Positions 1 through 64,000 of a DNA stretch of 64,000 nt are shown here, one piece after another. The stretch lies in NCBI GenBank assembly GCA_025812035.1, contig GCA_025812035.1_4719.1. The stretch is one strand, 5' to 3'. How positions within the stretch are numbered: position 1 is the first letter of the stretch; each line of letters starts with the position of its first letter. Position numbers and translations under genes: made by a program. The stretch comes from a phage. The notes under the pieces were generated by a model that saw only the letters and a program-made list of their open reading frames with translations, searched no databases and was not told the origin of the DNA.

Positions 1-679
1 GATCAAGTTGACGGTGCCATGTTGCGAGTATTCCCGTGTTCGTTACGATGTTTTCTGCTGTTTGCTGTAAATCAGCAATACTGCTTACCGCACCCCCTTT
101 CGGATGAAGATATCGCCAGTTGTAAGGAAAGTTCTCCCAGAATGCGTTATCTTCATTAACGTCGTATTCGGTAATGCTTTTCAGCTTAGCCGCTTTCTTT
201 AATAACGGCTTCACCTGACGAACGAATCGACGGTAACAGCGATTACAGATATCGATCGCGTAGCGGTATAGCTCATTCATGTAAAGCCATAACGCTCGGG
301 TTGCTTCTTTTGCGGTCTGGTCAAAACTTTCCATGTTCAGACTCATTCCGTTGGAAGTCTCCTCTTCCATACCCTCGATGATTTGGTTTGGATCCATTCC
401 CATCCCAGCCGCTGCGGTTGATGCGATATGCTTGATGGTGTTGATATCGCGTTCTTCAACCTCAGTCATGTTTGGGACAATATCCAGCCTGAGTTTATTT
501 AGTGTTTGAAGATGTTGTTCACCTTCTTTCATCACCGTGTTTGTTTCGTCGATTGAGTGAAACTGATTCTCAATATTACCGGCGTCGAGAATATTGCCAG
601 CGATACCGAACGATTCTACAGGTTCATCATCAATCCCTTGAAACAACGATGACATGGGTTGTTGCATCACGTTTTCCAT
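1..679 (-). CDS. Acidic-N-terminus virion/internal-protein family paralog, 5' part only (gene runs past window start)
   Basis: Minus-strand frame open from ATG near 677-679 (GGAG 7 nt upstream) to the window edge; N-terminus MENVMQQPMSSLFQGIDDEP and segment DINTIKHIASTAAAGMGMDPNQII resemble the three downstream paralogs. Absent from ORF track because its stop lies outside the window. Confidence 0.5.
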   Translation of the reverse strand, partial: MENVMQQPMSSLFQGIDDEPVESFGIAGNILDAGNIENQFHSIDETNTVMKEGEQHLQTLNKLRLDIVPNMTEVEERDINTIKHIASTAAAGMGMDPNQIIEGMEEETSNGMSLNMESFDQTAKEATRALWLYMNELYRYAIDICNRCYRRFVRQVKPLLKKAAKLKSITEYDVNEDNAFWENFPYNWRYLHPKGGAVSSIADLQQTAENIVTNTGILATWHRQLD

Positions 680-818
680 TTGGGACTCCTACGTAGGGAA
701 ATCTTGGCGGGTGATCATGTCCGCCATTTACCTTCTGAATCATTAATTCAGAATGCGGAATATGAAGCAAGGCTTCATACCCAAGTCAAAAGATAACCGG
801 ATGTTAACAGCATAATCA

Positions 819-848
819 CCTCCTCCAACCCGTAAGGGAAGGAGGAGG
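819..848 (-). terminator. GNRA-loop hairpin, family copy 1 (CCTCCTCC-AACCC-GTAA-GGGAA-GGAGGAGG)
   Basis: Perfect 8-9 bp G/C stem with A.A internal mismatch and GTAA loop, just 3' of the minus-strand gene ending at 859; no strong U-tract. Confidence 0.6.
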
Positions 849-858
849 GTTATGGTGG

Positions 859-2148
859 TTATGCTTTTTCGGTCACAGCGTTGAAGTATTTCTCTGCAGC
901 AAATACAGCATCCGCATATTGACGTACGGAGGCACGAAGGATCTTGGTTGACAGTACGGTACTTAAACGCGCCATTTCAGAAACCGCACCCACATAAGGA
1001 CGGATGGTTTCACGATCGGCTTCAGGCAGCTTGTCAAGCATGTCGCCCCACTTCGTTTTGATTTTCATACCGTTGAGTTTAGCGGTACGCTCCACAGAAC
1101 CAGCTAAAGCTTCAACCATGTGGAAATAAGAGGGGTCGATCGTACGGAACACGTTAAGATAGGAAGTTAACGCACCTTTCAGTTCGTTATCATCTTTGAA
1201 AATGTTTGCGTTCTCTATCTCACCGGCCACCGTCATCTCGGCTTCAACACGAATATTTTTCACCAACGCATAGGCTTTAATCGCGTCACGTTCGTTTTCA
1301 ACAGCATCGAGACCTTGAATAACGAATTCCTTCCCACCGCTCTCTGGAAAAACAACTTTATTCAGCGCGGATTTGATCGCCAGCAGGTATTTGTCTAAGA
1401 TAGATGGAAGCAGTGTGATGTCGGTGAGGTCTGCGACCTTTTTATTGATATCAGCTACTTGCTTAAACAATGAATCTACACCGCTTGCGCTTCCAGCGAG
1501 TTGTTCGATATGCTTGCTTGCGAACATGGCATTCGCTGACTTCGCATTAGGGAACATATTGACCATATTTTCAGTGGGCTTATCCAGTTGTTTGATATGG
1601 CGTTCACCTTTATTCACGGCGGTTGCGATGCCGACAATTTTGTTGTATGCGACGACCAGGTTCTTGAACAGTACCTGGAGCAGTTTGAACAGCTGCTCAG
1701 CGATATTTGCAATGATTACCCAAACCGCATATAACGCTTGTGCTGCGCGTTCTTTAAAGCCTTCCAATACAATGGCTTGCCCTTCCACTAACTTATCATT
1801 AGCCTGGAACATGTCTTCATCGGACATCCCCAGGTTTGCTGCTGACGTCGAAGCAATCTGACGGATAAGTGCGACGTCGCTAGGACGCGCTTCCGAGATC
1901 GTTGGTGCGATCATGTACGCTGTATCTTCCAGCGTTGCTGAGGTACGCACTGCGATTTCAGCCAGTTCGCTGGATTCATCGATTGTTTCGTCGGTACGTT
2001 GAATCACCAACTCAACTTCGTCCTCTTCGATTTCTGCGTTAGGGTCGTTCTGCTCCGCCGGAATCGCTGCGAGGAGATCTTCAGCACTCAGTAGAGAGAG
2101 TTCGAATGCGTTTTTATTGATGTTATCAAAAAGAGAAATACGAGCCAT
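859..2148 (-). CDS. Paralog family protein, 429 aa (putative internal head/ejection protein; function unknown)
   Basis: Long ORF, ATG with AAGGA SD; acidic N-terminal region; shared module PSDVALIRQIASTSAANLG ... IVLEGF followed by Trp-containing amphipathic helix. Confidence 0.6.
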   Translation of the reverse strand: MARISLFDNINKNAFELSLLSAEDLLAAIPAEQNDPNAEIEEDEVELVIQRTDETIDESSELAEIAVRTSATLEDTAYMIAPTISEARPSDVALIRQIASTSAANLGMSDEDMFQANDKLVEGQAIVLEGFKERAAQALYAVWVIIANIAEQLFKLLQVLFKNLVVAYNKIVGIATAVNKGERHIKQLDKPTENMVNMFPNAKSANAMFASKHIEQLAGSASGVDSLFKQVADINKKVADLTDITLLPSILDKYLLAIKSALNKVVFPESGGKEFVIQGLDAVENERDAIKAYALVKNIRVEAEMTVAGEIENANIFKDDNELKGALTSYLNVFRTIDPSYFHMVEALAGSVERTAKLNGMKIKTKWGDMLDKLPEADRETIRPYVGAVSEMARLSTVLSTKILRASVRQYADAVFAAEKYFNAVTEKA

Positions 2149-2157
2149 GTTAGTTCC

Positions 2158-3474
2158 TTAACCTTTGGTATAAGCGTTAACGAGAGTGTTGATGAATGAA
2201 GTCAATGCACGAAGATATTGATAAGCGAATTGGTTTTCAAGGCGGTTCTCTTTACCACAAAGTAGAATCGCGCGTTTAACGAGCTTAGGATAGATCTCGA
2301 CGTACGGTTGATAGCTTGTATCAAAATTCTGCTCGTTGAAGCGTTTCATGGTGATTTCCTGGATACGCTCCATGGTGCGAATTTTATTGCGAGAGAACAT
2401 CTCAGAGAAAGCACGTCCACGTTTTGTTACCATCAGCAAATCTTTCGCGAACGTAAGTTGTCGAACACTACGTAATTCGTCAGGTGTTGGCAGGACGTAT
2501 GTTTCTGGATCGCTATCCCATTCAACATCTTCAACGACGATATCCAAGTCAAGGTAGTGTTTAACCGCATCGATGATATTGTCTTTTGACGCATCGAATT
2601 CTTTCAGGAAGACCGCCCCGTTGATGTAACGGATGCGTTTCCCGGAAACCGTTGGAGTGATAACGTCAGCACCTTCCACGGAACCGCGATTTTCCAGTGT
2701 CGATTTGACAGCGTTTAAGAAAGACAGATAATCAACGGGAAGTTTTTCAACCTTATCTAAATGGAAGTCGATGATGTTTAATCCTAACCCATCAATAACC
2801 GAATAGCCGTCCGATTTAAGGAACATCTGATTGAAGGTTTCGATGTTGCTTTTCAGCGCGTCTACACCCCCAACTTTGTTACGGTTAGGGAAAAGCGTCC
2901 GCCACCCCGCTTTAAACGCAACCTCTTTATTTTCCTTGTATTTGCCTTTGGGCATCTGTTCGAGGGCCGCAACGGCTTTCTGAAAATTGCGTGTTTCGTC
3001 GTAAACAAGATGGGTAAGCTTCTCGAAGGCCGCTGCCAGGGTCAGGGCAATATCAACTATGATATCCCAGATCTTTTTCATGGCTTTTACAACGGTGTCC
3101 TTAAACCCTTCAACAACCAAAGCTTCTCCAACTTCAACACGATCGGTTGGAGCTAACAGTGTTTCAGAGGGTAGACCCAAGGCAATCGATGCGGATTCTT
3201 GAACGTTACGAACCAATGCAACGTCGCTGTAATTGGCCGATTCGATCGTCGGGGCAACATCAAAACTGATTTCCCGTAACGCCTCAACAGCAGGGAAAGC
3301 ACGATCAAGCGCATCCTCATGTTCGTCGATTGTCACCAAACGTAATTCAACGCCGTCCGCGTCGATGACTTCAGCTGTCGGTTCCACAGCAAGTGCTTCG
3401 GCAACGACGGGATCTTTTTCAAAAGCTTCAAGGCTAATATCGCCTTGTGTTTTAAATAGTGGTATACGTACCAT
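2158..3474 (-). CDS. Paralog family protein, ~438 aa (putative internal head/ejection protein)
   Basis: ORF track 2158..3498; start moved to Met-9 (MVRIPLFKTQ) which follows GGAGA and lies downstream of hairpin ~3523-3554. Module YSDVALVRNVQESASIALG ... LVVEGF. Confidence 0.6.
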   Translation of the reverse strand: MVRIPLFKTQGDISLEAFEKDPVVAEALAVEPTAEVIDADGVELRLVTIDEHEDALDRAFPAVEALREISFDVAPTIESANYSDVALVRNVQESASIALGLPSETLLAPTDRVEVGEALVVEGFKDTVVKAMKKIWDIIVDIALTLAAAFEKLTHLVYDETRNFQKAVAALEQMPKGKYKENKEVAFKAGWRTLFPNRNKVGGVDALKSNIETFNQMFLKSDGYSVIDGLGLNIIDFHLDKVEKLPVDYLSFLNAVKSTLENRGSVEGADVITPTVSGKRIRYINGAVFLKEFDASKDNIIDAVKHYLDLDIVVEDVEWDSDPETYVLPTPDELRSVRQLTFAKDLLMVTKRGRAFSEMFSRNKIRTMERIQEITMKRFNEQNFDTSYQPYVEIYPKLVKRAILLCGKENRLENQFAYQYLRALTSFINTLVNAYTKG

Positions 3475-3522
3475 GTGTTGTCTCCAGTAACAATTCAAAA
3501 GATAAACCAGAACGGCATAAAC

Positions 3523-3554
3523 CCCTCTCCCAACCCGTAAGGGAAGGGAGAGGG
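3523..3554 (-). terminator. GNRA-loop hairpin, family copy 2 (CCCTCTCCC-AACCC-GTAA-GGGAA-GGGAGAGGG)
   Basis: Same architecture with compensatory changes in the outer stem; 3' of the gene ending at 3577. Confidence 0.6.
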
Positions 3555-3576
3555 AATATATCAGTTTATTAACCGA

Positions 3577-4905
3577 TTATTGCTGTGCTGCGTCAGCCGG
3601 TTTCTCAGCCGCCTGGCCGCCGTACTCTTTCAGCATTTTAGCAGCGCCATCCAGTACAGCATTACCTGCCTGAACACCGTACTTCATCAGGCCGGTCTGC
3701 GGATTCACGTAGCAGGAACGTGCGTCTTTCAGAGCAGACAGTACAGCTTGAACACGCTGTTTTTCCTGAGCGGAAACTTCGCCTTTCTTAGACAGATCAG
3801 CTTCCATATCGTCGCCGAATTTAACAGCGTCTTTGAAGCCCTGGGATTTCTTACCGATGTTGCCTTTCAGCGCCAGCAGTTTGTCAGCCAGTACTTCAAC
3901 ACTGCTAACTGCGGCAGCCAGCTGATTCAGAGACAGTACAGTTGCTTCAACTTCTTTCGCTTCACCGGAACGTTCCCAGGTTACTTTACCGTCGTTGGTT
4001 TTGAAACCCCAACCCGCCGGGCCAGCAACGTCAGCAATCGCCGGTGCGTTCAGTTTATCTGCGTACTCGGTGTGGGACTTAGCAACAACGGTGTTGACGA
4101 ATTTATCAGCACGGTCGTCAGCAGCCTTCATTGCTTTCTCGAAGGTGTCAGCGATTTTAGTTGCACCGGTAACCAGATCGTCACCGCCGATATAACCTGA
4201 AACGCCGCTACCCAGTTTAACTTTGGCATTTTTAGCAGCGCCTTTACGTTTGGCGATCATTTCTTTCAGTTTAGCGGCACGTGCTTTCAGTTTGGTTGCG
4301 CCGTCGAAGATACGATCCATGAACTTCACGAAGGTTTCCCAGGAAGTTTTCAGGAAGTTCTTGATGGTTGCCCACAGTTTCTGCCACCATTTTTGTTCTT
4401 CCAGGAAGATCATGTTGGTTGCATCGTAACGGGAAGCGGAGCCACCGAAGCTTTCGAAGGACGGCATGGTTTCCGGCAGTTTGAAACCGATAGTACCACA
4501 CAGGCGTTTCAGGTTACGCATGTGTTCCTGAGCGGTTTGTGCAGACATACCACCGTCTTTCAGGTAGCTTTCGGTTGCAACAACGGTTTCCGTCAGTTCG
4601 TCCATGGCTTCGTCCATGGCTTCTGCGGTTTCGTCGTCTTTTGCAATTTCGATAACAACAGCATCAACCTGCTCGATATCGCCACGAACTTCGATAGCCA
4701 GTTCGGTTTCAGCTGCGGTATCTTCAGCGATTTCAGCGCGTTCGGTCAGTTCAGCTACAACGGTTTCATCATCTGCTGCTGCTGCGGCATCAGCTGCCGG
4801 TTCTGCTTCAACGGTTGCCGCTGCATCCGGATCGATCTCAGCAGCCAGTTGAACCAGCTGTGCGTTAGATGGATTTGCGACAAGACGATCAAAAATAGAA
4901 GGCAT
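3577..4905 (-). CDS. Paralog family protein, 442 aa, Ala/Asp/Glu-rich N-terminus (putative internal/scaffold-like protein)
   Basis: Long ORF with AAAGGA SD; strongly acidic Ala-rich N-terminal ~100 aa; central region similar to the neighbouring paralogs. Confidence 0.6.
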   Translation of the reverse strand: MPSIFDRLVANPSNAQLVQLAAEIDPDAAATVEAEPAADAAAAADDETVVAELTERAEIAEDTAAETELAIEVRGDIEQVDAVVIEIAKDDETAEAMDEAMDELTETVVATESYLKDGGMSAQTAQEHMRNLKRLCGTIGFKLPETMPSFESFGGSASRYDATNMIFLEEQKWWQKLWATIKNFLKTSWETFVKFMDRIFDGATKLKARAAKLKEMIAKRKGAAKNAKVKLGSGVSGYIGGDDLVTGATKIADTFEKAMKAADDRADKFVNTVVAKSHTEYADKLNAPAIADVAGPAGWGFKTNDGKVTWERSGEAKEVEATVLSLNQLAAAVSSVEVLADKLLALKGNIGKKSQGFKDAVKFGDDMEADLSKKGEVSAQEKQRVQAVLSALKDARSCYVNPQTGLMKYGVQAGNAVLDGAAKMLKEYGGQAAEKPADAAQQ

Positions 4906-4969
4906 AATTTGTTTCCTTTACAATAAATTGCACATTAGCTAATGCGGCTTAAGTGAACCGTTAGCTCAC

Positions 4970-5500
4970 TTAAAAGCCCTTAAAACCCGGTGCCATAGGT
5001 TGCCCAAACACCGCATTCAAAGTACATATGATGTCCTGGATGCCATTGTCCCAATGGAGCCAAGTACGCACCATCTCTTCGTCTGACAACGTGATATAAC
5101 TCATAAGTTTACCGCTGCTTTCCAGACGTTGGTGGGAACTTAATGATTGACGATCTGACCAGTTATCAATCAATTGTCCAGCAATCTGTACGTTCGTGTC
5201 TCGTCTACCCGTATGAATAAACCGTAGCGTATCACGGATAAACTCCAGACTGGTGAAGTTCAGATTTGGGTTATGGCTGTTCATTTCCACCCAGTCGGTA
5301 ATGGGGTACATCAAACGATAAAGGGTGGAAAGAACCTGACGTTCATATTTCCAGTCGTCGAGAGGAGTACCGTCAACCAGACGCTGATACAGACTAACAA
5401 CGTCACGATCGAAGTTCTCTTGGCGTTTTACACCGTTAACAGGAAAACCAAAGAACCCGGTACCGTATAACGTTAAAGGGACGTCACGAAGTGCACTCAT
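4970..5500 (-). CDS. Hypothetical protein, 176 aa
   Basis: ORF with ATGA stop/start overlap to the upstream gene (5497-5500), suggesting translational coupling. Confidence 0.55.
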   Translation of the reverse strand: MSALRDVPLTLYGTGFFGFPVNGVKRQENFDRDVVSLYQRLVDGTPLDDWKYERQVLSTLYRLMYPITDWVEMNSHNPNLNFTSLEFIRDTLRFIHTGRRDTNVQIAGQLIDNWSDRQSLSSHQRLESSGKLMSYITLSDEEMVRTWLHWDNGIQDIICTLNAVFGQPMAPGFKGF

Positions 5501-6399
5501 ACAGCCGCCTCTTCTTTTCGTTTGATATCATAACGAAGTTTCTTCAGTCGGTCTTCGTGATATTCGATCTGCTGTTGGATTTTCGGATCGTTACCTGCAT
5601 TCTGTTGCTTTTGCTTCAGCGACAAAATCCAATACTCCAACGCCTGGGCTTCTTCTTTGGCTGCCTGTAACGATGCTTCTTCACGCTCGCTGCGCCAGAT
5701 ACGGAAACGGTAAACAAGCGTGTCGGTTACATCACCATTAGCCCATGAACCCATACGCATCGGGTCGGTGTTACCTGCATTATACAGACCGTTACCAACG
5801 CCGTCTTCATCAGAAACCACAACATCCGGGATTTTATCCAACCCAGCCAGGATCTGTTGTTTCTGCCCACACAACACTTCGGTGGCAACGGCGAAACCGT
5901 ACATATTGGCGGTCAGGTAAGCAATCTCATTTTTGGTGAAGAATTCACCAAGTGCTTTATCACCACCTGGCATGCTTTCACAGATGACTGTTGCACGAAG
6001 CAACGTACGGGCATAGCTAACGTAGAAGCCCAGGGACTCAACAAGACGTACCAGAGCGGCTTCTTTGAAACTTAGACCGTCAGCAGCGACATCGATTTCC
6101 AGGTTTTTATTAACACGTTTAACGATTTCTGGAATCAGGTCAACCGCATTACGTAGTGCTAAGTGAACATTTTCGACCCAGTTTCCAGAACGAACGCGGG
6201 TTAGGCGTTGATGTAGATCCTTATCAGCAAGTTTCCATAACGCGCTTTCTCCCTTCTGGAGAAGCGAAGCGGATGTCTCGTAGTAAGGAATCGCGGTGTT
6301 GTTGATTTCGTCGCGGATTGATTCAAGTGCGTCAGCAACACCGGTGCGTTTAAAAAGCGGTTTCAGACCGCGAATGAATTCTTTAAAATCAATTGCCAT
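5497..6399 (-). CDS. Hypothetical protein, 300 aa
   Basis: Long ORF in the same operon-like run; Lys/Glu-rich coiled-coil-like C-terminus. Confidence 0.6.
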   Translation of the reverse strand: MAIDFKEFIRGLKPLFKRTGVADALESIRDEINNTAIPYYETSASLLQKGESALWKLADKDLHQRLTRVRSGNWVENVHLALRNAVDLIPEIVKRVNKNLEIDVAADGLSFKEAALVRLVESLGFYVSYARTLLRATVICESMPGGDKALGEFFTKNEIAYLTANMYGFAVATEVLCGQKQQILAGLDKIPDVVVSDEDGVGNGLYNAGNTDPMRMGSWANGDVTDTLVYRFRIWRSEREEASLQAAKEEAQALEYWILSLKQKQQNAGNDPKIQQQIEYHEDRLKKLRYDIKRKEEAAV

Positions 6400-6438
6400 G
6401 AGTGAGCACCTATGCTATTTCGAAACAGGTTACGTGTA

Positions 6439-7545
6439 TTAACGAATCTGTGGGACGTTTCCGGTACGGAGCGCCTGGAGGATCGTCAGAAGATCGGAAC
6501 CCGAGGTTGACGAACTGTTTGATTTTTCCAGTTGTTTGAAGCTTACGGTGGTCCCTTGATCCAGACTGTGGAAATAGAAGGTCACCATCTCCTCAGCTTC
6601 GTCGATGATGATCAGTTGCATTGCAAGGGCTTCAGCCATGACTTTCTGGCGTGTATTGTAATCAGATAAACGACGTCCGATCTTACGCTCGATGGCTTCC
6701 TGGTTAGCCTTAGAGATGATATAGGTGGAGGCGATTGCTCCAGAAGAAGGGATCTTTGTGCTCGCTGCCGCTTTTGCAGCATTGATGCGCGCAGCATTCA
6801 CCGCTTTACGGATACCCTCTTTATCCATGCGTGAGATTCGTTTATGTTCACGAACCAAATCGCTAAGCAGGATCATATCACTCCAGAAAGATAGCTCACC
6901 GGCCATCATGCGATGCCAGCGTGCTCGCCAGGTGTTCTGTGGGCCACCGATTGCTAAAATCGATGCAAGCACTTCCGCTGGTGAACTTGCGATACGCATG
7001 CTGATGTTCAACGGCATTTTCATTGTTGCCTGACCGTCGGTCAGCGTCACCGTTAAGAACTTGCCGGTGACCGCGTTTGCATCTTTGTTCAGCAGTTCGA
7101 TCGCAGCGTCGCTGGCTCCAACATCGATGCTATTTTTTTGTTTCCCCTGCAGGTTGAATCCTTTGTCGTCAAGGAAAACAAGGCTTTTGCTATCCGCACT
7201 TTCCAGTGCTAATTTAACAGCCTTATCCATCAGGTTAGCGTTACGATTTGGGTTAACACGACCCAGCGTTTTATCTACACTGATGTTACCCACCTGCATG
7301 ATGGTGTTCAACGCCAGTAAATAGAACCCGGTATACATGTTTTCAGCGGTGCGCATGCAGTTGCCTAACGCATTGCGTGCGTCGCTATAATACAACTCAC
7401 GTTCAAAGATCAGCGGTGCGATAACGCGTGAAGGTTGTGAGAGTTCAACCAGCGAACCTGGTTGGATAAGTTTATTGACTTCGTAGACTTTAGCGATACC
7501 GGACGCAACAACGTTAACAGCGTCGGCAATTTCTGATGCTACCAT
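6439..7545 (-). CDS. Hypothetical protein, 368 aa (possible virion protein)
   Basis: Long ORF, ATG preceded by AAGGA; first gene of the minus-strand run; no recognisable motif. Confidence 0.6.
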   Translation of the reverse strand: MVASEIADAVNVVASGIAKVYEVNKLIQPGSLVELSQPSRVIAPLIFERELYYSDARNALGNCMRTAENMYTGFYLLALNTIMQVGNISVDKTLGRVNPNRNANLMDKAVKLALESADSKSLVFLDDKGFNLQGKQKNSIDVGASDAAIELLNKDANAVTGKFLTVTLTDGQATMKMPLNISMRIASSPAEVLASILAIGGPQNTWRARWHRMMAGELSFWSDMILLSDLVREHKRISRMDKEGIRKAVNAARINAAKAAASTKIPSSGAIASTYIISKANQEAIERKIGRRLSDYNTRQKVMAEALAMQLIIIDEAEEMVTFYFHSLDQGTTVSFKQLEKSNSSSTSGSDLLTILQALRTGNVPQIR

Positions 7546-7579
7546 ATTGAAATCCTTATTTACAAATAAAGGAAAGAAA

Positions 7580-8785
7580 ATGTCTAATTACTACGACCAA
7601 GCTATTCAAACCATTCAGGAGAATAATGCGTCGTTAACACCCGAAGCTGTGGAGGCAGCGGGTAACGCGGCGTTATTCACCGATTCGGATTGGGCAATAG
7701 CGCGGAAGAATATTCGTACCAGTGTCGGTCAAGGGACATACGAGGACAGTATCGCCAGACGGTATCGGAATGTGTCACCTATTCCGGGTAACAGCCCGAT
7801 TCCGATTAACCGCGATCATGCCGGTATTACCTTCTTCACACGACCTAATTTACATCTTACCGACGCGAACTTAAAACGAGATCGACGTTTGTGGTCGTTA
7901 CGCACGGATAACCCTAACAGCATTCAGGCTGTTGTCCGTGACTACTTGGACCCTGTGGGTGCCAGAAAGCGAAACCATCGAGGACGTGCCATCGTCGATG
8001 AGCGCAATCCATTCATAAGTATACTGACGGATAACCTGACGGATATCAGTGGTTTCAACGACATGGAAATGCAGGTCTATCAGGGTAAACCAGGATTACG
8101 CCAAGAAACCGTTGTGATGGCCGACGGTTCGGTGGATATGTTCCAGCCATATAACCTGAACGCGACGTTCAAGAACATCATGGGTAACCCCATCATGTTC
8201 CTTCATTATATTTGGTTAATTTACATCGCAGGTGTGCATAACGGTGAACTGACACCAAGCCCTCAGGCCATCGTTGATAATGAAATGGATTACTGGACAA
8301 GATGCTATCGCATCATCCTGGATCCGACCGGGATGTATGTTCGTTATATCTTCGCACCGACCGCGATGTTTCCTGTTGGGCTACCGATTGGTAATATGGC
8401 TAACTACAGCGTTGACAAACCCTTCACGCAAGATAACGAACGTATCACTATTCCATATCAAGCGGTTGGCAACAACGCGTTCGATGAGATTCTGAAGGAT
8501 GAATTCAATCGACTTGTCCTGATGTTCTATTACGGTGAGAACGATACCCGTACGTTCCTTGAAGATGAGGAGCTGGTACCTATCTCACCCTACGAGCGTC
8601 GAATCATGTCTTATCGTGTTGATATGTATCCGTTCATTCATCCGTTAACCTCAGAGCTTCTCTGGTTCGTACCCGCTGATGATTACAACGAATTCTATCT
8701 GGACCTTGAACCGTCAGCGTTACCACCGGATACGTTCAGTCGCGATCTTGTCCGTACCACCATTCCGCAAAATTACGAGGGATAA
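7580..8785 (+). CDS. Hypothetical protein, ~401 aa
   Basis: ORF track 7547..8785 begins at TTG; ATG at 7580 (MSNYYDQ) follows AAAGGAAAG. Divergent from the 6439..7545 gene with only ~35 nt between starts. Confidence 0.6.
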   Translation: MSNYYDQAIQTIQENNASLTPEAVEAAGNAALFTDSDWAIARKNIRTSVGQGTYEDSIARRYRNVSPIPGNSPIPINRDHAGITFFTRPNLHLTDANLKRDRRLWSLRTDNPNSIQAVVRDYLDPVGARKRNHRGRAIVDERNPFISILTDNLTDISGFNDMEMQVYQGKPGLRQETVVMADGSVDMFQPYNLNATFKNIMGNPIMFLHYIWLIYIAGVHNGELTPSPQAIVDNEMDYWTRCYRIILDPTGMYVRYIFAPTAMFPVGLPIGNMANYSVDKPFTQDNERITIPYQAVGNNAFDEILKDEFNRLVLMFYYGENDTRTFLEDEELVPISPYERRIMSYRVDMYPFIHPLTSELLWFVPADDYNEFYLDLEPSALPPDTFSRDLVRTTIPQNYEG

Positions 8786-8788
8786 TAA

Positions 8789-11782
8789 ATGAGCGTAACC
8801 AACAAAGATCTTGCTGAACAGCTCAATCGCTACATGCTTTCACCTATTGAAATGCAGGCTGTTGCAAGCGATATGATCCGTTTGGCTTCTGACGGCGAGT
8901 TAACCTTGGTTGATCCCAGCTGTCCGTTTGTCTATCTGCTGGAGGTTGCAACGGCAACGGCGGCGAACCAGAATGCACGGGATGAATCACGTGTTCGCGA
9001 ACTGTATCCGAAACTTGCAACGAACTGGAGCCAGCTCTATCGTTGGATGTATGACGAGTCGTACGTCGGTCGTTTCGCGATGCCGGGTAAAACAGAAATC
9101 ATTTATTCGTTAGGGTACCAGGAAATCCTTGATCGCGCTGTAGAAATTCCAAACACCGCTGCCTCCGACGATTTAAGTCGTTCCTACAGCCGTAAGTTAG
9201 TGATACCGCGTACAACGGCGTTTACGGTAGCCGGAATGGATTTCGGATTGCATTACCCTATCGAAATCCAAGTGCAAGCGCACGATCAGATACGTGCTGT
9301 TTATAACACCGACAACATCAGCCCGTTACAAACCTTGGAGAGTAACCAGGTCGAATACGGGGTTGTTCGCGTAAAAGCGGGTAAGGTGTTGGTTATGCGT
9401 ATCCCGCTGTTCCAGTTTAAAACGCTGGTAAAAGATGTGCCGTTTAACAGCATTCACGGGATGAACAGCAGCATTACCTTCGAAGATCAGTTTTACCATT
9501 GCCGTGCGTATATGTCGTCGGATAACGATACCTGGACGGAGATAGCGACAACACACAGCCAGCAGATCTATGATCCGTTAACACCAACCATCGCGTTACA
9601 AGTAGAAGGGAATAAACTTAACTGGCGTGTTCCTGAAATTTATTTGTCTCAAGGTACGATGGATAAAAGCACCATTCGACTTGAGGTGTTGACGACGAAA
9701 GGGAAAATCAGCGTCGACCCATCCGATTACGATGTGACCGATTGGAAAGATAACTACATCGATTTGTCGCCAAAAGCTGAACAGAAATACAGTGCGCCGT
9801 TAAGTGCGTTCAACATTAAAGGGATTTATAGTGAAGGAGCGTTGTCGGGTGGACGATCCGCGTTAACGTTCGAGGAACAACGTGAGCGTGTTATGGCGGG
9901 CGTGAACAAAACCAAGATACCTATCACGGGTACGCAGGTAGAGCTGGTGCTTCAAGATGCGGGTTACGGGATGGTGACCACCATCGACAACGTAACCAAT
10001 CGTTCGTTCCTGGCAACCCGAGATTTACCGCAACTGAGCGATAGCGTGCCTCAAGCCGGTTCGTTGATGGGGTCTTTCTATACGTCAGCTGCAGCATTGG
10101 TGAAAAGTAAGTTTGTCGCTGATAACGGCGATCGCATTACGATTAAACCGGATTGTTTGTATCGCGATAGTAACGGAAGCATTACGTTGTTACCGGACGA
10201 TGAAATCGATCGAATTAACGCGAGTGATTCGGACACTAAGCTGAATGCGGTAAACAATGCCATGCTTTGCTATAGTCCGTTTCATTACGTATTAGACACA
10301 TCTGGTGATTTTGACATCCATGCTTATTACTTGGATAATCCTAAAATCGGCACGCAGGCTTTCCTCGACGCGAACGAGACAATCCCGTTAACCGCCATGG
10401 TAACCGGATACCGTCTGGATCGTATTGCTGAAGGATATCGCCTGAGCCTCATTGTAGAGGGTAACGACGCATGGAAAGCGCTCGACGATAAAAACGTGCA
10501 CGTACAGCTGGGGTTCAATCCGCGGGGTGAGGGTGACTACGCTACGATGTTAGCGTCACCTACAACCGATGAGCAGGGTCGTCGTTTGTTCACCTTCGAC
10601 ATCACCACGAACTATGATTTTACGCGTATCCTGTCTGACGATTCCACGGCGTATGAACCGTATATCGCGTTGACTTCGTTCTCGATGTATGAATCAACGC
10701 CACGGGATTATTGGGCATCGCTGCAGCAGTATCTGGAAATCTTCCACGTGGTGACGGATTATGCGCCAGAAGACGTCGATGGTATTTTACACAGTGCTTC
10801 CGATAATTACCTGGTTAAGAAACTCACGCTTCAAAACGGGTATTGTTTCTACCGTGAACGTCTTACCGCAACCTTTGGTTATGATCTGGATGGTCTCTGG
10901 ATGCGTTCTCGTACGGTGGCCTCGGAGATTACGTATAAGCGTTATACCGAGAACATTCCGTGGTTATACGAAGAAGATATTCCAGCAACCGATGAGACCG
11001 GTTCTGTTATCATTGAACAAGGTGATGATGGTACATTATCGGTTAAATATCTACACCGTAAGGGAGATCCGAAATTAAACAGTGATGGAAGCCAAGCCTA
11101 TCGCTACCTGAAAGGCGACATCATGAAAGATAATTACGGTAATCCGATCCCTGTCGATGAGCGTGAGGTTCTGCGTAACCTGGACATGTTCTTTATTGAT
11201 GCGTCGTATCTGTTAGCGAACGATACAGACGTGATTGCGTATCGTAATGCGATCCCTACGCAACTTATCGAGTGGATCCAGAATGATATCAGCACGTTCA
11301 GGAATTTCTGTTATGAAGAAACAGAGATTTCGCTGTATCCTAAACAATCGCTGGGGTATGTGGATGTTATTGTGGAAAACGGATTGGAAACAACGCTTCC
11401 TGCTGCCCTATCGTTCAACGTGACGCTTTACTTACCGGCTAAGCAATACGCTGACTTGGATTTACGTCAAGTCCTTCAAGCGATGGTGTCGAGAGTCATT
11501 AATGAATGCTTAACATCCCGTACAGTGGCTAAAGCAGAAATGATCGCGATGATTCGTGAGGAAGGAGGTGACGATATCCTGAACGTTGAAATCGATGATT
11601 TTGGACCAGGTAAGAACCTCAGTGTTTATACGGCGAAGAACGATGGCGTTCGTTGTGCTGTGAAGAAAGAGCTTTATGTGAAAGCGGATGGTATCTTGTC
11701 CGTACGCGAAGCGATTGATGTGAGTTTTGTGAAACACGCACAAAGCAACAGCACCGCGTTAGCGCAAGGTCTTCGGATCTAA
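8789..11782 (+). CDS. Hypothetical large protein, 997 aa (possible virion protein)
   Basis: Long uninterrupted ORF starting 4 nt after the upstream stop; no recognisable motif. Confidence 0.65.
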   Translation: MSVTNKDLAEQLNRYMLSPIEMQAVASDMIRLASDGELTLVDPSCPFVYLLEVATATAANQNARDESRVRELYPKLATNWSQLYRWMYDESYVGRFAMPGKTEIIYSLGYQEILDRAVEIPNTAASDDLSRSYSRKLVIPRTTAFTVAGMDFGLHYPIEIQVQAHDQIRAVYNTDNISPLQTLESNQVEYGVVRVKAGKVLVMRIPLFQFKTLVKDVPFNSIHGMNSSITFEDQFYHCRAYMSSDNDTWTEIATTHSQQIYDPLTPTIALQVEGNKLNWRVPEIYLSQGTMDKSTIRLEVLTTKGKISVDPSDYDVTDWKDNYIDLSPKAEQKYSAPLSAFNIKGIYSEGALSGGRSALTFEEQRERVMAGVNKTKIPITGTQVELVLQDAGYGMVTTIDNVTNRSFLATRDLPQLSDSVPQAGSLMGSFYTSAAALVKSKFVADNGDRITIKPDCLYRDSNGSITLLPDDEIDRINASDSDTKLNAVNNAMLCYSPFHYVLDTSGDFDIHAYYLDNPKIGTQAFLDANETIPLTAMVTGYRLDRIAEGYRLSLIVEGNDAWKALDDKNVHVQLGFNPRGEGDYATMLASPTTDEQGRRLFTFDITTNYDFTRILSDDSTAYEPYIALTSFSMYESTPRDYWASLQQYLEIFHVVTDYAPEDVDGILHSASDNYLVKKLTLQNGYCFYRERLTATFGYDLDGLWMRSRTVASEITYKRYTENIPWLYEEDIPATDETGSVIIEQGDDGTLSVKYLHRKGDPKLNSDGSQAYRYLKGDIMKDNYGNPIPVDEREVLRNLDMFFIDASYLLANDTDVIAYRNAIPTQLIEWIQNDISTFRNFCYEETEISLYPKQSLGYVDVIVENGLETTLPAALSFNVTLYLPAKQYADLDLRQVLQAMVSRVINECLTSRTVAKAEMIAMIREEGGDDILNVEIDDFGPGKNLSVYTAKNDGVRCAVKKELYVKADGILSVREAIDVSFVKHAQSNSTALAQGLRI

Positions 11783-11803
11783 AACAAAATAGCAAGTACA
11801 TAA

Positions 11804-11835
11804 CCCTCCTCCAACCCGTAAGGGAAGGAGGAGGG
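11804..11835. terminator. GNRA-loop hairpin, family copy 3, between convergent genes
   Basis: CCCTCCTCC-AACCC-GTAA-GGGAA-GGAGGAGGG between the plus gene ending 11782 and the minus gene ending 11845. Confidence 0.65.
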
Positions 11836-11844
11836 AATATGTTG

Positions 11845-14800
11845 TTATCTTACGTTAGTACTATTCTGCTGTTCGCTGAACCAACCATAAACCTTGAGAT
11901 CGGTACCGTATTTCAGTGCGATATACGCATTCAGTGCTGCACAGAACAAAGACGCGAATGCCCATACCAGCGAAGGATCGACATCTTCCGTTACCGCCAC
12001 CAGGGTAGCCTCTGGTTCCCATGACGGAGAACTGTCTGTAAACGTCGTGAACCATGCCCGACGTTGTTCTTCAGTGGTAAAGTCGCTATGTGGCTCCAAC
12101 GCTTCTTTTGCCAAACGTCGATATTCGGTCATATGAATCGCGAGAGCCGCTGAGCTATCATATTTGCATTCATAGTTCGGATCAACAGCACAACAGAGTT
12201 CTGCGGAATCCAACAAAGCAAGCGCTTGTTTGATGCTGTCGGTGGTGCCTGCACTATAAAGCTCGATAGACTGCGAAAGCTTTTCACAGAACGCATTTAA
12301 CGCGGCAGGATCGGATACCTGAAGGTCAAGACCTAATGTCCACGGATAGTTACTGAACACACCCGTAAACTGCGGCATAACACCCAACAGATGTTGTCCG
12401 ATTACAGCGCGGTTATAAGTAGCCCGATTATAGACTTGAAACGCGGCCTCCAATGCTTGGTTATAATGACGACGAAGTTCGTCACGCGTGTTGCGGAATC
12501 TGTTCGCCGCGAGACTCGTAGCTGCGACGCTACAAACATCGTAACCAGTGGACGAGAGCACAACGTCGTTAAGATCGAACGCTTCCTGTTTCAACGATCC
12601 ATTAACAGCTACCGCTTCGCTGTTCGCTTTATCGACAACCGTACTCAACGCGTTGATATAACGTTTAGCGCGGACTTCCAACCATTGTGCAATACCGAGA
12701 ATATCTACCGCGGCTTTAGCAAGATCGCGTGCGTTCACGATTTCGTTCTTCAAGGCACCCAACCCTTTATTCTCAGGCGAAGAGGCTTGTTGACGAATCA
12801 TGCTGTTTAACATGGTAAGCAGATTATCCAACTCATGTCCGCTGACCTTGTTACGCGCATCGGTAATCGGCCCTTGCAGGAATTTACGGCAACCATCGTT
12901 GTATCGAATCAGTTTATCCACATCGATCGACTCGTTAGCGGATTCCTTGAACTGATTCTTCAATTCTTCACGGTAATCATGAATTTCACTTGCAAGATTG
13001 TCGACAGTGATACCATCATGTTCGAGAAGAACTTTATTGAAGTTACCTTTCTCGAATGCAAGAGCAAGACCTTCGCGAATCTTAGCGAGTTTATCCTGAT
13101 CGAGTTCACGACCGTTTGATAACTCTTTCACTTCCGAGCTGATTAATGCTGCAACGTTACCCAGATTGTCGGTAACCCCTTTGAATGTCCCCGACCAAAT
13201 CGTTCCCGCTTCAGCATATTTCGCAATGGTCTGAATACCGACGGTATGCAATGACGCTAAACGTTTCTTCGTGCCTTCGGTAAGCAGTGCGTCTTTAGCT
13301 CGCGTAAGCTGGCTGTTATTAGCTTCCGCTTGCTGAATCGCTGCTTTCGCATTTCCATTACGCCAGCTCTTAACCAACCAATCAACCAGACGTTTTAGGA
13401 TGTTGACGGTATATTCCATCGTCCGCCGTAACGTCTCCCACGCGCTTTCAGCGGTATAAATGCCGTACCCTTCCATCGTCAACGCTTTCAAGCTTGTTTG
13501 ACGTGCCAGCCATTCTACCGTTGCAGAGCAAACGTTTACTAATGCTTCCAGGTAGTTGTAATAGACGTCTGTTGCCGACGTTTCGTTGAACTTTGAATGC
13601 AGATAGAACTGATCGTAAAGTTCGTCGTCATCACCGAAGGCATCATAGTTCCACAGTTCTGTATCACAACCTGTGCCGCAGAAGACGTCAGCTGTCGTAA
13701 ACTCTTTAAGCGCTTTAGCGGCGTCATTTGTCAGGAATTTACCTGTTTCAACTACATCGTCGACATTAAGTTTGGGGAGTTCGTCGGTGACCGGCTCTTC
13801 CAACATCAGCATATTGAAGAATGTGCTATACTTGTATCCGAGCCATTTTGGATAGCTGCTTTCAGGGATCGTAGACAGCGGCTTGATTTTCTTGGCTTCA
13901 GCCAACGTGTCTTTTGCGACCTGATATTGGTTTTCCCCAGCCTTGACGCGACGTAATGCTTTTTCTTCCAACTGCTTGAGTTTGGTATGTCGTGCTTGTG
14001 CTGGAGCTTCAACAAGTTTTTGTACGGACCGCATTGCTGATATCGCTTCTTTTAATACGATCATCGGCATACGAACTTTACCGTCGTCGAAACTAAGAGC
14101 GCGAGCGACACGTTTACTTACGACAGGCTTATCATGGATATTTCGTTCCACCCACGATTTGTTTGCGTAAGTTTGAGCGATCTGCTGTTGGATATTTTCA
14201 AGGTATTTCCAGCCGTTGGAAGCTTTGTTATCCAGAAGCGGATTCGGTCCCTTCTTATCGAAAAGTTTCAGAATCGGACCAAAGAAACCTTCCTGTACGA
14301 GTTCGATACGCGTGTATCCGTCAGCCGCTTCGATTTCTTCTTGGGTTTTGTCCCAGAGCTGTTCACTACGGACAGCAGTAGCTGTTTCAGATACCGACAT
14401 AACAAGCTCGGCAACAACTTCAGCGCAGGTCAGTACGGTACGCACGCATTGCAGTAGCATACGCTGGTAAACGATACGTGCGTTTTGTAGACGTGCGATA
14501 ACCGCTAAATAACCGATATTGTCAAGACGTTCGTCGGCTTGAGCAGAGTCAACACGTTCTATCAGTTGTTTCACCAACGCGGCTGTTTCCGGATAATCGT
14601 TCACGACGTCACGCATAATTCGTGATGCGAAAACCGCGGTACCTAAAACGTTAAGAAGTGTTTTACCGTCCCATTCTTTTGGTGTCGCTACCGATTCGGT
14701 AGGGATGAGATTTCCCGCTTGGTCGAAGTACGGCATAAGGACATTGATATCCGTAGACGGTACTGCGGTGACTGCGTTGTACTCTTCATCCGCACCATCG

Positions 14801-15450
14801 TCGCCGGATGGTTGTATAGCGAGTGCCTGTTCAAGGATTTTGCGGTCAACAGCATAAAGCGCTGATAGGGCCTGTGTTACCGCAACCAGATCAACAACCG
14901 GTGACCAGAGCTGTGCGAGTTTATCCTTGTATTTCTGTACAGCAATAACGAGGTCTTCTTTTACGTCAGGATGATTGATTAAACCACCCAACGCTTCATG
15001 GACTGCAGAAAAACGTTCAGAATGCGCTTGAGTTAATGCGACAAAATCGTCAACGTACGATGCATTTTCTTCAAGGCGTGCAAGTTCCTGCTCCAGGAGA
15101 TCTTTTACTTGCGTGGCGGATGCGTTTCTCAACTGTTCCCCGATAATCGCGATGGCTTTATCGACAACACGACAAGCTTCATTGAACCCGGTCGTTGATG
15201 GTAACTCGGTCCATAATGCCAGCGGCTTACCTTCCATTGCGTCAGGAAGGGAGTACGACAGCATTGTTAGTTGCTGACGCGATACCTGTTTATCACGATG
15301 TAGCGTTTCTTTCAACGCCAGAAGCTCATCAAGACCCACACTGCTGGGGATCGTGGGATGTGATACAGCGTTGATGTTTTCTGCTAATGACTCAAGAACC
15401 AATAAACCATTTTCAGCGGTAGAGAAACCTGCTTTAAGGTATTTGTTCAT
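11845..15450 (-). CDS. Hypothetical giant protein, 1201 aa (possible virion/ejection protein)
   Basis: Long ORF with GGAG SD; helical Ala/Leu/Glu/Lys-rich; contains IELVQEGF resembling the paralog-module motif. Confidence 0.65.
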   Translation of the reverse strand: MNKYLKAGFSTAENGLLVLESLAENINAVSHPTIPSSVGLDELLALKETLHRDKQVSRQQLTMLSYSLPDAMEGKPLALWTELPSTTGFNEACRVVDKAIAIIGEQLRNASATQVKDLLEQELARLEENASYVDDFVALTQAHSERFSAVHEALGGLINHPDVKEDLVIAVQKYKDKLAQLWSPVVDLVAVTQALSALYAVDRKILEQALAIQPSGDDGADEEYNAVTAVPSTDINVLMPYFDQAGNLIPTESVATPKEWDGKTLLNVLGTAVFASRIMRDVVNDYPETAALVKQLIERVDSAQADERLDNIGYLAVIARLQNARIVYQRMLLQCVRTVLTCAEVVAELVMSVSETATAVRSEQLWDKTQEEIEAADGYTRIELVQEGFFGPILKLFDKKGPNPLLDNKASNGWKYLENIQQQIAQTYANKSWVERNIHDKPVVSKRVARALSFDDGKVRMPMIVLKEAISAMRSVQKLVEAPAQARHTKLKQLEEKALRRVKAGENQYQVAKDTLAEAKKIKPLSTIPESSYPKWLGYKYSTFFNMLMLEEPVTDELPKLNVDDVVETGKFLTNDAAKALKEFTTADVFCGTGCDTELWNYDAFGDDDELYDQFYLHSKFNETSATDVYYNYLEALVNVCSATVEWLARQTSLKALTMEGYGIYTAESAWETLRRTMEYTVNILKRLVDWLVKSWRNGNAKAAIQQAEANNSQLTRAKDALLTEGTKKRLASLHTVGIQTIAKYAEAGTIWSGTFKGVTDNLGNVAALISSEVKELSNGRELDQDKLAKIREGLALAFEKGNFNKVLLEHDGITVDNLASEIHDYREELKNQFKESANESIDVDKLIRYNDGCRKFLQGPITDARNKVSGHELDNLLTMLNSMIRQQASSPENKGLGALKNEIVNARDLAKAAVDILGIAQWLEVRAKRYINALSTVVDKANSEAVAVNGSLKQEAFDLNDVVLSSTGYDVCSVAATSLAANRFRNTRDELRRHYNQALEAAFQVYNRATYNRAVIGQHLLGVMPQFTGVFSNYPWTLGLDLQVSDPAALNAFCEKLSQSIELYSAGTTDSIKQALALLDSAELCCAVDPNYECKYDSSAALAIHMTEYRRLAKEALEPHSDFTTEEQRRAWFTTFTDSSPSWEPEATLVAVTEDVDPSLVWAFASLFCAALNAYIALKYGTDLKVYGWFSEQQNSTNVR

Positions 15451-15465
15451 AAAACACTCCGTTGA

Positions 15466-15496
15466 CCTAGGTGGAGGTTATTGGCCTCCACCTAGG
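15466..15496 (-). terminator. Intergenic hairpin with perfect 12-bp stem
   Basis: CCTAGGTGGAGG-TTATTGG-CCTCCACCTAGG between the 934-aa and 1201-aa genes. Confidence 0.55.
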
Positions 15497-15531
15497 GTTG
15501 AACAACACGTACGGTTATACGGTACGCACGA

Positions 15532-18336
15532 TTACGCTAATTTACCGAAACCGGCTTTCTGTAGTTTCTCGTTGATCAGTTTTGCTTCAGCGAAAACATA
15601 ATCACGATATGCGGTAACTAACCCATCCACCCGTGAACGCAAGGCTTCTTCGAAGCTATACCACGCAGCGATTTCACGAATCTGAGCGTTGATATAATCA
15701 ACGGTTGAGCGAAGCTCGGTTGCATTTTCTTGCGGGATGGCTTTCACCTGGCGAGCAACGTCATTTAAACGACGGAACTGTGTTTCGATTTCTTTAAACT
15801 TACTGTCAGCAAGTTTGCTGAATTCGTCACCGGAACGAGTAAATAACAGATAGCTGTTGCCATCAAGTGCGGTCGCTAACTGCTGAAGTACATTGGTGTC
15901 CGGATACACAGGAGTACCGCTTTGCAGTACTTTCTCACCGAATTCCGCGAAGTCCTTCGGCGGTAAGTGTGCAGACGTTGTCAATTCGTTGAAACGGAAA
16001 GTCAGCGAACTATCATACAACATCCGGTACGCTTCCATACCCTGTTTCATGGTACCAGCCAGGTTAGCCAGACGCGGAGCAATTTCACCCTCTTTAGCGC
16101 GCTTCTGGTCTTCTAACGCCCCTTCCAGTTCTTTACACTGGTCGTTCAGATACACGATACGATCGGGACGCAGACGACGCATCTCACGAAGAATAGTATC
16201 CAGCTTACCTTCCTGGAAATAACCTAGCGTTAAAGACGTACACGCTTGTTGAAGACGATCGAACACTGGTAAGGTTACCATCTCTTTACGGATACCATCA
16301 ACAATCGCAGAAACAGCCGAAAGTTTCTGTTCTGTGGTTAATGGAACGTCAGAGACCGACTTGCTGGGCGCACCAACAACGTTACGCATTGCGTCGGTAT
16401 CCTCGGTTTTATCAACCTCTTTACGAACATTCTCGTCGGGAACATAAACGTTCGCATTACGTTTTGCCTGTTTGATGGCATCGCTGGCCGCTTTTTCGGT
16501 GGCCGCTACGCTATCGGCACGTTTCTTCAAGAGTTCAATAATCCAAAGCAACAGACGACGAATCGCAGTGTAGGCTGTCGTGATGATGACGCCGATAACA
16601 GCCATCTTCATGATACCGAACGATTCCATGGTCGGCTCTAACGCCTGGTCAGGCATATACCGTTCACGCAGCTCCAGATAGATCTGCTCATCCGGTTTGC
16701 TGATCTCACCACGATGCGAAGTCCGATAGATGGCTTCGTCAATCTCAACAAGATCTTTACGTGCTTGACGGTCTGTTTCGGTCAAATAAGCGCAGCCGGA
16801 TACGTCGTCTTCAAAACTTTCGAACTTAAAGAAATCGACAACCATCTTGGCAAGCGCCTCTTTCTTAGCAGGATCGAGCGTCTTCGCATCTTCTTTTTGC
16901 TTATCCATTTTTTCCTTGAATTTCTCTTTGTAGTCATTCAAGGGTTTTACCGCTCTTGCCCTCAACGCGTTATAGATAGTTTTCCAACTTTCTTCGCGTT
17001 CTAAGATAAGGAAGTAGTTTTTGAGTTCGAAAGCACGGTAACGTGCAACGAGCTGTTCTACCTGAGCATGAGCGAGTTGTACATCCATCAACCAGCGGGA
17101 CAATGCTGAAACCAAACGACTATAAGCAAGCAGCGTTTGATATGTCAGCTTCATGTGTTTCTCGTAGAGTTCAATATCTCCGCCCCGGATATCAGCTGTC
17201 GGGTTCATCTCCTTAGTTGCTTTGAAGACTTGTTCAGCTTCATTCAACACTTGCTCGAACTTGACTTCATTGAACGCGTTGAATGGTTCGGCCAGTTCAT
17301 CCATCTGTTCGTGAAGCTCGCGAACCCAAGCTTCTTTGTGATTACGAATGACCGCATCAGCGTGGAGCACGGTTTGATGTTTCTGTACCCATTCTTCGAC
17401 GATATCTGCCGCTGCAACAACACCCATGTTGTCGGAAATCAACGGAATAACATTGGAGAGCATACCAGCACACGCTGGTGTTTTCCAATGATCGTTTAAC
17501 GCGTTACGGAACGCAATAATGTCCGTCATAGACGTAGTGATATCGAGGAACGTGTTACCGTTACGACTCATGCTTGCGATATTTGCAGCAAACGTCTTTT
17601 GCTGATCTACAACGAATGGAATCAATAGCATCAACCATTCAGCAACGCATTTTGCTTTGTCTTTCAGGTTTTTGTCGGCTATTTCTTTGAGATTGATTGC
17701 GCTACCATAACCCGCAAGTTCGTTATATACGTCGTTCAAGGTCATCTGCTTATCCAGCATTTCTCTGAAACGCGGATAATCTTCCCCTAACGCATCGATG
17801 ACATCTTGGATAACATCGTCAGTTGTGGCGATAAATTTCTTCGCGTCGACTTTAGATTTCCAGACGTGTCGTACCGCTTTCTTGATTCCTTCAAAGATAA
17901 ACGCCCAGATACGCTTGATGAGTTCCCAGACTTTCTTCGCACCATCGACAAACAGTTTAGAGACTTTGGCAACGAATCCTTCCTGCACCAACTCAACGCC
18001 GTTACGTGATGGAATTTCGGTGAAGAAAGCATCCGGCAGTTGTTTCGGGAACGCATCACCAAGACGCATACGCAATTCGGGTACATCGGCACGAGAAATA
18101 CCACGCGTCGTTAGCTGCTCGTGAAGACGAACGTTTTCTTCACCAGAGGCTACGAATTCGTTAACGTCAAATGAAACCAGTTCTTGATCTTCGGTGGTAA
18201 CGACGCTTGAACCATCACTGGTTTGGATGTCTTCGTCAGGGAATGCCATGAGCATACCGTGACGCATTTCAACCACCCCGTAATCGGTTGCTAAACCGAA
18301 TTCGTTGTGATCGGGGGTAATAACTGGGATACTCAT
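15532..18336 (-). CDS. Hypothetical giant protein, 934 aa with paralog module and a hydrophobic segment
   Basis: AAGGAGAG SD; N-terminal region ISRADVPELRMRLGDAF ... GVELVQEGFVAKVSKLF...KKVWELIKRIWAFIF matches the module of the ~430-aa paralogs; hydrophobic stretch MAVIGVIITTAYTAIRRLLLWII. Confidence 0.65.
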   Translation of the reverse strand: MSIPVITPDHNEFGLATDYGVVEMRHGMLMAFPDEDIQTSDGSSVVTTEDQELVSFDVNEFVASGEENVRLHEQLTTRGISRADVPELRMRLGDAFPKQLPDAFFTEIPSRNGVELVQEGFVAKVSKLFVDGAKKVWELIKRIWAFIFEGIKKAVRHVWKSKVDAKKFIATTDDVIQDVIDALGEDYPRFREMLDKQMTLNDVYNELAGYGSAINLKEIADKNLKDKAKCVAEWLMLLIPFVVDQQKTFAANIASMSRNGNTFLDITTSMTDIIAFRNALNDHWKTPACAGMLSNVIPLISDNMGVVAAADIVEEWVQKHQTVLHADAVIRNHKEAWVRELHEQMDELAEPFNAFNEVKFEQVLNEAEQVFKATKEMNPTADIRGGDIELYEKHMKLTYQTLLAYSRLVSALSRWLMDVQLAHAQVEQLVARYRAFELKNYFLILEREESWKTIYNALRARAVKPLNDYKEKFKEKMDKQKEDAKTLDPAKKEALAKMVVDFFKFESFEDDVSGCAYLTETDRQARKDLVEIDEAIYRTSHRGEISKPDEQIYLELRERYMPDQALEPTMESFGIMKMAVIGVIITTAYTAIRRLLLWIIELLKKRADSVAATEKAASDAIKQAKRNANVYVPDENVRKEVDKTEDTDAMRNVVGAPSKSVSDVPLTTEQKLSAVSAIVDGIRKEMVTLPVFDRLQQACTSLTLGYFQEGKLDTILREMRRLRPDRIVYLNDQCKELEGALEDQKRAKEGEIAPRLANLAGTMKQGMEAYRMLYDSSLTFRFNELTTSAHLPPKDFAEFGEKVLQSGTPVYPDTNVLQQLATALDGNSYLLFTRSGDEFSKLADSKFKEIETQFRRLNDVARQVKAIPQENATELRSTVDYINAQIREIAAWYSFEEALRSRVDGLVTAYRDYVFAEAKLINEKLQKAGFGKLA

Positions 18337-18773
18337 GCATTCTCTCCTTGCAGTGCGTTAGCGAAAGCCGTTGCGAGTTGCGCAACCAGCTTAGGATCAA
18401 CACCTTCGATAACGTCAGGCAGCCCTGCGGTTTCTTGGTCACGAACAGCGGAGGCTAATAACAGCATGGTTTCAGGTGCGGTTGGCTCATGCACCATGCG
18501 GTAACGCAGGCACCAGAAGTAGCGGGCAACGTCTAACGCATCAGTCAGCCCAATAACCAGTACCTTGTTCAGCTTATCCAACCCGTCACGGATTTTAGGG
18601 AGATGTTCACGAACGAAGATGCTATCCGCAGTCAGATCTTCTTTTTCAGCGAATACTGGCATGCTGTAACCGGCGATGTAACCTGCAGCAATACTTAATG
18701 CGCGGGTCTGTTGTTCGGCTGGGAAGTCACGTACCAGGTCTTTCAGCTGAACGGCGAAATCAGAAATATTCAT
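18333..18773 (-). CDS. Hypothetical protein, 146 aa
   Basis: ORF with AAAGGA SD; ATGA overlap with the downstream 934-aa gene. Confidence 0.55.
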   Translation of the reverse strand: MNISDFAVQLKDLVRDFPAEQQTRALSIAAGYIAGYSMPVFAEKEDLTADSIFVREHLPKIRDGLDKLNKVLVIGLTDALDVARYFWCLRYRMVHEPTAPETMLLLASAVRDQETAGLPDVIEGVDPKLVAQLATAFANALQGENA

Positions 18774-18806
18774 GTTAAATTCCTTTATAGTAGAAGGTGA
18801 ATTAGG

Positions 18807-20117
18807 TTACGCGACGACAGAGTCGAGTTTCGCTGACACTTTGAACAGATCGTTGTTCATTGTGGAAGAAAGGACTTGTTGAATTTCTTCCTGTTTAACG
18901 GCTTTACGAACCCCAGGGCGAAGGATAAGCGTAACCATCTGTGAGAAGGTACGGTTATTGTTCATCACACTCAGTGTTTCATCGATTGTTTTGATGGTAT
19001 CCAACGTCATGGAACGAACGTCGCTTGGGACATCACGATCTTTCAGACGTATGATTAAATCTTGTTTGATTTTACGGAATCGTTCCATGTCGTTATCGTA
19101 AATGCTGTATGTTGGATCTAACCAAACAGAAAGCGCGGTTACGGCTACAACAACGAACACACCGATAGCGCCAACAGAAGCTAAACCTATCGCCATCATA
19201 GAGGCTATAGTAGCATCCATGATGAAGGAGAGCCAGAACATCGTTTTAGACTTCATGGAGTTGGTACCATAAAGCCGAAACATTTTAGCAAGCCCGCTAA
19301 CAAGATACTCCCCACCACCATGACGCGTAGCGAACTGATCAGCCATGAATTCGGAAGCAACGTCAGTGTATCGTCCAGCATTGTTTACGTTTCTTAACTG
19401 CATTGCTTTGTTAGAAACATAAACCGTATACCAGACACTACCGTCGTCTGAGTCGCTGATTTTGTTTACATCAACGTTAGTATCCAGCGTTTTGTTTAAC
19501 GCTTTAGCCAGTTCGATACGTTTTACTTTATCGGTTGTTCCCAACAGTTCACGCTGTACGGTCATGATCGAGGCTTCGACACGAACCGTTTCCGATAATG
19601 TTTCAAGGAAAGTAAATGCGTGACCGATTTCATGCAGCATTATGGCTGCTTTTTCTTCCGGAAGAAAGGGTTCTGTCGCTGTTAGCAGTTCATACGTGAT
19701 GGCAGAACGAATCTTCAACTCTTCAAAGATCCCGTAAACACGACCTTTTTCTAAATCGACATAACCGACAGGCGTATCTTTAATCTTCTTAAGGAGCGCA
19801 ATACCATCGACACCACGCATCCATAATCGATGATAGTCTGCCATGATTGTGTTGTTTGTCGAAATATCCGGTGGGTATACGTAGGCATTCATCTGACCCA
19901 TTTTCACGTCAACCGAAAATTCGATGTTCAACCCAGTATAGCGTTTAACCATCTCGGTTAAATGGCCGTCCTTGAAAACGTTTAAAACATCTTTTTTATC
20001 CAGTCCCTGTTTGCTTCTGAAGAACTCGGTCATCTCCTTGAACAAAGAGCCATCTTGAAAATTGATGGCCTCCATCTTTAATTCATCATGACCATACACA
20101 CGTTGTAATAATGACAT
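18807..20117 (-). CDS. Putative M48-like zinc metallopeptidase with transmembrane segments, 436 aa
   Basis: HEIGH (HExxH) zinc-binding motif, then ~80 aa later EFMAD (ExxAD-type third ligand); two hydrophobic helices (FWLSFIMDATIASMMAIGLA, IGVFVVVAVTALSVWL). Confidence 0.5.
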   Translation of the reverse strand: MSLLQRVYGHDELKMEAINFQDGSLFKEMTEFFRSKQGLDKKDVLNVFKDGHLTEMVKRYTGLNIEFSVDVKMGQMNAYVYPPDISTNNTIMADYHRLWMRGVDGIALLKKIKDTPVGYVDLEKGRVYGIFEELKIRSAITYELLTATEPFLPEEKAAIMLHEIGHAFTFLETLSETVRVEASIMTVQRELLGTTDKVKRIELAKALNKTLDTNVDVNKISDSDDGSVWYTVYVSNKAMQLRNVNNAGRYTDVASEFMADQFATRHGGGEYLVSGLAKMFRLYGTNSMKSKTMFWLSFIMDATIASMMAIGLASVGAIGVFVVVAVTALSVWLDPTYSIYDNDMERFRKIKQDLIIRLKDRDVPSDVRSMTLDTIKTIDETLSVMNNNRTFSQMVTLILRPGVRKAVKQEEIQQVLSSTMNNDLFKVSAKLDSVVA

Positions 20118-20129
20118 TGTACACTCTCT

Positions 20130-20145
20130 AAATTTACGTAAATTT
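20130..20145. promoter_or_regulatory. Perfect 16-bp palindrome AAATTTACGTAAATTT in the divergent intergenic region
   Basis: About 12 nt upstream of the M48-peptidase gene start, within the 220-bp region separating it from the polymerase-like gene; candidate operator. Confidence 0.35.
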
Positions 20146-20338
20146 AAGGGCTAACGGATCGGCTGGCCGCACCAATCACAATGTGTTCGTTGCTATGCAA
20201 CGGCATTCATAGAAATACCTTTTGACGGTAACATCACCTTTCACACCCCAAGCAATAAGAGTGGTCGGTTAAAAACAACAGAACGTGAGGATGATATAGA
20301 AATTCACCTTTTAACACCTATTACGAGTTTATCAAGCC

Positions 20339-22090
20339 ATGAGCGAACAAGAACGAAAACCTAAGAAGAAACTGCTCGGTATTCAATGTCGACACATCAG
20401 TTATAACGAAGCGAACGATGGCAGTAAGAACGATCTCATGATTGCAAAAGAGATCATGTTCTTTGATGATAATACGCAGGCAACGAACCTTCGATTCTTC
20501 GAGAATTACAAACGTCCATTTTGGGTGACGGTAGAGAGTAAACGTAAGAACAAATATAAAAAGGAAAGCGAGAAGCTCTCGCATGTACGTCGCTATGATG
20601 TCCGTCAAAGTGAACTGGTCGATAAAATCAGTTCGGTGCTTTATAAAAGACGTGCTGATGATAACACCCGCTTACAACAGCTCGCACGGAGTCCATACCT
20701 CTATGGAACGGACGTTAGCGCTAGCTGTTATTTAAAAACCCAATACAATACAAAATGGCCGGAATACGCCGATAAATTACCTGCCACCATCGCATGTTTC
20801 GATATCGAAACCGACGTTGTTCATGGGCACGGTAAGATCGTTTGTATGTCTATTACAATGGGCTACAATGCGATACTTTGCTATACCAAGGACTTCGTTG
20901 GTCATATTCCGAATGCGATCGAGAAAACCCACGAGAAGATTCGATATTACCTGGCCGAACGTCTGAACACCAAAGAGGATCCTCACGCGTTCGAAAAATA
21001 TCATTACGATGTTCGAATCGTAGAAAGCCCAGCACAAGCGGTCATCCAATGCATGCAGAAGGTTCACGAATGGCAGCCGGATTATCTCCTTGGCTGGAAT
21101 ATCGCGTTCGATATTCCACGTATGCTCCAGGCGCTGAACGAGGAAGGGTATCGTCCCGAGGATGTTTTCTCCGATCCTCGCGTACCCCCTAAGTATCGCA
21201 TTGCTCGCTGGGTACCACCGAAGACCGACAAGGTATCTGCTTCAGGTCGTAAAACCAACCTTACCCTTGAGCAGACCTGGCCGATGTTTTATACGATGGC
21301 TACATACCAGGTTATGGATGCGATGTGTGGTTATAAGTTCGTTCGTTTAGGAAGACCGGATGAAGGACGTTATTCACTCGATGCGGTGTTAGAGCGTAAT
21401 AAATGTCATACGAAACTAAAAGCGATTCCTGGTACAGAAGGGTTCACGGAGCTCGCCTGGCACGAAGAGATGCAAACGAACCATCAAATCGACTACGGCG
21501 TATATAACCTTTGGGATAACCAAGGTATTGAGGCATTGGACCAGAAAACAAAAGACTATTCGATGACCATCCCTATTCGTTTAGCGGCGTCGGATTTGAA
21601 AGATTTCAGTTCCAACCCTAAACGTATCTGTGATAAACTTTTCTTCGTTTATCTTAACCGTGGGGAAGTCATGGGATGCACCGCCGACGACATGACCCAG
21701 GAAGAAGATAAATGGGTTATCTCACGAGCAGGACATATCGTCACATTACCATGCGATCTCATGGCAGACAACGGCATACATCTCTTCTGGGATATGCCGA
21801 ACTTGAGAAGTTATATCCGTCTATTCGTTGCAGACCTTGACATAAGCAGTTCATACCCGAATGGGCAGATCCTGCTCAATCTATCCAGGGCGTGTGTTTT
21901 TCGTGAGCTCTCACGTATTGAGGGCGTCTCTGACTATCAATTCAGGAAGCTAGGTATCAACTTTATTACCGGAGGTAAAACGAACGCGGTAGACTTCTGT
22001 AGAATCGTTTATAAAGCACCATCGATGTTCGAACTCTTAGAACATTTCGATGCGACGCGTCCGAAAGAGGAAGCGCGAACCATCGAATGA
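20339..22090 (+). CDS. Family-B DNA polymerase-like protein: 3'-5' exonuclease domain plus motif-A-like segment, 583 aa (possible N-terminal part of a split polymerase)
   Basis: Exo I CFDIETD, Exo II GWNIAFDIPRM, Exo III YGVYNLWDNQ with family-B-like spacing; DLDISSSYPN resembles motif A (DxxSLYPS); no motif B/C before the stop; terminator hairpin follows. Confidence 0.5.
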   Translation: MSEQERKPKKKLLGIQCRHISYNEANDGSKNDLMIAKEIMFFDDNTQATNLRFFENYKRPFWVTVESKRKNKYKKESEKLSHVRRYDVRQSELVDKISSVLYKRRADDNTRLQQLARSPYLYGTDVSASCYLKTQYNTKWPEYADKLPATIACFDIETDVVHGHGKIVCMSITMGYNAILCYTKDFVGHIPNAIEKTHEKIRYYLAERLNTKEDPHAFEKYHYDVRIVESPAQAVIQCMQKVHEWQPDYLLGWNIAFDIPRMLQALNEEGYRPEDVFSDPRVPPKYRIARWVPPKTDKVSASGRKTNLTLEQTWPMFYTMATYQVMDAMCGYKFVRLGRPDEGRYSLDAVLERNKCHTKLKAIPGTEGFTELAWHEEMQTNHQIDYGVYNLWDNQGIEALDQKTKDYSMTIPIRLAASDLKDFSSNPKRICDKLFFVYLNRGEVMGCTADDMTQEEDKWVISRAGHIVTLPCDLMADNGIHLFWDMPNLRSYIRLFVADLDISSSYPNGQILLNLSRACVFRELSRIEGVSDYQFRKLGINFITGGKTNAVDFCRIVYKAPSMFELLEHFDATRPKEEARTIE

Positions 22091-22138
22091 TTAAAGTATG
22101 TTGATCCTCGTTTAACAAAAAAGAAAACGCATGCGAAG

Positions 22139-22180
22139 CCCCTCCCCCTGGCGGAAGCCGGAGGGAGGGGTGGAGGTTTT
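22139..22180. terminator. Hairpin plus T-run between convergent polymerase-like gene and paralog array
   Basis: C-rich/G-rich stem (CCCCTCCCCCTGGC / GCCGGAGGGAGGGG) followed by TGGAGGTTTT on the plus strand. Confidence 0.6.
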
Positions 22181-22188
22181 ATGTGTTT

Positions 22189-22638
22189 TTAATTATTATT
22201 GGTGGGGTTATCGTCCGGTTTATATTCAATGCCGTAGGCGACGTAACGGTCTGTTGTATGGACGACAAGCGAGATAGGGAAATCATAATGCATAGTTTTG
22301 TCTCGAACGAGCTGAGTAAAGAGATCCATATAACGTATTAAGTCTTCACTGGTGTAATCAGAAGGGAAGAAGACATCGATGGTTATTGAATCTTCATAGA
22401 GGCGTACGACCAACTTATCCAGAAGGTCGGCATATTGGTTAGCCGGGGTGACGTCCATCTGACAGATGCCACGATCTCCTTCGTCTCGCGATACCCACAT
22501 CGTGGTATCCTGTAATGAGGTTTCAAGGATCTCGAAAATACATTTTGCTGTAAGTCTTAGTTTATTTGTTACGTCATGGTTAGGTGAATAATGGTCACGG
22601 ATGTTTTTCACTGCGTCTTTGATAGAGAAAGTCATCAT
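22189..22638 (-). CDS. Small paralog family protein 1 of 8, 149 aa (function unknown)
   Basis: Shares N-terminal helix motif (AKCIFEILETSLQDTTMW) and acidic C-terminal tail (YGIEYKPDDNPT) with seven neighbours. Confidence 0.6.
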   Translation of the reverse strand: MMTFSIKDAVKNIRDHYSPNHDVTNKLRLTAKCIFEILETSLQDTTMWVSRDEGDRGICQMDVTPANQYADLLDKLVVRLYEDSITIDVFFPSDYTSEDLIRYMDLFTQLVRDKTMHYDFPISLVVHTTDRYVAYGIEYKPDDNPTNNN

Positions 22639-22648
22639 TGATGCTCCT

Positions 22649-23158
22649 TCAAATGAAATTAATACGTGCGGCTGTCGAAACGAGTTCGCTTGTAAAGCAA
22701 TGCTTACCGTCGGGATTTACCGTGTGGGTAAGTTTACAAACCTTAGCGGCAGGGTTAGCGCCGATGACAAGGACGGTCGTCATATCGAACAGTTCCACAC
22801 GTTGAAGAAATGCCGTATCGGCTACCTTCTGTAAACCGGTTGCTTCAAAATCGATGTGGTCGTTAAGAGGCACCAATTGGATTTCAATACGTTCTTTGAA
22901 AAGTTTAAACGTTACTGAAAACCGATGAGGTTCGGCATTAAGCCATAAAGGTCCGCGTTGGAAGTGCTGATATGCTTCATTCGCGGTGTTCTCGAAAACC
23001 CAGCAGTCGTGGACAAGAGAAGCCTCTTGTAACGATGATTCCAGGTAGTCAAATACCTTGTTTATCGTTTTCTCAAGCATAGGTGCTAGTGAACCAGGGT
23101 ATCCAGCAAATGCTGCTTCGGCAATCGATTTTATTGATACGATGTTGTTCTGACTCAT
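22649..23158 (-). CDS. Small paralog family protein 2 of 8, ~169 aa
   Basis: ORF track 22649..23185; start moved to MSQNN after AAGGAA that overlaps the upstream stop; N-terminal motif INKVFDYLESSLQEASLVHDCW. Confidence 0.55.
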   Translation of the reverse strand: MSQNNIVSIKSIAEAAFAGYPGSLAPMLEKTINKVFDYLESSLQEASLVHDCWVFENTANEAYQHFQRGPLWLNAEPHRFSVTFKLFKERIEIQLVPLNDHIDFEATGLQKVADTAFLQRVELFDMTTVLVIGANPAAKVCKLTHTVNPDGKHCFTSELVSTAARINFI

Positions 23159-23162
23159 TTCT

Positions 23163-23615
23163 TTATTCCTTGTTGGCTTCTTCAATGTACTTGGTGTCGT
23201 AAGACAAATGCTGAATTAATTTTCTAGGCTCGATGAAAATACGACACGTGATAAACACATCAGGGTTGTATTGTTCCACGCAACGTCCGAAGGCTTGTTT
23301 TGCGGCGTGACGCATCAACACTAATTCCCGATCGTTCATCTCATCATCAAATTCGATATGTATCGTGATTTTATCGGGAAATAAATAGATAGAGTAATCG
23401 CTACCAATACCGTCGTCGTCAAAGCGATAATCGTTGTGGTAATGGTGAAGTTTACCTTCGTGTACCGTCTGGTACCACCCGACGATACTATCAAGACCCA
23501 TACCCAGGCGTCCGAATGCCTGATTAATAATATCCTCGACGACGGATGCGGGGGTGGGACCATTGAACAATCTATCCAGACGTTTTTTCATCGATTTGTC
23601 TGTTTTCACATTCAT
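23163..23615 (-). CDS. Small paralog family protein 3 of 8, ~150 aa
   Basis: ORF track 23163..23666 would translate the upstream hairpin; start moved to MNVKTDKS. Motif VEDIINQAFGRLGMGLDSIVGW. Confidence 0.55.
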   Translation of the reverse strand: MNVKTDKSMKKRLDRLFNGPTPASVVEDIINQAFGRLGMGLDSIVGWYQTVHEGKLHHYHNDYRFDDDGIGSDYSIYLFPDKITIHIEFDDEMNDRELVLMRHAAKQAFGRCVEQYNPDVFITCRIFIEPRKLIQHLSYDTKYIEEANKE

Positions 23616-23645
23616 CGATTCTGTTCCTGTTATAGTCAGTATAAA

Positions 23646-23681
23646 CCCTCCTTCCCTAGCCATCAAGGCCGGGGAAGGGGG
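23646..23681 (-). terminator. C-rich/G-rich hairpin inside the paralog array
   Basis: CCCTCCTTCCC ... GGGGAAGGGGG between genes ending 23694 and starting ~23615. Confidence 0.45.
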
Positions 23682-23693
23682 TATGTGCGTTAT

Positions 23694-24101
23694 TTATGCT
23701 TCGTTGTCAACTAAAGGTGCTGTATGTTTCTTACCGTCGATGTGCCAAATGAGACACGCTGGATAGAGGTTAACATCTAGAGAGCAGGGGAGGCCATATT
23801 TCTCTTCCAGTTCGTAAAGACGTTCAGCGAGCTGCTTCCGTCCATCATCATCGTTTTGCAATGCATGATGGCCGAATCGTTGCTGGTCGTTCTTTACATA
23901 CGCCTCGAAAAGTATATGTTGTTGAAAAACGATGATTCTTACACCTTCAAGTATGTCGGTGTCGAGCATGCGAGAAAAACTCATACATGCCTCTGATGCC
24001 GAAGACGAGTTTTCCTCTTTAACAATATCAATCATCGCGGTGATACGTGGCTGATCGATGTTGTCGTTAACCGCTTTAACGATGGAATCTACAATACTCA
24101 T
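23694..24101 (-). CDS. Small paralog family protein 4 of 8, 135 aa
   Basis: ORF; N-terminal VKAVNDNIDQPRITAMIDIV; similar fold pattern to neighbours by eye (weakest member). Confidence 0.5.
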   Translation of the reverse strand: MSIVDSIVKAVNDNIDQPRITAMIDIVKEENSSSASEACMSFSRMLDTDILEGVRIIVFQQHILFEAYVKNDQQRFGHHALQNDDDGRKQLAERLYELEEKYGLPCSLDVNLYPACLIWHIDGKKHTAPLVDNEA

Positions 24102-24138
24102 TTTTTATCCTTAATGTTACCGGTTTAGAAATATTATT

Positions 24139-24903
24139 TTATTTACTGTTATCCTTATCGACAGTTGTTACCCATGATGGGAAAGCCGGATGGAAACAGA
24201 GCGTGAACGTAACCTTCGCATCGTATTTAAGCGCGTGGTTCACTAACCGGGTATCGAACGTTTTCCTTAGCCCGTCATCATCATTATCGATGATAGTCAT
24301 ATCCCTTAATATCCCAAGCACGTTAACGCCATCGGGTGTCTGGGTTACGACGACTCGTCGTAACGGCCCATGTGTATAGTCACGTACGTATCCTTTCTTC
24401 GGGTCCGATACTCTGTTTAACGCATCGCGATTTTCGATGAGTTCATCAGCAATACGATAGATGTGTTCCCTTGCTTTATCGTGATCGTATTCTGCTAATA
24501 GTTCCTTTGTATCGAACGATATCGCGTTACTATCATTCGATTCAGAAGGGAAATAAAGAACTAAACGAACAGGGTATTCGTATTGATCCGTTCTCGTTTC
24601 GAAAACACCGGCTAAACATGGTTTATATGCCTTTGCGTCGACGTTGTCTAAACACGGATGCAATAATGCGTGAATAACGACACCATCGTCAGTTAAACCG
24701 AATTCCAGAAATTGTGTTTCATCGGTATCTGTTACCGTTTTCTGAAGATACGCTTTACCGTTAACGATATCGGTATCCCATATATCGTCGTTTAATGATT
24801 CTTCAAACTTATCGAATATAAGGTTTACGGTATCGATGAGTCCATCGATACGCCACTGCTGATTGCTCTCAATTAATTGCTGAACCTTATCTTTGATAGA
24901 CAT
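24139..24903 (-). CDS. Small paralog family protein 5 of 8, 254 aa (extended C-terminus)
   Basis: AAGGAG SD overlapping the upstream stop; N-terminal NLIFDKFEESLNDDIWDTD; central YEYPVRLVLYFPSE matches the family pattern. Confidence 0.6.
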   Translation of the reverse strand: MSIKDKVQQLIESNQQWRIDGLIDTVNLIFDKFEESLNDDIWDTDIVNGKAYLQKTVTDTDETQFLEFGLTDDGVVIHALLHPCLDNVDAKAYKPCLAGVFETRTDQYEYPVRLVLYFPSESNDSNAISFDTKELLAEYDHDKAREHIYRIADELIENRDALNRVSDPKKGYVRDYTHGPLRRVVVTQTPDGVNVLGILRDMTIIDNDDDGLRKTFDTRLVNHALKYDAKVTFTLCFHPAFPSWVTTVDKDNSK

Positions 24904-24905
24904 GA

Positions 24906-25364
24906 TTACTCCTTAGTTCCTTCTTCGTCAGGTGTATACGCCAATGTGAAGAATTCATAACCATCAACAAACTTGAATGTTACTGTAATAGGGAAATCGC
25001 ACGGCATGACGGATTTCATAAATGCATCATTAGCAACCTCAGATAACCGACGTATGACATCTCCCCTGCTGGCGTTGAATGGTAGTTTTATGTCGATAAG
25101 GATGCGGTGCTTGTAAACATAGAAAACAACGGTACTGTCAAGATAAATACCAGAGAGCTGCGTTGTTGGGATGCGTTCCACAATGGAAAAATACGTCCCA
25201 TCAGTATCGCTATTTCCCACCGACCATTTATCGGATTTGCGTAGATTTTCTTTGAGGGATTCGACACTTCGAGTGATGACCTCAACGATAGGCGTGACGT
25301 AAGCGTCTTTATGCGTGTCGAAAAGTTCGTTAACAGTAGACTTGAATGAATATTCTGTTGTCAT
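24906..25364 (-). CDS. Small paralog family protein 6 of 8, 152 aa
   Basis: Start overlaps the upstream stop; VEVITRSVESLKENLRKSDKW ... CDFPITVTFKFVDGYEFFTLAYTPDEEG. Confidence 0.6.
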   Translation of the reverse strand: MTTEYSFKSTVNELFDTHKDAYVTPIVEVITRSVESLKENLRKSDKWSVGNSDTDGTYFSIVERIPTTQLSGIYLDSTVVFYVYKHRILIDIKLPFNASRGDVIRRLSEVANDAFMKSVMPCDFPITVTFKFVDGYEFFTLAYTPDEEGTKE

Positions 25365-25879
25365 TATTCTACCTCTTTCTTCATCTTCATCGGAACAGAG
25401 AGTGTTGTTACCTCTGTTCCATTATCCGGCTCATATTCCAATGTAACGAGATCGTAACCATCCGATAATTCATAATCGATCGCTAGGGGGAACGAGATAC
25501 CGTGCGACTTTATGCATTTACCAAATGTCTCATTGGCCGTATACATTAGAAGTTGCTTTGCGGCAAGCCCGTTTACGCTGAAAGGTAATCGTGCTGTCGC
25601 AGCGATACGATTATTGTAAACTCTGATATCGGTGATATCTACAATCGTAGCATTGCTATGTTGTAATGTTGGAACGGATAGGCTGTAGAAGTAAGGTTTA
25701 GATCCGGAATCGGGTTCATTAAATAATTCCCAACATCCGTCCTCCTGCAATCTTACCTCGAGTATTTCAAAGCTTTTAATTATCGATTCTACCAGCTGCT
25801 CACCGTAAGAATCCCATGTCGTCATTTTAGCACCTTCGATACCTTTTAACCGACACGTGCCCCACTTAACAAGGGACAC
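25364..25879 (-). CDS. Small paralog family protein 7 of 8, 171 aa
   Basis: ESIIKSFEILEVRLQEDGCW ... ISFPLAIDYELSDGYDLVTLEYEPDNG. Confidence 0.6.
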   Translation of the reverse strand: MSLVKWGTCRLKGIEGAKMTTWDSYGEQLVESIIKSFEILEVRLQEDGCWELFNEPDSGSKPYFYSLSVPTLQHSNATIVDITDIRVYNNRIAATARLPFSVNGLAAKQLLMYTANETFGKCIKSHGISFPLAIDYELSDGYDLVTLEYEPDNGTEVTTLSVPMKMKKEVE

Positions 25880-25894
25880 GAAGTCGTTGATTAA

Positions 25895-26395
25895 TTACTC
25901 TTCTGTGTTTTCATTGTCAGGATCGTAGTGGAATTCGAACAGCCCTGAACCGTCATGCCCATTGATTGTTAGTATAACGGGCATATCGAATCCTCGGACG
26001 CGCGAATGAAAACACTGTGCTAATTTTAGTTTGGCGTATGCCGCTATTTCATTGATGGCAATACACGACTCACCTGTTATACTCAGTATAACGTCGATAC
26101 TAACAATGTTGTTGTGCAACGCAAAACGCCAACGATCGATATGATTATTATCTTTAGCGGTTGTCTCGTTTACGAGATAGACTTTATCGTCAGCCGACAA
26201 AGCGGGGCTCCAGCAACGTTCGTTTATTAAATTCGCCTGGAGTTTTAGTATCGTCTGATCAATAATATCCCAACACGTAACCAGCGTGGCGTCAGACACT
26301 GAATTGAGAAGGGCGAGCACTTTATCCTTTATTTTAAGTGCTTCCGCAGGACGCCCGCAAATACCATGCATTTCAACTTTCTTATTCATATTCAC
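25895..26395 (-). CDS. Small paralog family protein 8 of 8, 166 aa
   Basis: WDIIDQTILKLQANLINERCW ... FDMPVILTINGHDGSGLFEFHYDPDNEN. Confidence 0.6.
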   Translation of the reverse strand: MNMNKKVEMHGICGRPAEALKIKDKVLALLNSVSDATLVTCWDIIDQTILKLQANLINERCWSPALSADDKVYLVNETTAKDNNHIDRWRFALHNNIVSIDVILSITGESCIAINEIAAYAKLKLAQCFHSRVRGFDMPVILTINGHDGSGLFEFHYDPDNENTEE

Positions 26396-26432
26396 CTCTT
26401 TTTTAATCTAAATGTTAGTTGGGATAGGGCGA

Positions 26433-27065
26433 TCACATGCTTTCTAACATATTGACGATCATGGAACCCATACCGAAACTCGGTCTCTCGCCGATGTACT
26501 CAGCAAGCTGACGATGAACGTCTTTTGGATTCCCTTCTTCACCGTCGGCATCGATGTAAACCGAAAAAGAAAATGAATCGGAATCCACGCTGATAACCAG
26601 ACGACGTTCATTGCGTTCCTTGAGTGTATCGACAATAGCTGCTTTCAGTACTGTGATCGCGTTCATCGCGTGCAAGATATCTCCATCAGGTCTCGCCAGA
26701 TCGATCTTTTCTTTCAGGTCGATATTGATGTTGGTTACAATTGGATTGAGATCGACTTTGACATAATCGTTAGGGGACACGCGAATAATTGCACGATCGA
26801 TATCTGAACCGTAAAAGTCGATACGTGGCTTTAACACTTCTTTGTTTGGATCCATGTTTTCATCCATACCCGCCTGTAGAAAGCGTTCTACGTTATCCAG
26901 TTCACGATAAACTGACGCTTCGATTTCTTTCAGATAGTTGGCTGCGGTTTCATGTTCTTTGCGTAGCTCGTCTTTAAGGAGCTGTACGGTGACTTCACTG
27001 GAACGAATGCTGTTCGCGAATTGTGTAATTGACATATCGAATTCCTTAAGTTCTCTTGAGTTCAA
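26433..27065 (-). CDS. Hypothetical protein, 210 aa
   Basis: ORF followed on the minus strand by a hairpin plus T-run terminator (~27084-27112). Confidence 0.55.
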   Translation of the reverse strand: MNSRELKEFDMSITQFANSIRSSEVTVQLLKDELRKEHETAANYLKEIEASVYRELDNVERFLQAGMDENMDPNKEVLKPRIDFYGSDIDRAIIRVSPNDYVKVDLNPIVTNINIDLKEKIDLARPDGDILHAMNAITVLKAAIVDTLKERNERRLVISVDSDSFSFSVYIDADGEEGNPKDVHRQLAEYIGERPSFGMGSMIVNMLESM

Positions 27066-27083
27066 TTAATGATGAAATGCTGT

Positions 27084-27112
27084 AAAAAAAAAATGGTGGG
27101 GCGAACCCCACC
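27084..27112 (-). terminator. Rho-independent terminator (hairpin plus U-tract)
   Basis: Minus-strand GGTGGGG-TTCG-CCCCACC followed by a 10-T run; 3' of the gene ending 27137. Confidence 0.75.
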
Positions 27113-27136
27113 GAAACGTCAGACACACGCAGAAAA

Positions 27137-27562
27137 TCAATTCAGTGATGCATACAACGCATAACGACTGTAGATCTCAACCGCTGGCCCGTTATGCGTT
27201 AACAGACCATCTCGGTTGTAATACTGGAAAAAGGAATAGCGTTTGTCGAAGTGATAAACGAAAGCAATGTCTTTACCGTTAAGACCCGTGATGCGTGGTC
27301 TGTTTTTATCTAGCAATGCTTTGACTTTTAACAGTGTTGCCGCACGTGCTTTAACATTAGGGATTAATCCATCACAGTCGATATAAACCGTGTAACCTGT
27401 TTCAGATGTTGCGACGGTTGTATTGCGATTGACGCGGAAGATTTTTGTTTTGTATGTATTATCTTCAAGGATTGGGTTTTGTTTTTCGTATTTTCGTTTA
27501 TGCAGAAATCCTACAACGGTAATATAGTTAGCGGTAATATGTCCGGTTATAGCCTGTAACAT
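27137..27562 (-). CDS. Hypothetical protein, 141 aa, preceded by the conserved ~95-bp leader element
   Basis: ATG with AAGAGGA SD inside the repeated leader (27563-27660). Confidence 0.55.
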   Translation of the reverse strand: MLQAITGHITANYITVVGFLHKRKYEKQNPILEDNTYKTKIFRVNRNTTVATSETGYTVYIDCDGLIPNVKARAATLLKVKALLDKNRPRITGLNGKDIAFVYHFDKRYSFFQYYNRDGLLTHNGPAVEIYSRYALYASLN

Positions 27563-27660
27563 TTTGACATCCTCTTATATTGGATTGATTACAGTTATCT
27601 TAAATAGGCGATAAGATATCTTGCTCTTATCACCTTAGTAATATAGCCGTGAAATAAATT
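27563..27660 (-). promoter_or_regulatory. Conserved ~95-bp leader/promoter element, copy 1
   Basis: Minus-strand order: box TTTCACGGCTATATTA (contains -10-like TATATT), a 5'-UTR hairpin, then AATCAATCCAATATAAGAGGATGTCAA-ATG; the same blocks recur at 51772-51862. Confidence 0.55.
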
Positions 27661-27689
27661 GTGTTAACAAGAAATAAAACAGCATAGAA

Positions 27690-27729
27690 CCCTCCTCCCC
27701 CATCCTTCAAGAGGACGGTGGGAAGAGGG
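27690..27729 (-). terminator. C-rich/G-rich imperfect hairpin
   Basis: CCCTCCTCCCCC ... GGTGGGAAGAGGG, 3' of the gene ending 27737. Confidence 0.4.
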
Positions 27730-27736
27730 AGAGAGA

Positions 27737-28138
27737 TTAAATGTCGTGGACGGCAACGCTGTTTAACCAGCAATACAGCTTAACGCGACACGGATACCGC
27801 TTCATTGCAGCAACCATTTCATCGCGTAAACGCTGGTAGATTTCATCCTGGTGTTCACGTTCAATGGGGTAATCAGCCCAACATTCGATCATGACGTCAC
27901 CATTAGTCAGAATCGTCGTACGCATCCTGTCCTGGACACGACGATCTTTCCCAGCATTAGGGAAATACATCCCTTCAGTACGAATAAGGTCGCCGCAGGG
28001 CATGACTAACCATTCGTTCGTTTTGCCGGTATTCTTATAATCCATTACAGCTTGCATTGCGGTGTCAACGCTAAAAGAAACATAATTCCAAACGGGTGTC
28101 CAACGATAGATTGCAGGTTGTTCAAGTGTTTCGTTCAT
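27737..28138 (-). CDS. Hypothetical protein, 133 aa
   Basis: ORF flanked by C-rich/G-rich hairpins. Confidence 0.5.
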   Translation of the reverse strand: MNETLEQPAIYRWTPVWNYVSFSVDTAMQAVMDYKNTGKTNEWLVMPCGDLIRTEGMYFPNAGKDRRVQDRMRTTILTNGDVMIECWADYPIEREHQDEIYQRLRDEMVAAMKRYPCRVKLYCWLNSVAVHDI

Positions 28139-28193
28139 GAGGCGCTTTTCCTATTTTTTATTTTCTGCACAGGATAAATTCAACGGCATAAAG

Positions 28194-28225
28194 CCCTTCC
28201 CTGCCCTTATATGGGGCGGGAAGAG
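28194..28225 (-). terminator. C-rich/G-rich hairpin
   Basis: CCCTTCCCTGCCC-TTATAT-GGGGCGGGAAG, 3' of the gene ending 28354. Confidence 0.4.
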
Positions 28226-28353
28226 TTTATGACCGCAATGAGAATCTCTCACGACAAGCTCACGACGATTATCGCATCACCCCGCGAGTGAGGGAGATCA
28301 GGATCACCTCCTACGTCGTAATGACAGCAATCCTGTTAACGCCGCCTTAGACG

Positions 28354-28992
28354 TTATGCAAAGCGACGCATGTAACCTGCCAGGTAGTTACGTGTATCGA
28401 AGTAGGCAATTTCAGGAATTGCGATATTAAGGTCGATAGCACGGATTTCAACCTGGCGACGGCTTTCATCATAGATCGCATCCATCAGACGCAGTACTGT
28501 CAGGAAAGCCATGCGGGTATGGTAGTCCAGCGGCATGTTATCGATGCCACGATACAGGTAACGATTTGCGTTGAATGCCCCTTCGCTGTTATCTTTCCAG
28601 ATCTTCAGAATATCAGCAAAGGCGGTGCGGAAAACCTCAGGATTATCCACATCCAGTAACGCACGGAAAGCAGACATTAAAGATCGCTGATGACGGATCA
28701 AGGACTGCGGCGTTTGCGGCATGGTCGGACCCATTTCTTCCGCATATTTCTGGAACGGGGCAACCAGGGTTGCGGCGCGAGAAGCAACGATAGAAATAGC
28801 AGGCGATTCATTCACCGCTGGTTTCGCAGGCTTTTCTTCAACTGCGGTTTCCTTCTTCTCAACAACGACCGTTTTCGGTTGTGCTACAACGTTGTTGGTC
28901 GGAGCAGCAGCCGCACCATTTTCCACGGCGGTCTCTACTGCTGTAATCTTTTCGTCCATTTGTGCGGAACGTTGGTCTTTATTCTTGCTCAT
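28354..28992 (-). CDS. Hypothetical protein, 212 aa, low-complexity Ala/Val/Lys/Glu-rich N-terminus
   Basis: ORF; no recognisable motif. Confidence 0.55.
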   Translation of the reverse strand: MSKNKDQRSAQMDEKITAVETAVENGAAAAPTNNVVAQPKTVVVEKKETAVEEKPAKPAVNESPAISIVASRAATLVAPFQKYAEEMGPTMPQTPQSLIRHQRSLMSAFRALLDVDNPEVFRTAFADILKIWKDNSEGAFNANRYLYRGIDNMPLDYHTRMAFLTVLRLMDAIYDESRRQVEIRAIDLNIAIPEIAYFDTRNYLAGYMRRFA

Positions 28993-29017
28993 GTTTATTT
29001 CCTTTCATTTAACAAGG

Positions 29018-30319
29018 TTAACTAATATAAAGTTCAGGATCGTAAGGCGCTAACGATACACTGGCGTTATGCATTGCTTTCATCATAGTGTTCATGAAAA
29101 CGTTGTTTACACCGGTGATCTCTGCCCCGATCGCGTCTGGGGTTGGAGCCATCGCGTTACCGCAACAGGTAGCACAGTATTCCAACGGACCCGCTTTACA
29201 GCGCTGAGGATCGCGTAACTTGATGGTCTGTCCTTCCAAGGAAGCAAGTAAGTCAGCATCAATAAGTTTAAGCGCTGCACCGTCGATCATATAACGTCCG
29301 ACAAGCAGCTTATCTTTGATGTGATCACGGTTCACCGTGAACAGGATATGTTCTTGGGTACCGCAGTCGTCCATCGTGATTTTAAGGTTCTGTGTCGCAC
29401 GTTGTGATTCCTTAGCTGTTTGTCCAGCTAAAGCGGTCAACGCACCACGTGAGAACGAACCAGCACGCGCACTGTTGTTATACTCTGCCCAATGGTCGAC
29501 ACGCATCCCTTCAGCCAGGCTGTGTGTGATAACGTTACGTTTACCAGGGTCAACGAAGTCAGCTTCAACCCCCATCATGATGTGCGTTTTCTTTCGAGTA
29601 TTACCGAAACTCTTGCCAGGGTTAATATAGAACCCTTCCGACTCATCACCCTTAAAGGATTCCTTATCCATTTTGGTTAGCGTGGCCTCGAGTTTGATCA
29701 GTTCTTCAGGTGTGAACTTACCTTCTTCTTGTAGACGTGCTAACTCTTTATCACGATAGGCGATAATATCGTCATCGACCGTTAACGCTTTATCGCTCAT
29801 CGATGGAACAATTAAACGGTTGATGGCGGTTAATGCGCTGATATTGTTGGTGAATTTCTTCACCTCGCTCGCATACAACGGACCAATCGGACGTTCGTTA
29901 GGATCAGGTATCCCCTCTTCAGGATCATCCGCTACGCGTGGTGCAATCAATGATTCCAATGTACCGCTGGTCAACCGTCCCGCCTGGTATTCAATCTGAA
30001 TCCCGAAAGCGTCATAAAGGACGTACATATTGAACAACGCTTCACCGAAGGTTGTGGTGGTTGTGTTCTTAACCGACGGTAGATCACCAGGCGCAAGCTC
30101 CAACGGATCCCAGAAATTCAACAAGGGTTTTGTTGGCTCTGTTTCCCATTGATGTTCTTCACCGTCGATGGTAACCGTAACGATGTTTCCCTGACGACGT
30201 AATTTAGGCTGATACTTCTCAGCGCCACCTTCCGTAAAAGCAAATGCGTCGTTAATCCACTCAAGATAACGGTAGTGCCCTTCACGCAACGCGTAAAGGA
30301 AATAATCACGAGGTGTCAT
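29018..30319 (-). CDS. Hypothetical protein, 433 aa
   Basis: Long ORF; no recognisable motif. Confidence 0.6.
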   Translation of the reverse strand: MTPRDYFLYALREGHYRYLEWINDAFAFTEGGAEKYQPKLRRQGNIVTVTIDGEEHQWETEPTKPLLNFWDPLELAPGDLPSVKNTTTTTFGEALFNMYVLYDAFGIQIEYQAGRLTSGTLESLIAPRVADDPEEGIPDPNERPIGPLYASEVKKFTNNISALTAINRLIVPSMSDKALTVDDDIIAYRDKELARLQEEGKFTPEELIKLEATLTKMDKESFKGDESEGFYINPGKSFGNTRKKTHIMMGVEADFVDPGKRNVITHSLAEGMRVDHWAEYNNSARAGSFSRGALTALAGQTAKESQRATQNLKITMDDCGTQEHILFTVNRDHIKDKLLVGRYMIDGAALKLIDADLLASLEGQTIKLRDPQRCKAGPLEYCATCCGNAMAPTPDAIGAEITGVNNVFMNTMMKAMHNASVSLAPYDPELYIS

Positions 30320-30332
30320 GTAGTAACTCCTT

Positions 30333-31211
30333 TTAAACGTGGGTCAGGTCACCGTGACGTGAAACGAACTCTGATAACGCTCGGATTGCTTCTTTGGATT
30401 CTTCAGCCATCGGGAAGTTGACGGTAACAAGTTCTCGTAAGACAGGAATGATTTCATTGTCTTCGAGATCGGAAGCTAAGGCGAACGCGATCAGTTCTTG
30501 GGCGTATGCGTACGGTTGCTGGCGTAAAGCAGCAAGCTGATTCCGACACTGCGCTATCAGCAGGTCCAGCGGAACCGCTATCGTACCCCCTTCGTCAACA
30601 TATTGGCTGAATACCGGTGGGAATGCATCACTGATTACACGAATTCGTCTGCGAATGCGATCAGGGATCTGGATGTTTTCTTCATCGGCTACGTTTTCGC
30701 TATCTTTCTCCAGCTTCTTGGTCAGCACCTGCTGGATGCGTGGAAGCAGACTTGAATGCACGAAACTGATCAATGGGGTTACGTTAACAGCGTCGACGCC
30801 GTAAATATGTCGTGCGCATTCTGCTAACGCTTCAGCTGCGGTGTAGTCTTCGTCTTCAACGATAGCGAGTAGAAAATCGGTATCGTCATGTGTTTCCAGG
30901 TCTAATAACGTAGACGCTAACGCATGAAGATACTTCAGGCTATCCAGAGATAGTTGCCCTTCGTTAACTCGGATCCCGAAGGCAAGCAATTGTTGTTTAT
31001 AAAGTTCGATACACCCGTTTGTTAAAATGACATCTAATTCGTTTAAATCGTACTGTTCTCCAGCACCTGACAACATTGTACTACAAAACGTTTCCAGTTG
31101 CTCGCATTTAAAATCTTGGTATAAACGATACATGCAGTGCTGTAACAGCGTACGCCTTGTTTCAGGGATTTTACCTTCTAACAAAGCCAAGACGGAATCA
31201 ATCATATCCAC
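30333..31211 (-). CDS. Hypothetical protein, 292 aa
   Basis: Long ORF; first gene of a minus-strand run, divergent from the plus-strand island starting at 31302. Confidence 0.6.
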   Translation of the reverse strand: MDMIDSVLALLEGKIPETRRTLLQHCMYRLYQDFKCEQLETFCSTMLSGAGEQYDLNELDVILTNGCIELYKQQLLAFGIRVNEGQLSLDSLKYLHALASTLLDLETHDDTDFLLAIVEDEDYTAAEALAECARHIYGVDAVNVTPLISFVHSSLLPRIQQVLTKKLEKDSENVADEENIQIPDRIRRRIRVISDAFPPVFSQYVDEGGTIAVPLDLLIAQCRNQLAALRQQPYAYAQELIAFALASDLEDNEIIPVLRELVTVNFPMAEESKEAIRALSEFVSRHGDLTHV

Positions 31212-31301
31212 TCCGATGCGGTAAATGTCTACTAGCTCTCATAATCTATTGAAGAAACTACCGGCTGACGCCAACTTAGATCAATCAGGAGTAACCATCC
31301 C

Positions 31302-31775
31302 ATGCCAGTTTCATCCAAACCAAGAAAAAAATCAGTAGGAAAACCTAAAGCTCAGGAAACAACAGCAATTCGTTGGGACGAGTTACGCGAACCTATCGAA
31401 AACTGCGAATTGTTATTGAGCACCCTGGGTGCGGCTATTTACCAAGCAACGCAACCCTGCCGTTTACGATTAACCCAAAACAAGCGCGATGAGTTCGTTG
31501 CGTTATCAACAAGCACGAATAAAGATCTTACCGAACTTCAAACCGAATTGACGACGATCAAGAACTCCGTCACGCCGATGTACGGTAAAGAAGTTGATGA
31601 ACAAAGTATTCTGTTACAGTACAACTACGGGATGTCGTTAATGAACATCCTGGAACGCGCATCCGATATTCTACGTCCTGACGTCGCACGCCTGAGTCAA
31701 CTGCGTGTTGAAGGGATGGAGAACCAGATCCGATTCGCTAACAGTGTTAAATCTCAAGGAGCCACCGAAGCATGA
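31302..31775 (+). CDS. Hypothetical protein, 157 aa, basic N-terminus
   Basis: ATG after AGGAG; ATGA overlap with the next gene. Confidence 0.55.
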   Translation: MPVSSKPRKKSVGKPKAQETTAIRWDELREPIENCELLLSTLGAAIYQATQPCRLRLTQNKRDEFVALSTSTNKDLTELQTELTTIKNSVTPMYGKEVDEQSILLQYNYGMSLMNILERASDILRPDVARLSQLRVEGMENQIRFANSVKSQGATEA

Positions 31776-33418
31776 GCGAACAAGAAAAAGAAATTGTGAC
31801 GAGCCAGGAAGATAAGGTTGAGGTAACGGCTCAACCTGTTCATGAAGGTAATACTTCTACGCAGCAGGAAAGTAAAGAAGTTGCTGACGCTCCAGAAGCA
31901 ACCCATGAAGAAGAACCGTCACATCCGCCGCTGATCGATTTCTCAAAAGCAACGATACGTTTCCAGTGCGAAGATATTCGCCCTAAGAGCCCAAAGAAAA
32001 CGAAACGTCAACCGCTGCTATTACCGCTCTATTCTCCGCGTGTGCAGACGGAGTACTACGACGAGTATATTAACACAATTTTAGAGACTGTTCACGCTAT
32101 TGTCTCGAATCGTCAGAAACCGTCAGAAGAGCAATTAGAGCAGTTTAATAAAGCCGCAATACAAACAGCCGCTGAGCAGGAATACCGCCCGAATGGTCAA
32201 GCTCACGATCGAGCGCTGGAACGTAAGGGCAGTCAGTGGACCAACGTACCCGTAGACTCATCCGGCGTTGGTCGCGTTATTCCCGGCATTCCACAACCGA
32301 ACCATATTCCTGATGATGTTGAAGCACCACTGACAGGAACGGACGCGATCTATTTCGCTATCCGTAATACGAAATCAGGTGCACCTGCGGTAATGCCGTT
32401 ATGGCACAGCGGTATTAAGCTACAATTCAATCCACCGTCGAATGAACGTGTTGCGATTATGCATGAGCGTATTGCGCGCGATAAAATCCTGGGTGGGCGT
32501 GATAGTGCGGGGTTCCTGTTTTCGGCAACGTCGATTATCACCATGAAGCATGCGATCGAATTAGCATTAGAATGCTGTTACATGGCCAACGTGCCGAATC
32601 TGGACATTCAACGCCTGAAGGACATTATTCCGGTTACCGATGTTCCAGCGTTACTGTTAAACGTGTTGGTAACCATGTATCCGTACGGTTATCCTTACGT
32701 ACAAACCTGTTATCAGAATCCAGAAACATGCGATTATCGTGTTGAAGATATCGTAAGCTTTGCGAAGCTTTATCAAGTTGACAACAGCGCAATTACCAAA
32801 CGTATGCGACAGATCATGACCGAAGGTCCGGTCATGACAGATGAACTTTTGCGTGAGTATGCGAACGAGTTAGGTGAAACCAACTCCCGTACGCTGGATC
32901 TGTCCGACAACGGTTCTGTTATCATCGAACTTGAAGTACCGAAGATCTCACGACAAATCGCCATGGGTGAACGCTGGTTAAGCGATACACTGGAAGATCT
33001 ACGTGATATTCTGTCACGTCCGTCAATGACCGAAGAAGAGCGCGATCGTGTTATTCGTGAACGTCAGTTCTATAGCTGGATGCGCCAGTATGACGCGTGG
33101 ATCAAATCGATGCATGTGTCGGTAAACGGTACCATGCGTCGTGTAAGTGATGCGGATACGGCAACGGTATTAGCACAGCTTTCACGTGACAGCGACCTTC
33201 GTGAGCGCTATATTGACGGACTGATGCAATTCATCGGTGATTCAACCATTGCGCTTGCGGCAATGCCTGCCTGGAAATGTCCGAAATGCAATGCTGATAC
33301 CGCCGATAATCTACGCGACCAGAAATACTACGACCTGATTGCTTTGGATGTACCCCAGCTTTTTTTTACCCTAAACTCCGTCCAATCTCTGCGGGAGGGG
33401 ATGGACGCGGTATTCTAA
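31772..33418 (+). CDS. Hypothetical protein, 548 aa
   Basis: Long ORF; C-terminal CPKC pair; ends just after an 8-T run (~33360-33367) beyond which the -1 frame stays open into the next ORF. Confidence 0.6.
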   Translation: MSEQEKEIVTSQEDKVEVTAQPVHEGNTSTQQESKEVADAPEATHEEEPSHPPLIDFSKATIRFQCEDIRPKSPKKTKRQPLLLPLYSPRVQTEYYDEYINTILETVHAIVSNRQKPSEEQLEQFNKAAIQTAAEQEYRPNGQAHDRALERKGSQWTNVPVDSSGVGRVIPGIPQPNHIPDDVEAPLTGTDAIYFAIRNTKSGAPAVMPLWHSGIKLQFNPPSNERVAIMHERIARDKILGGRDSAGFLFSATSIITMKHAIELALECCYMANVPNLDIQRLKDIIPVTDVPALLLNVLVTMYPYGYPYVQTCYQNPETCDYRVEDIVSFAKLYQVDNSAITKRMRQIMTEGPVMTDELLREYANELGETNSRTLDLSDNGSVIIELEVPKISRQIAMGERWLSDTLEDLRDILSRPSMTEEERDRVIRERQFYSWMRQYDAWIKSMHVSVNGTMRRVSDADTATVLAQLSRDSDLRERYIDGLMQFIGDSTIALAAMPAWKCPKCNADTADNLRDQKYYDLIALDVPQLFFTLNSVQSLREGMDAVF

Positions 33419-33510
33419 TCGATCCGCGATATGGGTTACATGGCGGGCAACTTGTTCGTGACGATGAAAAAATCTGGCAGCTACTGTTAGCGCGTAAAGG
33501 CGACGGCGGC

Positions 33511-33840
33511 ATGAAGCTGAACATCGAAATGGGTATTGCGTACGATACCATGTTCGGTTTGTATGACCGCGTTAACGACTGGACACCGTTGAAATGGGTT
33601 GCCCAGCATCCTGCTGAAGACCCATGGGACAGATTAGGGATTAAACCCTTAATCGAGGATTACGTACGATTCGGTATTAAAGAGTTCATGTCGCTCGACG
33701 CATTTTTAAAAGCACCGTATCCTTATGCGCAAACGGTACTCAAGATCGCACAAGACGAGCTGCGGAAACGCAGTGCTGTATTGGACGACGATGAGGACAA
33801 GTTACGACGAGAAGAAGAACGTTTACGAAACGGAAGATAA
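33511..33840 (+). CDS. Hypothetical protein, 109 aa (possibly the downstream part of a frameshifted product)
   Basis: ORF; its frame is open upstream to ~33310, overlapping the 3' end of the 548-aa gene. Confidence 0.45.
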   Translation: MKLNIEMGIAYDTMFGLYDRVNDWTPLKWVAQHPAEDPWDRLGIKPLIEDYVRFGIKEFMSLDAFLKAPYPYAQTVLKIAQDELRKRSAVLDDDEDKLRREEERLRNGR

Positions 33841-33841
33841 A

Positions 33842-34351
33842 ATGGCGAGATTTACCAGTTTGATTGGGTTGGACATTTGGGAGACACCTGCTGACGTTAG
33901 GGTTATTCCCGTTAACACTGTCGGTGTGATGGGACGTGGTCTTGCGAAGCAGGCAGCCGAGCGTGTGCCCGGTCTTCTTGAAGCGTACCGTAAGCACTGC
34001 TCTGATGGATTTAAGGTGGGCGAAGTCGTATCGTATCAGCACGGCGAGAACGATCAGCTCACCTACGTACTGTTTCCATCGAAATCGGATTGGCGTGAAA
34101 AAACACGACGCGAGTATATCGTTAGCGGCTTACTGGCGTTAAAGGCGTGGTTATTGGAGCTTCAGTTCGAAAGAGATGGCTTCTCATACCGGAGTCCGGC
34201 TGAACCGTTGATCGTAGCGATTCCTCCTGTTGGTTCTGGTTGCGGTAATATCGGTTACGGGCAATCCGAAACAATCCAGCCTCAATGGGTACGCGCACAA
34301 ATCAAACAGTATCTTGCCACCGTACCGAACGTTCATTTCTACTTGTTCTAA
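33842..34351 (+). CDS. Macro-domain-like protein (ADP-ribose binding/processing fold), ~169 aa
   Basis: ORF track 33725..34351; start at MARFTSL after GGAAG and the upstream stop. VIPVNTVGVMGRGLAKQAAERVPG and IAIPPVGSGCGNIGYG resemble the two conserved macro-domain loops. Confidence 0.5.
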   Translation: MARFTSLIGLDIWETPADVRVIPVNTVGVMGRGLAKQAAERVPGLLEAYRKHCSDGFKVGEVVSYQHGENDQLTYVLFPSKSDWREKTRREYIVSGLLALKAWLLELQFERDGFSYRSPAEPLIVAIPPVGSGCGNIGYGQSETIQPQWVRAQIKQYLATVPNVHFYLF

Positions 34352-34367
34352 CGCAAAGGTAACATAA

Positions 34368-34399
34368 CCCTCCTCCAACCCGTAAGGGAAGGAGGAGGG
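34368..34399. terminator. GNRA-loop hairpin, family copy 4, between convergent genes
   Basis: Identical core to copy 3, between the plus macro-domain gene (ends 34351) and the minus gene ending 34417. Confidence 0.65.
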
Positions 34400-34416
34400 A
34401 ATATGCTGTTATGTTA

Positions 34417-34791
34417 TTAATGTTCGTTCCAAATGGCATCTTCCGGTGGGACGATAGGATCTTTCTTCGGCATTGACGGCACTTCATGACGATGCTTACG
34501 GAATTGCCTATCAATAACCTCACGAAGCCGGTACGCGTCAACCCACGTTGATTTATTGAATAACTCCAACGTCACGGTTAATCGCGTTCTTGACATTGAA
34601 TAGCTTTTCTTTGCAATCAAATCGGGATAATTCAGTTGAGCGAACCAGGCACGTATTTGCGCTTCGGTAAAAGCGATGCTGTAATAACTGAGTTTACCAT
34701 CATTAAAATCGTGCGCGTGGGTGTAACGTCCCGCATAACGCCAGACAAGATGCACATTCAGATCGATCCATGGTGGGGTGGTATCAGCCAT
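34417..34791 (-). CDS. Hypothetical protein, 124 aa
   Basis: ORF ending at the bidirectional hairpin ~34368-34399. Confidence 0.5.
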   Translation of the reverse strand: MADTTPPWIDLNVHLVWRYAGRYTHAHDFNDGKLSYYSIAFTEAQIRAWFAQLNYPDLIAKKSYSMSRTRLTVTLELFNKSTWVDAYRLREVIDRQFRKHRHEVPSMPKKDPIVPPEDAIWNEH

Positions 34792-34800
34792 GTGTTACCC

Positions 34801-35370
34801 TCAACGATTCTTCATCACTTTACCCAGGCTTTCGATATTATCCCAAAAGCGATTTTTACTTGGTGCGTCGCCAACGATAACCGACATCAAATCACGACGT
34901 TCGCGACTGATGATACCCTGCGATTTCCAGATCACCATCGTCCAACATGCAGCCAGAACGAACAGATGGTTAATACTCGGTTTGGTTTGTGCGATGAACG
35001 CAAGCCATGCCCAGATACCGGTGTATACTATCGTCACTAAAAAGAGAGAGATTGTTGCAACGACAACAACGAAGTTTTGGATGGCTGGCTGATTGGCATT
35101 ATCCTGAAAAGCGGTAAGATCGGGAAGATTACCTTCAACGGAACTCGTTTCATCGATTTCCAAGTCTTCGATTTCTTTTCGTGTGTCAGGAGCTAATCCA
35201 GCATCATCAAGATGCTTCTTTAACCGCTGAATACTTAATCGCTGACCAACAGGAATGCTGATGTTGTCGTAACTATTAAGCGCATCAACCAGGGAACGTC
35301 CGTCAACGAGAACCAAGCTCGCAGTACCCATCGTCTGCGGTTTTATTTTGTAAAGGTCTTTTACTTTCAT
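34801..35370 (-). CDS. Hypothetical membrane protein, 189 aa
   Basis: Two or three hydrophobic helices (VVVATISLFLVTIVYTGIWAWLAFIA, LFVLAACWTMVIW). Confidence 0.55.
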   Translation of the reverse strand: MKVKDLYKIKPQTMGTASLVLVDGRSLVDALNSYDNISIPVGQRLSIQRLKKHLDDAGLAPDTRKEIEDLEIDETSSVEGNLPDLTAFQDNANQPAIQNFVVVVATISLFLVTIVYTGIWAWLAFIAQTKPSINHLFVLAACWTMVIWKSQGIISRERRDLMSVIVGDAPSKNRFWDNIESLGKVMKNR

Positions 35371-35391
35371 GTAGACACCACCTCCAACGTG

Positions 35392-38004
35392 TTATGCGTC
35401 CGGCGTAAAATCAAAAGGAACGTCCGTACGAATGATATCATAGCGTTTTCCTAAGAAATAGAACTCCTCGGGGACCTGACCGGGAACAATACTATCGCCG
35501 ATGAACTGCGGATATGCCCAGATGTACTGAGTGAGTCCTTCGAACATATCCAGGTTATTTGCGTGGTTACCCATGATACGTTTCCAAAGTTCGCGTTTAT
35601 ACGGTGTTTTAACATCGAACCCATAAAGCGGTGCAAGATCCACACCAGGCACAAATCCCAGGTAGTAGTGGATCTGACTGACCGGGAAACCAAGCGTATC
35701 TCGCGGAATGGTGATCGCTTGCTCAGCCTTGGTGACATGCGTCTCAATAATCCAGTCGTAGCACTCCGAATAGAACCGATCGAATTTCTCTGGATTATAC
35801 CACGCTTTGGGAAGATTCAATTTCTCCGTAAAATCGTTCGACATGATCGTCGGCAAGAAAGGAAGTATGCCCGTCTTTATTTGCGTGTATTTTGATTTTA
35901 CGCGATTTACCAGATTCCAACAAGCATAACCGAGCTGATCGTTACAGAACTCAACGTACAGATCGTAATCCCCTCCCGATAATGGATTATTAATATCACC
36001 GATATCAGCTGCGTATTTGTTGGGGTATCGTGTATTAAATGCCAGTTTGGTTTGGTAATCGTAAATGCACGGTTTATTGTTCTTCGTGTTAATCCACCAC
36101 CATGGCTCACCTACCTGCACGCAAATGTCCTGGACATGAGGATAGATAATATCAGCAAATGCTGTTAACACATCCCCTAACCACGCCATCGCATGTTGGT
36201 TACATGGAGACAACAACCAAGACGGTGGCGTATATCCGGTTGCTGCTATGTTTCCTTCCCAATCCTGCTGCGCCCACTCGAATGGACACGCTGTACTCAT
36301 CAATTCGTAACTTAAACTGATGGTGACAGAGAAATGGTGTTTTGCGGCGTATGCAGCAAAGGCTTCATGCCATGCAATACAGGGTGGATTTAGTACATCT
36401 GTGGTGTTCACCAGTAACTTACCCGCACTTGGTGTCCAGACAGTATCGTAGAAATGCGACATTCCGACATAGTGCACTAATTCATCCTGATAACCCGCAT
36501 ACACCAGGTTTTCAAATACACGCTCTGGCGTGATGTTGTAATGGTCATCATAAGCGGTTATTGCACGAAGCTCATGCGGTGTGCAACGGTGACGATTAAC
36601 CGTCATTTCCTGGTACACCCCATCGATAGGAAGAATCTCGATGGTTAAACCAAGATCGATCGGCGTTTCCAGATAGGTCGTTTCTGTAGCACCTTCTTTA
36701 TAATGTCGAGAACTCATGCTGAACATCAACGATGTTACCGATTCAAGTTCGATGGGTTCGTCAGCATAGAACCCCGCCATCGCATCGTTGAAATCGATCG
36801 TCACGGTCGCACTCGTACCGTCTTTAGAAACGTCGGTTGCATATCGGGTTAATGAGATATACTGGCGACTATCGTCTTTGTGAACGACGGTTAAAACCGG
36901 TGGGTTTTCAGTATCAGCAAAATTACGCTGGTCGCCAGTAAACGTGATCTTCGCTTTAAAGATCAAACCGAATAACGACGTCATGGGGGCATACGCAACG
37001 CAACCATGATCCAGTGTATCCGTTGTTCGCCATTCTATCCCGACCAACCCGTTAGCGGTATGACATCGCATATACGCGTTAAGTACCATGTCTTCACTGA
37101 CAACCGCGAAGTTCTCTGTTGACTGACCGTTGATAATCCAATACATCGGTTGCCAAAGATTACGAGTACCTTTTGCATAGCGGTAGGTTGGCGCGCCTTT
37201 TGGGTTGCCGTTATTAAGATGGAATACAGCAGTACCTTGGTAGTGATCGTTCGTATTAATCGGAACGCTGTAAGCGTCACCGATATCCGTACGTTCGACC
37301 TTAGCGACTGTTGCGTTTTCAAACAGTCCACGTAGCGTAGGAAGACCAATATCTTCAGGCGCGTTTTCTCGACGAATCGCATCCGCGATGCGATGGGCTA
37401 AGGCGGGGTAAATGACTTCACCTTGTTGCAGGTTCGCAAGCCCTGCGAAACGATCGGGGTCGATGCCAGCAATCAATAACTCGACATCACCCTTCGTTCT
37501 ATCGTCGCGGAGGTATTTCAGTCCAGTAAGATCGAGATGTCGAATTAACGACAACAGATCGTACTTACGGTTTTCAACAGTCAGTTCGAGATCACCTGCC
37601 CAAACCAAACTTCCCTCATCCGCCGCTACTCTAACGGATTGTCGGCCTGTGGTAGATGTTGTTGTCGTTTTATTTAATTGCTCTTGTAGGAAGTCGGTTG
37701 CGAGGTCAAAGGCAACGCCGTAACGGTCAGCGACGGCTTGCATGATTTCACGTAACTGGGTATCTTCTTCAATGATAATCTTGACAGGTATTCCCAAGAA
37801 CGCTTTAGTGAGGTCCCGCTTAACCATCGAGACGAATACGGATTTGTAATACCGGCTTCCATCTTTCCCTTTAAAAAGAATGGAAGTTGTTTCGGGTGAC
37901 GATAGAACACGTGCAAATTCAACATCGTCGAATGTAAGAGAAAGTCCGTTTTTCTCGTTGGTTAATCTTAATATTTCATTTTGCGCGGTTTCATGTAACT
38001 TCAT
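35392..38004 (-). CDS. Putative tail fibre / receptor-binding protein, 870 aa
   Basis: N-terminal ~100 aa (KRDLTKAFLGIPVKIIIEED...YGVAFDLATDFL) shared with the 44028 and 44712 proteins; unique long C-terminus; sits in the fibre cluster. Confidence 0.55.
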   Translation of the reverse strand: MKLHETAQNEILRLTNEKNGLSLTFDDVEFARVLSSPETTSILFKGKDGSRYYKSVFVSMVKRDLTKAFLGIPVKIIIEEDTQLREIMQAVADRYGVAFDLATDFLQEQLNKTTTTSTTGRQSVRVAADEGSLVWAGDLELTVENRKYDLLSLIRHLDLTGLKYLRDDRTKGDVELLIAGIDPDRFAGLANLQQGEVIYPALAHRIADAIRRENAPEDIGLPTLRGLFENATVAKVERTDIGDAYSVPINTNDHYQGTAVFHLNNGNPKGAPTYRYAKGTRNLWQPMYWIINGQSTENFAVVSEDMVLNAYMRCHTANGLVGIEWRTTDTLDHGCVAYAPMTSLFGLIFKAKITFTGDQRNFADTENPPVLTVVHKDDSRQYISLTRYATDVSKDGTSATVTIDFNDAMAGFYADEPIELESVTSLMFSMSSRHYKEGATETTYLETPIDLGLTIEILPIDGVYQEMTVNRHRCTPHELRAITAYDDHYNITPERVFENLVYAGYQDELVHYVGMSHFYDTVWTPSAGKLLVNTTDVLNPPCIAWHEAFAAYAAKHHFSVTISLSYELMSTACPFEWAQQDWEGNIAATGYTPPSWLLSPCNQHAMAWLGDVLTAFADIIYPHVQDICVQVGEPWWWINTKNNKPCIYDYQTKLAFNTRYPNKYAADIGDINNPLSGGDYDLYVEFCNDQLGYACWNLVNRVKSKYTQIKTGILPFLPTIMSNDFTEKLNLPKAWYNPEKFDRFYSECYDWIIETHVTKAEQAITIPRDTLGFPVSQIHYYLGFVPGVDLAPLYGFDVKTPYKRELWKRIMGNHANNLDMFEGLTQYIWAYPQFIGDSIVPGQVPEEFYFLGKRYDIIRTDVPFDFTPDA

Positions 38005-38026
38005 TGAAAACCTCAGCCTTTTAGAA

Positions 38027-38668
38027 TTAGATGTACTGCTTACCGCCCACGAAGGAAGTCAGCCAGTTCCCTGAAACAAGCTGCGATACCCAACCGGGTA
38101 CCGCTCTACCATTCTGGCTCATGATGTTACCACACCAACCAGGGAATCCGGGACGGATATAATAGAAAGTTAAATTGTAGAGATGGCAATTCCACACCGC
38201 AACGTTATGTTTACCAGAAACCGCTTTAAAGACAAACGCAACGGGTAAAGGCGACGATAGCAATTCGGTCACAGGGACGGCTGACCAATTCGCATTCGCG
38301 TTCCACGGTTGCCAGGTATGGCTACGCGAGTCGCAAAATACGTTACCGTTGTTACCGCGCCCACCCGCATTCCACCACAGCGACGGACTCATGTTCTTAA
38401 GTGAGGTAAATTGCTGCGGTGGAATATTAGGAATAATAACAGGGTTGGTACCTTGCCCATGTTTCTTTTCTTTTGCGTTCACATACCCGCTTATCGATTC
38501 GAGGTATTTGACACCAGGATAATTGTTCTGGACTTGTGTCGCAATATCACGAACATCAAACGTCCAGCAGATCATGGTGTTGTAGTAAGCATCGGTGTTG
38601 TCGTACCATGCGTTACCATCTTGTAAACGTGCGCCACTATTCGGTGTTTTATCTGTGTTTATAGCCAT
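38027..38668 (-). CDS. Hypothetical protein, 213 aa, conserved-C-terminus pair member A
   Basis: C-terminal ~40 aa (FYYIRPGFPGWCGNIMSQNGRAVPGWVSQLVSGNWLTSFVGGKQYI) nearly identical to the 38780 protein; N-terminus divergent. Confidence 0.55.
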   Translation of the reverse strand: MAINTDKTPNSGARLQDGNAWYDNTDAYYNTMICWTFDVRDIATQVQNNYPGVKYLESISGYVNAKEKKHGQGTNPVIIPNIPPQQFTSLKNMSPSLWWNAGGRGNNGNVFCDSRSHTWQPWNANANWSAVPVTELLSSPLPVAFVFKAVSGKHNVAVWNCHLYNLTFYYIRPGFPGWCGNIMSQNGRAVPGWVSQLVSGNWLTSFVGGKQYI

Positions 38669-38770
38669 GGTATTGTCCTATACGTTGACGGTTGAGATGT
38701 CGGATGCCGGATGTGTGTTGTCATCCGGTGGTACGTACAGAAACACCCACAGATAAAACAGTAGCTTCTC

Positions 38771-38793
38771 TAACTTCAATTAAATTGAAGTTA
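38771..38793. promoter_or_regulatory. 23-bp palindrome TAACTTCAATT-A-AATTGAAGTTA overlapping a stop codon
   Basis: Perfect 11-bp inverted arms at the 3' end of the 38780 gene, adjacent to a second hairpin (CCGGATG...CATCCGG). Confidence 0.35.
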
Positions 38794-39496
38794 GATATTG
38801 TTTACCTCCAACAAACGACGTTAACCAATTACCTGAAACAAGTTGCGATGCCCAGCCAGGCACTGCCCTACCGTTCTGGCTCATCACGTTACCTGCCCAT
38901 CCCGGAAAACCCGGCCGGAAAATATATACTTGAATATGTGTTAAAGCGTTATCATTACCACCGCCAACAGCAACGTTACGACTCCCAGATGACGGGAAAT
39001 ATTCTTTTAAGAACAGAGGATCGGTTGCTAATAAAGATGCGGGCCAAGGGTTCGCGGATGCATCAACATCGAATTCGGTCCATCGCCATTTACGTCCCGT
39101 GTCGAACCATGTCGATGTACCGCCTCCACGCACTGCAAGATTGCGTGCGTCGCGGGCATTGTAAATTGATTCGATGTTACGCCACCCACCTTTTGCGGCG
39201 TTTGCCGCATAGCAAATCGCATTACCACCATTCTTCTTTTCGTAAACAGTTCGTTTGATATGAACACGATCGATGAACGCTTCACCGTATTTGTTGACGA
39301 GCGTTTGTGCGATATCACGAAGATCGTGCATGTGAAAAGCGATGTCTTCGTTATGGAACCATGTTGTCGGGTTCCAGACGGTACCGTTTGGTTCGGCACA
39401 CATCGATCGGATATTGTTGCGTTGATTAACCGCGATAAAACCCATTGTATACCTCGTTCCTATTCTCAAAAAGGAAATTTCATACGATGACGCCAT
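38780..39496 (-). CDS. Hypothetical protein, ~238 aa, conserved-C-terminus pair member B
   Basis: ORF track 38780..39532 begins inside the hairpin; ATG (MASSYEISF) follows AAGGAGG that forms the hairpin 3' arm. Confidence 0.55.
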   Translation of the reverse strand: MASSYEISFLRIGTRYTMGFIAVNQRNNIRSMCAEPNGTVWNPTTWFHNEDIAFHMHDLRDIAQTLVNKYGEAFIDRVHIKRTVYEKKNGGNAICYAANAAKGGWRNIESIYNARDARNLAVRGGGTSTWFDTGRKWRWTEFDVDASANPWPASLLATDPLFLKEYFPSSGSRNVAVGGGNDNALTHIQVYIFRPGFPGWAGNVMSQNGRAVPGWASQLVSGNWLTSFVGGKQYLTSI

Positions 39497-39500
39497 AGCA

Positions 39501-39530
39501 GCTCCTCCTTCCCTTACGGGTTGGAGGAGC
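39501..39530 (-). terminator. GNRA-loop hairpin, family copy 5, inverted orientation; 3' arm carries the SD of the next gene
   Basis: Plus strand GCTCCTCC-TTCCC-TTAC-GGGTT-GGAGGAGC is the reverse complement of the other copies; 3' of the lipoprotein gene; minus-strand AAGGAGG lies 7 nt before the ATG at ~39496. Confidence 0.6.
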
Positions 39531-39538
39531 ATACTTAA

Positions 39539-40045
39539 TTACTCGCTGATAACCTCAACGGAATTGGGATCAGCGATCATCGCACGGTCAGTAGAACAAT
39601 TGAAGAAGACCATGCCGACACCATCGCCGTTCGAGTTCAGGGTTGAACTTACGTAAGACAGGGTTGGTTTATTCATGCGGTAGAAGCGTTCGCTGGTAGC
39701 GGTATTGAACCCCAGATCAACGTAGTCTTTCACCGTGGTATACAGCTGCGTGGATTCGAAGACGGTTACCGGAGAGTCAACGGTAAATTGACTACCTTCA
39801 TCCACAACCAGAACCTTATCGTTCCAGATTTCAGTGGTTGAAAACTTCGGTTTCCAATGTTCGAATTCCTGGGTTGCACCCCAGCAAGAATACACAGCAA
39901 GATTGCTGTTCTTCTCAACAGGTTTCAAACCCACCAGTTGTGTCAGGTCTTTATCCAGGTTCGGTAAGCCTTCCAGCGTAGCACACCCGCCCAGAGAAAG
40001 CACCATCAACATACCAAGAACGATCGCGCAAAGTTTCTTCATCAT
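39539..40045 (-). CDS. Putative lipoprotein, 168 aa (candidate superinfection-exclusion factor)
   Basis: Signal peptide with lipobox MLMVLSLGGC; immediately downstream of the fibre and Tfa genes. Confidence 0.65.
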   Translation of the reverse strand: MMKKLCAIVLGMLMVLSLGGCATLEGLPNLDKDLTQLVGLKPVEKNSNLAVYSCWGATQEFEHWKPKFSTTEIWNDKVLVVDEGSQFTVDSPVTVFESTQLYTTVKDYVDLGFNTATSERFYRMNKPTLSYVSSTLNSNGDGVGMVFFNCSTDRAMIADPNSVEVISE

Positions 40046-40086
40046 CGGATTTCCTTATATGTTAACGGAAGTGATTTCCATAGTAA

Positions 40087-40503
40087 TTACATAGCAGCAG
40101 GAAATTCCGGCCAATCGATATTTGGTGCAGCATCGGTATCGACAGCCGTCACGGCATCGATGTAATCCAAAACAGCATTAAGTTGAGTCGTTTCTTCCGG
40201 AGTCAGTTTTCGCCCAGCCCGTAATTTTAACTGAATAAGATCGATGGAAGCCAGCGCTGAATCAATCTTTGATTGTTTTATCTGTTCTGCCTCGGCGACG
40301 AGATCTTCGTGCTGCCGCTCGGGTTCAGGAGGCGCGATAAACTCGCCATCCGAGTATAACCAACCTATTCCAGGTGACACAGTTACCGCATCGCTAATAC
40401 TAACCAACTGTTGATTGTCGGATATATTGAGCTCTGCCTCACCATCGTAAACGATCGTGTTTACTACTACCCCATTTTCAATAACAGCGTATGATGTACT
40501 CAT
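40087..40503 (-). CDS. Tail fibre assembly chaperone (Tfa / P2 gpG-like), ~138 aa
   Basis: ORF track 40087..40527; start at MSTSYAVIENG overlapping the fibre stop (TAATG). C-terminal LTPEETTQLNAVLDYIDAVTAVD...NIDWPEFP is the Tfa signature. Confidence 0.8.
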   Translation of the reverse strand: MSTSYAVIENGVVVNTIVYDGEAELNISDNQQLVSISDAVTVSPGIGWLYSDGEFIAPPEPERQHEDLVAEAEQIKQSKIDSALASIDLIQLKLRAGRKLTPEETTQLNAVLDYIDAVTAVDTDAAPNIDWPEFPAAM

Positions 40504-43500
40504 TACATAAACTCCTCGATGATGCAAATCCCATTAGCACCACGCCCACCAGGCTTAGCGCTTCCTGAGAAAGAGTTGTCGTAAGCACCACCACCACCCG
40601 AACCAGGCGCGAGGCCGTTGTGGGCGGTGCCAACACCGGCGCGACCGCCACCGCCCCAATATGACGCACCCCCACACCCACCGACAGTAATAGTACCGGC
40701 TTGTCCGTCGCCACCGTCTCCGCCCGGAATGCGTATATCCCCGGTATTAGGTACGCCCCCATAGCCACCACCAGTGTTTGTGATAGTTGTTTTTCCTGCG
40801 CCTTGCCCGCCGGGAGCGGTTAGCAGGGATGCAAATTTACTATCCCCACCCCCGTTTCCAGATGTTGCTCCAGAGCCGCCGGAACCACCAGAACCAATTA
40901 CAACAGAATAACTAGTAGCTGATATCGTTATAACCGAAATTACTGTTCCACCGGCCCCACCGCCAGCACCAAAAAACGTTTCACCGTTGGAAAAAGCCTG
41001 GCAACCACCGCCACCGCCTCCACCACCGGTTATTGTTACTCTAATCCGTTTTGTTCCTTGTGTTGGGGTGTACGTCCCTGACGATGTGAAAACACGCATG
41101 TTCAGTAAACGTCCGACATATCCGCTAGAATCGGCTAAACCAAGATCTTTAGCTGCTAACGTGATATTAGCTGTACCGTCAAACGGTTTACCGTTAATCG
41201 TGCGCGCAGTCTGCAACTTCGTCGCCGTTGCTGCGTTTCCTGATGTATTCTGGTTTCCCGCGGCGTTAACACCCGGCAGATTGATGTTCGCACTACCGTC
41301 GAAAGACACCCCACCAATGGTGCGAGCTGTTTTCAGTTTTGTCGCCGTGGCAGCATTACCGGTCGTGTCTTGGTTACCGGTGGTGTTTACCCCAGGCAGG
41401 TTGATATTTGCCGTTCCGTTAAATGAAACACCACCAATCGTCCTTGCCGTTTGCAACTTCGTTGCGGATGCCGCATTCCCCGTGGTGTTTTGGTTACCCG
41501 TTGCATTCACGCCCGGGATACTATCCTTAGATGTGTAGATCTGTGCCCATTCCGACCAGTTCGAATCGGTTGCATCACGACGTGAACGTAGGTAAGCTGG
41601 AGCGTGTGCGCCCGCGGTACCTGACCACCCAATAAAGATCTCGCCTTCACCGACCGATGAAGCGCCTTTAAGATGAATGACGTTACCATAAGCGGTAGGA
41701 TATCCGTTATTGTACGCTTCATACATCTGGATGCCCGCATTGCTGCCCTGAGCTGTGTTAGCTAAAGCCGTAACACGACCTTTGGAGGCGAGAGCGGTAA
41801 TACTGAAGCTAATGTCCTTAGTACCGTCAAAGGCGACCCCATTAATCTTCCGTGCTGTTTGGAGTTTCGTGGCAGTAGCCGCATTACCAGAGGTACTCTG
41901 ATTACCTGCTTTGTTCACGCCTGGTAAATCAATGTTGGCTGTTCCATCAAAGGACACGCCCCCTATGGTTCTCGCCGTCTGAAGTTTTGTTGCTGAGCCA
42001 GCGTTTCCGGAAGTGCTTTGATTACCTGCCGCGTTGACACCCGGTAGGTTAATGCTAGCAGAACCATCAAAAGAAACTCCACCTATCGTGATCGGTGTTT
42101 TCAATTTCGTGGCTGTCGCGGCGTTACCCGTCGTATTCTGATTACCGGCTGCATTGACGCCAGGTAATGCGATATCGGCCGTACCGTCGAACGCGACACC
42201 ACCGATTTTACGGGCGGTTTGTAGCTTGGTCGCTGTAGCCGCGTTACCGCTGGTATTTTGCGTGCCCGCTTTATTTACACCGGGAAGATCGATGTTGGCA
42301 GAACCATCGAATCTGACGCCACCTATCGTTCTTGCAGTAGCAAGTTTAGCTGCTGTGGCTGCATTATTGCCCACTTTTAGCCAATCATCCCATGGACCAT
42401 CCTGGCCGTTCCACGACGCCGTTAAACCACGTACGTAAATATTGCCTGTACGTACAGTGTACCGTTGCATCCCACCGAATTGTCCGGCTGGGAGTACTTC
42501 AAGGTAACCTGCGGCATTTGCTTCAGGGAAATTGTGGGCGGCGTCCGCGTTCGTCGCTATTGGTTTAGACCAAATACCCACAGACGCTTCAACCGGACCG
42601 TAGGTATTCAGATTTGCGTCAGCAGGGAGTGGTCCTCGGAAACGCAGTAATTGTATTGGCGTTAACCCCAACGTTCTTTGCATTCCCTCGACACTCGATT
42701 GCGATAAAAGTGCCCGAGCTGTCGACGTGATGGTCGCTAAAGCAACCTTGTCGACTCCAGTGAAATAAGGGAATTTGTTCGCTGATGTCGCTAAACCTGA
42801 AAAGGCGGTCAGTAATGCATTAAGGGGTTGCTTCCCAGCTAACGCTTTCGTTACTGTCGTTGAGAAATTAGGATCACTTCCTATAGCTCGAGCCAGCTTA
42901 TTAAGCGTATTTAGCGCATCTGGAGACGAGTCAATCAACGACGTGATCGCACGCATCACAAATTCCGTGTTGGCAATCTGTCGACTGCTATTGTTAATTG
43001 CTGCGGTGGGTGTTGTTGGAGTACCGGTGAATACAGGACTATTAAGATCCGCCTTGAGAGCAATGAGGCGTTTAAGTGCTTCGACATCGACTTTCAGGTT
43101 TTCCCACCCGATGAGAGAACCGTCTCCGTTGGTATGATAACGGTTATACCAGAAGTCGCCGTTAACACCCCAAAAGAATATACCTTTCTCTTCGTTTTGC
43201 GGGCCGGAACTATTTCGCGATGAGCCGATATATTTGATTTCAATAAGACCCTCAAACACGACTCCCGGGATTATTTTGTTGTCTCCAGCTGACTGTACTA
43301 CTTGATAAACTCCAGGCGTTGCTGCTCTAACCCATGTTAAGAATTCCGTTATTCCAGCGGTGCCACTGAAACGCTTAACGTCGGTAAGTATCGCCCCATA
43401 ACCGAACATACCCGGTAACGCAACTCGTCCGCCGGTACGGTCACGAATATTTGAGGCAACGACGGGCAGCTTTTTACGAACGCTGTTAACCGCCTTAGGT

Positions 43501-44021
43501 GTGGCTGCTTTTGTCTCGTCATCGCTATCGATGGCGTTGCTCAGGATGGTCAGTCCTCGCTTATCTATGGTTGCGTCGGGAAGAAACGCGTTATCCAACA
43601 CTTTAAGCTGTACAGCGCTCGTGTTACTAACAACGAGATACATCTGGCAGTTAAGAACGCTGCTTGCGCCTTCAGTAGGAACAGGCTTGTATCTTTCCGG
43701 TGCGCTGCAGACAGCGACCAGAACACCTCGATCGTCATACAAGCCGATTTCGCGTACCCAGAATCCACCTTGGTTTACAGGAATAATACCCTCAACAATA
43801 ATCCTGGTTGTGTCGTCTGCGTCAACGCGGATGTTAGAAACTTCCCCGCGATAAACTTCGTGTACAAGGGCTGTTTGACTAGCATCGGGAGTTGGTGTAG
43901 AGCCGTTACCGTCACCAACGGCAAAATGTGTAATTTTTAGTTTCTCGCCGTCCGGAAGTAGTGCGGCGGCGATACGTTCAGTACCTTTATCGGTAATGAC
44001 CGTTCTATATGTTGTACTCAT
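40503..44021 (-). CDS. Long tail fibre protein, 1172 aa (P2 gpH / lambda Stf-like N-terminus, fibre repeats, Gly-rich C-terminal tip)
   Basis: N-terminus MSTTYRTVITDKG...HFAVGDGNG...GGFWVREIGLYDD...ETKAATPKAVNSV is P2 gpH-like; ~8 copies of a ~40-aa repeat (TARTIGGVSFDGSANINLPGVNAAGNQNTSGNAATATKLQ); C-terminal ~165 aa Gly-rich. Confidence 0.85.
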   Translation of the reverse strand: MSTTYRTVITDKGTERIAAALLPDGEKLKITHFAVGDGNGSTPTPDASQTALVHEVYRGEVSNIRVDADDTTRIIVEGIIPVNQGGFWVREIGLYDDRGVLVAVCSAPERYKPVPTEGASSVLNCQMYLVVSNTSAVQLKVLDNAFLPDATIDKRGLTILSNAIDSDDETKAATPKAVNSVRKKLPVVASNIRDRTGGRVALPGMFGYGAILTDVKRFSGTAGITEFLTWVRAATPGVYQVVQSAGDNKIIPGVVFEGLIEIKYIGSSRNSSGPQNEEKGIFFWGVNGDFWYNRYHTNGDGSLIGWENLKVDVEALKRLIALKADLNSPVFTGTPTTPTAAINNSSRQIANTEFVMRAITSLIDSSPDALNTLNKLARAIGSDPNFSTTVTKALAGKQPLNALLTAFSGLATSANKFPYFTGVDKVALATITSTARALLSQSSVEGMQRTLGLTPIQLLRFRGPLPADANLNTYGPVEASVGIWSKPIATNADAAHNFPEANAAGYLEVLPAGQFGGMQRYTVRTGNIYVRGLTASWNGQDGPWDDWLKVGNNAATAAKLATARTIGGVRFDGSANIDLPGVNKAGTQNTSGNAATATKLQTARKIGGVAFDGTADIALPGVNAAGNQNTTGNAATATKLKTPITIGGVSFDGSASINLPGVNAAGNQSTSGNAGSATKLQTARTIGGVSFDGTANIDLPGVNKAGNQSTSGNAATATKLQTARKINGVAFDGTKDISFSITALASKGRVTALANTAQGSNAGIQMYEAYNNGYPTAYGNVIHLKGASSVGEGEIFIGWSGTAGAHAPAYLRSRRDATDSNWSEWAQIYTSKDSIPGVNATGNQNTTGNAASATKLQTARTIGGVSFNGTANINLPGVNTTGNQDTTGNAATATKLKTARTIGGVSFDGSANINLPGVNAAGNQNTSGNAATATKLQTARTINGKPFDGTANITLAAKDLGLADSSGYVGRLLNMRVFTSSGTYTPTQGTKRIRVTITGGGGGGGGCQAFSNGETFFGAGGGAGGTVISVITISATSYSVVIGSGGSGGSGATSGNGGGDSKFASLLTAPGGQGAGKTTITNTGGGYGGVPNTGDIRIPGGDGGDGQAGTITVGGCGGASYWGGGGRAGVGTAHNGLAPGSGGGGAYDNSFSGSAKPGGRGANGICIIEEFM
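41140..41525 (-). repeat. Tandem ~117-bp coding repeats inside the tail fibre gene, block 2
   Basis: About three copies encoding the ~40-aa fibre repeat; near-identical DNA between copies. Confidence 0.7.
41795..42360 (-). repeat. Tandem ~117-bp coding repeats inside the tail fibre gene, block 1
   Basis: About 4.5 copies encoding TARTIGGVSFDG...NAATATKLQ-type repeats. Confidence 0.7.
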
Positions 44022-44027
44022 GGCGTT

Positions 44028-44555
44028 TTATCCCGGGTAAATAGTGATGGTGTCACCAACGAGGGTTGTGGCACCAGAGTAAAGATACGCTGGTGATGCT
44101 TCACGTTGGTTAGTCACGGTAAGATTCATTTGCCCACGCCAAACCATGGAGGTATTCGCGATGGGAATCAAGATCTTCTTGGAAGTATCGTCACGAAAAT
44201 TAATGGTGGTAGCAAGGGTAGCTGAATCAAAATCAACGTCAGGTTCAAAGATGAACCCGTATTGATCTGAAATAGCTTGAATGACCGCTCTTATAGTTGT
44301 TGTTTCAACCGACTCCAAAACGATTTTTATCGGTATTCCTAGAAACGCTTTCGCGATATCACGTCGTGTGTAAGTAATAAAACTCTCACCACACCACCTT
44401 GTTCCTTCATTTGCTGTGACGATCACTTTTGCCCTGTTAGCACCAGAACTCCCATCCAGGGTTAAAGTGAGATCGGAGTTACTGAATACGCTACTGTTAC
44501 GTTGGTTTATCAACGCAATCAGTTCGTCCTTCCACGGCGGGTAAAGTGAACGCAT
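44028..44555 (-). CDS. Short protein with the shared fibre N-terminal anchor domain, ~176 aa
   Basis: ORF track 44028..44576; start at MRSLYPPWKDE after GGAGGAGGG. YTRRDIAKAFLGIPIKIVLE...QYGFIFEPDVDF matches the N-termini of the 870-aa and LRR proteins. Confidence 0.55.
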   Translation of the reverse strand: MRSLYPPWKDELIALINQRNSSVFSNSDLTLTLDGSSGANRAKVIVTANEGTRWCGESFITYTRRDIAKAFLGIPIKIVLESVETTTIRAVIQAISDQYGFIFEPDVDFDSATLATTINFRDDTSKKILIPIANTSMVWRGQMNLTVTNQREASPAYLYSGATTLVGDTITIYPG

Positions 44556-44667
44556 AAGCGCACCCTCCTCCAACAATCAATTAAAATGCAAAACACCTCG
44601 AAACCAGAGTGCGATTCGAAGCAAGCGTAAACGGCCTGAACGACCGCATAAAATTCCGCGCATATTA

Positions 44668-44701
44668 CCCCCTCTACCCCGACAAAGCGAGGTAGAGGGA
44701 G
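44668..44701 (-). terminator. C-rich/G-rich hairpin
   Basis: CCCTCTACC-(12-nt loop)-GGTAGAGGG, 3' of the LRR fibre gene ending 44712. Confidence 0.5.
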
Positions 44702-44711
44702 AATAATACGA

Positions 44712-46466
44712 TTATGCTGCTACGTATCCAGGCCAACGTTCTCTTGGCCAGTTTGTTGCACCCTGTCCGACGGTGTCTTTACCAGAAATGACGTTACTTA
44801 CATCCCATCCACTCAGATCCTGATTGAATGCGGTGTTCTCGCGCATCATGAGATCGATCTTACGTAGTGAGTGGGTATTCCAACCAGATATGTCTTGGTT
44901 GAATGCTTTATTGTAGGCAAACATGTTAGACACGTTCTGTAATTTTGACGTGTTCCAACCACTGATGTCGCTATTGAACGACGTGCTTGAGAACATGCTG
45001 CTCGCATCAACAAGATTGTCGGTTTTCCAATTAACCACTTTATCGCCGTCAAATGCATTGCTGCTGCTGAACATAAAACTCATATTGCTAGCTTTGGACA
45101 CATCCCATTTATCTAACCCTTTACCGACGAACTCATTACATGCCGAGAACATCCAGCTCATATCGGTAACCCGACTCACGTTCCATTTGCTGAAGTCAAG
45201 GTTAAGTTTCTGACACCCTAAGAAGGTCTTATACATGTTGGTGATGCGACTAACATCCCACTCTTGGATGTTAGGGTCGTTAAGCGTCGTTAAGTAGTTG
45301 AACAATGTCGCTAACGACGTCCATTTCTCTGGAATCCGGTTTGGTACCGTACGAAGCGATGCAAGGTTGTTGGTTGACGGAGAGCAGAACATACCGTTAT
45401 CCCAATTTACGATTTCCGTAATTTTGGACCCTTTGATCGTCTGAGTGGTATTACCATCTTTCACTATACCCGTAGCAACGATGGTATATTCACCGGTGCC
45501 TGCATAATCGTGGGCGTAGGCACCGTTACTTGAGGTCTCCGTTACTTTATTCCCATCACCCCAATCGATATTAACTTTATCCCACCCACTTAGGTTGAAC
45601 TGTACTTTGCCTCCGGTAGCTTTTAGGATGTATTTACCTCCATTGTCGGTAAAATAGCAGACAACCATTGAACCGTACAGATTACCTATCCGCCAATCAT
45701 CCTTTTCTGTCACTGCGATTTGCGCTAAGCCACGCTGTACGAAGAGTACTGTGCGGTTCTCGTCAGTCTGTAATGTGGCTAATGCTTGGGCCTTATCGTC
45801 CTCGCTAATTTCATTAGCGCTCACTAAAACGCTTAACATTCTTTCGAAGTATTCGATGGGTAATTGACGTCCTACAGACTTATCAACCGACGGTTCAGCA
45901 AGATCGCCCAACGCTGCAGTGGTGGCCAGCATCAACGAACCCTTGGTCATATCTGTTTCTTGTAGGTAGTGCAGTCCTGTAATCTGGTACGCTTGAATAA
46001 TCGTAATCAGGTTCAGCGTATCGTTAACGACCTGTACTTGTAAATGTCCAGACCATACGTAGCTGCTTTCGGCAATTGGTAGTTCGACCGACTGGATACC
46101 TGATGTTTCAAAGGTGATCTTCTTGTTAAGATCGGTTTCCAGGAAATCAACAGCGAGGTCAAAATTTATACCGTACTTCTCAGCGATAGAATCCACGATG
46201 TTTCTGAAAGCAACGTCATTATTTACGATGAAACGTAATGGGATTCCTGCAAACGCTCTAGCAATGTCTCGACGAACATACGTGAGCGACTGCTCGAAGA
46301 AATAGGGGCTACCATCTCGCGGTTTAATGGTCACCTGACATACTTCGGGATATTCAGCTGGGATTAACGACACGAATTCAACATCGGATTCTTTCAATGA
46401 AAGCATATTCTTCCGGTTTACTAATGCCAGAAGATCGGCTTTCCAACCAGGATAAACTGTAGACAT
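44712..46466 (-). CDS. Putative receptor-binding protein with BspA/DUF285-type leucine-rich repeats, ~585 aa
   Basis: ORF track 44712..46550; start at MSTVYPGWKAD after GGAG. Shared N-terminal anchor; C-terminal repeats WNVSRVTDMSWMFSAC, WDVSKASNMSFMFSSS, WNTSKLQNVSNMFAYN, WDVSNV. Confidence 0.65.
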   Translation of the reverse strand: MSTVYPGWKADLLALVNRKNMLSLKESDVEFVSLIPAEYPEVCQVTIKPRDGSPYFFEQSLTYVRRDIARAFAGIPLRFIVNNDVAFRNIVDSIAEKYGINFDLAVDFLETDLNKKITFETSGIQSVELPIAESSYVWSGHLQVQVVNDTLNLITIIQAYQITGLHYLQETDMTKGSLMLATTAALGDLAEPSVDKSVGRQLPIEYFERMLSVLVSANEISEDDKAQALATLQTDENRTVLFVQRGLAQIAVTEKDDWRIGNLYGSMVVCYFTDNGGKYILKATGGKVQFNLSGWDKVNIDWGDGNKVTETSSNGAYAHDYAGTGEYTIVATGIVKDGNTTQTIKGSKITEIVNWDNGMFCSPSTNNLASLRTVPNRIPEKWTSLATLFNYLTTLNDPNIQEWDVSRITNMYKTFLGCQKLNLDFSKWNVSRVTDMSWMFSACNEFVGKGLDKWDVSKASNMSFMFSSSNAFDGDKVVNWKTDNLVDASSMFSSTSFNSDISGWNTSKLQNVSNMFAYNKAFNQDISGWNTHSLRKIDLMMRENTAFNQDLSGWDVSNVISGKDTVGQGATNWPRERWPGYVAA

Positions 46467-46620
46467 AAGCACTCCAATCATGGGGCGGTAACCGCACCCA
46501 ACGGTTAAATTGTCGATTATGGTCGTTGCTGATAAGACGACCATAACCAACGATGTTTAATATGTAGTATATTGATATCATGACGTTATGGGGATCTAAG
46601 TCATACCATGGAGACGGCGA

Positions 46621-46671
46621 AAAAAAAAAGAAAATAGGAAAACGGTGTTCATCCTTTTAGGGATGAACACC
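46621..46671 (-). terminator. Rho-independent terminator (hairpin plus U-tract)
   Basis: Minus-strand GGTGTTCATCC-loop-GGATGAACACC followed by T-rich run (plus-strand A-run 46621-46640); 3' of the gene ending 46692. Confidence 0.7.
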
Positions 46672-46691
46672 GCGTACCATTTGTAAGACGA

Positions 46692-47300
46692 TTAACGAGG
46701 AATCAGATCGTTAAGCTCTTCTTCTTCGATAACAAAGAAGCTGTTCTGGTTGTCTAAATCTGATAACAGGACTTGCCCAACAGTGAAGCAAGTTCCACCC
46801 TTCTTAGGCATCCATACCGGCTCATTCGTTACCTTATCAGGATACCATTTGAAACGGTTGGTATCTAAGAAGAACGCAGCTTTGTTCTCCTTGTCGGTAG
46901 AACGATAGCTAACCAGCGCTGGCCACTCAATCCAGGTATTTGTACATGGTACATGTAAAGGATACCATGCGCGCCAGCGCTTACCAGGACGTTTCGGATC
47001 CTCCCAATATTCAGCGGTTAGCACGGCGTTCTTATATTGTTTCTGTACCAGCATCTCAAGAACAGATTCATTACCGATTGGTAAACGCACCAACTCTCTT
47101 TCGACGTGTGATGAATCTAAAGTCACTTCAGCCATATAAAGAGATTTAGGTAATCCAGCCTGTTTTGTGGGTGGTATTACGACACCGGTAACCAACGGTC
47201 TGCTCGGTTTACGTTTCTGTTCTTTCCGATGCGTGTAAAGGAATAACCCTACAGCTACGACAACAAGTATAATAAACAACACTATCTTAATCCAGCTCAT
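46692..47300 (-). CDS. Membrane-anchored protein, 202 aa
   Basis: N-terminal hydrophobic helix IKIVLFIILVVVAVGLFLY then basic stretch; hairpin plus T-run terminator downstream. Confidence 0.55.
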   Translation of the reverse strand: MSWIKIVLFIILVVVAVGLFLYTHRKEQKRKPSRPLVTGVVIPPTKQAGLPKSLYMAEVTLDSSHVERELVRLPIGNESVLEMLVQKQYKNAVLTAEYWEDPKRPGKRWRAWYPLHVPCTNTWIEWPALVSYRSTDKENKAAFFLDTNRFKWYPDKVTNEPVWMPKKGGTCFTVGQVLLSDLDNQNSFFVIEEEELNDLIPR

Positions 47301-48046
47301 TCGTCAATATCTCCTTCTACAAACAGAGTCAATTTGATTTCAGGGTCATAGAACATGGTAATCACACCATCTTGCTCTACTGAACGTTGCGCTGTCCATA
47401 TTAACTGTTCATCCCGAATATCAAATTTATGCCGTTCGTCGCTGACCACAGCTTCCGCATCAACGTAATGGTAAACATCACCAAGAGGATTCTCAATCCA
47501 GCCACGCACCATCAAACGTTCTTTTTGTTTACGTGTGAAGAAGCGATACGGATCTTCGCACGTGCACCATACGTCTCCGCTCTCATTAACCAGCTCATCG
47601 TAAACTTTAGAAAGTTCGTCAGGCACAGGAATCAAAATGTTATCCTGATAGCTCGACCAGAAACGACGTACATCTTGGATTAAATCGTCGCCTTGCAGTT
47701 TAGTTACCGTGTTGCTATGGTCGATCTGAGCAGTATCTATATCAAGACGGGTAAACGGAAGAGCGTCTAGGTTTGCCGCCACGATCTCGATGTCGTCATG
47801 GTGAACATGAACCCACCCGTCAAACCATCGGTACCCGTCAGCTTGATATAACGTTGTATGATATCTGACAACATTGATGTCTTCGAACGAGTCCAATAAA
47901 GCTTTAGCTGCTAGAAGCGGCGAAAAGTTCTTTGATTGTCCTGGCTTACGTATTTCTTCTTTGATGAACAATTTACCAAGAATCGGATGTTCGATAACAA
48001 AACCACAGGAAAGCATGATGCTTCCTTGATAACGTGCTTCTTGCAT
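47297..48046 (-). CDS. Hypothetical protein, 249 aa
   Basis: ORF with ATGA overlap to the downstream gene. Confidence 0.55.
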   Translation of the reverse strand: MQEARYQGSIMLSCGFVIEHPILGKLFIKEEIRKPGQSKNFSPLLAAKALLDSFEDINVVRYHTTLYQADGYRWFDGWVHVHHDDIEIVAANLDALPFTRLDIDTAQIDHSNTVTKLQGDDLIQDVRRFWSSYQDNILIPVPDELSKVYDELVNESGDVWCTCEDPYRFFTRKQKERLMVRGWIENPLGDVYHYVDAEAVVSDERHKFDIRDEQLIWTAQRSVEQDGVITMFYDPEIKLTLFVEGDIDE

Positions 48047-48165
48047 TTTCTATTCCTCAAACAAAAGATTGTCTTTTAACGCGACATGATTACAAGTACA
48101 CAAGTTACTGAATTTCTGTAAAAGTTAATTTTCGTAAAATAAAAGAAAACGTGTCCGTGTTTCCT

Positions 48166-48202
48166 GGTTCTTCCCCTCCACAGCTTCAGGAAGAGAAGAA
48201 CC
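48166..48202 (-). terminator. Intergenic hairpin
   Basis: GGTTCTTC ... GAAGAACC stem, 3' of the gene ending 48223. Confidence 0.45.
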
Positions 48203-48222
48203 GTTTGCTAAGTTGTTATGTA

Positions 48223-48471
48223 TTAAAACGCATTGATTGGGTTGCTCAACGCTTTATCACGGATTTGAATCGCTGCCAGCATTGCTTTCTGGTACGAATC
48301 GTAAGCATCAACAGAAACCGTCAAATCAACCAATTTCTCTAATACGGATTCAGCCGCTTTTACGCGGACGCGGAACTTGGTGATTGCGTTATCTTTGTTA
48401 CGATAAACCGTGATATGGTGCAGCGGTTGAACTTTGGTTTTAACAGATTTAGTTGCTTTGATCGTTTTCAT
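48223..48471 (-). CDS. Hypothetical small basic protein, 82 aa
   Basis: ORF between two hairpins; Lys-rich. Confidence 0.45.
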   Translation of the reverse strand: MKTIKATKSVKTKVQPLHHITVYRNKDNAITKFRVRVKAAESVLEKLVDLTVSVDAYDSYQKAMLAAIQIRDKALSNPINAF

Positions 48472-48525
48472 GATGATTTCCTTCTTTATTAGGATGATTA
48501 CATTTAGTCAGTTTAACAGCATAAA

Positions 48526-48550
48526 CCCTTCCCGCGTAAGGCAGGAAGGG
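48526..48550 (-). terminator. C-rich/G-rich hairpin containing GTAAGG
   Basis: CCCTTCC-CGCGTAAGGCA-GGAAGGG, 3' of the endolysin gene ending 48565. Confidence 0.5.
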
Positions 48551-48564
48551 TATACGGATTTGTT

Positions 48565-49062
48565 TTACGCGTGTCGTCGTTTACCAAAGAAAATATGATT
48601 GTCTACCACGGTGATATTGGTAGCGTGTTTTTTGAAGTGTTTAGGGCGAAGATGTTTCGCGTTAAAGAATACGGCTCCTCGTGTTGGATCGGCTTTACGG
48701 TAAGCAACAATGTCGTTATTGCGCAATGTTGCGACCTCTCGTGCTATTGCTCTTGCTCGCTCAAAAGCAGCATGATCACGTATGACGATTCGTTGTTGTC
48801 TTGCCCAGGGGAATTGACCTCTTTGCAGTACGACGTCTCTGACGTTCGTAGGGAATCGGTAGTCCATAGATCGATTATGTATTAAAAACGCCACGGAGTA
48901 TTGCCCTCTTACAGATTCGCCCCTGGCTTCCATATACACAGCACATGCGACGATCTCTTTCCGGCAATCGATTCTAGGTCCTGCGTTCACCGATGCTTGA
49001 CTGAACGGTGCGATAAGCAACATAACAAGCCCTAAAACCAACGTGTGTAAAATACCTTTCAT
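48565..49062 (-). CDS. Secreted cell-wall hydrolase (SleB family), candidate endolysin, 165 aa
   Basis: Signal peptide MKGILHTLVLGLVMLLIAPFSQA; ACAVYMEARGESVRGQYSVAFLIHNR and VLQRGQFPW match the SleB/CwlJ hydrolase signature. Confidence 0.75.
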   Translation of the reverse strand: MKGILHTLVLGLVMLLIAPFSQASVNAGPRIDCRKEIVACAVYMEARGESVRGQYSVAFLIHNRSMDYRFPTNVRDVVLQRGQFPWARQQRIVIRDHAAFERARAIAREVATLRNNDIVAYRKADPTRGAVFFNAKHLRPKHFKKHATNITVVDNHIFFGKRRHA

Positions 49063-49315
49063 CTTAATAACCTCACGATAAGGTGCTGTCCACTGGCGTC
49101 ATGATAACGCATCCCGTCTATCGGGTTGTTCTATTCAGCGGGCAGCAGGTTAGCGTCAGATGTTTGCCCGACATCCACGACAGAAATAAATGGTACTGAA
49201 AATGCGGTCTCCTCTGGTTTGGCAATAAACATAACGTTGGATAACAGAACCCATTTTCCGCATCCAACGCGGTAAAGGCGTACATCGTTTGAATTCATAT
49301 AGTTTCTCAAAGATG

Positions 49316-49627
49316 TTAACCTCTACCGTCAAGCCATAAGTTGTACTTATCCCGAACGTATGGCTCACGATAAATACGTCGATAGACTTGATGTGGTATA
49401 AACTTGCAATGTACGAGTTCGTCGCTTAATTTCTGACGTCGTTCCATACCGTTGTGTATACGGCGTATCTCCCGGATATTAAAGGTTGTTTTATTCAAGA
49501 GAATAGACATAATGGCAGATCGATGATCTAGATCAAAGATTGACATCAGGCTTCGTATCTCACGTAAAACAACTTCTCTATCGACAAGGATGCGGTTATT
49601 GAACTTAAGATTCTCGGCGATACCCAT
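49316..49627 (-). CDS. Hypothetical protein, ~100 aa (start uncertain)
   Basis: ORF track 49316..49684 overlaps the upstream gene; internal Met chosen; weak support. Confidence 0.3.
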   Translation of the reverse strand: MGIAENLKFNNRILVDREVVLREIRSLMSIFDLDHRSAIMSILLNKTTFNIREIRRIHNGMERRQKLSDELVHCKFIPHQVYRRIYREPYVRDKYNLWLDGRG

Positions 49628-49976
49628 AACCTTCACCTTCGACACGTCGACATGCCGGTAAAAATAAACACCAGCTTGTTGCACTGAGGATCGTCATTGC
49701 GATGATATCTGCGACATCACTTAGTCGAGCACCAGCTTGCCACATGACGAGTATAAAAAGAACGTATGCGAATCCATACCAGACAAACCGTTTGATGTTA
49801 CGTGTCGACCAAGTACAAATATACAAAAGGGGAAGTTGTCCTATAACACTAACGATGTTTCGGATAACATAATAGGCGCGTTCCGTCGTTGCCTCGAAAT
49901 CGATGTTCGTTGCAGAAATCCCAATCAATATAAAAGTGATAAAGCAATAGATTTTTGCGTACGTTTTTAAACTCAT
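49605..49976 (-). CDS. Small multi-pass membrane protein, 123 aa (holin/antiholin candidate)
   Basis: Three or four hydrophobic helices; near the endolysin gene. Confidence 0.5.
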   Translation of the reverse strand: MSLKTYAKIYCFITFILIGISATNIDFEATTERAYYVIRNIVSVIGQLPLLYICTWSTRNIKRFVWYGFAYVLFILVMWQAGARLSDVADIIAMTILSATSWCLFLPACRRVEGEGYGYRRES

Positions 49977-49991
49977 AACTTTTCCCGTTCG

Positions 49992-50225
49992 TTATTTGCG
50001 TTTCCCTATACTCCTCAACAATGTGACGATAACGAATACCGCTGTCATCAAGAAGAGGAACCATAACCCTACGTTAATTCGGGCGGCGGGTTCATCTACC
50101 ATGAAGAACATCGTTCCACAAAACCCAATAACCATCCAGGTTAAGACCATCCCTGTTAATCCCCGTAGTAGCATATGCCCCATCATGAACTCCTTCTTAC
50201 TTTTTCTGATAAAGCGACGATTCAA
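49992..50225 (-). CDS. Small two-helix membrane protein, 77 aa (holin-like)
   Basis: Two hydrophobic helices (LTGMVLTWMVIGFCGTMFF, GLWFLFLMTAVFVIVTLL) and charged C-terminus RSIGKRK. Confidence 0.5.
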   Translation of the reverse strand: MNRRFIRKSKKEFMMGHMLLRGLTGMVLTWMVIGFCGTMFFMVDEPAARINVGLWFLFLMTAVFVIVTLLRSIGKRK

Positions 50226-50359
50226 GTTTTAGAAACATCGCTAACGCGAATGCGATTATTATCGCACGTATCCACATACCTCCTTGACAACTGTTGTACA
50301 ACATAAAGACCAGAGCGATGCCGCCCATATGCAGGCGGCACTTATCGAACAGTGTGGGT

Positions 50360-50587
50360 TTATACATAGGAAATTAATCGTTGAATGATTTTTACTTTGC
50401 CTTTACCTGGGCCTTTCTTGCGACGATTCAACAGACGGATACGGTTTCCAATTACGGAATCGCCATCATAATCAGCACGTAACTGTGGTGGGAGAGCAAG
50501 ATGTTCGCGATTGACACCCGGGTTGTTATAAAAACGATTGAAACTTAAAAGATGGTTAGTTGGAATCATTGTATTGTCCTTATTCAA
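50360..50587 (-). CDS. Hypothetical basic protein, 75 aa
   Basis: ORF; Arg/Lys-rich; no hydrophobic helix. Confidence 0.4.
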   Translation of the reverse strand: MNKDNTMIPTNHLLSFNRFYNNPGVNREHLALPPQLRADYDGDSVIGNRIRLLNRRKKGPGKGKVKIIQRLISYV

Positions 50588-50944
50588 TTATTTACCCAGA
50601 TAGAGATATTCAGCGCCCTGAACAACGCCGGTTGTTGGATCAACCAGTACGCGAACCCGTGCGTAGGTCTTGAAAGAGGGATTGAAAACTTCGAAGTCAG
50701 CCACTTTCAATTTCACGCTAGGGTTGATAGGGTTCTTAACACCCGGAAGTTCTTTCGGTAACCCGAAATCGACTCCATCTTCTTCAAGGTCTGCTGGCGT
50801 CATGTTCTCCATGGCCATGTAGACCGCTTTTGCTTTATCGTAAACTTCTGGGCTATCCAGCAACCCAGCCTGTGCTGAACCGACAACACCACCGAACAGA
50901 ATAGCAACAGCAACAAACAATTTCGCTAACGTTTTCATGATCAT
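50588..50944 (-). CDS. Secreted protein, 118 aa
   Basis: Signal peptide MKTLAKLFVAVAILFGGVVGSAQA. Confidence 0.55.
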   Translation of the reverse strand: MIMKTLAKLFVAVAILFGGVVGSAQAGLLDSPEVYDKAKAVYMAMENMTPADLEEDGVDFGLPKELPGVKNPINPSVKLKVADFEVFNPSFKTYARVRVLVDPTTGVVQGAEYLYLGK

Positions 50945-50973
50945 CTCCTTAAGAGTAAATGGTACAATACTTA

Positions 50974-51396
50974 TTAACGTACGGCAGCAACGCTACCAGC
51001 ACATGCCTGAATATCATCTGTATTTACGATGATGGTTTCGTTAAACGCACGAATACGTGCACGACGTGCTTCTTTAAGGCTAGCAATTGCGTTAGCAGCT
51101 TGATCTGTATTCGCAAGGCTAATAACCGGGATCAAACGCATATCGGGACTGCAGATATTCAATGCTTGGTACACACGTCCGTTAATTCCTACGGTATCAG
51201 ACATCGGATAGTGCGCACGACATTGAAATTGACCCATGACAACAAGCGAACGATCTGAGATACCAATCTGATAACGACCATCTTCACTGTAGGCGTAGCA
51301 GTTTTGACCACGAGCCATCCAGTTAGCTTGTGCTTGTGTGCTAACAAAAGCCAGGGTGGTGACGATAGCAAATACGATATTTTTGAACAGTTTCAT
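50974..51396 (-). CDS. Secreted protein, 140 aa
   Basis: Signal peptide MKLFKNIVFAIVTTLAFVSTQAQA; four Cys. Confidence 0.55.
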   Translation of the reverse strand: MKLFKNIVFAIVTTLAFVSTQAQANWMARGQNCYAYSEDGRYQIGISDRSLVVMGQFQCRAHYPMSDTVGINGRVYQALNICSPDMRLIPVISLANTDQAANAIASLKEARRARIRAFNETIIVNTDDIQACAGSVAAVR

Positions 51397-51420
51397 GATA
51401 GAGATCCTTATTGAAATAAA

Positions 51421-51447
51421 ATCGGTATAAAGCCCCCCATTAGGGGG
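51421..51447 (-). terminator. Short G/C hairpin with flanking T-rich run
   Basis: CCCCCC-ATTA-GGGGG with T-rich minus-strand sequence after it; 3' of the gene ending 51454. Confidence 0.45.
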
Positions 51448-51453
51448 ACCTGA

Positions 51454-51771
51454 TTAGTTTGCACGTAAGAAATGACCCAGAACCGTTACGATTGGGAACA
51501 GTCCTGTGACGGTATTATCACCCGAAAACATCATGTTTGAGCCGTTAACGGTGATGAAGCGGATGTCGGTTGCGGACCCATCAATAGCGACAAAACGCAT
51601 TGAGTTCGGTGGAAGATCCTCAACAACATCCTCGAGGTATTCGCGATTTTCAAAGGCTTCTTTAACACGACGCATGAAACGAATCAAGGTTCCTTCCGCG
51701 TCGGCTTCCAAATGACCTAAGATATCGCGATTGTTGCGAATAGCGAATACAGCCATTTTAAACATACACAT
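51454..51771 (-). CDS. Hypothetical protein, 105 aa, preceded by second copy of the conserved leader
   Basis: ATG with AAGAGGA SD inside the repeated leader (51772-51862). Confidence 0.5.
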   Translation of the reverse strand: MCMFKMAVFAIRNNRDILGHLEADAEGTLIRFMRRVKEAFENREYLEDVVEDLPPNSMRFVAIDGSATDIRFITVNGSNMMFSGDNTVTGLFPIVTVLGHFLRAN

Positions 51772-51862
51772 CTTGACATCCTCTTATATTGGATTGATTG
51801 CTAATAATTCAAGGTGAAGCTAATTACTGCATTGCTTCACCTAGGTAATATAGCCGTGAAAA
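51772..51862 (-). promoter_or_regulatory. Conserved ~95-bp leader/promoter element, copy 2
   Basis: Same TTTCACGGCTATATTA box and identical 27-nt SD-proximal block; the hairpin between them differs in sequence (GGTGAAGC...GCTTCACC) but keeps its position. Confidence 0.55.
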
Positions 51863-51879
51863 TTAATGCATTAATCCAT

Positions 51880-52833
51880 TCACGCCTTTGCTATATAGGG
51901 TTGGATCTCATTGATACGTTTAACCACAACCTCAGGGAAAAGTTTGAGTATTTCATCGGGTGGTATTGCACCTTCTGTCCAACGATAGCGTTCAACCTTC
52001 TCGATGCGTGGACTCCCTCCGACGTCAGCGATACGAAAGATACAGGCAATGCCTAAATCAAAACACACGCTGTAAATATCTTCCGTGCCTCCTTTATCAG
52101 CAAGTATTTTCGCAAAATGTTCGTTATCAGGAAGAATGGCTAAATTACGTATACGCCAAACATTATTACCCATTTCTTCAAGGATTGGGTATGTTAAAGT
52201 GTGTCCGTGTCGTGTTAACCATCGATGATTTTCGAGGTAGAAGTCCTTATCCCCTGGCCGGTAACCCAATATCACTCTGGTGTAGAAGAGATTGGGCATG
52301 TCGAGCAGTTCTTGAATCGTTGGACCGGTATACTCCCAGAGACAGATTTGTTTGCGGTCTATATCGTAATCTGTGACGTTACTCACCTCCCAACTTATCG
52401 TAAGTTCGTCAACAACATGCCAACCGAAAGTGTGTTCGCAGCCAAGCAGATTAACAATCGCTGATATCTCATGCTTGTCAAATACCCCCAAATTACATGG
52501 TGGCTGCATCGTACGTAATGGTTCCCACAACACACTGTAATCATAAAGCAAATGGCGACATAAACTTTTTGTTAAGGGTGTATGTTCAGTAAACAGTGGA
52601 AGAATCACCGTATCTAACAGTGGACGTAATGGATGGTTGTCAGGCGGTAGAGGAGAAACCAGACGACCTCCTTCTTTAGGGTAATCAAGACCAAACCCGT
52701 AACGCTCCGAAATGAGTGCGATCAGCACTTTTGCTACGCGATTACGTAGCATGCGATGGATATCATCACTGTAACTGAATTTCGGTTTATTTCCGCAAAC
52801 GAAGGTGAAGTATCTAGGTGATAACTTAACCAT
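51880..52833 (-). CDS. Hypothetical protein, ~317 aa
   Basis: ORF track 51880..52905; start moved to MVKLSPRY after AAGGAAAA. Confidence 0.55.
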   Translation of the reverse strand: MVKLSPRYFTFVCGNKPKFSYSDDIHRMLRNRVAKVLIALISERYGFGLDYPKEGGRLVSPLPPDNHPLRPLLDTVILPLFTEHTPLTKSLCRHLLYDYSVLWEPLRTMQPPCNLGVFDKHEISAIVNLLGCEHTFGWHVVDELTISWEVSNVTDYDIDRKQICLWEYTGPTIQELLDMPNLFYTRVILGYRPGDKDFYLENHRWLTRHGHTLTYPILEEMGNNVWRIRNLAILPDNEHFAKILADKGGTEDIYSVCFDLGIACIFRIADVGGSPRIEKVERYRWTEGAIPPDEILKLFPEVVVKRINEIQPYIAKA

Positions 52834-52843
52834 AATCTTTTCC

Positions 52844-53290
52844 TTAATCCAAATAGTACGTGATGGATAGGTCTTTTCCATTGAATACAATATCCGTACA
52901 GTCATGGATCGTCGGTAATACCATTTTGGCGGCTACCGGAACATACGCCTGCAACTCCATGAAGTTATCCATACGGAATGCACGACGCACCATCAACGGT
53001 GTTAGTGTAAATGTTACGCTGACGTTACCGCTTGGAGTCAAGTGCATTATCGCATGCCCATGATCGCACCAACAATGGTTTTCGATCCATCCAGTGTAAA
53101 TCAGAATATTTTTATCCTCGTCGTAATAAGCAATGCCAGTCTGCTTTAAACGGCTGGTAAATCGAGAGGCTTGCTCATAGCCTGCACGCAACATTCGAGC
53201 AACCAGGCGAGTGTTGTTAGCGATTCGATTCTGTTCGTTGGTTTTTGTGGTTTTGAAAAGTTCGATACGTTCTGCTTTTGTAATTTGCAT
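52844..53290 (-). CDS. Hypothetical protein, 148 aa
   Basis: ORF; Cys/His-containing HCWCDHGH segment. Confidence 0.5.
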   Translation of the reverse strand: MQITKAERIELFKTTKTNEQNRIANNTRLVARMLRAGYEQASRFTSRLKQTGIAYYDEDKNILIYTGWIENHCWCDHGHAIMHLTPSGNVSVTFTLTPLMVRRAFRMDNFMELQAYVPVAAKMVLPTIHDCTDIVFNGKDLSITYYLD

Positions 53291-53295
53291 GATTA

Positions 53296-53709
53296 CTAAC
53301 CTAATGAATTGCGTTTAAATAATTGGATGTATGGGGTACCAAATAAAGGACTGTATGAATGTATTCGGTTCTCCTCTGATTCGTAATACTCGATAGGCCA
53401 CGATATTGGTTTAGGTAAGCGATCTAACGCTTGCAACACGGCGAGTTTAACGCTATTACTTTCGATCGGATACGGAAGTACCGTTGACGAACAGAACACA
53501 TGTGTTCGATGCAAATAAATGAGATGCTGCTGTAGCTTAGACAAACGCCTACGCTTGATTAAGAAACCAGTTACGTGGCAATCGGAGTGATCGTAGTGAT
53601 AACGTGCGCTATCGAAATAAACCTGTTCTCCTCTAACAATGAGATACTTTATCGCTTGCATGAAAGAGTAACGGCGTAATTCTCCATTAGCCAACATGAC
53701 ACGAATCAT
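53296..53709 (-). CDS. Hypothetical protein, 137 aa
   Basis: ORF; 1-nt stop/start overlap with the upstream gene. Confidence 0.5.
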   Translation of the reverse strand: MIRVMLANGELRRYSFMQAIKYLIVRGEQVYFDSARYHYDHSDCHVTGFLIKRRRLSKLQQHLIYLHRTHVFCSSTVLPYPIESNSVKLAVLQALDRLPKPISWPIEYYESEENRIHSYSPLFGTPYIQLFKRNSLG

Positions 53710-54308
53710 TACTTAGGCTCCAGAATCGGTCCGAACAACCAGAAAGTCAGACGCTGGTAGATCTGTTCGATGACTGCGGATTCTGTTTGCTCTTCTAGTG
53801 ATTTCCCTTTTTTATGCTGTATTTCTGGCGGGATGTCGCCAGTGTAAACATACCCTGTTGAGAAGTCCCATGCTAGCCGTTTACCGAAAGTGGGTAAGAA
53901 CACCTCTTCGAATCGGAACGCTTTCGAATTCCAATGAAGCAGCTGATCGGATTCAACATGTAAAGCTTTGTTACGTTTGCTTGGCATGTTTCCGAAGTAC
54001 TGAACGATAGCTGATTTCATAACCCGGTCTGCGAAGTCTTTGGCTTCGGCCTCATCGAGGGGAGGCAGGCGATGCGATAGATTCAGCTTGCGTTGTTCAA
54101 CATCAATCTTACGCATCGCTTTAATCAAATCACTAGGAACGATTTTACCCTTATGTCCTTCCTGTCGGTGTATGAAACACCCCTGGAATAACACGCAAAG
54201 TTCTTGAGGTGCGGTACTTTCCATTCGTCCGTAAGCAACGATCACCGAACGGCGACGGTCGATAACTTCGCGGATAAACCGCGGCTCAGTAATACTCACC
54301 ACTGTCAT
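53709..54308 (-). CDS. Hypothetical protein, 199 aa
   Basis: ORF; no recognisable motif. Confidence 0.5.
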   Translation of the reverse strand: MTVVSITEPRFIREVIDRRRSVIVAYGRMESTAPQELCVLFQGCFIHRQEGHKGKIVPSDLIKAMRKIDVEQRKLNLSHRLPPLDEAEAKDFADRVMKSAIVQYFGNMPSKRNKALHVESDQLLHWNSKAFRFEEVFLPTFGKRLAWDFSTGYVYTGDIPPEIQHKKGKSLEEQTESAVIEQIYQRLTFWLFGPILEPK

Positions 54309-54352
54309 TTAAAGCCCTCTTTATCTTTTTCCATTTCTCTTTACATAACCAC

Positions 54353-55039
54353 TTAAGACGTTGCCATCTTATCTTCCAGAGACTTCTTCGGTAAACCATG
54401 GATAACTCCTTTCGGGGTTAAGAACACACAGTCTGGATTCTGCGTTCGCGAACGGTCGTCTGGAGTGTTCAACGAGAACAACAACGCAGAAATACCTTTT
54501 GTCCGGTTTAACGTCGCTACGATCACGTCAAGCTGTCGTAGTGCATCCGATACCGTTCGATGAGGAACGATTCGTGACTGTTTGAAGCTGGCTAACCGCC
54601 AAGTCTCGAACAAACAACGTAGTTTAAACACGTCGGACGGAACAGCAGTAGATCCCTGTTCGATAACCTCAACCCGATCAGCTTCAGGGTAACCTACAGC
54701 AACCGCACTAAAGTGTCTTACCCCGTTATGAAAATCATCGATAGATGCTTCAGCGTATTTACATACCGTGCCAGAAACGACCATCACTTTTGCTAAACCG
54801 CGATAGTTGATCGTCAGCGGAATACGAAATACACGTAAAGCATGTTCCGGATTTAATGAGACGTCGTTAACCTTTGTTGCGGTCAGCTTACCACGCTCGT
54901 AACGTGCGGTGAACGGCAGACCGTCATAAACGGGATTGATCACAACGCCCCCTGGGGAGGCGTTAGCATTGAGATGGGTGTTAAGCCAATCGGATACTTC
55001 CTGTCTACTAGTTACGATTAACATAAAACGATCCTCCAT
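54353..55039 (-). CDS. Hypothetical protein with weak resemblance to the NAD-ligase adenylation domain but lacking the KxDG lysine, ~228 aa
   Basis: ORF track 54353..55078; start moved to MEDRF after AAAGGAAAAG. NPVYDGLPFTARYERGKL...ALRVFRIPLTI parallels [18 protein letters not shown]...[12 protein letters not shown] in the ligase of this window, with V in place of the catalytic K. Confidence 0.3.
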   Translation of the reverse strand: MEDRFMLIVTSRQEVSDWLNTHLNANASPGGVVINPVYDGLPFTARYERGKLTATKVNDVSLNPEHALRVFRIPLTINYRGLAKVMVVSGTVCKYAEASIDDFHNGVRHFSAVAVGYPEADRVEVIEQGSTAVPSDVFKLRCLFETWRLASFKQSRIVPHRTVSDALRQLDVIVATLNRTKGISALLFSLNTPDDRSRTQNPDCVFLTPKGVIHGLPKKSLEDKMATS

Positions 55040-55049
55040 TTCTTTTCCT

Positions 55050-55700
55050 TTATTCATGACGAGTATCTTCCAAATCATCCCTTTGTTTTGTAAATTCTGA
55101 TTGCTTGCGATAAACCGTCCATGAGTCGTATATGCCGTGAAAGTTCAGATGACGTGCGTTTAAGTTAACGGTGAATTCCTCCACGTTAACGAAATCTGAA
55201 CGAAGCATCAGATGAAAGTTATCGTCCCCGGTGCAGCCGCCGTATCCTTCGCCCTGATAGACCAAAAGCTGATGTGGTTGAATACGCGAGGCAACCAACG
55301 CAGCTTGTGGTTCGCAGTAAGGCGGCCACGACAGTAAAATAACATCGTACTGTGAAAGATCGATGTTCGTGTAGTCGACCTGCTGAATGTCCTCGATAAA
55401 CGGGTGGGGATGTAATTCCGTATCGTAAGCGGTAATGTCCTCAACACCAAGTTTACGCAGGACGTAAGTCAGGTAACCTGTCCCACAACCCAGGTCAGCG
55501 ACACGTCTACCGTAACAGATGTTCGCCAACTGGAGTGCTGTATCCATAGTTAACAACGACCATCCAACGTGCTGGGTATATTCTTCACGTACATCCCACT
55601 GTTGGCGGTACGTCATGGGTTCTATGATATCCGCAAGCCGTGGATACGGCAACGGCATTTTGGTTTCGCCTTGCGTGAGTAATGCAATAACGTCGTTCAT
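55050..55700 (-). CDS. Small SAM-dependent methyltransferase, (D/N/S)PPY class, 216 aa
   Basis: Motif I VADLGCGTGYLTYVL, acidic AYD, motif IV LLSWPPY ~65 aa later; too short to carry a typical DNA-MTase target-recognition domain. Confidence 0.6.
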   Translation of the reverse strand: MNDVIALLTQGETKMPLPYPRLADIIEPMTYRQQWDVREEYTQHVGWSLLTMDTALQLANICYGRRVADLGCGTGYLTYVLRKLGVEDITAYDTELHPHPFIEDIQQVDYTNIDLSQYDVILLSWPPYCEPQAALVASRIQPHQLLVYQGEGYGGCTGDDNFHLMLRSDFVNVEEFTVNLNARHLNFHGIYDSWTVYRKQSEFTKQRDDLEDTRHE

Positions 55701-55725
55701 TTTATTTCCTTTTTATCGGCATAAG

Positions 55726-55744
55726 CCCTCCCATAACGGGAGGG
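55726..55744 (-). terminator. C-rich/G-rich hairpin
   Basis: CCCTCCC-ATAAC-GGGAGGG between genes ending 55750 and starting 55700. Confidence 0.5.
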
Positions 55745-55749
55745 TACGA

Positions 55750-56178
55750 TTATTCATTTTCAATAACTTTAAGATTCGGTGTACCGAGTGTTTTCTTCAC
55801 GAGTGCCTCGGCAACGCGTTTCTCGATGAAATCGGTTGCATTGCTTCCGTCTATCGTACGCATATCACCACGGAAGTTATTGAAGACCATAAACAAGTCG
55901 CAACCATCAATGGGTATCGCAAGGTCGTAGCTGACTTGCGATGCTGTGAAGTGGACACCAACGACAACAGCGGGGACGAATTCAACGGCGGTGTTATCTC
56001 CTTCTTCTCCAGTTCCGAACGGAAGCTCAACACGATCGCCGATAGAAAATTGCGCAACATCACCGATGATACGAGTTAACGCTGCTCGTTGCATGTCGGC
56101 GATGGTTTCCTTATTTGCATCGCATGGTAAATCTAAGACTTCTTCCAGCGTGAGGAATTTACGATCGAACCAACTCAT
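55750..56178 (-). CDS. Hypothetical protein, 142 aa
   Basis: ORF; hairpin ~55726-55744 downstream. Confidence 0.5.
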   Translation of the reverse strand: MSWFDRKFLTLEEVLDLPCDANKETIADMQRAALTRIIGDVAQFSIGDRVELPFGTGEEGDNTAVEFVPAVVVGVHFTASQVSYDLAIPIDGCDLFMVFNNFRGDMRTIDGSNATDFIEKRVAEALVKKTLGTPNLKVIENE

Positions 56179-56179
56179 G

Positions 56180-56719
56180 TTAAGCTCCTTTCTGTTTTGT
56201 TTTGATTGATGATGTTAACCAGGACGATCTTACAGTGAAACCCTCAGACTCATAGAACGCCTGGGCTTCGTCGTTATCAGCACGAACATCCAGACCGATA
56301 GAATGCCCACCGCATCGGTAAGCGATGTTACGTGCTTCATTCATCAAGGCGTGGCCGATACCACGTCCACGGTATTCTGGTTTTACAACAATCGATGTAA
56401 CGTCATGAATGCCCATATGGCTCTCTGTATTCACTTCCAAGAGACCTACTGGTATCGAAGCGACGGCGTCGATCATAACGACCAACTTTGCGGTGTCCGG
56501 TAAACGCTTTTCTAATTCTAAGGCATCGTATTCACGTTTTAAGTCAGGGATATTCTCGAACATAAACGTGGTGGCCCACGCCTCTGATTCTACATCGTCG
56601 AGAATACGATACAGTTCACGAATCTGTTGTTTATGTGGATAAAGGTGTGGGTCAGCGGCCGTTGAGGCGATAACGCAATAGAACGGTCGTTCATTAATAA
56701 CTACTGTTTTGATGCTCAT
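56180..56719 (-). CDS. GNAT-family N-acetyltransferase, 179 aa
   Basis: Motif A VVKPEYRGRGIGHALMNEA and motif B AQAFYESEGF. Confidence 0.75.
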   Translation of the reverse strand: MSIKTVVINERPFYCVIASTAADPHLYPHKQQIRELYRILDDVESEAWATTFMFENIPDLKREYDALELEKRLPDTAKLVVMIDAVASIPVGLLEVNTESHMGIHDVTSIVVKPEYRGRGIGHALMNEARNIAYRCGGHSIGLDVRADNDEAQAFYESEGFTVRSSWLTSSIKTKQKGA

Positions 56720-57222
56720 GCTAAAATTCCCTCATTACCTAACAGTCGATTACAGTGACGTCGGTACATTTGACAAAGTGTTGTGATTTGATAAAGTTTG
56801 TTATAGCGTATCTCGATACGTTTTTGCACCTCTTTCCATGGAAGTTTATCGTATTGTCGGTAACGATGAATTTCATTTAACATACGAAGACGAGTAGGAT
56901 CGGTATTCTTTATTGTCGTGAGCTTCACGCGTTGGTATCCGCGCTGTAGTCCCGATTCCGAATACGTGACACCAAACTCATCCTGAATGATAGTGATGAT
57001 CTCCCGCCATCGGCGCTTCTCACCGTCACGTAAGTGCACAACCCGTGCCAGAATGTCGTTCCGATTACGATGACTCAGTTTAATATTAAGCATCGAAGCG
57101 ATCGCGCTAATTGCTCTCTGACTCCGTCCTAATGCTTCACCGATTTCTTTTGATGTCATGACGCCAGCGTTTCGGCGTATGAATGCGATTTCGGTTGTTG
57201 TGTATTCTTTACCTGCTGCCAT
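56716..57222 (-). CDS. HTH-repeat paralog 6 of 6, 168 aa (putative DNA-binding protein)
   Basis: Two helix-turn-helix-like repeats (TTTEIAFIRRNAGVMTSKEIGEALGRSQRAISAIASML); C-terminal Trp/Tyr-rich region; tandem with five paralogs. Start uncertain (67-nt overlap). Confidence 0.55.
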   Translation of the reverse strand: MAAGKEYTTTEIAFIRRNAGVMTSKEIGEALGRSQRAISAIASMLNIKLSHRNRNDILARVVHLRDGEKRRWREIITIIQDEFGVTYSESGLQRGYQRVKLTTIKNTDPTRLRMLNEIHRYRQYDKLPWKEVQKRIEIRYNKLYQITTLCQMYRRHCNRLLGNEGILA

Positions 57223-57692
57223 TTCTTACCACGTGTGTTATAATAGTAACGCTGACAAAGATGTGTGTGATGATACTCCCGCTTGAACTCAACACTGATG
57301 ATGCGAGCAACTTCTCTCCAGTTAACCCCTTCACGTCGAAGTGCTGTGATGCGGTCTGAAATTTTGCACCATTCGCCAGGATCGTATCGTCGTAGCTTAT
57401 GACGTCGTATCACAGAGGCGACGCTTGCTTTCGAGCGGCCAAGGTGATTCGCCATTTGTTTAACCGAGTATCTGTGGATATTGCTACGGATATAGGAAAG
57501 CTCATCGTCAGTATACGTGGCGTTGGTTCTCGGCGAAGGGAACAACACGTACAACTTATTCTTAATCGCGCTTTCTGTACGTTGAAATACAGTAACCAGA
57601 TCACTAATCGGTGGTCTGGGTATCTGATATGCGTAATTCTCGAGGCGTGTGAGTTCCTCATCTGTCCAGCGACGGTACTTGCGCATGGGCAA
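57156..57692 (-). CDS. HTH-repeat paralog 5 of 6, 178 aa
   Basis: RRWTDEELTRLENYAY...; second repeat YTDDELSYIRSNIHRYSVKQMANHLGRSKASVASVIRRH. Confidence 0.55.
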   Translation of the reverse strand: MPMRKYRRWTDEELTRLENYAYQIPRPPISDLVTVFQRTESAIKNKLYVLFPSPRTNATYTDDELSYIRSNIHRYSVKQMANHLGRSKASVASVIRRHKLRRYDPGEWCKISDRITALRREGVNWREVARIISVEFKREYHHTHLCQRYYYNTRGKKWQQVKNTQQPKSHSYAETLAS

Positions 57693-58161
57693 CTCCTTTG
57701 TTTTTCATGTAGTAGCACCAACGTTGATACAACGCATGTTTATTCGTTGTAATCCCAAATTTAACAACAACGTCGTACGTAATAACATTCCAATTTTGGG
57801 TAACGTTAAGTCGTTCCGCGATAAACGCGATGATCGCTTCCCGTTCTTGCTTGGTTAATGCACGACGAATTCCATTAAGCCGTATAAACTGACGAACTGA
57901 GTCATACGAACGGTTTAAATCGTACGCGATCTCACGCAACGATTTTTGTTTGATTACGGACTTAATATACGCACGTTCTTCTTCCGTATATGGTCGATGC
58001 TTTTGGCGTTGGCGTATTCCCAAACGCCCCAGACACGCGTCGATGCTGGCGTGTGTTCGTCCTGTCCGTTGTGCAATTTCATCAATCGTCAGCGACGTGT
58101 TCAAGTACAGATGTGTAACATCTTTTAACTCATCGTTACGCCACGGCCGAGGTTGTCCCAT
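57658..58161 (-). CDS. HTH-repeat paralog 4 of 6, 167 aa
   Basis: RPWRNDELKDVTHLYLNTSLTIDEIAQRTGRTHASIDACLGRLGI; YTEEERAYIKSV...SLREIAYDLNRSYDSVRQFIRLNGI; C-terminal LYQRW. Confidence 0.6.
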   Translation of the reverse strand: MGQPRPWRNDELKDVTHLYLNTSLTIDEIAQRTGRTHASIDACLGRLGIRQRQKHRPYTEEERAYIKSVIKQKSLREIAYDLNRSYDSVRQFIRLNGIRRALTKQEREAIIAFIAERLNVTQNWNVITYDVVVKFGITTNKHALYQRWCYYMKNKGVAHAQVPSLDR

Positions 58162-58639
58162 CGTGTATCCCTCTTTTCTTTCTATGATGCCACCAACGCT
58201 GATAAACAGCTTGCTTCGTCCGTGTTATGCCAAAATGCGCATTAACCCGTTCAGCAATGTGGTACCAATCCTGCGTTTCTTCTAACAATGCATCAACGAA
58301 GGCTATGAAGATCTTAGTATCATCCTCGCTTAACCGCTTGAAGCCATGGCGGTGTGCTATTGTTCGAATACTGTTTGGATCTCTGTTTAAATCGCGTGCA
58401 AGCTGTTTGTAACTTTTGTGCTTACAGTGTAGCCTGATATGTTCCAATTCATCGACGCTGAAACGTTTATGTGGTTTACGGCGTTCGACGTTTAAGTACC
58501 TCAACCTCGATTCGATTGCACCGTACGTCGTTTCCATGATTTCCGCGATTTCACGGATTTTTAATTTCGGACGACGGTCGTACAATTTCAGCAACTGTTC
58601 GTCGTACTGACGATTCCATCGTCGTATAGGTGGTTTCAC
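58136..58639 (-). CDS. HTH-repeat paralog 3 of 6, 167 aa
   Basis: RRWNRQYDEQLLKLYDRRPKLKIREIAEIMETTYGAIESRLRYL; FSVDELEHIRLHCKHKSYKQLARDLNRDPNSIRTIAHRHGF; C-terminal VYQRWW. Confidence 0.6.
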   Translation of the reverse strand: MKPPIRRWNRQYDEQLLKLYDRRPKLKIREIAEIMETTYGAIESRLRYLNVERRKPHKRFSVDELEHIRLHCKHKSYKQLARDLNRDPNSIRTIAHRHGFKRLSEDDTKIFIAFVDALLEETQDWYHIAERVNAHFGITRTKQAVYQRWWHHRKKRGIHDGTTSAVA

Positions 58640-58652
58640 AACTAAGATTCTC

Positions 58653-59120
58653 CTATTCTACGCGTCTTAATGCCTGAGTGTAGTAAAGAGCATGAACTCC
58701 GCTTAACGTGTAATGGGTGTTAAATTCGTTATTGATGATATTCCGTATTCTCTCCCAGGTTTTCTTCTCTTTTCTAAGAGTGTGTATTCGATGATAAATC
58801 ATCTCTCTACGTTGCGCCTTGCATGCAACGATGCCGTAACGGTAGCAGAGTTTAGCGATCGCGTCCACGCTACGATTGAACATTACGGCGGCTTCTTTTA
58901 CGCTGTGTGTTTTAAGATAATCGGCTAACATTACCCGTTCTTCGAAACAACAATAGCGGTGACGTGACATGAGTTTCCAGCGCTTGCGATTGCGGTTAAT
59001 TCGACCTTGAACCGAACCTTCCGTTCGGCCAAGCCGTACCGCAATCTCTTGCATCGGGATACCGTTTCGATAGAGGGTAATCAACAACGCATCTTCTTCG
59101 GGTGTCCAGTCCTTGACCAT
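58653..59120 (-). CDS. HTH-repeat paralog 2 of 6, 155 aa
   Basis: KDWTPEEDALLITLYRNGIPMQEIAVRLGRTEGSVQGRINR is a Myb/SANT-like pattern; second repeat FEERVMLADYLKTHSVKEAAVMFNRSVDAIAKLCYRYGI. Confidence 0.6.
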   Translation of the reverse strand: MVKDWTPEEDALLITLYRNGIPMQEIAVRLGRTEGSVQGRINRNRKRWKLMSRHRYCCFEERVMLADYLKTHSVKEAAVMFNRSVDAIAKLCYRYGIVACKAQRREMIYHRIHTLRKEKKTWERIRNIINNEFNTHYTLSGVHALYYTQALRRVE

Positions 59121-59132
59121 AATGCCACCCCA

Positions 59133-61820
<2,688 letters not shown>

Positions 61821-61900
61821 AAAATTGTCAAAACGTACATCGGCATAACGCCCGTGCCCGCCCGCAATGGGAGGGACACAGGCAATACGCTTTTATTTCC

Positions 61901-62509
61901 TCAGGACTTCACGACGCATTCGACTTCGTCGTTCATATAGGCTTCGTATAAAGACAGCACTTCCTTCATTTTAATTTCAGGTAACGCAACGGAACGAATC
62001 GCTTTTAGGATATTGCGTGTTTGATGGTGTTTAACCTTCGCCTCGCGTAGTTTACAGAATTGACGGATACAGGTATTAACCTTGCCACCGTCTGCACGTT
62101 CGAGGGCGACATGCAGTTTCAGGTCCAGTAATACTTCCGTGAGTTCCTGGGTGGCAGGATCGTTACGAATAAGCCGCACGGTACGTTCATCCGGGTTCAG
62201 CATCGTGAGAAACTGAAGCTTGACCTGTTCAGGTACGGGTTTCGTGTTCATCATGATGGCGTCAAACTGTTCTTTAACATCCAACTCATTGAACACATAA
62301 CGTTCGATATGTACGACGTGTGCTTTTCCTGATTCACCGTAAACCGCCATCGCGCGATAATCATCAAACAACACGACATACATCAGATCTTGTTCCGGTC
62401 CGATGGTACCATCCATGAGTTTCGGCGCGTGCTTCTTAAAGAAGCCATAGCGAACAGCCTCATCCGGCATGAGCGTCCACGCTTTAACGGGTTGCTTTAC
62501 GAGTTCCAT
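61901..62509 (-). CDS. Hypothetical protein, ~202 aa
   Basis: ORF track 61901..62533; start moved to MELVKQPV after GAGGTG. Confidence 0.55.
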   Translation of the reverse strand: MELVKQPVKAWTLMPDEAVRYGFFKKHAPKLMDGTIGPEQDLMYVVLFDDYRAMAVYGESGKAHVVHIERYVFNELDVKEQFDAIMMNTKPVPEQVKLQFLTMLNPDERTVRLIRNDPATQELTEVLLDLKLHVALERADGGKVNTCIRQFCKLREAKVKHHQTRNILKAIRSVALPEIKMKEVLSLYEAYMNDEVECVVKS

Positions 62510-62804
62510 GTAACACCTCATCAAGATTATCACTTACACCTGGCGGTACTACGATACCGGTGCGAATCACAGCAGCAACTTCCTGCATGCCTTTACCCTT
62601 CAACGCATATGTTTCATGTACCACATTACGTCGAGTCGTTAATCCAACAAATTTACATACCACCATGTTGTTTTCTGAAAGGTAAGCGGTATCAAGTTCA
62701 CCATGCAACAATTCTTTTTCTTTGGTATCGATACCTAATAATGCAATTTGATAAGCCGAAAGTTTCCAATAACGCATGTTATCACCCAAACTGTTAAGAA
62801 GCAT
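62484..62804 (-). CDS. Hypothetical protein, 106 aa
   Basis: ORF overlapping neighbours at both ends; start uncertain. Confidence 0.4.
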   Translation of the reverse strand: MLLNSLGDNMRYWKLSAYQIALLGIDTKEKELLHGELDTAYLSENNMVVCKFVGLTTRRNVVHETYALKGKGMQEVAAVIRTGIVVPPGVSDNLDEVLHGTRKATR

Positions 62805-63210
62805 CCTGTTTAATGTTGATGACTATTTCCGTTCGAACCGGGTTGGTCAGCACAGCTCGCATGCGTTCAAGCATCGCTAAGTTATCCGTAACCACCACAT
62901 CGGCGTAACACAGTGGATGACTTTCGAACGCTTCGGTGTCGCTTACTAACAGAACACCCATCACATTTACGTATTGCGGTATACGACCACGAATGCGCTG
63001 CCACAGGTCATGAGTAAGGTCTTCGCTTTCTAATGCAACCACGACGACAGGACTGATATTTACCGGGAAACGCGGATGTACCGTACGACGAAATGTTATC
63101 CAGTTTTCGATGTGGGATAACGCAAGTTCAAGGGAACAACATTTTGGAGAAATCTGTATGTTTATTTGTTGAATCAATGAAAGGGGGTTTTGTACAGTCG
63201 CTTCAGCCAT
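62794..63210 (-). CDS. Hypothetical protein, 138 aa
   Basis: ORF immediately downstream of the next gene. Confidence 0.5.
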   Translation of the reverse strand: MAEATVQNPLSLIQQINIQISPKCCSLELALSHIENWITFRRTVHPRFPVNISPVVVVALESEDLTHDLWQRIRGRIPQYVNVMGVLLVSDTEAFESHPLCYADVVVTDNLAMLERMRAVLTNPVRTEIVINIKQDAS

Positions 63211-64000
63211 TTACTTTTTCCTGAAAATCAATGTCGGTAAACCGTTCCTTACGGCATAGTACAACACTAAGAGGTTAATCTTACCAGCGGATACCGTAAG
63301 CATCTTACGACGACGTGGTAAACTAACCGGTACGGTCGACGCCATCGTCGCACTGTTCTTAAACGTTTGGGAATAACGTCGCAGCGATGCTTCACCTAAC
63401 AACGGAAGGAAAAGATCCTCGGTAAGAACATCATCGCAGATATACGTGATCGCAAGTAACGATGGATTCCACTCGTTCAGGAACTCGAAAATCTCGTTTG
63501 CGATACCCAACGCATTATTAGGAAGCGGAACCTCACGAACGTATTTCTGATTGCCTTTATCCAACAGGATTCTCGACATACAGTAATCGTGGATAATACC
63601 CGCAACGTCATCGGCTGTTTCTGCTGACTGCATCAACGCTTGTGCTTCTTCCCAGGCCAGTTGACGTTTTGTTTCGTAATAGGTTGGTTTCAATACCGCG
63701 TAGAAATCGTGGATCAAACGACCAACGTCCCCACGAGTTTTTGCTGCCAGCGCGATGGCGTATGCTTTCTTCTCCGCATCCGTTAAGATCTGATTACGCC
63801 AGAGCACATATTCGTCTAACAGCTCGGTGTATTTAGCCGTCCATTCAGAGGAAAGATAATAACCGATACTATCAATCAACTCGTGTGTTAAAACACCCAG
63901 ATTCTCGCGTCGTGGATCGGCCGACGGCTCGTAGACGAAAGGTAGCTTCGGTTTTTCAAAACCACCGGCTACAATGGTATCTGAAAAAGCGTTAGCAAAA
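63211..64000 (-). CDS. Hypothetical protein, 3' part (frame open to the window end; true start probably outside)
   Basis: ORF track 63211..63879 begins at a TTG with no SD; the same minus-strand frame has no stop between 63880 and 64000. Confidence 0.5.
   Translation of the reverse strand, partial: FANAFSDTIVAGGFEKPKLPFVYEPSADPRRENLGVLTHELIDSIGYYLSSEWTAKYTELLDEYVLWRNQILTDAEKKAYAIALAAKTRGDVGRLIHDFYAVLKPTYYETKRQLAWEEAQALMQSAETADDVAGIIHDYCMSRILLDKGNQKYVREVPLPNNALGIANEIFEFLNEWNPSLLAITYICDDVLTEDLFLPLLGEASLRRYSQTFKNSATMASTVPVSLPRRRKMLTVSAGKINLLVLYYAVRNGLPTLIFRKK

Follow-up and report, generated by a model that had tools for sequence, protein, structure and literature searches.

Diverged repeat units and variable shaft length in a Goslar-like long tail fibre

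Does a tail fibre built from repeated protein units also carry a repeated DNA tract through which its length can be switched by recombination? This question is raised by a long tail-fibre gene in the 64,000 nucleotides of phage DNA analysed here (the window), for which the original prediction held that near-identical DNA copies of a ~40-aa repeat would allow the array to expand and contract. The features relevant to the question are as follows.

40087..40503, minus strand: Tfa tail-fibre assembly chaperone, 138 aa (Pfam PF02413 Caudo_TAP, E 1.4e-20)
40501..40505, minus strand: TAATG stop/start overlap, fibre TAA and Tfa ATG sharing one base
40503..44021, minus strand: long tail-fibre gene, 1172 aa, a single ORF, orthologue of Goslar gp090 (HOV27_gp090)
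40506..41117, minus strand: C-terminal tip, TNF-like and glycine-rich, aa 969-1172 (Pfam PF21722, AF2, Foldseek)
40512..40517, minus strand: GAGGAG Shine-Dalgarno for Tfa, 8 nt upstream, within the last fibre codons
41118..41477, minus strand: repeat block 2, three units (W6-W8), aa 849-968
41118-41237, minus strand: W8, block 2, a half-unit with a repeat match in its first half only
41238-41357, minus strand: W7, block 2
41358-41477, minus strand: W6, block 2
41478..41765, minus strand: 96-aa non-repeat spacer domain between the blocks, aa 753-848
41766..42365, minus strand: repeat block 1, five 120-bp / 40-aa units (W1-W5), aa 553-752
41766-41885, minus strand: W5, block 1, repeat match in its first half only
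41886-42005, minus strand: W4, complete unit, block 1
42006-42125, minus strand: W3, complete unit, block 1
42126-42245, minus strand: W2, complete unit, block 1
42246-42365, minus strand: W1, complete unit, block 1
43479..43571, minus strand: single Phage_fiber_2 repeat, aa 151-181 (Pfam PF03406, E 4.3e-10)
43599..44021, minus strand: N-terminal tail-collar fibre domain, aa 1-141 (Pfam PF12571 Phage_tail_fib, E 2.3e-44)

On sequence comparison, the gene product is assigned as a long tail fibre from a nucleus-forming jumbo phage of the Goslar-like type (Chimalliviridae). Its amino acid identity to the Goslar protein is 77.3% at 100% query coverage (tblastn), nucleotide identity to Goslar is 88.8% where the two match, and an identical protein on record (EKA1377512.1) is borne by a 238,607-bp contig. 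The order of a DUF7941 gene (upstream), fibre, Tfa and a small lipoprotein-like gene is the same in Goslar, and relatives whose contig reaches far enough likewise have the DUF7941 gene upstream and Tfa together with a 167/168-aa gene downstream, a gene neighbourhood conserved in a jumbo-phage genome of ~237 kb. Goslar gp090 (YP_009820775, named 'tail fiber protein' or 'tail fiber repeat protein') shares the Gly-rich tip and the TAATG-type coupling with the window fibre. It differs in carrying a 32-aa insertion upstream of the array, absent from the window fibre, while the window has an extra 250-aa paralogous gene downstream. Goslar gp90 has been found in virions by mass spectrometry, and the cryoEM map of the Goslar virion leaves the tail fibres without resolution (preprint 10.64898/2026.04.21.720040). 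For Escherichia phage Goslar, a model among nucleus-forming jumbo phages, a domain map of the fibre is now available.

The fibre consists of an N-terminal attachment module of the P2 gpH / P1 gpS type, a shaft of 5 + 3 units split by the spacer, and a TNF-like and glycine-rich tip. Its N-terminal domain scores 151 bits against a cut-off of 23 for PF12571 and is presumed to be the baseplate-attachment end. Both features of the P2 gpH / P1 gpS type (PF12571, COG5301) are present, namely this N-terminal domain and a downstream Tfa (gpU/gpG-type) gene, and the Goslar record itself notes a similarity of gp090 to P1 gpS and the conserved domain COG5301. Shaft homology between P1 S and the window fibre extends over aa 320-965 at ~47% identity, and the spacer, which is present in several PHROG tail-fibre families, has a counterpart in P1 gpS with 72% amino acid identity. 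The P1 record lists 'repeated elements' a0, a1, b1 and b2 in S, of which b1 and b2 are only 62% identical in nucleotides; a motif search finds a single unit of the exact 40-aa type in P1 S, whose tip domain differs from that of the window. In P1 the tip is switched by Cin-mediated inversion of the C segment, whereas the window fibre lacks cix-like inverted repeats at the tip: inverted repeats in 40400-44100 are weak only (15-21 nt, 76-87% complementarity) with none flanking the tip, the ORF list for 37000-46000 contains no alternative tip copy, and the flanking inverted cix/gix sites of the P1/Mu invertible tail-fibre type are thus missing. Structural searches of the shaft yielded little. When the whole fibre protein was compared by phmmer with PDB sequences, the sole match was a 58-aa stretch of the Bxb1 collar fibre protein, with no solved relative of the 40-aa unit, and an NCBIfam search gave nothing useful. 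A profile search of the spacer against the PDB returned only a non-significant FN3-like match to the 'WSxW' region of the leptin receptor (E 0.7), and its AF2 monomer model, built from a shallow alignment, was unusable (pLDDT 37.8).

The distal end is better defined. As the original prediction stated, the last ~165 aa are glycine-rich (33% Gly), with the run GGGGGGGG at aa 999-1006 (41004-41027, minus strand). An antisense ORF at 40987..41538 (plus strand) owes its poly-Pro run to the poly-Gly codons, which it reads in complement, and was rejected as a gene. Pfam PF21722 Gly_rich_2 matches aa 980-1169 with 47.8 bits against a cut-off of 24.3, and a search with the tip domain at E<=1e-3 recovered 7382 cluster representatives; among the 150 of them listed, the match nearly always runs to the C-terminus and ends there. 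The AF2 model of the tip (pLDDT 92.6, pTM 0.88) predicts a beta-sandwich with a glycine-rich lattice, and matches the fold group represented by the fibre of cyanophage Pam3, the best Foldseek hit (7YPX, TM 0.72, 28% identity, E 5e-10), ahead of the Bxb1 tail tip (9D93, 0.60) and then the ALK/LTK TG domains (probability 0.8-0.99). Pam3 gp24 shares this distal TNF-like and glycine-rich domain and has its chaperone gene, gp25, 3' of the fibre (7YPX/7YFW). At 280 aa it is a minimal fibre, and its shaft is alpha-helical, whereas the window tip sits on a repeat-bearing fibre of ~970 aa. In the gp38 adhesins of T2- and S16-type phages (polyglycine-II sandwich), too, the end of the long tail fibre that binds the receptor carries a glycine-rich lattice, and the authors of the Pam3 study relate gp24 to S16 gp38 (PMC9608196). 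In gp38, however, the glycine-rich motifs alternate with hypervariable segments, and the adhesin is made as a monomeric protein of its own that docks on the gp37 trimer, while the window domain forms the C-terminus of the fibre polypeptide; the S16 gp38 chain (PDB 6F45) was not among the 50 listed Foldseek matches. By analogy with Pam3, the tip most likely binds the receptor, and this likely receptor-binding module now has a solved structural relative in Pam3 gp24.

The one-base overlap between fibre stop and Tfa start, also foreseen, is present at 40501-40505 and is called in every relative with a complete downstream gene. Together with the Shine-Dalgarno within the last fibre codons, it suggests that fibre and Tfa are translationally coupled. 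The Tfa assignment has 74 bits against a cut-off of 22.1 for PF02413 and is matched by PHROG 188 (tail fiber assembly protein). The Pam3 gp24 tip forms a 3:3 complex with a Tfa-like chaperone, on which that fibre depends (PMC9608196), and by analogy folding of the window tip is most likely aided by the Tfa encoded immediately downstream.

Turning to the repeats, the expected two blocks with about eight copies of a ~40-aa unit were found, as 5 + 3 units of 40 aa; the period is 120 bp rather than the predicted ~117 bp. At the protein level the repetition is genuine and greatly exceeds what chance would give; at the DNA level its synonymous sites are saturated. The six complete units of the whole array are 62-72% identical in nucleotides and 70-90% in amino acids (62-69% and 75-80%, respectively, for the four complete units of block 1), pairs that include the half-unit W5 or W8 are 47-57% identical in nucleotides, and self-blastn of the repeats gives 66-70%. 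The longest exact run common to any two window units is 11 nt. Tandem Repeats Finder, even at its lowest threshold (minimum score 30), reports no 120-bp array, on account of the low DNA identity and not of any lack of repeats. Among themselves the six complete units have pS 0.88 and pN 0.14, and the paralogous value of pS compares with 0.28 between orthologous units of the window and Goslar. Since the copies are only about two-thirds identical as DNA, the array is not the near-identical recombination substrate that had been proposed: a plausible-looking reading is corrected, and protein-level repeats need not be DNA-level repeats. The divergence is shared by relatives, as 11 of the 13 genes read as DNA contain no unit pair that is more than 82% identical or that shares a stretch of more than 29 identical bases.

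Despite this divergence, array length does vary, so that one part of the prediction stands while the cause assigned to it, high DNA identity between copies, does not. Among 120 cluster representatives of the fibre, many on contigs of 233-249 kb and most drawn not from isolates but from metagenome or Logan assemblies, the unit count is 3-8 in block 1 and 0, 3 or 4 in block 2. Totals run from 5 to 11 and protein lengths step by 40 aa; the shaft thus occurs in at least seven quantised lengths, including in genes otherwise identical in DNA. The protein database was clustered at 90% identity, which inflates the share of variant pairs. Copy number is therefore not invariant across relatives, the outcome that had been named as counting against the prediction; its observation is partly confirmed and its interpretation partly supported. 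No paper on repeat-number variation in Goslar-like fibres was found. Comparison of closely related genes indicates that some copy-number changes are very recent. The fibre genes L090 and L089 (short and long, respectively) show 0 nt differences in the 3519 nt outside a 240-nt in-register indel, although their flanks differ; the short L091 and long L088 are separated by a 360-nt indel and 13 mismatches across 3.9 kb; and the short L081 and L083 each differ from the long L084 by one clean indel, with 1.5% and 3.2% mismatch, respectively.

The junctions of these changes are informative. The four cleanest lie within runs of 5-8 identical bases, crossover windows that are among the longer available runs and never the longest, and the hybrid units at junctions match two parental units, one per side, a pattern characteristic of an intragenic event. 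The additional units of the long alleles have just 69-76% identity with adjacent units and therefore cannot be fresh duplicates. None of 121 proteins contains two identical units, a test that a single-unit duplication, which would give hybrid rather than identical units, could escape. A candidate fresh duplication in P0029, whose adjacent units agree at 38/40 aa, was rejected, the DNA being 81% identical with a longest run of 20 nt. Where polarity can be assigned, from paralogue divergence and not from a rooted tree, recent events appear to be deletions or contractions, with no fresh duplication found in the lineage.

Taken together, these data are best explained, with a probability of about 0.72, by a mosaic fibre of widely shared modules in which the repeats are old paralogues, units are lost through rare in-register microhomology deletions, and the tip is aided by Tfa. 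Structural constraint would hold the units at 70-90% protein identity while synonymous sites are randomised, and with synonymous sites drifted to randomness the units would offer ordinary homologous recombination no long tract. Rare in-register deletions may then fuse one unit to another where they share 5-8 nt of microhomology by chance, possibly through short-homology recombination or replication slippage, and since other products would break the fibre, only those in frame and in register would survive. Alleles with long arrays would persist, or may be regained, via exchange between phages, and alternative tips are exchanged at the last half-unit. Nothing about this mosaic tail fibre is out of the ordinary: its modules are known, and no new mechanism is needed.

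Exchange between phages could also be given the whole of the explanation, with co-infecting Goslar-like phages swapping distal fibre segments via conserved flanks and arrays remaining stable with no intragenic event. The gene is indeed mosaic: three alternative tips occur on the same shaft in relatives, joining W8 just after an FDGxxNITL motif, and the pairs P0044/P0003 and P0040/P0011 are 100% identical over the N-terminal 550 aa with ~100 mismatches distally. A 216-aa deletion allele, moreover, recurs in backgrounds 83-93% identical to the window. As a full account this is nonetheless unlikely, given that L090/L089 and L091/L088 differ by one in-register indel plus nothing or almost nothing and that the hybrid units match both of their parents.

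A second possibility is that the synonymous divergence is itself adaptive, selection diversifying the codons of neighbouring units so as to curb recombination and keep the array stable. Same-residue codons are identical across units in 30.5% of cases, slightly below the 33-34% of independent draws from phage codon usage, and in the L088 array (8+3) same-codon use is lowest, at 0.31, between adjacent units. Yet the deficit (z = -1.3 to -1.8) is not significant against two of three reference codon sets, adjacent units are not the lowest in L085 and L082 (two of the four arrays examined), and saturation of old duplicates accounts for the data equally well. Such selection therefore appears quite improbable.

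A mechanism built on the original prediction, in which near-identical units undergo frequent RecA-type or phage-recombinase expansion and contraction as a built-in high-frequency length switch, predicts the differences in copy number seen among relatives, even between nearly identical genomes. It may hold elsewhere in the family, as some other phages with the same 40-aa unit have units 94-99% identical and exact runs of up to 83 nt. For the window, with units of the divergence described above, it conflicts with the sequence itself and is very improbable. Homologous recombination in E. coli has a minimal processing segment of roughly 20-30 bp, above the 11-nt runs available here; the cleanest junctions show microhomology only, and neither the Goslar-like genes analysed as DNA nor the 121 proteins contain fresh duplicates. 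In the terms of contingency-type loci, the locus has a copy number that varies between close relatives but lacks near-identical copies.

Finally, that the length variants are artefacts of assemblers collapsing repeats is hardly credible, for although short-read assemblies (Logan or ENA) are the source of many relatives, the runs shared at junctions (5-8 nt) and between units (up to 29 nt in the genes analysed) lie at or below usual assembler k-mer sizes, making collapse at junctions implausible, the variants turn up repeatedly, in independent samples and on independent contigs (P0026 on three contigs, P0073 on two, a 956-aa form in three clusters), and the isolate Goslar, with 7+4 units, also differs from the 5+3 of the window.

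Unit number would be expected to affect fibre length. The trimeric fibre of adenovirus offers an analogy only, its sequence and host being unrelated: serotypes differ in its length, which is determined by how many short, diverged pseudo-repeats the shaft contains. A bolder and unlikely extension is that the fibre length of Goslar-like jumbo phages, set in 40-aa steps, evolves quickly as an adaptive trait, with reach matched, for example, to the depth of Enterobacteriaceae O-antigen or capsule, and with synonymous scrambling blocking runaway recombination while allowing clean deletions; the loss of the 96-aa spacer domain from the 956/996-aa variants would then define a distinct functional morph. 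Repeated fibre segments have also changed in number in other phage populations; examples are a host-range-changing tail-fibre duplication in T4 gp37 (Tetart et al. 1996, J Mol Biol 258:726, as cited in PMC6365445) and, in the Enterococcus phage EfV12-phi1, a 1.8 kb tandem fibre duplication associated with host-range change during coevolution with a resistance-evolving host (PMC6365445). The in-frame nature of the change is common to these cases and to the Goslar-like fibres, whereas the former are fresh duplications in experiments and the latter appear, from genomes, to be losses of old diverged 120-bp units. The natural series of length variants described here could serve in tests of fibre length against adsorption and host range. 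As a separate observation, a weak 3-unit periodicity is seen in the arrays and hints at old duplication.

The long tail fibre is specified by a single open reading frame with the repeats and tip in its 3' part, and its product matches EKA1377512.1, from a 238,607-bp contig of an E. coli assembly, exactly.

Features of the fibre gene and its downstream neighbour
40503..44021, minus strand: long tail-fibre gene, 1172 aa
aa 1-141: N-terminal tail-collar fibre domain (Pfam PF12571)
aa 151-181: single Phage_fiber_2 repeat (Pfam)
41766-42365 (aa 553-752): repeat block 1, units W1-W5
41478-41765, minus strand (aa 753-848): non-repeat spacer domain of 96 aa, between the blocks
41118-41477 (aa 849-968): repeat block 2, units W6-W8
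aa 980-1169: Gly_rich_2 C-terminal domain (Pfam PF21722)
40087..40503: next gene downstream, Caudo_TAP tail-fibre assembly protein (Tfa; Pfam)

The two blocks and roughly eight units of the original prediction are present, each unit being exactly 40 aa and therefore 120 bp, rather than the 117 bp proposed; in W5 and W8 the match is confined to the first half of the unit. The copies had also been described as near-identical DNA, which does not hold: the six complete units share 62-72% nucleotide and 70-90% amino-acid identity, self-blastn returns 66-70% identity, the longest exact run common to any two units is 11 nt, and Tandem Repeats Finder reported no array at its lowest threshold. Specifically, identical codons occur at 30.5% of same-residue positions between units, as compared with 33-34% expected for independent draws from phage codon usage, and the Nei-Gojobori method gives pS 0.88 and pN 0.14 among the six complete units; pS between orthologous units of the window and of phage Goslar is 0.28. 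Together, codon sharing, saturated pS and low DNA identity indicate that the units are old duplicates, kept alike as protein with their silent sites fully scrambled. Active codon diversification is not claimed, the deficit in shared codons (z -1.3 to -1.8) being non-significant against two of three reference codon sets.

Within the 64-kb window the 40-aa unit was found in the fibre gene only. The repeat-spacer-repeat cassette is common to P1 gpS, SSU5-like and other enterobacterial phage fibres, and S already has repeated elements annotated in the P1 record, its b1/b2 pair too being only 62% identical as DNA. The spacer domain, which carries an RSRRD..WSEW motif, shares 72% identity with a segment of P1 gpS; its only match in a profile search of the PDB, FN3-like and to the leptin receptor, is non-significant (E 0.7). 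The G+C content of the fibre gene (40503-44021) is 51.0% versus 46.1% for the whole window, which fits a module common to P1-like enterobacterial phages, although G+C is raised by Gly and Ala codons as well.

Among phage records, the nearest is that of Goslar, an E. coli jumbo phage that forms a nucleus and belongs to the Chimalliviridae; where the two sequences match, nucleotide identity is 88.8%. Goslar gp090 carries the annotation tail fibre (repeat) protein, is 77% identical to the window fibre over the full length and shares its neighbours; gp90 was found in virions by mass spectrometry, while tail fibres were not resolved in the virion maps (2026 preprint, 10.64898/2026.04.21.720040). 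The window gene joins known kinds, being a gp090 orthologue whose shaft is of P1 gpS type and whose tip is of Pam3 type. Goslar carries 7+4 units (G1-G11) whereas the window carries 5+3, and unit-by-unit DNA comparison pairs W1 with G1, W2 with G4, W3 with G5, W4 with G6, W5 with G7, W6 with G8, W7 with G10 and W8 with G11 (86-96% identity), leaving G2, G3 and G9 with no window counterpart. Goslar gp090 (locus L001, ~aa 465-500) and some relatives, of 1324 and 1244 aa, additionally contain, upstream of the array, an insertion of 32 aa with no equivalent in the window.

More than 100 relatives were recovered by protein search, many on contigs of 233-249 kb, and their lengths form a 40-aa ladder (956, 996, 1132, 1172, 1212, 1252 and 1292 aa). 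Copy number varies across them, as anticipated, with 3-8 units in block 1, 0, 3 or 4 in block 2 and 5-11 in total, and with some changes very recent; the 956- and 996-aa alleles lack the spacer domain entirely. Because the protein database was clustered at 90% identity, variant pairs are over-represented, and these counts show the existence of variation only. No paper describing a quantised length series in Goslar-like phages was found in the literature. The series is a useful, if modest, by-product.

The DNA of twelve relatives was fetched, and 11 of 13 genes, Goslar included, were analysed unit by unit. Unit pairs within these 11 genes reach at most 82% identity and have at most 29 identical bases in common, and in none of 121 proteins were two units identical (maximum 38/40). 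Each of four pairs of close relatives shows one in-register indel.

Indels between fetched loci (short allele named first)
L081 / L084: indel 120 nt; other differences 1.5%; junction run 5 nt
L083 / L084: indel 648 nt; other differences 3.2%; junction run 7 nt
L091 / L088: indel 360 nt; 13 mismatches in 3.9 kb; junction run 8 nt
L090 / L089: indel 240 nt; 0 differences in the 3519-nt gene, flanking genes differ; junction run 8 nt

The 648-nt event joins W3 to W6, removing W4, W5, the spacer domain and most of W6. The L089/L090 pair suggests that either the deletion happened very recently or the fibre gene has lately passed from one phage to another; these genes (L089 3001-6759, L090 3001-6519) come from NCBI assemblies GCA_958336805.1 and GCA_958312855.1, and their flanks show ~4% difference upstream and scattered SNPs downstream. 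At each junction, the two sides of the hybrid unit match their respective parental units. Because the runs used, though among the longer in-register ones, are never the longest available, the junctions point to short-homology or slippage-type deletion and not to recombination dependent on long identity. The extra units of the long alleles share only 69-76% identity with their neighbours and so cannot be new duplicates, from which the recent copy-number events read as contractions. Within the 8-unit array, a weak three-unit periodicity (units 2 and 5, 79%; units 4 and 7, 76%) suggests an old three-unit duplication.

That the length variants are artefacts of assembly across repeats is unlikely: the four cleanest junctions are 5-8 nt and the longest exact inter-unit run in the analysed genes is 29 nt, at or below the k-mer sizes usual for short-read assemblers, and several variants recur on independent contigs. 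The earlier observation is partly confirmed and its interpretation partly supported, in that array length does change, while the substrate is not of high identity and the visible recent events are microhomology deletions. Such change presumably alters fibre length, and nothing indicates a high-frequency switch. In the adenovirus triple beta-spiral each residue contributes ~0.9 Å; by that analogy, as a rough guess, one unit might add 3-4 nm.

Fresh duplications do occur in the repeat family, though not in the window or its close relatives: four non-Goslar fibres on IMG/VR contigs (L005, L013, L016 and L024) carry arrays of the same 40-aa unit in which pairs of units share 94-99% DNA identity and exact runs of 39-83 nt; these look like the recent duplications originally imagined, in other phages. 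In-frame changes in repeated tail-fibre segments have been shown experimentally in T4 gp37 (Tetart 1996, as cited in PMC6365445) and in Enterococcus phage EfV12-phi1 (PMC6365445).

The predicted glycine-rich C-terminus is likewise evident, the last 165 aa being 33% glycine, with GGGGGGGG at aa 999-1006. The last ~210 aa matched 7382 cluster representatives at E<=1e-3, and in almost all of the 150 matches listed the match runs to the protein C-terminus. An AlphaFold2 model of the tip, built with 25 diverse sequences, is of high confidence (pLDDT 92.6, pTM 0.88), and Foldseek against the PDB aligns it with cyanophage Pam3 fibre gp24 (7YPX; TM 0.72, 28% identity, E 5e-10), as well as with mycobacteriophage Bxb1 tail-tip chains and the TNF-like/glycine-rich ('TG') domains of ALK and LTK. 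In Pam3 a Tfa-like chaperone, gp25, is bound 3:3 to the gp24 tip (PMC9608196), and the window has the same arrangement of tip followed by coupled Tfa: the fibre TAA stop and Tfa ATG share one base (TAATG), as originally noted, with a GAGGAG Shine-Dalgarno sequence 8 nt upstream of the ATG. By analogy with Pam3, the tip would be the receptor-binding domain and Tfa its folding chaperone. A gp38-type adhesin was rejected, as the domain forms one polypeptide with the fibre; any S16 gp38 chain was absent from the 50 Foldseek matches listed. Among homologues P0069-P0120 one shaft bears three alternative tips, namely the Gly-rich tip, a GATNEGY-ending tip of ~140 aa that matches no Pfam family, and a Peptidase_S74 intramolecular-chaperone tip; in each the join lies immediately beyond the last half-unit's FDGxxNITL motif. 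Such swapping is typical of mosaic tail-fibre evolution.

Directly after Tfa lies a 168-aa gene (39539-40045, minus strand) whose start, MMKKLCAIVLGMLMVLSLGGC, is a lipoprotein signal with lipobox; it is a homologue of Goslar gp088, and relatives carry a 167/168-aa gene at the same position. Its location beside the fibre genes is reminiscent of T5 Llp and other lipoproteins that block receptors. Beyond it, two paralogous genes (38780-39532, minus strand, 250 aa; 38027-38668, minus strand, 213 aa) are 39% identical overall and nearly identical over their C-terminal ~50 residues (..RPGFPGW.GN.MSQNGRAVPGW.SQLVSGNWLTSFVGGKQY); neither matched a Pfam family, and Goslar, L089 and L090 have the 213-aa copy alone, making the 250-aa gene an extra one in the window. 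Genes of the DUF7941 family surround the fibre (44028-44576, 44712-46550 and 35392-38004, minus strand), as assigned by a Pfam match for 44028-44576 and by relatives' annotations, and this family has been proposed to form a 'fibre cloud' with carbohydrate-binding or hydrolase domains in Goslar (10.64898/2026.04.21.720040).

Follow-up and report, generated by a model that had tools for sequence, protein, structure and literature searches.

A predicted secreted SleB-type hydrolase in a putative envelope module of a nucleus-forming jumbo phage related to Goslar

Several phages export a muralytic enzyme through the Sec pathway, independently of a holin lesion. Lys44 of the oenococcal phage fOg44 is a secreted endolysin that depends on membrane depolarisation, R21/S21 of phage 21 form a pinholin/SAR-endolysin pair and Lyz of P1 is a secreted/SAR endolysin. 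A different arrangement is found in the nucleus-forming jumbo phage phiKZ, whose clustered envelope genes encode the i-spanin gp141, the o-spanin gp141.1, the class III holin gp142, the regulator gp143 and the experimentally supported lysis endolysin gp144 (PMC12894885). Outside phages, the spore cortex enzyme SleB of Bacillus has an N-terminal PG-binding domain and a PepSY partner, YpeB, encoded in the same operon (for the YpeB model, see bioRxiv 10.64898/2026.06.01.729290). Large virulent phages of enterobacteria also commonly encode signal-peptide SleB-like hydrolases (T5-like, rV5-like, Phapecoctavirus and Arash). Other lytic enzymes coexist with them where documented: T5-like phages have lys and a holin (PMC3326045), Phapecoctavirus has a Phage_lysozyme (PMC10793346) and Certrevirus has two other peptidoglycan hydrolases (PMC7344957). 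One of these SleB-like proteins, CB7_83, has a signal peptide and was toxic in E. coli (PMC7344957).

Here, we analysed a block of genes that may be a lysis region in an E. coli phage related to Goslar. The window is the whole 64,000-nucleotide stretch of DNA, and the block and its surroundings are as follows.

48526..48550 (-): GC-rich hairpin followed by TTTATGCTG, terminator-like by sequence, closing the operon
48565..49062 (-): predicted Sec-exported SleB/CwlJ-family hydrolase, 165 aa (PF07486, PHROG 938, 4F55/4FET alignment)
48586..48921 (-): Hydrolase_2 catalytic domain, hydrolase residues 48-159 (Pfam)
about 48916-48966 (-): hydrolase motif Y43-M-E45-A-R-G-E49 and conserved Cys33/Cys40 pair, just upstream of the domain
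48994..49062 (-): hydrolase signal peptide, residues 1-23, predicted SPase I cut SQA/SV (n/h/c and -3/-1 rules)
49131..49298 (-): 55-codon ORF directly upstream of the hydrolase (gene call on Logan/ENA contigs)
49316..49627 (-): 103-aa basic soluble protein, gp099 orthologue
49605..49976 (-): 123-aa membrane protein, 3-4 predicted TMDs, gp100 orthologue
49992..50186 (-): 64-aa gp101 orthologue with two TMDs, a DEPAAR loop and the basic C-terminal tail RSIGKRK
50197..50367 (-): 56-aa protein, a hairpin of two TMDs; start codon overlapping the 69-aa gene's stop (ATGTATAA)
50360..50569 (-): 69-aa soluble protein, gp102 orthologue
50588..50938 (-): 116-aa gp103 orthologue, acidic and predicted to be secreted (signal peptide residues 1-24, AQA/GL)
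50974..51396 (-): 140-aa predicted secreted protein with four Cys, gp104 orthologue, signal peptide residues 1-24, AQA/NW
51431..51450 (-): hairpin GGTCCCCC-TAAT-GGGGGGC followed by TTTATACCG, a terminator-like upstream boundary between the 105-aa gene and the operon
51838..51861 (-): early-promoter motif of phiKZ type, TTTCACGGCTATATTACCTAGGTG, outside the operon; it precedes the 105-aa gene (51771..51454)

The products of this operon are the hydrolase, two signal-peptide proteins, two two-helix mini-proteins, a protein of about four helices and three small soluble proteins. The initial annotation had the small membrane proteins and the secreted proteins following the hydrolase. Since every gene of the block is on the minus strand, however, both membrane and secreted protein genes sit upstream of the hydrolase gene. 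The three soluble proteins (69, 103 and 55 aa) had been omitted. At both ends the operon is bracketed by hairpins, and elements of this family (hairpin plus TATG) occur at 3' ends, including those of convergent gene pairs. The element was also considered as a late promoter, which was rejected in favour of a terminator because this element is also located between convergent genes. Comparison with the phiKZ motif table in PMC7058600 identified the early-type motif at 51838..51861 as the nearest recognisable promoter to the operon, and a scan for sigma-70 promoters gave nothing useful. Envelope-targeted products are enriched here: by our own rough count, they make up 6 of the block's 10 genes but 4 of about 65 in the rest of the window (Fisher p = 2e-4).

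Synteny of the block is kept across seven genomes, with variation only in the 4-TMD gene and in a 114-aa insert in L020. Compared with Goslar, the window phage lacks gp096 and shows other indels, and the 56-aa and 55-aa ORFs were left unannotated in the Goslar RefSeq record. Pfam and PHROG scans gave no credible family for any small protein of the block. In tblastn searches of 50,697 phage records, gp104, gp103, gp099, gp101 and the 55-aa ORF matched Goslar alone, and word-indexed protein searches with the hydrolase and gp104 retrieved Goslar-like sequences alone.

The family assignment of the hydrolase is clear: residues 48-159 match Pfam Hydrolase_2 (PF07486) with an E-value of 3.7e-16 and 60 bits (cut-off 27), covering the profile in full (1-100), and PHROG 938 ('endolysin') is a further match. 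In alignments to the SleB catalytic domains 4F55 and 4FET, its YMEARGE is matched to YGESRGE, a motif YxE(A/S)RGE whose conserved Glu we take to be the catalytic residue, as in SleB. The protein is probably a lytic transglycosylase. It is a single-domain enzyme, in which the N-terminal PG_binding_1 domain of SleB is absent. Its orthologue in Goslar, gp098 (YP_009820783), is 91% identical in amino acid sequence, lies in the corresponding operon with the same signal peptide and is annotated as 'endolysin' or 'putative cell wall hydrolase'.

The cleavable-looking signal peptide noticed in the initial annotation was borne out by rule-based reading of the sequence. The N-terminus, MKGILH-TLVLGLVMLLIA-PFSQA/SV, comprises a basic n-region, a Leu/Val-rich h-region of 12-14 residues (7-15 being expected of a Sec signal) and a c-region in which a helix-breaking Pro occupies position -5 and positions -3 and -1 carry small residues. 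Goslar has Gln in place of the n-region Lys. A signal peptide of like kind is kept in the Goslar-like genomes P0001-P0003, L008 and L014, and is also present in the distant phage homologues of Arash, CR9, T5-like EscoHU1 and ESCO5. The mature enzyme is predicted to have 142 aa, a pI of 11 and a charge of +15. From these features the hydrolase very probably reaches the periplasm via Sec, with no holin lesion required; we infer its export, cleavage and enzymatic activity alike.

Homologues of the hydrolase are encoded in 980 phage records. Those in CB7/CR9 (CB7_83/CR9 gp095), T5-like phages (ORF81/EscoHU1_082), ESCO5 (gp207) and Arash (gp62) are 30-45% identical. The Arash, CR9, T5-like and ESCO5 enzymes share with it the Pfam family, the single-domain layout and a Sec signal with an AXA site, and those of Arash and CR9 also the conserved Cys pair and a (Y/F)xEARGE motif. 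The gene neighbourhoods differ. In the window phage the hydrolase gene shares its operon with genes for two secreted proteins and for two or three small membrane proteins, whereas in the CB7_83, T5-like, ESCO5 and Arash phages its gene lies among small soluble, phosphatase or helicase genes.

Among the small membrane proteins, the 123-aa protein is accessory, being missing in L008 and L013 and 49% identical in L018-L020. The product of the gene first read as encoding 77 aa is more likely 64 aa long, starting from the ATG at 50186, 7 nt after AAGGAG. This protein has a class II holin-like topology and is conserved in all relatives. The previously unlisted ORF of about 56 aa was intact in all seven genomes compared, with conservative substitutions and an invariant N-terminal half; a supposed separate ORF of about 26 aa, on the other hand, is residues 31-56 of the same ORF read from an internal in-frame ATG and not a gene of its own. 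Cys27 of the 56-aa protein is Phe or Val in other genomes, so it is not a lipoprotein, and a u-spanin was likewise rejected, given this Cys and a periplasmic loop of about 3 residues. According to hydropathy and positive-inside reasoning, both mini-proteins fit the class II holin/pinholin pattern (small, two TMDs, N-in/C-in, charged C-terminus), and they are plausibly the best holin/antiholin-type candidates in the module. A spanin pair would call for a lipobox outer-membrane lipoprotein gene within or next to a gene for a coiled-coil protein with an N-terminal TMD; no lipobox ORF was found within 48.5-51.4 kb, and the sole one in the window is at 40045-39539.

The most conserved DNA of the locus is an island at about 49125-49335, which contains the 55-codon ORF. 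This leader of the hydrolase had no match in Rfam and a fold z-score of only -1.95, and the sequences were too conserved for covariation. The 103-aa gene, which shares 23 nt with the 3' end of the 123-aa gene, shows an identity of just 56% in other lineages, and the 69-aa protein combines a fast-evolving N-terminal half with an invariant cationic C-terminus (RIRLLNRRKKGPGKGKVKI..RLISYV).

Both proteins initially described as secreted are real ORFs with AQA sites, and their Goslar orthologues gp103 and gp104 have been detected by mass spectrometry, gp104 with six peptides. The mature domain of gp103 was predicted at high confidence to adopt a cystatin/PepSY-like fold of two helices and four strands. 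Neither a Pfam PepSY match nor any other sequence support for PepSY was found, and a Foldseek search of the model against the PDB returned no significant match; the fold is generic. A HMMER profile search with gp103 gave 12 matches in 1.8 billion representatives, with no informative domains; a word-indexed search found two E. coli-labelled homologues besides Goslar-like sequences. The structure model of gp104 was set aside for its low confidence (pLDDT 65). The two proteins are possible modulators in the module. As the initial annotation had stated, the roles of the small membrane and secreted proteins are not readable from sequence; they share one hairpin-bracketed unit with the hydrolase.

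The initial annotation had further placed the secreted hydrolase in the stead of a canonical cytoplasmic endolysin, with the proviso that no other endolysin be encoded elsewhere in the genome. This part fails, because such an enzyme is present in relatives. Goslar gp024 has 211 aa, no signal sequence and the domains Glyco_hydro_108 and PG_binding_3. The three Goslar-like genomes found in IMG/VR all encode it with 92-100% conservation, and one of them also carries the hydrolase operon; an endolysin of this type was present in every Goslar-like genome checked, encoded about 90 kb from the operon. The gp024 locus falls outside the 64-kb window, and its presence in the window phage is therefore deduced from these relatives. 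Judged by their genomes, the operon is not a lysis system that does without an ordinary endolysin.

Set beside the described systems, the operon resembles each of them in part. Its hydrolase shares the predicted Sec-dependent, holin-lesion-independent export of fOg44 Lys44, R21/S21 and P1 Lyz, and small 2-TMD genes are likewise nearby; however, its N-terminus looks cleavable and not SAR-like and, unlike in those systems, relatives of the window phage have a second, cytoplasmic endolysin. As in phiKZ, the phage is of the jumbo, nucleus-forming kind and its envelope genes, including one for a muralytic enzyme, are clustered, but neither a spanin pair nor a single-TMD holin with a large cytoplasmic domain is present in the block, and the phiKZ transglycosylase is soluble, depends on a holin and has a PG-binding domain, whereas the present one is single-domain and predicted to be exported by Sec. 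No phiKZ-like lysis cassette was found around Goslar gp024 either. The catalytic domain is homologous to that of Bacillus SleB, but the operon has neither the PG-binding domain nor, by sequence, a PepSY partner, and the enzyme would act in a Gram-negative periplasm and not in a spore cortex. The modelled fold of gp103 may be a weak echo of the SleB-YpeB pair.

Our preferred reading, with a probability of about 0.45, is that a nucleus-forming jumbo phage of the Goslar type here carries an 'envelope module' bracketed by terminators, and that this module includes an auxiliary muralytic enzyme. Signal peptidase I would cleave the Sec signal peptide of the hydrolase behind SQA and so free a very basic, soluble periplasmic protein of 142 aa, which could therefore attack peptidoglycan without a holin hole. 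It would help to degrade the sacculus beside gp024 rather than replacing it, with the 2-TMD proteins as candidate holin/antiholin-type components and the co-exported gp103 and gp104 as possible modulators. The role in lysis that we infer for the operon, like any holin or inhibitor function in it, is putative. Counting against auxiliary lysis are the early type of the nearest promoter, the lack of a spanin-like gene in or beside the block, the abundance of gp024 in virions (see below) and the holin-less early/metabolism setting of the homologues, which fits a non-lytic role equally well.

Such a role is the essence of a reading that we consider doubtful, in which the block is an envelope-modification or superinfection-exclusion set and the hydrolase remodels peptidoglycan for another purpose, by a logic comparable to that of the small inner-membrane protein Imm and the periplasmic lysozyme inhibitor Sp of T4. 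It would account for six envelope-targeted products amid small, fast-evolving, lineage-specific genes, for gene gain and loss in the region (gp100, gp096 and the 114-aa insert) and for the early-type promoter just upstream. In T5-like, rV5-like, Phapecoctavirus and Arash phages, moreover, the homologous gene lies among small early/metabolism genes with no holin or spanin adjoining; a genomic island of E. coli carries a 54% identical gp103 homologue next to genes of the SGNH/Ape1_N (peptidoglycan O-acetylesterase-like) type; and gp103 and gp104 occur in sufficient amounts to be recovered with purified virions. However, no similarity to Imm, Sp or known exclusion proteins was found by PHROG or Pfam in the small proteins of the block, and a muralytic enzyme is not a known part of exclusion systems. 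We found no mention of Goslar-induced cell bulging in PMC9891218.

It is rather unlikely that the operon is a complete lysis cassette, in which gp024 would serve for entry while a pinholin-type protein (64-aa and/or 56-aa) collapses the membrane potential and so unleashes a Sec-secreted periplasmic endolysin. The hydrolase does share its operon with holin-like mini-proteins, gp024 ends a tail-fibre operon with no membrane-protein neighbour, and fOg44 Lys44 and the phage 21 pair are general precedents. In purified Goslar virions gp024 was present at about 50-120 copies per virion and the SleB-like enzyme was not detected; given this abundance gp024 could be an entry enzyme, leaving the SleB-like one as main endolysin. 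Yet if phiKZ gp144, a lysis endolysin, is also a virion protein, presence in virions does not rule out an endolysin role for gp024; chimallin, PhuZ and host proteins were likewise found in the Goslar virion preparation. In other phages, homologous hydrolases with a signal peptide occur together with endolysins that are proven or likely, the block has no spanin, and no mechanism is known through which depolarisation would switch on an enzyme that is soluble and cleaved in the periplasm of E. coli. In a further reading, the N-terminus would be an uncleaved signal-anchor/SAR segment tethering an inactive enzyme in the inner membrane until depolarisation frees it; the N-terminal hydrophobic segment of a homologue in Pseudomonas phage MIJ3 lacks an obvious cleavage site. 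We regard this as very improbable: a SAR domain is a weakly hydrophobic, Gly/Ala/Ser-rich TMD of about 20 residues, but the core here has only 12-14, is Leu/Val/Ile-rich with one Gly and one Ala (25% G/A/S/T), and is followed by Pro and a textbook S-Q-A/S site kept in all Goslar-like copies, with equally classical AXA sites in the Arash, CR9, T5-like and ESCO5 homologues.

For the most part, our finding describes anew a gene family that is already annotated, here in a somewhat unusual setting. Among nucleus-forming jumbo phages, a defined lysis cassette is available only from phiKZ (published in 2026), with nothing like it in the Goslar-like phages of enterobacteria; the clearest holin-like candidates of the window lie in this operon, alongside a hydrolase predicted to be holin-independent. 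We think it improbable that it is a Sec-driven muralytic system with its own safety catch, in which acidic gp103 (possibly with gp104) would restrain the basic hydrolase, the ultra-conserved 55-codon leader, as gene or RNA, would gate its synthesis and the 2-TMD proteins would act as trigger; if true, the hydrolase and gp103 would parallel, in a phage, the chaperone-inhibitor pairing of SleB and YpeB in Bacillus. Signal-peptide SleB-like hydrolases are found in about a thousand phage genomes and are routinely labelled 'endolysin' without a demonstrated role, and, as Goslar is amenable to knock-down by dCas13d or antisense, a clear answer in this phage would correct or confirm that label widely.

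Over 3.6 kb around the block, the sequence shares 91.5% identity with vB_EcoM_Goslar, an Escherichia phage of 237 kb that belongs to the nucleus-forming, chimallin-encoding jumbo phages, and mapping of these 3.6 kb placed the Goslar equivalent of the window at roughly 62-126 kb. All genes of the block lie on the minus strand and are listed here under the names of their Goslar orthologues.

Genes and boundary hairpins of the operon, in transcription order
51771..51454, minus: gp105 orthologue, 105 aa
51450-51431, minus: terminator-like hairpin, upstream boundary
minus: gp104 orthologue, 140 aa, first gene past the hairpin
minus: gp103 orthologue, 116 aa
minus: gp102 orthologue, 69 aa
minus: 56-aa ORF, absent from the Goslar annotation
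minus: gp101 orthologue, 64 aa
minus: gp100 orthologue, 123 aa
minus: gp099 orthologue, 103 aa
49298..49131, minus: 55-aa ORF, absent from the Goslar annotation
minus: gp098 orthologue, the SleB-type hydrolase, 165 aa
48550-48526, minus: terminator-like hairpin, downstream boundary
minus: gp097 orthologue, 82 aa, past the closing hairpin

Exported or membrane products are encoded by six of the ten block genes, versus ~4/65 elsewhere in the window (p = 2e-4). What the initial annotation observed here is genuine and goes beyond chance, and the two hairpins bracket exactly the interval it had given (48565-51396). GC-rich hairpins followed by (T/A)TATG occur at gene 3' ends throughout the window and are read here as terminators because they are also found between convergent genes. 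A palindromic family of them with (T/A)TATG on both strands (812-866, 3517-3571, 11798-11852, 34362-34416 and others) probably represents bidirectional terminators for phage RNA polymerases. No promoter was recognised for the operon itself. Upstream of the gp105 orthologue, a phiKZ-type early-promoter motif, TTTCACGGCTATATTACNNAGGTG, is present at 51838-51861 and duplicated at 27631-27654 (the phiKZ motif for comparison is TATATTAC; PMC7058600). The motif (TTTCACGGCTATATTAC..AGGTG) and a ~90-nt leader ending in AATATAAGAGGATGTCAA-ATG span 51768-51874 and 27559-27667 on the minus strand, and this duplicated unit precedes two unrelated small genes. Just downstream of the operon, ~48130-48160 is an indel hotspot; Goslar gp096 (166 aa) is missing from the window phage and from the Goslar-like relatives L008 and L013, and is present in the relatives L018-L020.

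The hydrolase matches Pfam Hydrolase_2 across the full profile (E 3.7e-16) as well as PHROG 938, and aligns with the Bacillus SleB catalytic domains (4F55, 4FET) via the YxE(A/S)RGE motif. Its N-terminus, MKGILH/TLVLGLVMLLIA/PFSQA↓SV, is built like a type I signal peptide, all three regions being recognisable by sequence rules, and the mature enzyme is predicted to have 142 aa and a pI of 11. An uncleaved signal anchor or SAR domain is very improbable here; for a SAR anchor, the core lacks the necessary length and contains too much Leu/Val. The signal peptide is kept in other Goslar-like copies, and cleavage sites of the same kind are present in the distant homologues Arash gp62 (PVLA↓SAD), CR9 gp095 (ATALA↓KD), T5-like EscoHU1_082 (NSHA↓TY) and ESCO5 gp207 (VAKA↓EA); thus, the signal peptide is an old trait of the whole family. 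A Cys pair just upstream of the catalytic motif is common to the hydrolase and the Arash and CR9 homologues. Neither the gene family nor its signal peptide is new, and an annotation of the orthologue exists.

The initial annotation took the secreted hydrolase to stand in place of a cytoplasmic endolysin, which is not supported, as Goslar-like relatives encode a signal-less Glyco_hydro_108 protein, gp024. Three peptidoglycan-hydrolase candidates were found in Goslar: gp098, the 2252-aa tail protein gp204 with a lysozyme/chitinase-like domain, and gp024 (211 aa, without signal sequence; NC_048170 17700-18335), whose combination of Glyco_hydro_108 and PG_binding_3 is characteristic of endolysins from phages of Gram-negative bacteria (PMC8223927). 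Conservation of gp024 was 92-100% in three IMG/VR Goslar-like genomes, one of which also has the operon; its presence in the window phage is inferred from these relatives, as the window does not extend to this locus. In Goslar, gp024 is the last gene of a tail-fibre operon, has no membrane-protein neighbours, and its product, packaged or co-purifying, was estimated at ~50-120 copies per virion. That the operon is the sole lysis cassette is unlikely.

Hydrolase homologues were detected in 980 phage records by tblastn. The SleB gene of T5-like phages is located apart from lys and holin (PMC3326045), Phapecoctavirus has a Phage_lysozyme in addition to the SleB-like hydrolase (PMC10793346), and Certrevirus CB7 encodes two further peptidoglycan hydrolases besides CB7_83, a SleB-like protein with a signal peptide and with toxicity to E. 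coli (PMC7344957). The hydrolase gene of Arash, CR9, EscoHU1 and ESCO5 lies amid small hypothetical genes, in some of them with phosphatase, helicase or glycosyltransferase genes nearby, and no annotated holin or spanin was found near it in these four phages.

With regard to the small membrane proteins, the 56-aa ORF was intact in all seven genomes compared, with an invariant N-terminal half and only conservative changes in the second transmembrane domain (TMD). The ~26-aa ORF reported separately by the initial annotation proved to be the C-terminal part of this ORF, read from an internal ATG. A lipoprotein nature of the 56-aa protein was ruled out, as Cys27 is Phe or Val in relatives. For the gp101 orthologue, the ATG that follows AAGGAG is the most probable start, and in this 64-aa form the protein has two TMDs and a basic tail. 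The 123-aa protein (gp100; 3-4 TMDs) is missing from L008 and L013, hence dispensable, and its identity to the L018-L020 versions is no higher than 49%. The 2-TMD proteins of the block are reasonable holin candidates, albeit not the sole ones: further small membrane proteins in Goslar are gp122, gp085 (conserved in enterobacterial chimalliviruses), gp002/003 and gp182. The gp122 orthologue (61509-61793, minus; 94 aa, 2-3 TMDs, very basic C-tail) is holin-like and adjoins the DNA ligase gene; a 189-aa membrane protein with an N-terminal soluble domain of ~95 residues is encoded at 34801-35370 (minus). Nothing similar to the phiKZ cassette gp141-gp144 (PMC12894885) was seen in the block or elsewhere in Goslar.

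As for spanins, Goslar gp189 (234664-235215) is i-spanin-like, with a basic N-terminus, a TMD, a coiled coil and a C-terminal Cys; no lipoprotein (o-spanin) partner of it was found in Goslar. No lipobox ORF was found in or beside the block, and the window as a whole has a single one, the gp088 orthologue (39539-40045, minus; 168 aa, canonical MMKKLCAIVLGMLMVLSLGG↓C), whose gene adjoins a tail-fibre assembly gene. Goslar gp088 ranks near the top in abundance in virion preparations (hundreds of copies, 78% coverage). It may be a lipoprotein that masks the receptor, a contaminant from outer-membrane vesicles or a virion protein of an unusual kind. Near this gene, tandem paralogues (38027-38668 and 38780-39532, minus) have a common C-terminal module, RPGFPGW..MSQNGRAVPGW.SQLVSGNWLTSFVGGKQY, and correspond to the single-copy gp087 of Goslar. 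At 44712-46550 (minus), a 612-aa protein with DUF7941 and DUF285 (leucine-rich-repeat-like) occupies the place of the 276-aa Goslar gp093, a difference that probably reflects variation of a protein associated with the tail fibre and linked to host range.

Conservation within the locus peaks in the ~190 nt from the gp099 stop to the hydrolase leader, a stretch that coincides with the 55-codon ORF. The conserved island (49125-49335, minus) ranked top in ~16 kb of aligned Goslar-like sequence; over the 55-codon stretch, 96.7% of columns were identical in four lineages versus 72% on average across 480 windows, and in a five-genome alignment the conservation stopped exactly at the stop codon. Only seven sites vary, two of them synonymously, and thus the synonymous sites are constrained too. 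The ORF is called as a gene on Logan and ENA contigs, and no match was found in Rfam, Pfam or PHROG. This element may encode a small protein, may serve the hydrolase as a regulatory RNA or leader, or may do both.

The gp104 and gp103 orthologues have signal peptides with AQA↓ sites. Mass spectrometry of purified Goslar virion preparations, which also held host proteins, chimallin and PhuZ, detected six peptides of gp104 and two of gp103; the hydrolase and the remaining block proteins were undetected. Among cultured phages, gp104, gp103, gp099, gp101 and the 55-aa ORF are restricted to Goslar. The structure model of gp104 was too poor for fold reading. When 1.8 billion representatives were searched with a gp103 profile, only 12 relatives were recovered. 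Two more distant homologues of gp103 were noted, one in further Goslar-like contigs (68% identity) and one in an integrase-flanked E. coli genomic island (GCA_013055565.1 contig, 1-6600; 54% identity) beside DUF459, Ape1_N/GDSL (peptidoglycan O-acetylesterase-like), sulfatase-family and integrase genes. In Bacillus, SleB is held inactive by the PepSY domains of YpeB (bioRxiv 10.64898/2026.06.01.729290). Because YpeB inhibits SleB, the acidic, PepSY-like gp103 may be a partner of the very basic hydrolase, an attractive lead and nothing firmer.

A non-lytic envelope or exclusion module is also improbable, if somewhat less so than a sole lysis cassette. In other phages the SleB-like enzyme is typically a second hydrolase. 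Our tentative reading (probability about 0.45) is that the hydrolase would be an auxiliary, holin-independent periplasmic muralytic enzyme, encoded in an operon directed at the envelope, in which the holin may be encoded as well.

Follow-up and report, generated by a model that had tools for sequence, protein, structure and literature searches.

The homolog of phage Goslar protein gp110 is, with fair probability, a non-catalytic remnant of the adenylation domain of a viral LigA, an NAD+-dependent DNA ligase. Profile comparisons make it likely that residues 4-90 of this protein are truly homologous to LigA. Searches with Pfam, PHROGs, HMMER or profiles of bacterial LigAs missed the likeness, and profiles had to be made from viral ligases before it could be seen.

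The gene lies within a 64,000-nucleotide stretch of phage DNA (the window). DNA identity between the window and Escherichia phage vB_EcoM_Goslar, a nucleus-forming jumbo phage of 237 kb, is 91.5%, and by its sequence the source of the window is assigned to a Goslar-like nucleus-forming jumbo phage. The gene belongs to a co-directional block on the minus strand which, from high to low coordinates, begins with a DNA ligase, a homolog of Goslar gp120 and five tandem HTH/Myb-like paralogs. The block continues downstream with a GNAT acetyltransferase, a small ORF, a SAM methyltransferase, the gp110 homolog and further ORFans. Synteny of the gene extends to Goslar and to a Goslar-like contig of 244 kb; the most divergent relative carries it directly after the GNAT gene. 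The protein shares 95% amino acid identity with Goslar gp110 (YP_009820795.1), which carries the database label hypothetical. Goslar gp110 is encoded on the same strand and in the same slot, between the SAM-methyltransferase gene and gp109, with no substantive difference. No mention of gp110, its accession or ligase pseudoenzymes turned up in the literature searched, and a scan for sigma-70 promoters and terminators gave nothing beyond shuffle expectation.

In the program-made list of open reading frames, the maximal ORF spans 54353..55078 on the minus strand (241 aa). The true start is probably the ATG at 55024 (Met19 of the long ORF), since a Shine-Dalgarno GGAGGA, read from the sequence at 55032..55037 on the same strand, lies 7 nt upstream, the methyltransferase gene upstream has its stop at 55050, before this ATG, and the same start is annotated in Goslar gp110 and called in the most divergent homolog. 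Three further in-frame ATGs of the long ORF are found at 55039, 55057 and 55078. The likely extent of the gene is 54353..55024 (minus strand, 223 aa), and the encoded protein of 24.7 kDa has a pI of 9.2, is without a hydrophobic segment and is soluble. Of the coordinates given in the sequence-only reading, the location of the motif-I-like peptide was retained and the start at 55078 was replaced by 55024.

The gp110-family gene is real and strongly constrained, because dN/dS values of 0.06-0.11 were obtained (5/6 pairs with estimable dS, four genomes). The genomes compared were the window, Goslar, the 244-kb Goslar-like contig, which comes from an assembly of Shigella, and a metagenomic fragment of 3.3 kb; dN/dS was similar across the N-terminal and C-terminal halves. 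In total, 11 distinct family sequences were recovered with full-length identities of 69-98%, all of them from roughly 240-kb Goslar-like contigs or fragments. A word-indexed search of 5.8 billion proteins returned 4 clusters matching the family, and when 1.84 billion representatives were scanned exhaustively with an HMMER profile, nothing beyond the family itself came up. The IMG/VR and JGI metagenomes added sequences only at 86-98% identity. In these searches, the family was confined to Goslar-type (Goslarvirus) phages. As only Goslar-like relatives at 69% identity or more were found, the family alignment could not be deepened, and it is shallow (Neff 1.3).

The sequence-only reading had described this ORF as a possible catalytically dead paralog of the adenylation domain of the ligase encoded in the same window. 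Both the motif-I-like peptide that it quoted and the Val at the lysine position of KxDG are present as stated, within the ORF at 54353-55078. The comparator, at 59446..61512 on the minus strand (688 aa, Goslar gp121), is an NAD+-dependent DNA ligase with Pfam and PHROG matches. It is complete as a LigA, with OB, Zn, HhH and BRCT domains besides the adenylation domain (Pfam DNA_ligase_aden 7e-79); its motif I peptide runs from 61173, and the codon of Lys116 lies at 61165-61167. Direct comparison of the two proteins by BLASTP gave 23.5 bits and 13/45 identities (E=0.009 as a single comparison), and Smith-Waterman shuffles gave p of about 0.004-0.011. The pairwise likeness to the window ligase, a match first made by eye, is thus judged not significant alone. 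The window ligase is only the 43rd-best match to the gp110 homolog among 121 LigAs. A recent duplication of the window ligase was rejected, since closer-matching LigAs exist and no viral LigA exceeded 33.5 bits. This highest score, with 32/115 identities, belongs to a Moabite-type phage ligase, and no donor lineage was identifiable among the LigAs compared. The proposed paralogy therefore stood in part: the N-terminal likeness and the lost lysine were upheld (Prob 85-92%, same register), and the tie to the window ligase and a complete fold were not.

Curated databases gave no lead to LigA. Five family members had no match in Pfam, PF01653 included, at E<=10, and the window gp110 homolog found neither a family nor a ligase in PHROGs or NCBIfam, even at E<=10. 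The one sub-threshold curated match was that of family member P0002 to an unrelated rhamnosidase model (13.5 bits, against a cutoff of 1800 bits). PDB sequences were matched neither by the single gp110-homolog sequence nor by the family profile. Searches with LigA HMMs put the gp110 homolog first among non-ligase ORFs without reaching significance (E 0.23-0.24). One of these HMMs was built from 120 mostly gammaproteobacterial LigA adenylation domains and used to rank 313 non-ligase ORFs (E=0.23), and the second was built from phage LigAs (E=0.24).

Comparison of profiles by hhalign brought the family closer to LigA. Against the bacterial LigA alignment, the family gave Prob 52% and P 1.5e-4 over 84 columns, in a register that places residues 6-89 of the gp110 homolog on ligase residues 87-178. 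Leaving the window ligase out of the bacterial profile gave P 5.5e-4, and column shuffles never reached the score (0/600, Gumbel 5e-4). Addition of 80 diverse bacterial and archaeal LigAs weakened the match (P 2-4e-3), and when the bacterial profile was run over a further 150 kb of Goslar, one ORF, a 969-aa virion protein, outscored the gp110 homolog. The results with bacterial profiles are therefore borderline and would be compatible with chance, all the more because a finding made by eye hides many implicit comparisons.

The viral ligases gave a stronger match. By tblastn against 2.3 Gb of phage genomes, the gp110 homolog found few non-self groups, none of them above noise level (E 3-8); one group, aligned in the same register, comprised NAD-dependent ligases from jumbo phages of the Moabite type (E 6-8). 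A phage profile was then assembled from 14 phage LigAs, sampled at regular intervals along a tblastn ranking for which the window ligase, not the candidate, was the query; Moabite and the window ligase itself were left out. Against this profile the family reached Prob 85.9% and P 5.2e-6 over 80 columns, and a repeat with the hhalign of the pipeline gave Prob 85.3% and P 6e-6. Leave-one-out profiles ranged from P 1.3e-6 to 1.4e-5. None of 800 column shuffles reached the score (maximum 27.4 versus 44.8; Gumbel P 1.3e-6). As a single sequence, the gp110 homolog scored 38.5, versus a maximum of 25.0 over 1,063 other ORFs of at least 60 aa, which came from about 214 kb of Goslar-type sequence (the window and a 150-kb part of Goslar). 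This calibration corresponds to a Gumbel per-test P of 3.8e-6 and a family-wise P of about 0.004.

A replicate profile was built from 75 IMG/VR viral LigAs, each less than 70% identical to the set of 14. The match was recovered in the same register with Prob 91.5% and P 8.5e-7 over 87 columns, and among the window ORFs the gp110 homolog scored 45.0 versus 26.2 for the runner-up. Across the viral LigA profiles the observed scores were 38.5-50.7, and neither shuffles nor real ORFs ever exceeded 27.4. The best P values need a roughly five-fold discount, because several ligase profiles were tried; even with it, the match stays significant genome-wide. The most divergent member, P0003, scored lowest (P 0.002-0.007), and unsupervised alignment with MAFFT recovered the same register for the N-terminal block. 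The sequence-only reading had proposed a profile comparison with LigA adenylation domains, with an absence of profile or structural similarity as the outcome against it; at the profile level, similarity was found (P 6e-6 and 8.5e-7).

A second kind of ligase served as a control. The gp110 homolog also resembles the OB domain of T7-type ATP-dependent ligases (BLASTP 33.9 bits to residues 228-336 of the phage pO91 ligase). This likeness was rejected as chance since, at equal pairwise strength, it collapsed at the profile level (P 0.11-0.23 versus a profile of 25 T7-like ligases) while the LigA match grew.

The LigA-like block covers residues 4-90 (54755..55015, minus strand; hhalign Prob 85-92% with the two viral LigA profiles) and is collinear with about residues 84-176 of E. 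coli LigA in the adenylation domain (PF01653). Its elements are a pre-motif-I helix, the motif I strand, a beta-hairpin, the RGDG loop and helix, the IPL segment and the motif III strand. The gp110 homolog encodes NPVYDGLPF (from 54937, minus strand), followed by RYERGKL and FRIPLTI, and the positions it has in common with LigA include xDGL, YExGxL, GE(D), R..IPL and the glycine of RGEV. The equivalent of motif I (ExKxDG in LigA) is N30-P-V32-Y-D34-G35 at 54920..54937 on the minus strand, as aligned over 11 sequences. In 11/11 family members Val32 (codon 54929-54931) replaces the nucleophilic Lys of KxDG; position 34 is D, N or A, and G35 is invariant. The motif III equivalent (EVRGEV in LigA) was placed by alignment at V82-V-S-G85-T86-V87, encoded at 54764..54781 on the minus strand.

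Residues were mapped onto enterobacterial LigA in E. coli numbering (KLDG at 115) within the unsupervised MAFFT alignment. E113 falls on position 30 (Asn), K115 on position 32 (Val), D117 on position 34 (Asp, Asn or Ala), G118 on position 35 (Gly), the RGDG arginine R136 on position 53 (Asn), E143 on position 60 (Glu) and the motif III glutamate E173 on position 86 (Thr). Further along, R200 falls on position 155 (His) and R208 on position 163 (Arg); K290 is placed by MAFFT on position 210 (Gly), and K314 has no counterpart in that placement. In LigA, K115 of KxDG is the adenylated lysine, E173 and K290 contact NAD+, and R200 contacts DNA (PMC8123306). Within the matched half, the catalytic and pocket residues tested are all replaced, with the KxDG glycine alone kept. 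What is kept in this half are structural glycines, hydrophobic positions and a few others.

The protein starts exactly where the PMLSL strand of the NTase core does, and domain Ia, which binds NMN, is absent. LigA, at about 670-690 aa, has domain Ia and OB, Zn finger, HhH and BRCT domains, whereas the gp110 homolog, at 223 aa, lacks all of them. If the homology is real, the protein could not be a ligase and would be catalytically dead, because the nucleophilic lysine and the other tested residues are replaced. Stand-alone adenylation-domain polypeptides without C-terminal DNA-binding domains also occur in the split heterodimeric NAD+-dependent ligases of phages, such as that of PR1 (PDB 9hu3), which came up among the Foldseek matches of a circular structure model described below. 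The split-ligase subunits, however, have a full adenylation domain with the catalytic lysine and are active with a partner subunit. The gp110 homolog differs from them in having no such lysine and only half of the domain in recognisable form, and its phage encodes a full-length LigA as well.

Residues 90-223, the C-terminal 60% of the protein, show no significant similarity to the ligase (hhalign P 0.06-0.09). A weak second block at residues 146-186 (54467..54589, minus strand), found by hhalign and MAFFT, is not significant alone. In it, SFKQSRIVPHRTVSDALRQLD...ALLFSLN is collinear with NPRNAAAGSLRQLD...RPLxFxxY of LigA, a helix followed by the motif IIIa strand (P 0.06-0.09). This block can be placed only if some 40 residues are inserted behind motif III, and MAFFT gives the same position. 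Gap-tolerant PSSM chaining of the N-terminal block with the PHRTVSDALRQLD block brought no gain in significance. Motif IV (DGxVxK) was put at different sites by MAFFT and hhalign, and the alignments of motifs IIIa, IV and V are neither stable nor significant. Two other placements were tried and given up. A match to the OB domain of LigA made by eye during the analysis, in which mid-protein VVSGTV...ADRVEVIEQGSTAVP was set against GDxVxVxRAGDVIP, was rejected at hhalign P 0.29, and an alternative register laying 'TKVNDVSL' on the motif IV segment 'IKVNDLAL' was dropped at P 0.04-0.06. The latter register was preferred only for P0003 with bacterial profiles.

Structure prediction was limited by the shallow family. 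AlphaFold2 run on a four-sequence family alignment gave a mean pLDDT of 35.7, and Foldseek found no match with this family-only model. With a mixed alignment including 119 LigA rows, pLDDT rose to 71-91 for residues 33-89 only, and residues 90-223 stayed below 50. Foldseek matched the mixed-alignment model to LigA adenylation domains (E 7e-4, TM 0.26), a model that is not counted as evidence because the ligase rows make the test circular. To our knowledge, half of an NTase domain is not known as an autonomous fold.

The gp110 homolog might instead be a lineage-specific ORFan unrelated to LigA, its likeness being chance convergence in which YDGL resembles KxDG to the eye; this is the main rival explanation but an unlikely one. 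A helix and then beta-strands in which G, L, V and P abound could mimic LigA, and a 77-aa Goslar ORF does bear 'FDGLYIRLQYRN' by chance. Chance would also fit the lack of a curated family match, the non-significant HMMER results, the whole-database tblastn hits at noise level (E 6-8) and the unmatched C-terminal 60%, as it would the borderline bacterial profiles, whose score dropped with more diversity and with which the 969-aa virion protein came out ahead genome-wide. It is harder to reconcile with two independent viral LigA profiles that agree on one register at P 5e-6 and 8.5e-7, or with 800 shuffles and 1,063 ORFs that all stay at or below 27.4 when the observed scores are 38.5-50.7. The match was stable to leave-one-out, and the T7-like control collapsed where the LigA match grew.

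Descent from LigA could also have left a fold which lacks the lysine but is otherwise competent, one that binds NAD+, AMP or some other nucleotide and serves as a sensor, regulator or decoy. The sequence-only reading had suggested an NAD+- or nucleotide-binding regulator or a decoy; with the pocket dismantled (E113N, K115V, R136N, E173T), such a role is unlikely, and the competent fold as a whole is considered very improbable. It would be consistent with the likeness to the LigA adenylation domain itself, with G35, G45, E60, G85 and R163 falling on conserved LigA positions, and with an active LigA encoded nearby by the phage. Against it stand the replaced pocket residues of the matched half, a D117 site that varies within the family, the motif IV and V lysines K290 and K314, which were not found, and the absence of domain Ia, which is needed for NAD+ recognition. 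AlphaFold2, moreover, builds no complete domain even with ligase rows. A still-active, non-canonical NTase using another nucleophilic lysine, for which the invariant K51, K79 and K89 inside the matched block could be candidates, is barely credible, as the motif I lysine and the motif III, IV and V set are all missing or unlocatable. We know of no covalent nucleotidyltransferase that works without the motif I lysine plus the motif III, IV and V set.

The reading as a non-catalytic LigA remnant proposes that the likeness reflects common descent. The first ~90 residues would go back to the first half of the adenylation domain in a viral LigA, and this remnant would have fused to, or diverged into, lineage-specific sequence. 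The product would be unable to form the lysyl-AMP intermediate and unlikely to bind NAD+ or AMP, and would therefore work non-catalytically, in the manner of a scaffold or binding module that has been exapted. Its pI of 9.2 suggests that nucleic acid may be bound, and its gene sits among accessory genes that encode the SAM methyltransferase, the GNAT protein, the HTH-protein array and the ligase. A more specific proposal is that the exapted half-domain acts on the ligation pathway, either by binding nicked or adenylated DNA ends or by docking on the OB or HhH domains of LigA, from the host or the phage, and so inhibiting or redirecting that enzyme; this is a distinctly doubtful conjecture.

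We know of no earlier description of a pseudoenzyme that lacks the lysine and derives from an NAD+-dependent DNA ligase. The finding has no bearing on any long-standing question, and its value is modest, since what is said of function is conjecture. Should the descent from LigA be real, it would be a rare case of a ligase catalytic domain that was shortened, lost its active site and stays under strong purifying selection, a pseudoenzyme in a phage that also carries an intact ligase. It would then supply an evolutionary origin for a gene that, like many others in Goslar-type phages, is unannotated.

The similarity between the candidate (the Goslar gp110 homolog; minus strand, 54353-55024) and NAD+-dependent DNA ligase (LigA) was unevenly distributed across the IMG/VR viral ligases compared by hhalign. 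No match was found between the candidate and 33 gut-phage LigAs that are nearly identical and form a tight group (loci L180-L211 and L214; P 0.095). The entire signal (P 9.5e-7) comes from the remaining 42 viral LigAs, many of which lie on contigs longer than 100 kb. The resemblance is thus confined to some of the viral ligase lineages.

The ATP-dependent ligase of Escherichia phage pO91 (L005, 820-1860) matched the candidate at 33.9 bits with a pairwise BLASTP E-value of 1e-6. As corroboration from a second kind of DNA ligase this match was rejected, since it disappeared against a profile of that ligase's family, and it warns that single-pair BLASTP E-values overstate significance here. The second-best HMMER match to the phage LigA HMM (E 0.65) was a 77-aa ORF on the minus strand of the Goslar 176-226 kb segment (L120; frame 0, amino acid offset ~7138). 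This ORF, which is probably non-coding, includes FDGLYIRLQYRN, a stretch that imitates the LigA motif I/hairpin pattern. Therefore the short motif alone occurs by chance in the Goslar genome.

The maximal ORF of the candidate adds an extension (55025-55078, minus strand) with three further in-frame ATGs, and shares 29 nt with the 3' end of the SAM-methyltransferase gene that lies upstream (55050-55700, minus strand). Start annotation in this family is inconsistent because public calls for close homologs use three different codons, Met8, Met14, and Met19. Elsewhere in the window, a 341-aa maximal ORF (51880-52905, minus strand) overlaps the stop of the adjoining gene (52844-53290, minus strand) by ~60 nt, and the corresponding Goslar protein, gp106, is shorter (317 aa); the true start of the window's ORF is therefore probably internal.

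Between a GNAT gene and a ~100-aa gap, beyond which lies the ligase gene, the window contains a tandem array encoding small DNA-binding proteins (56716-59120, minus strand). Its five successive genes, some of them overlapping, encode 155-178 aa each, are mutual paralogs (23-28% identity), share HTH/Myb-like repeat units, and give matches to PHROG 323 ("transcriptional regulator, D5-like"). In Goslar, the position of the gap is that of the SANT/Myb gene gp119.

A more distant relative, the metagenomic fragment L002 (1-3251), encodes a gp110-type homolog with 69% identity immediately after a GNAT gene. It lacks both the methyltransferase gene and the small ORF which separate GNAT and gp110 in the window and in Goslar, and the gene downstream of the gp110-type gene is shorter, with 120 aa in L002 rather than 199 aa. 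Indel variation thus affects the accessory block, whereas gp110 is retained.
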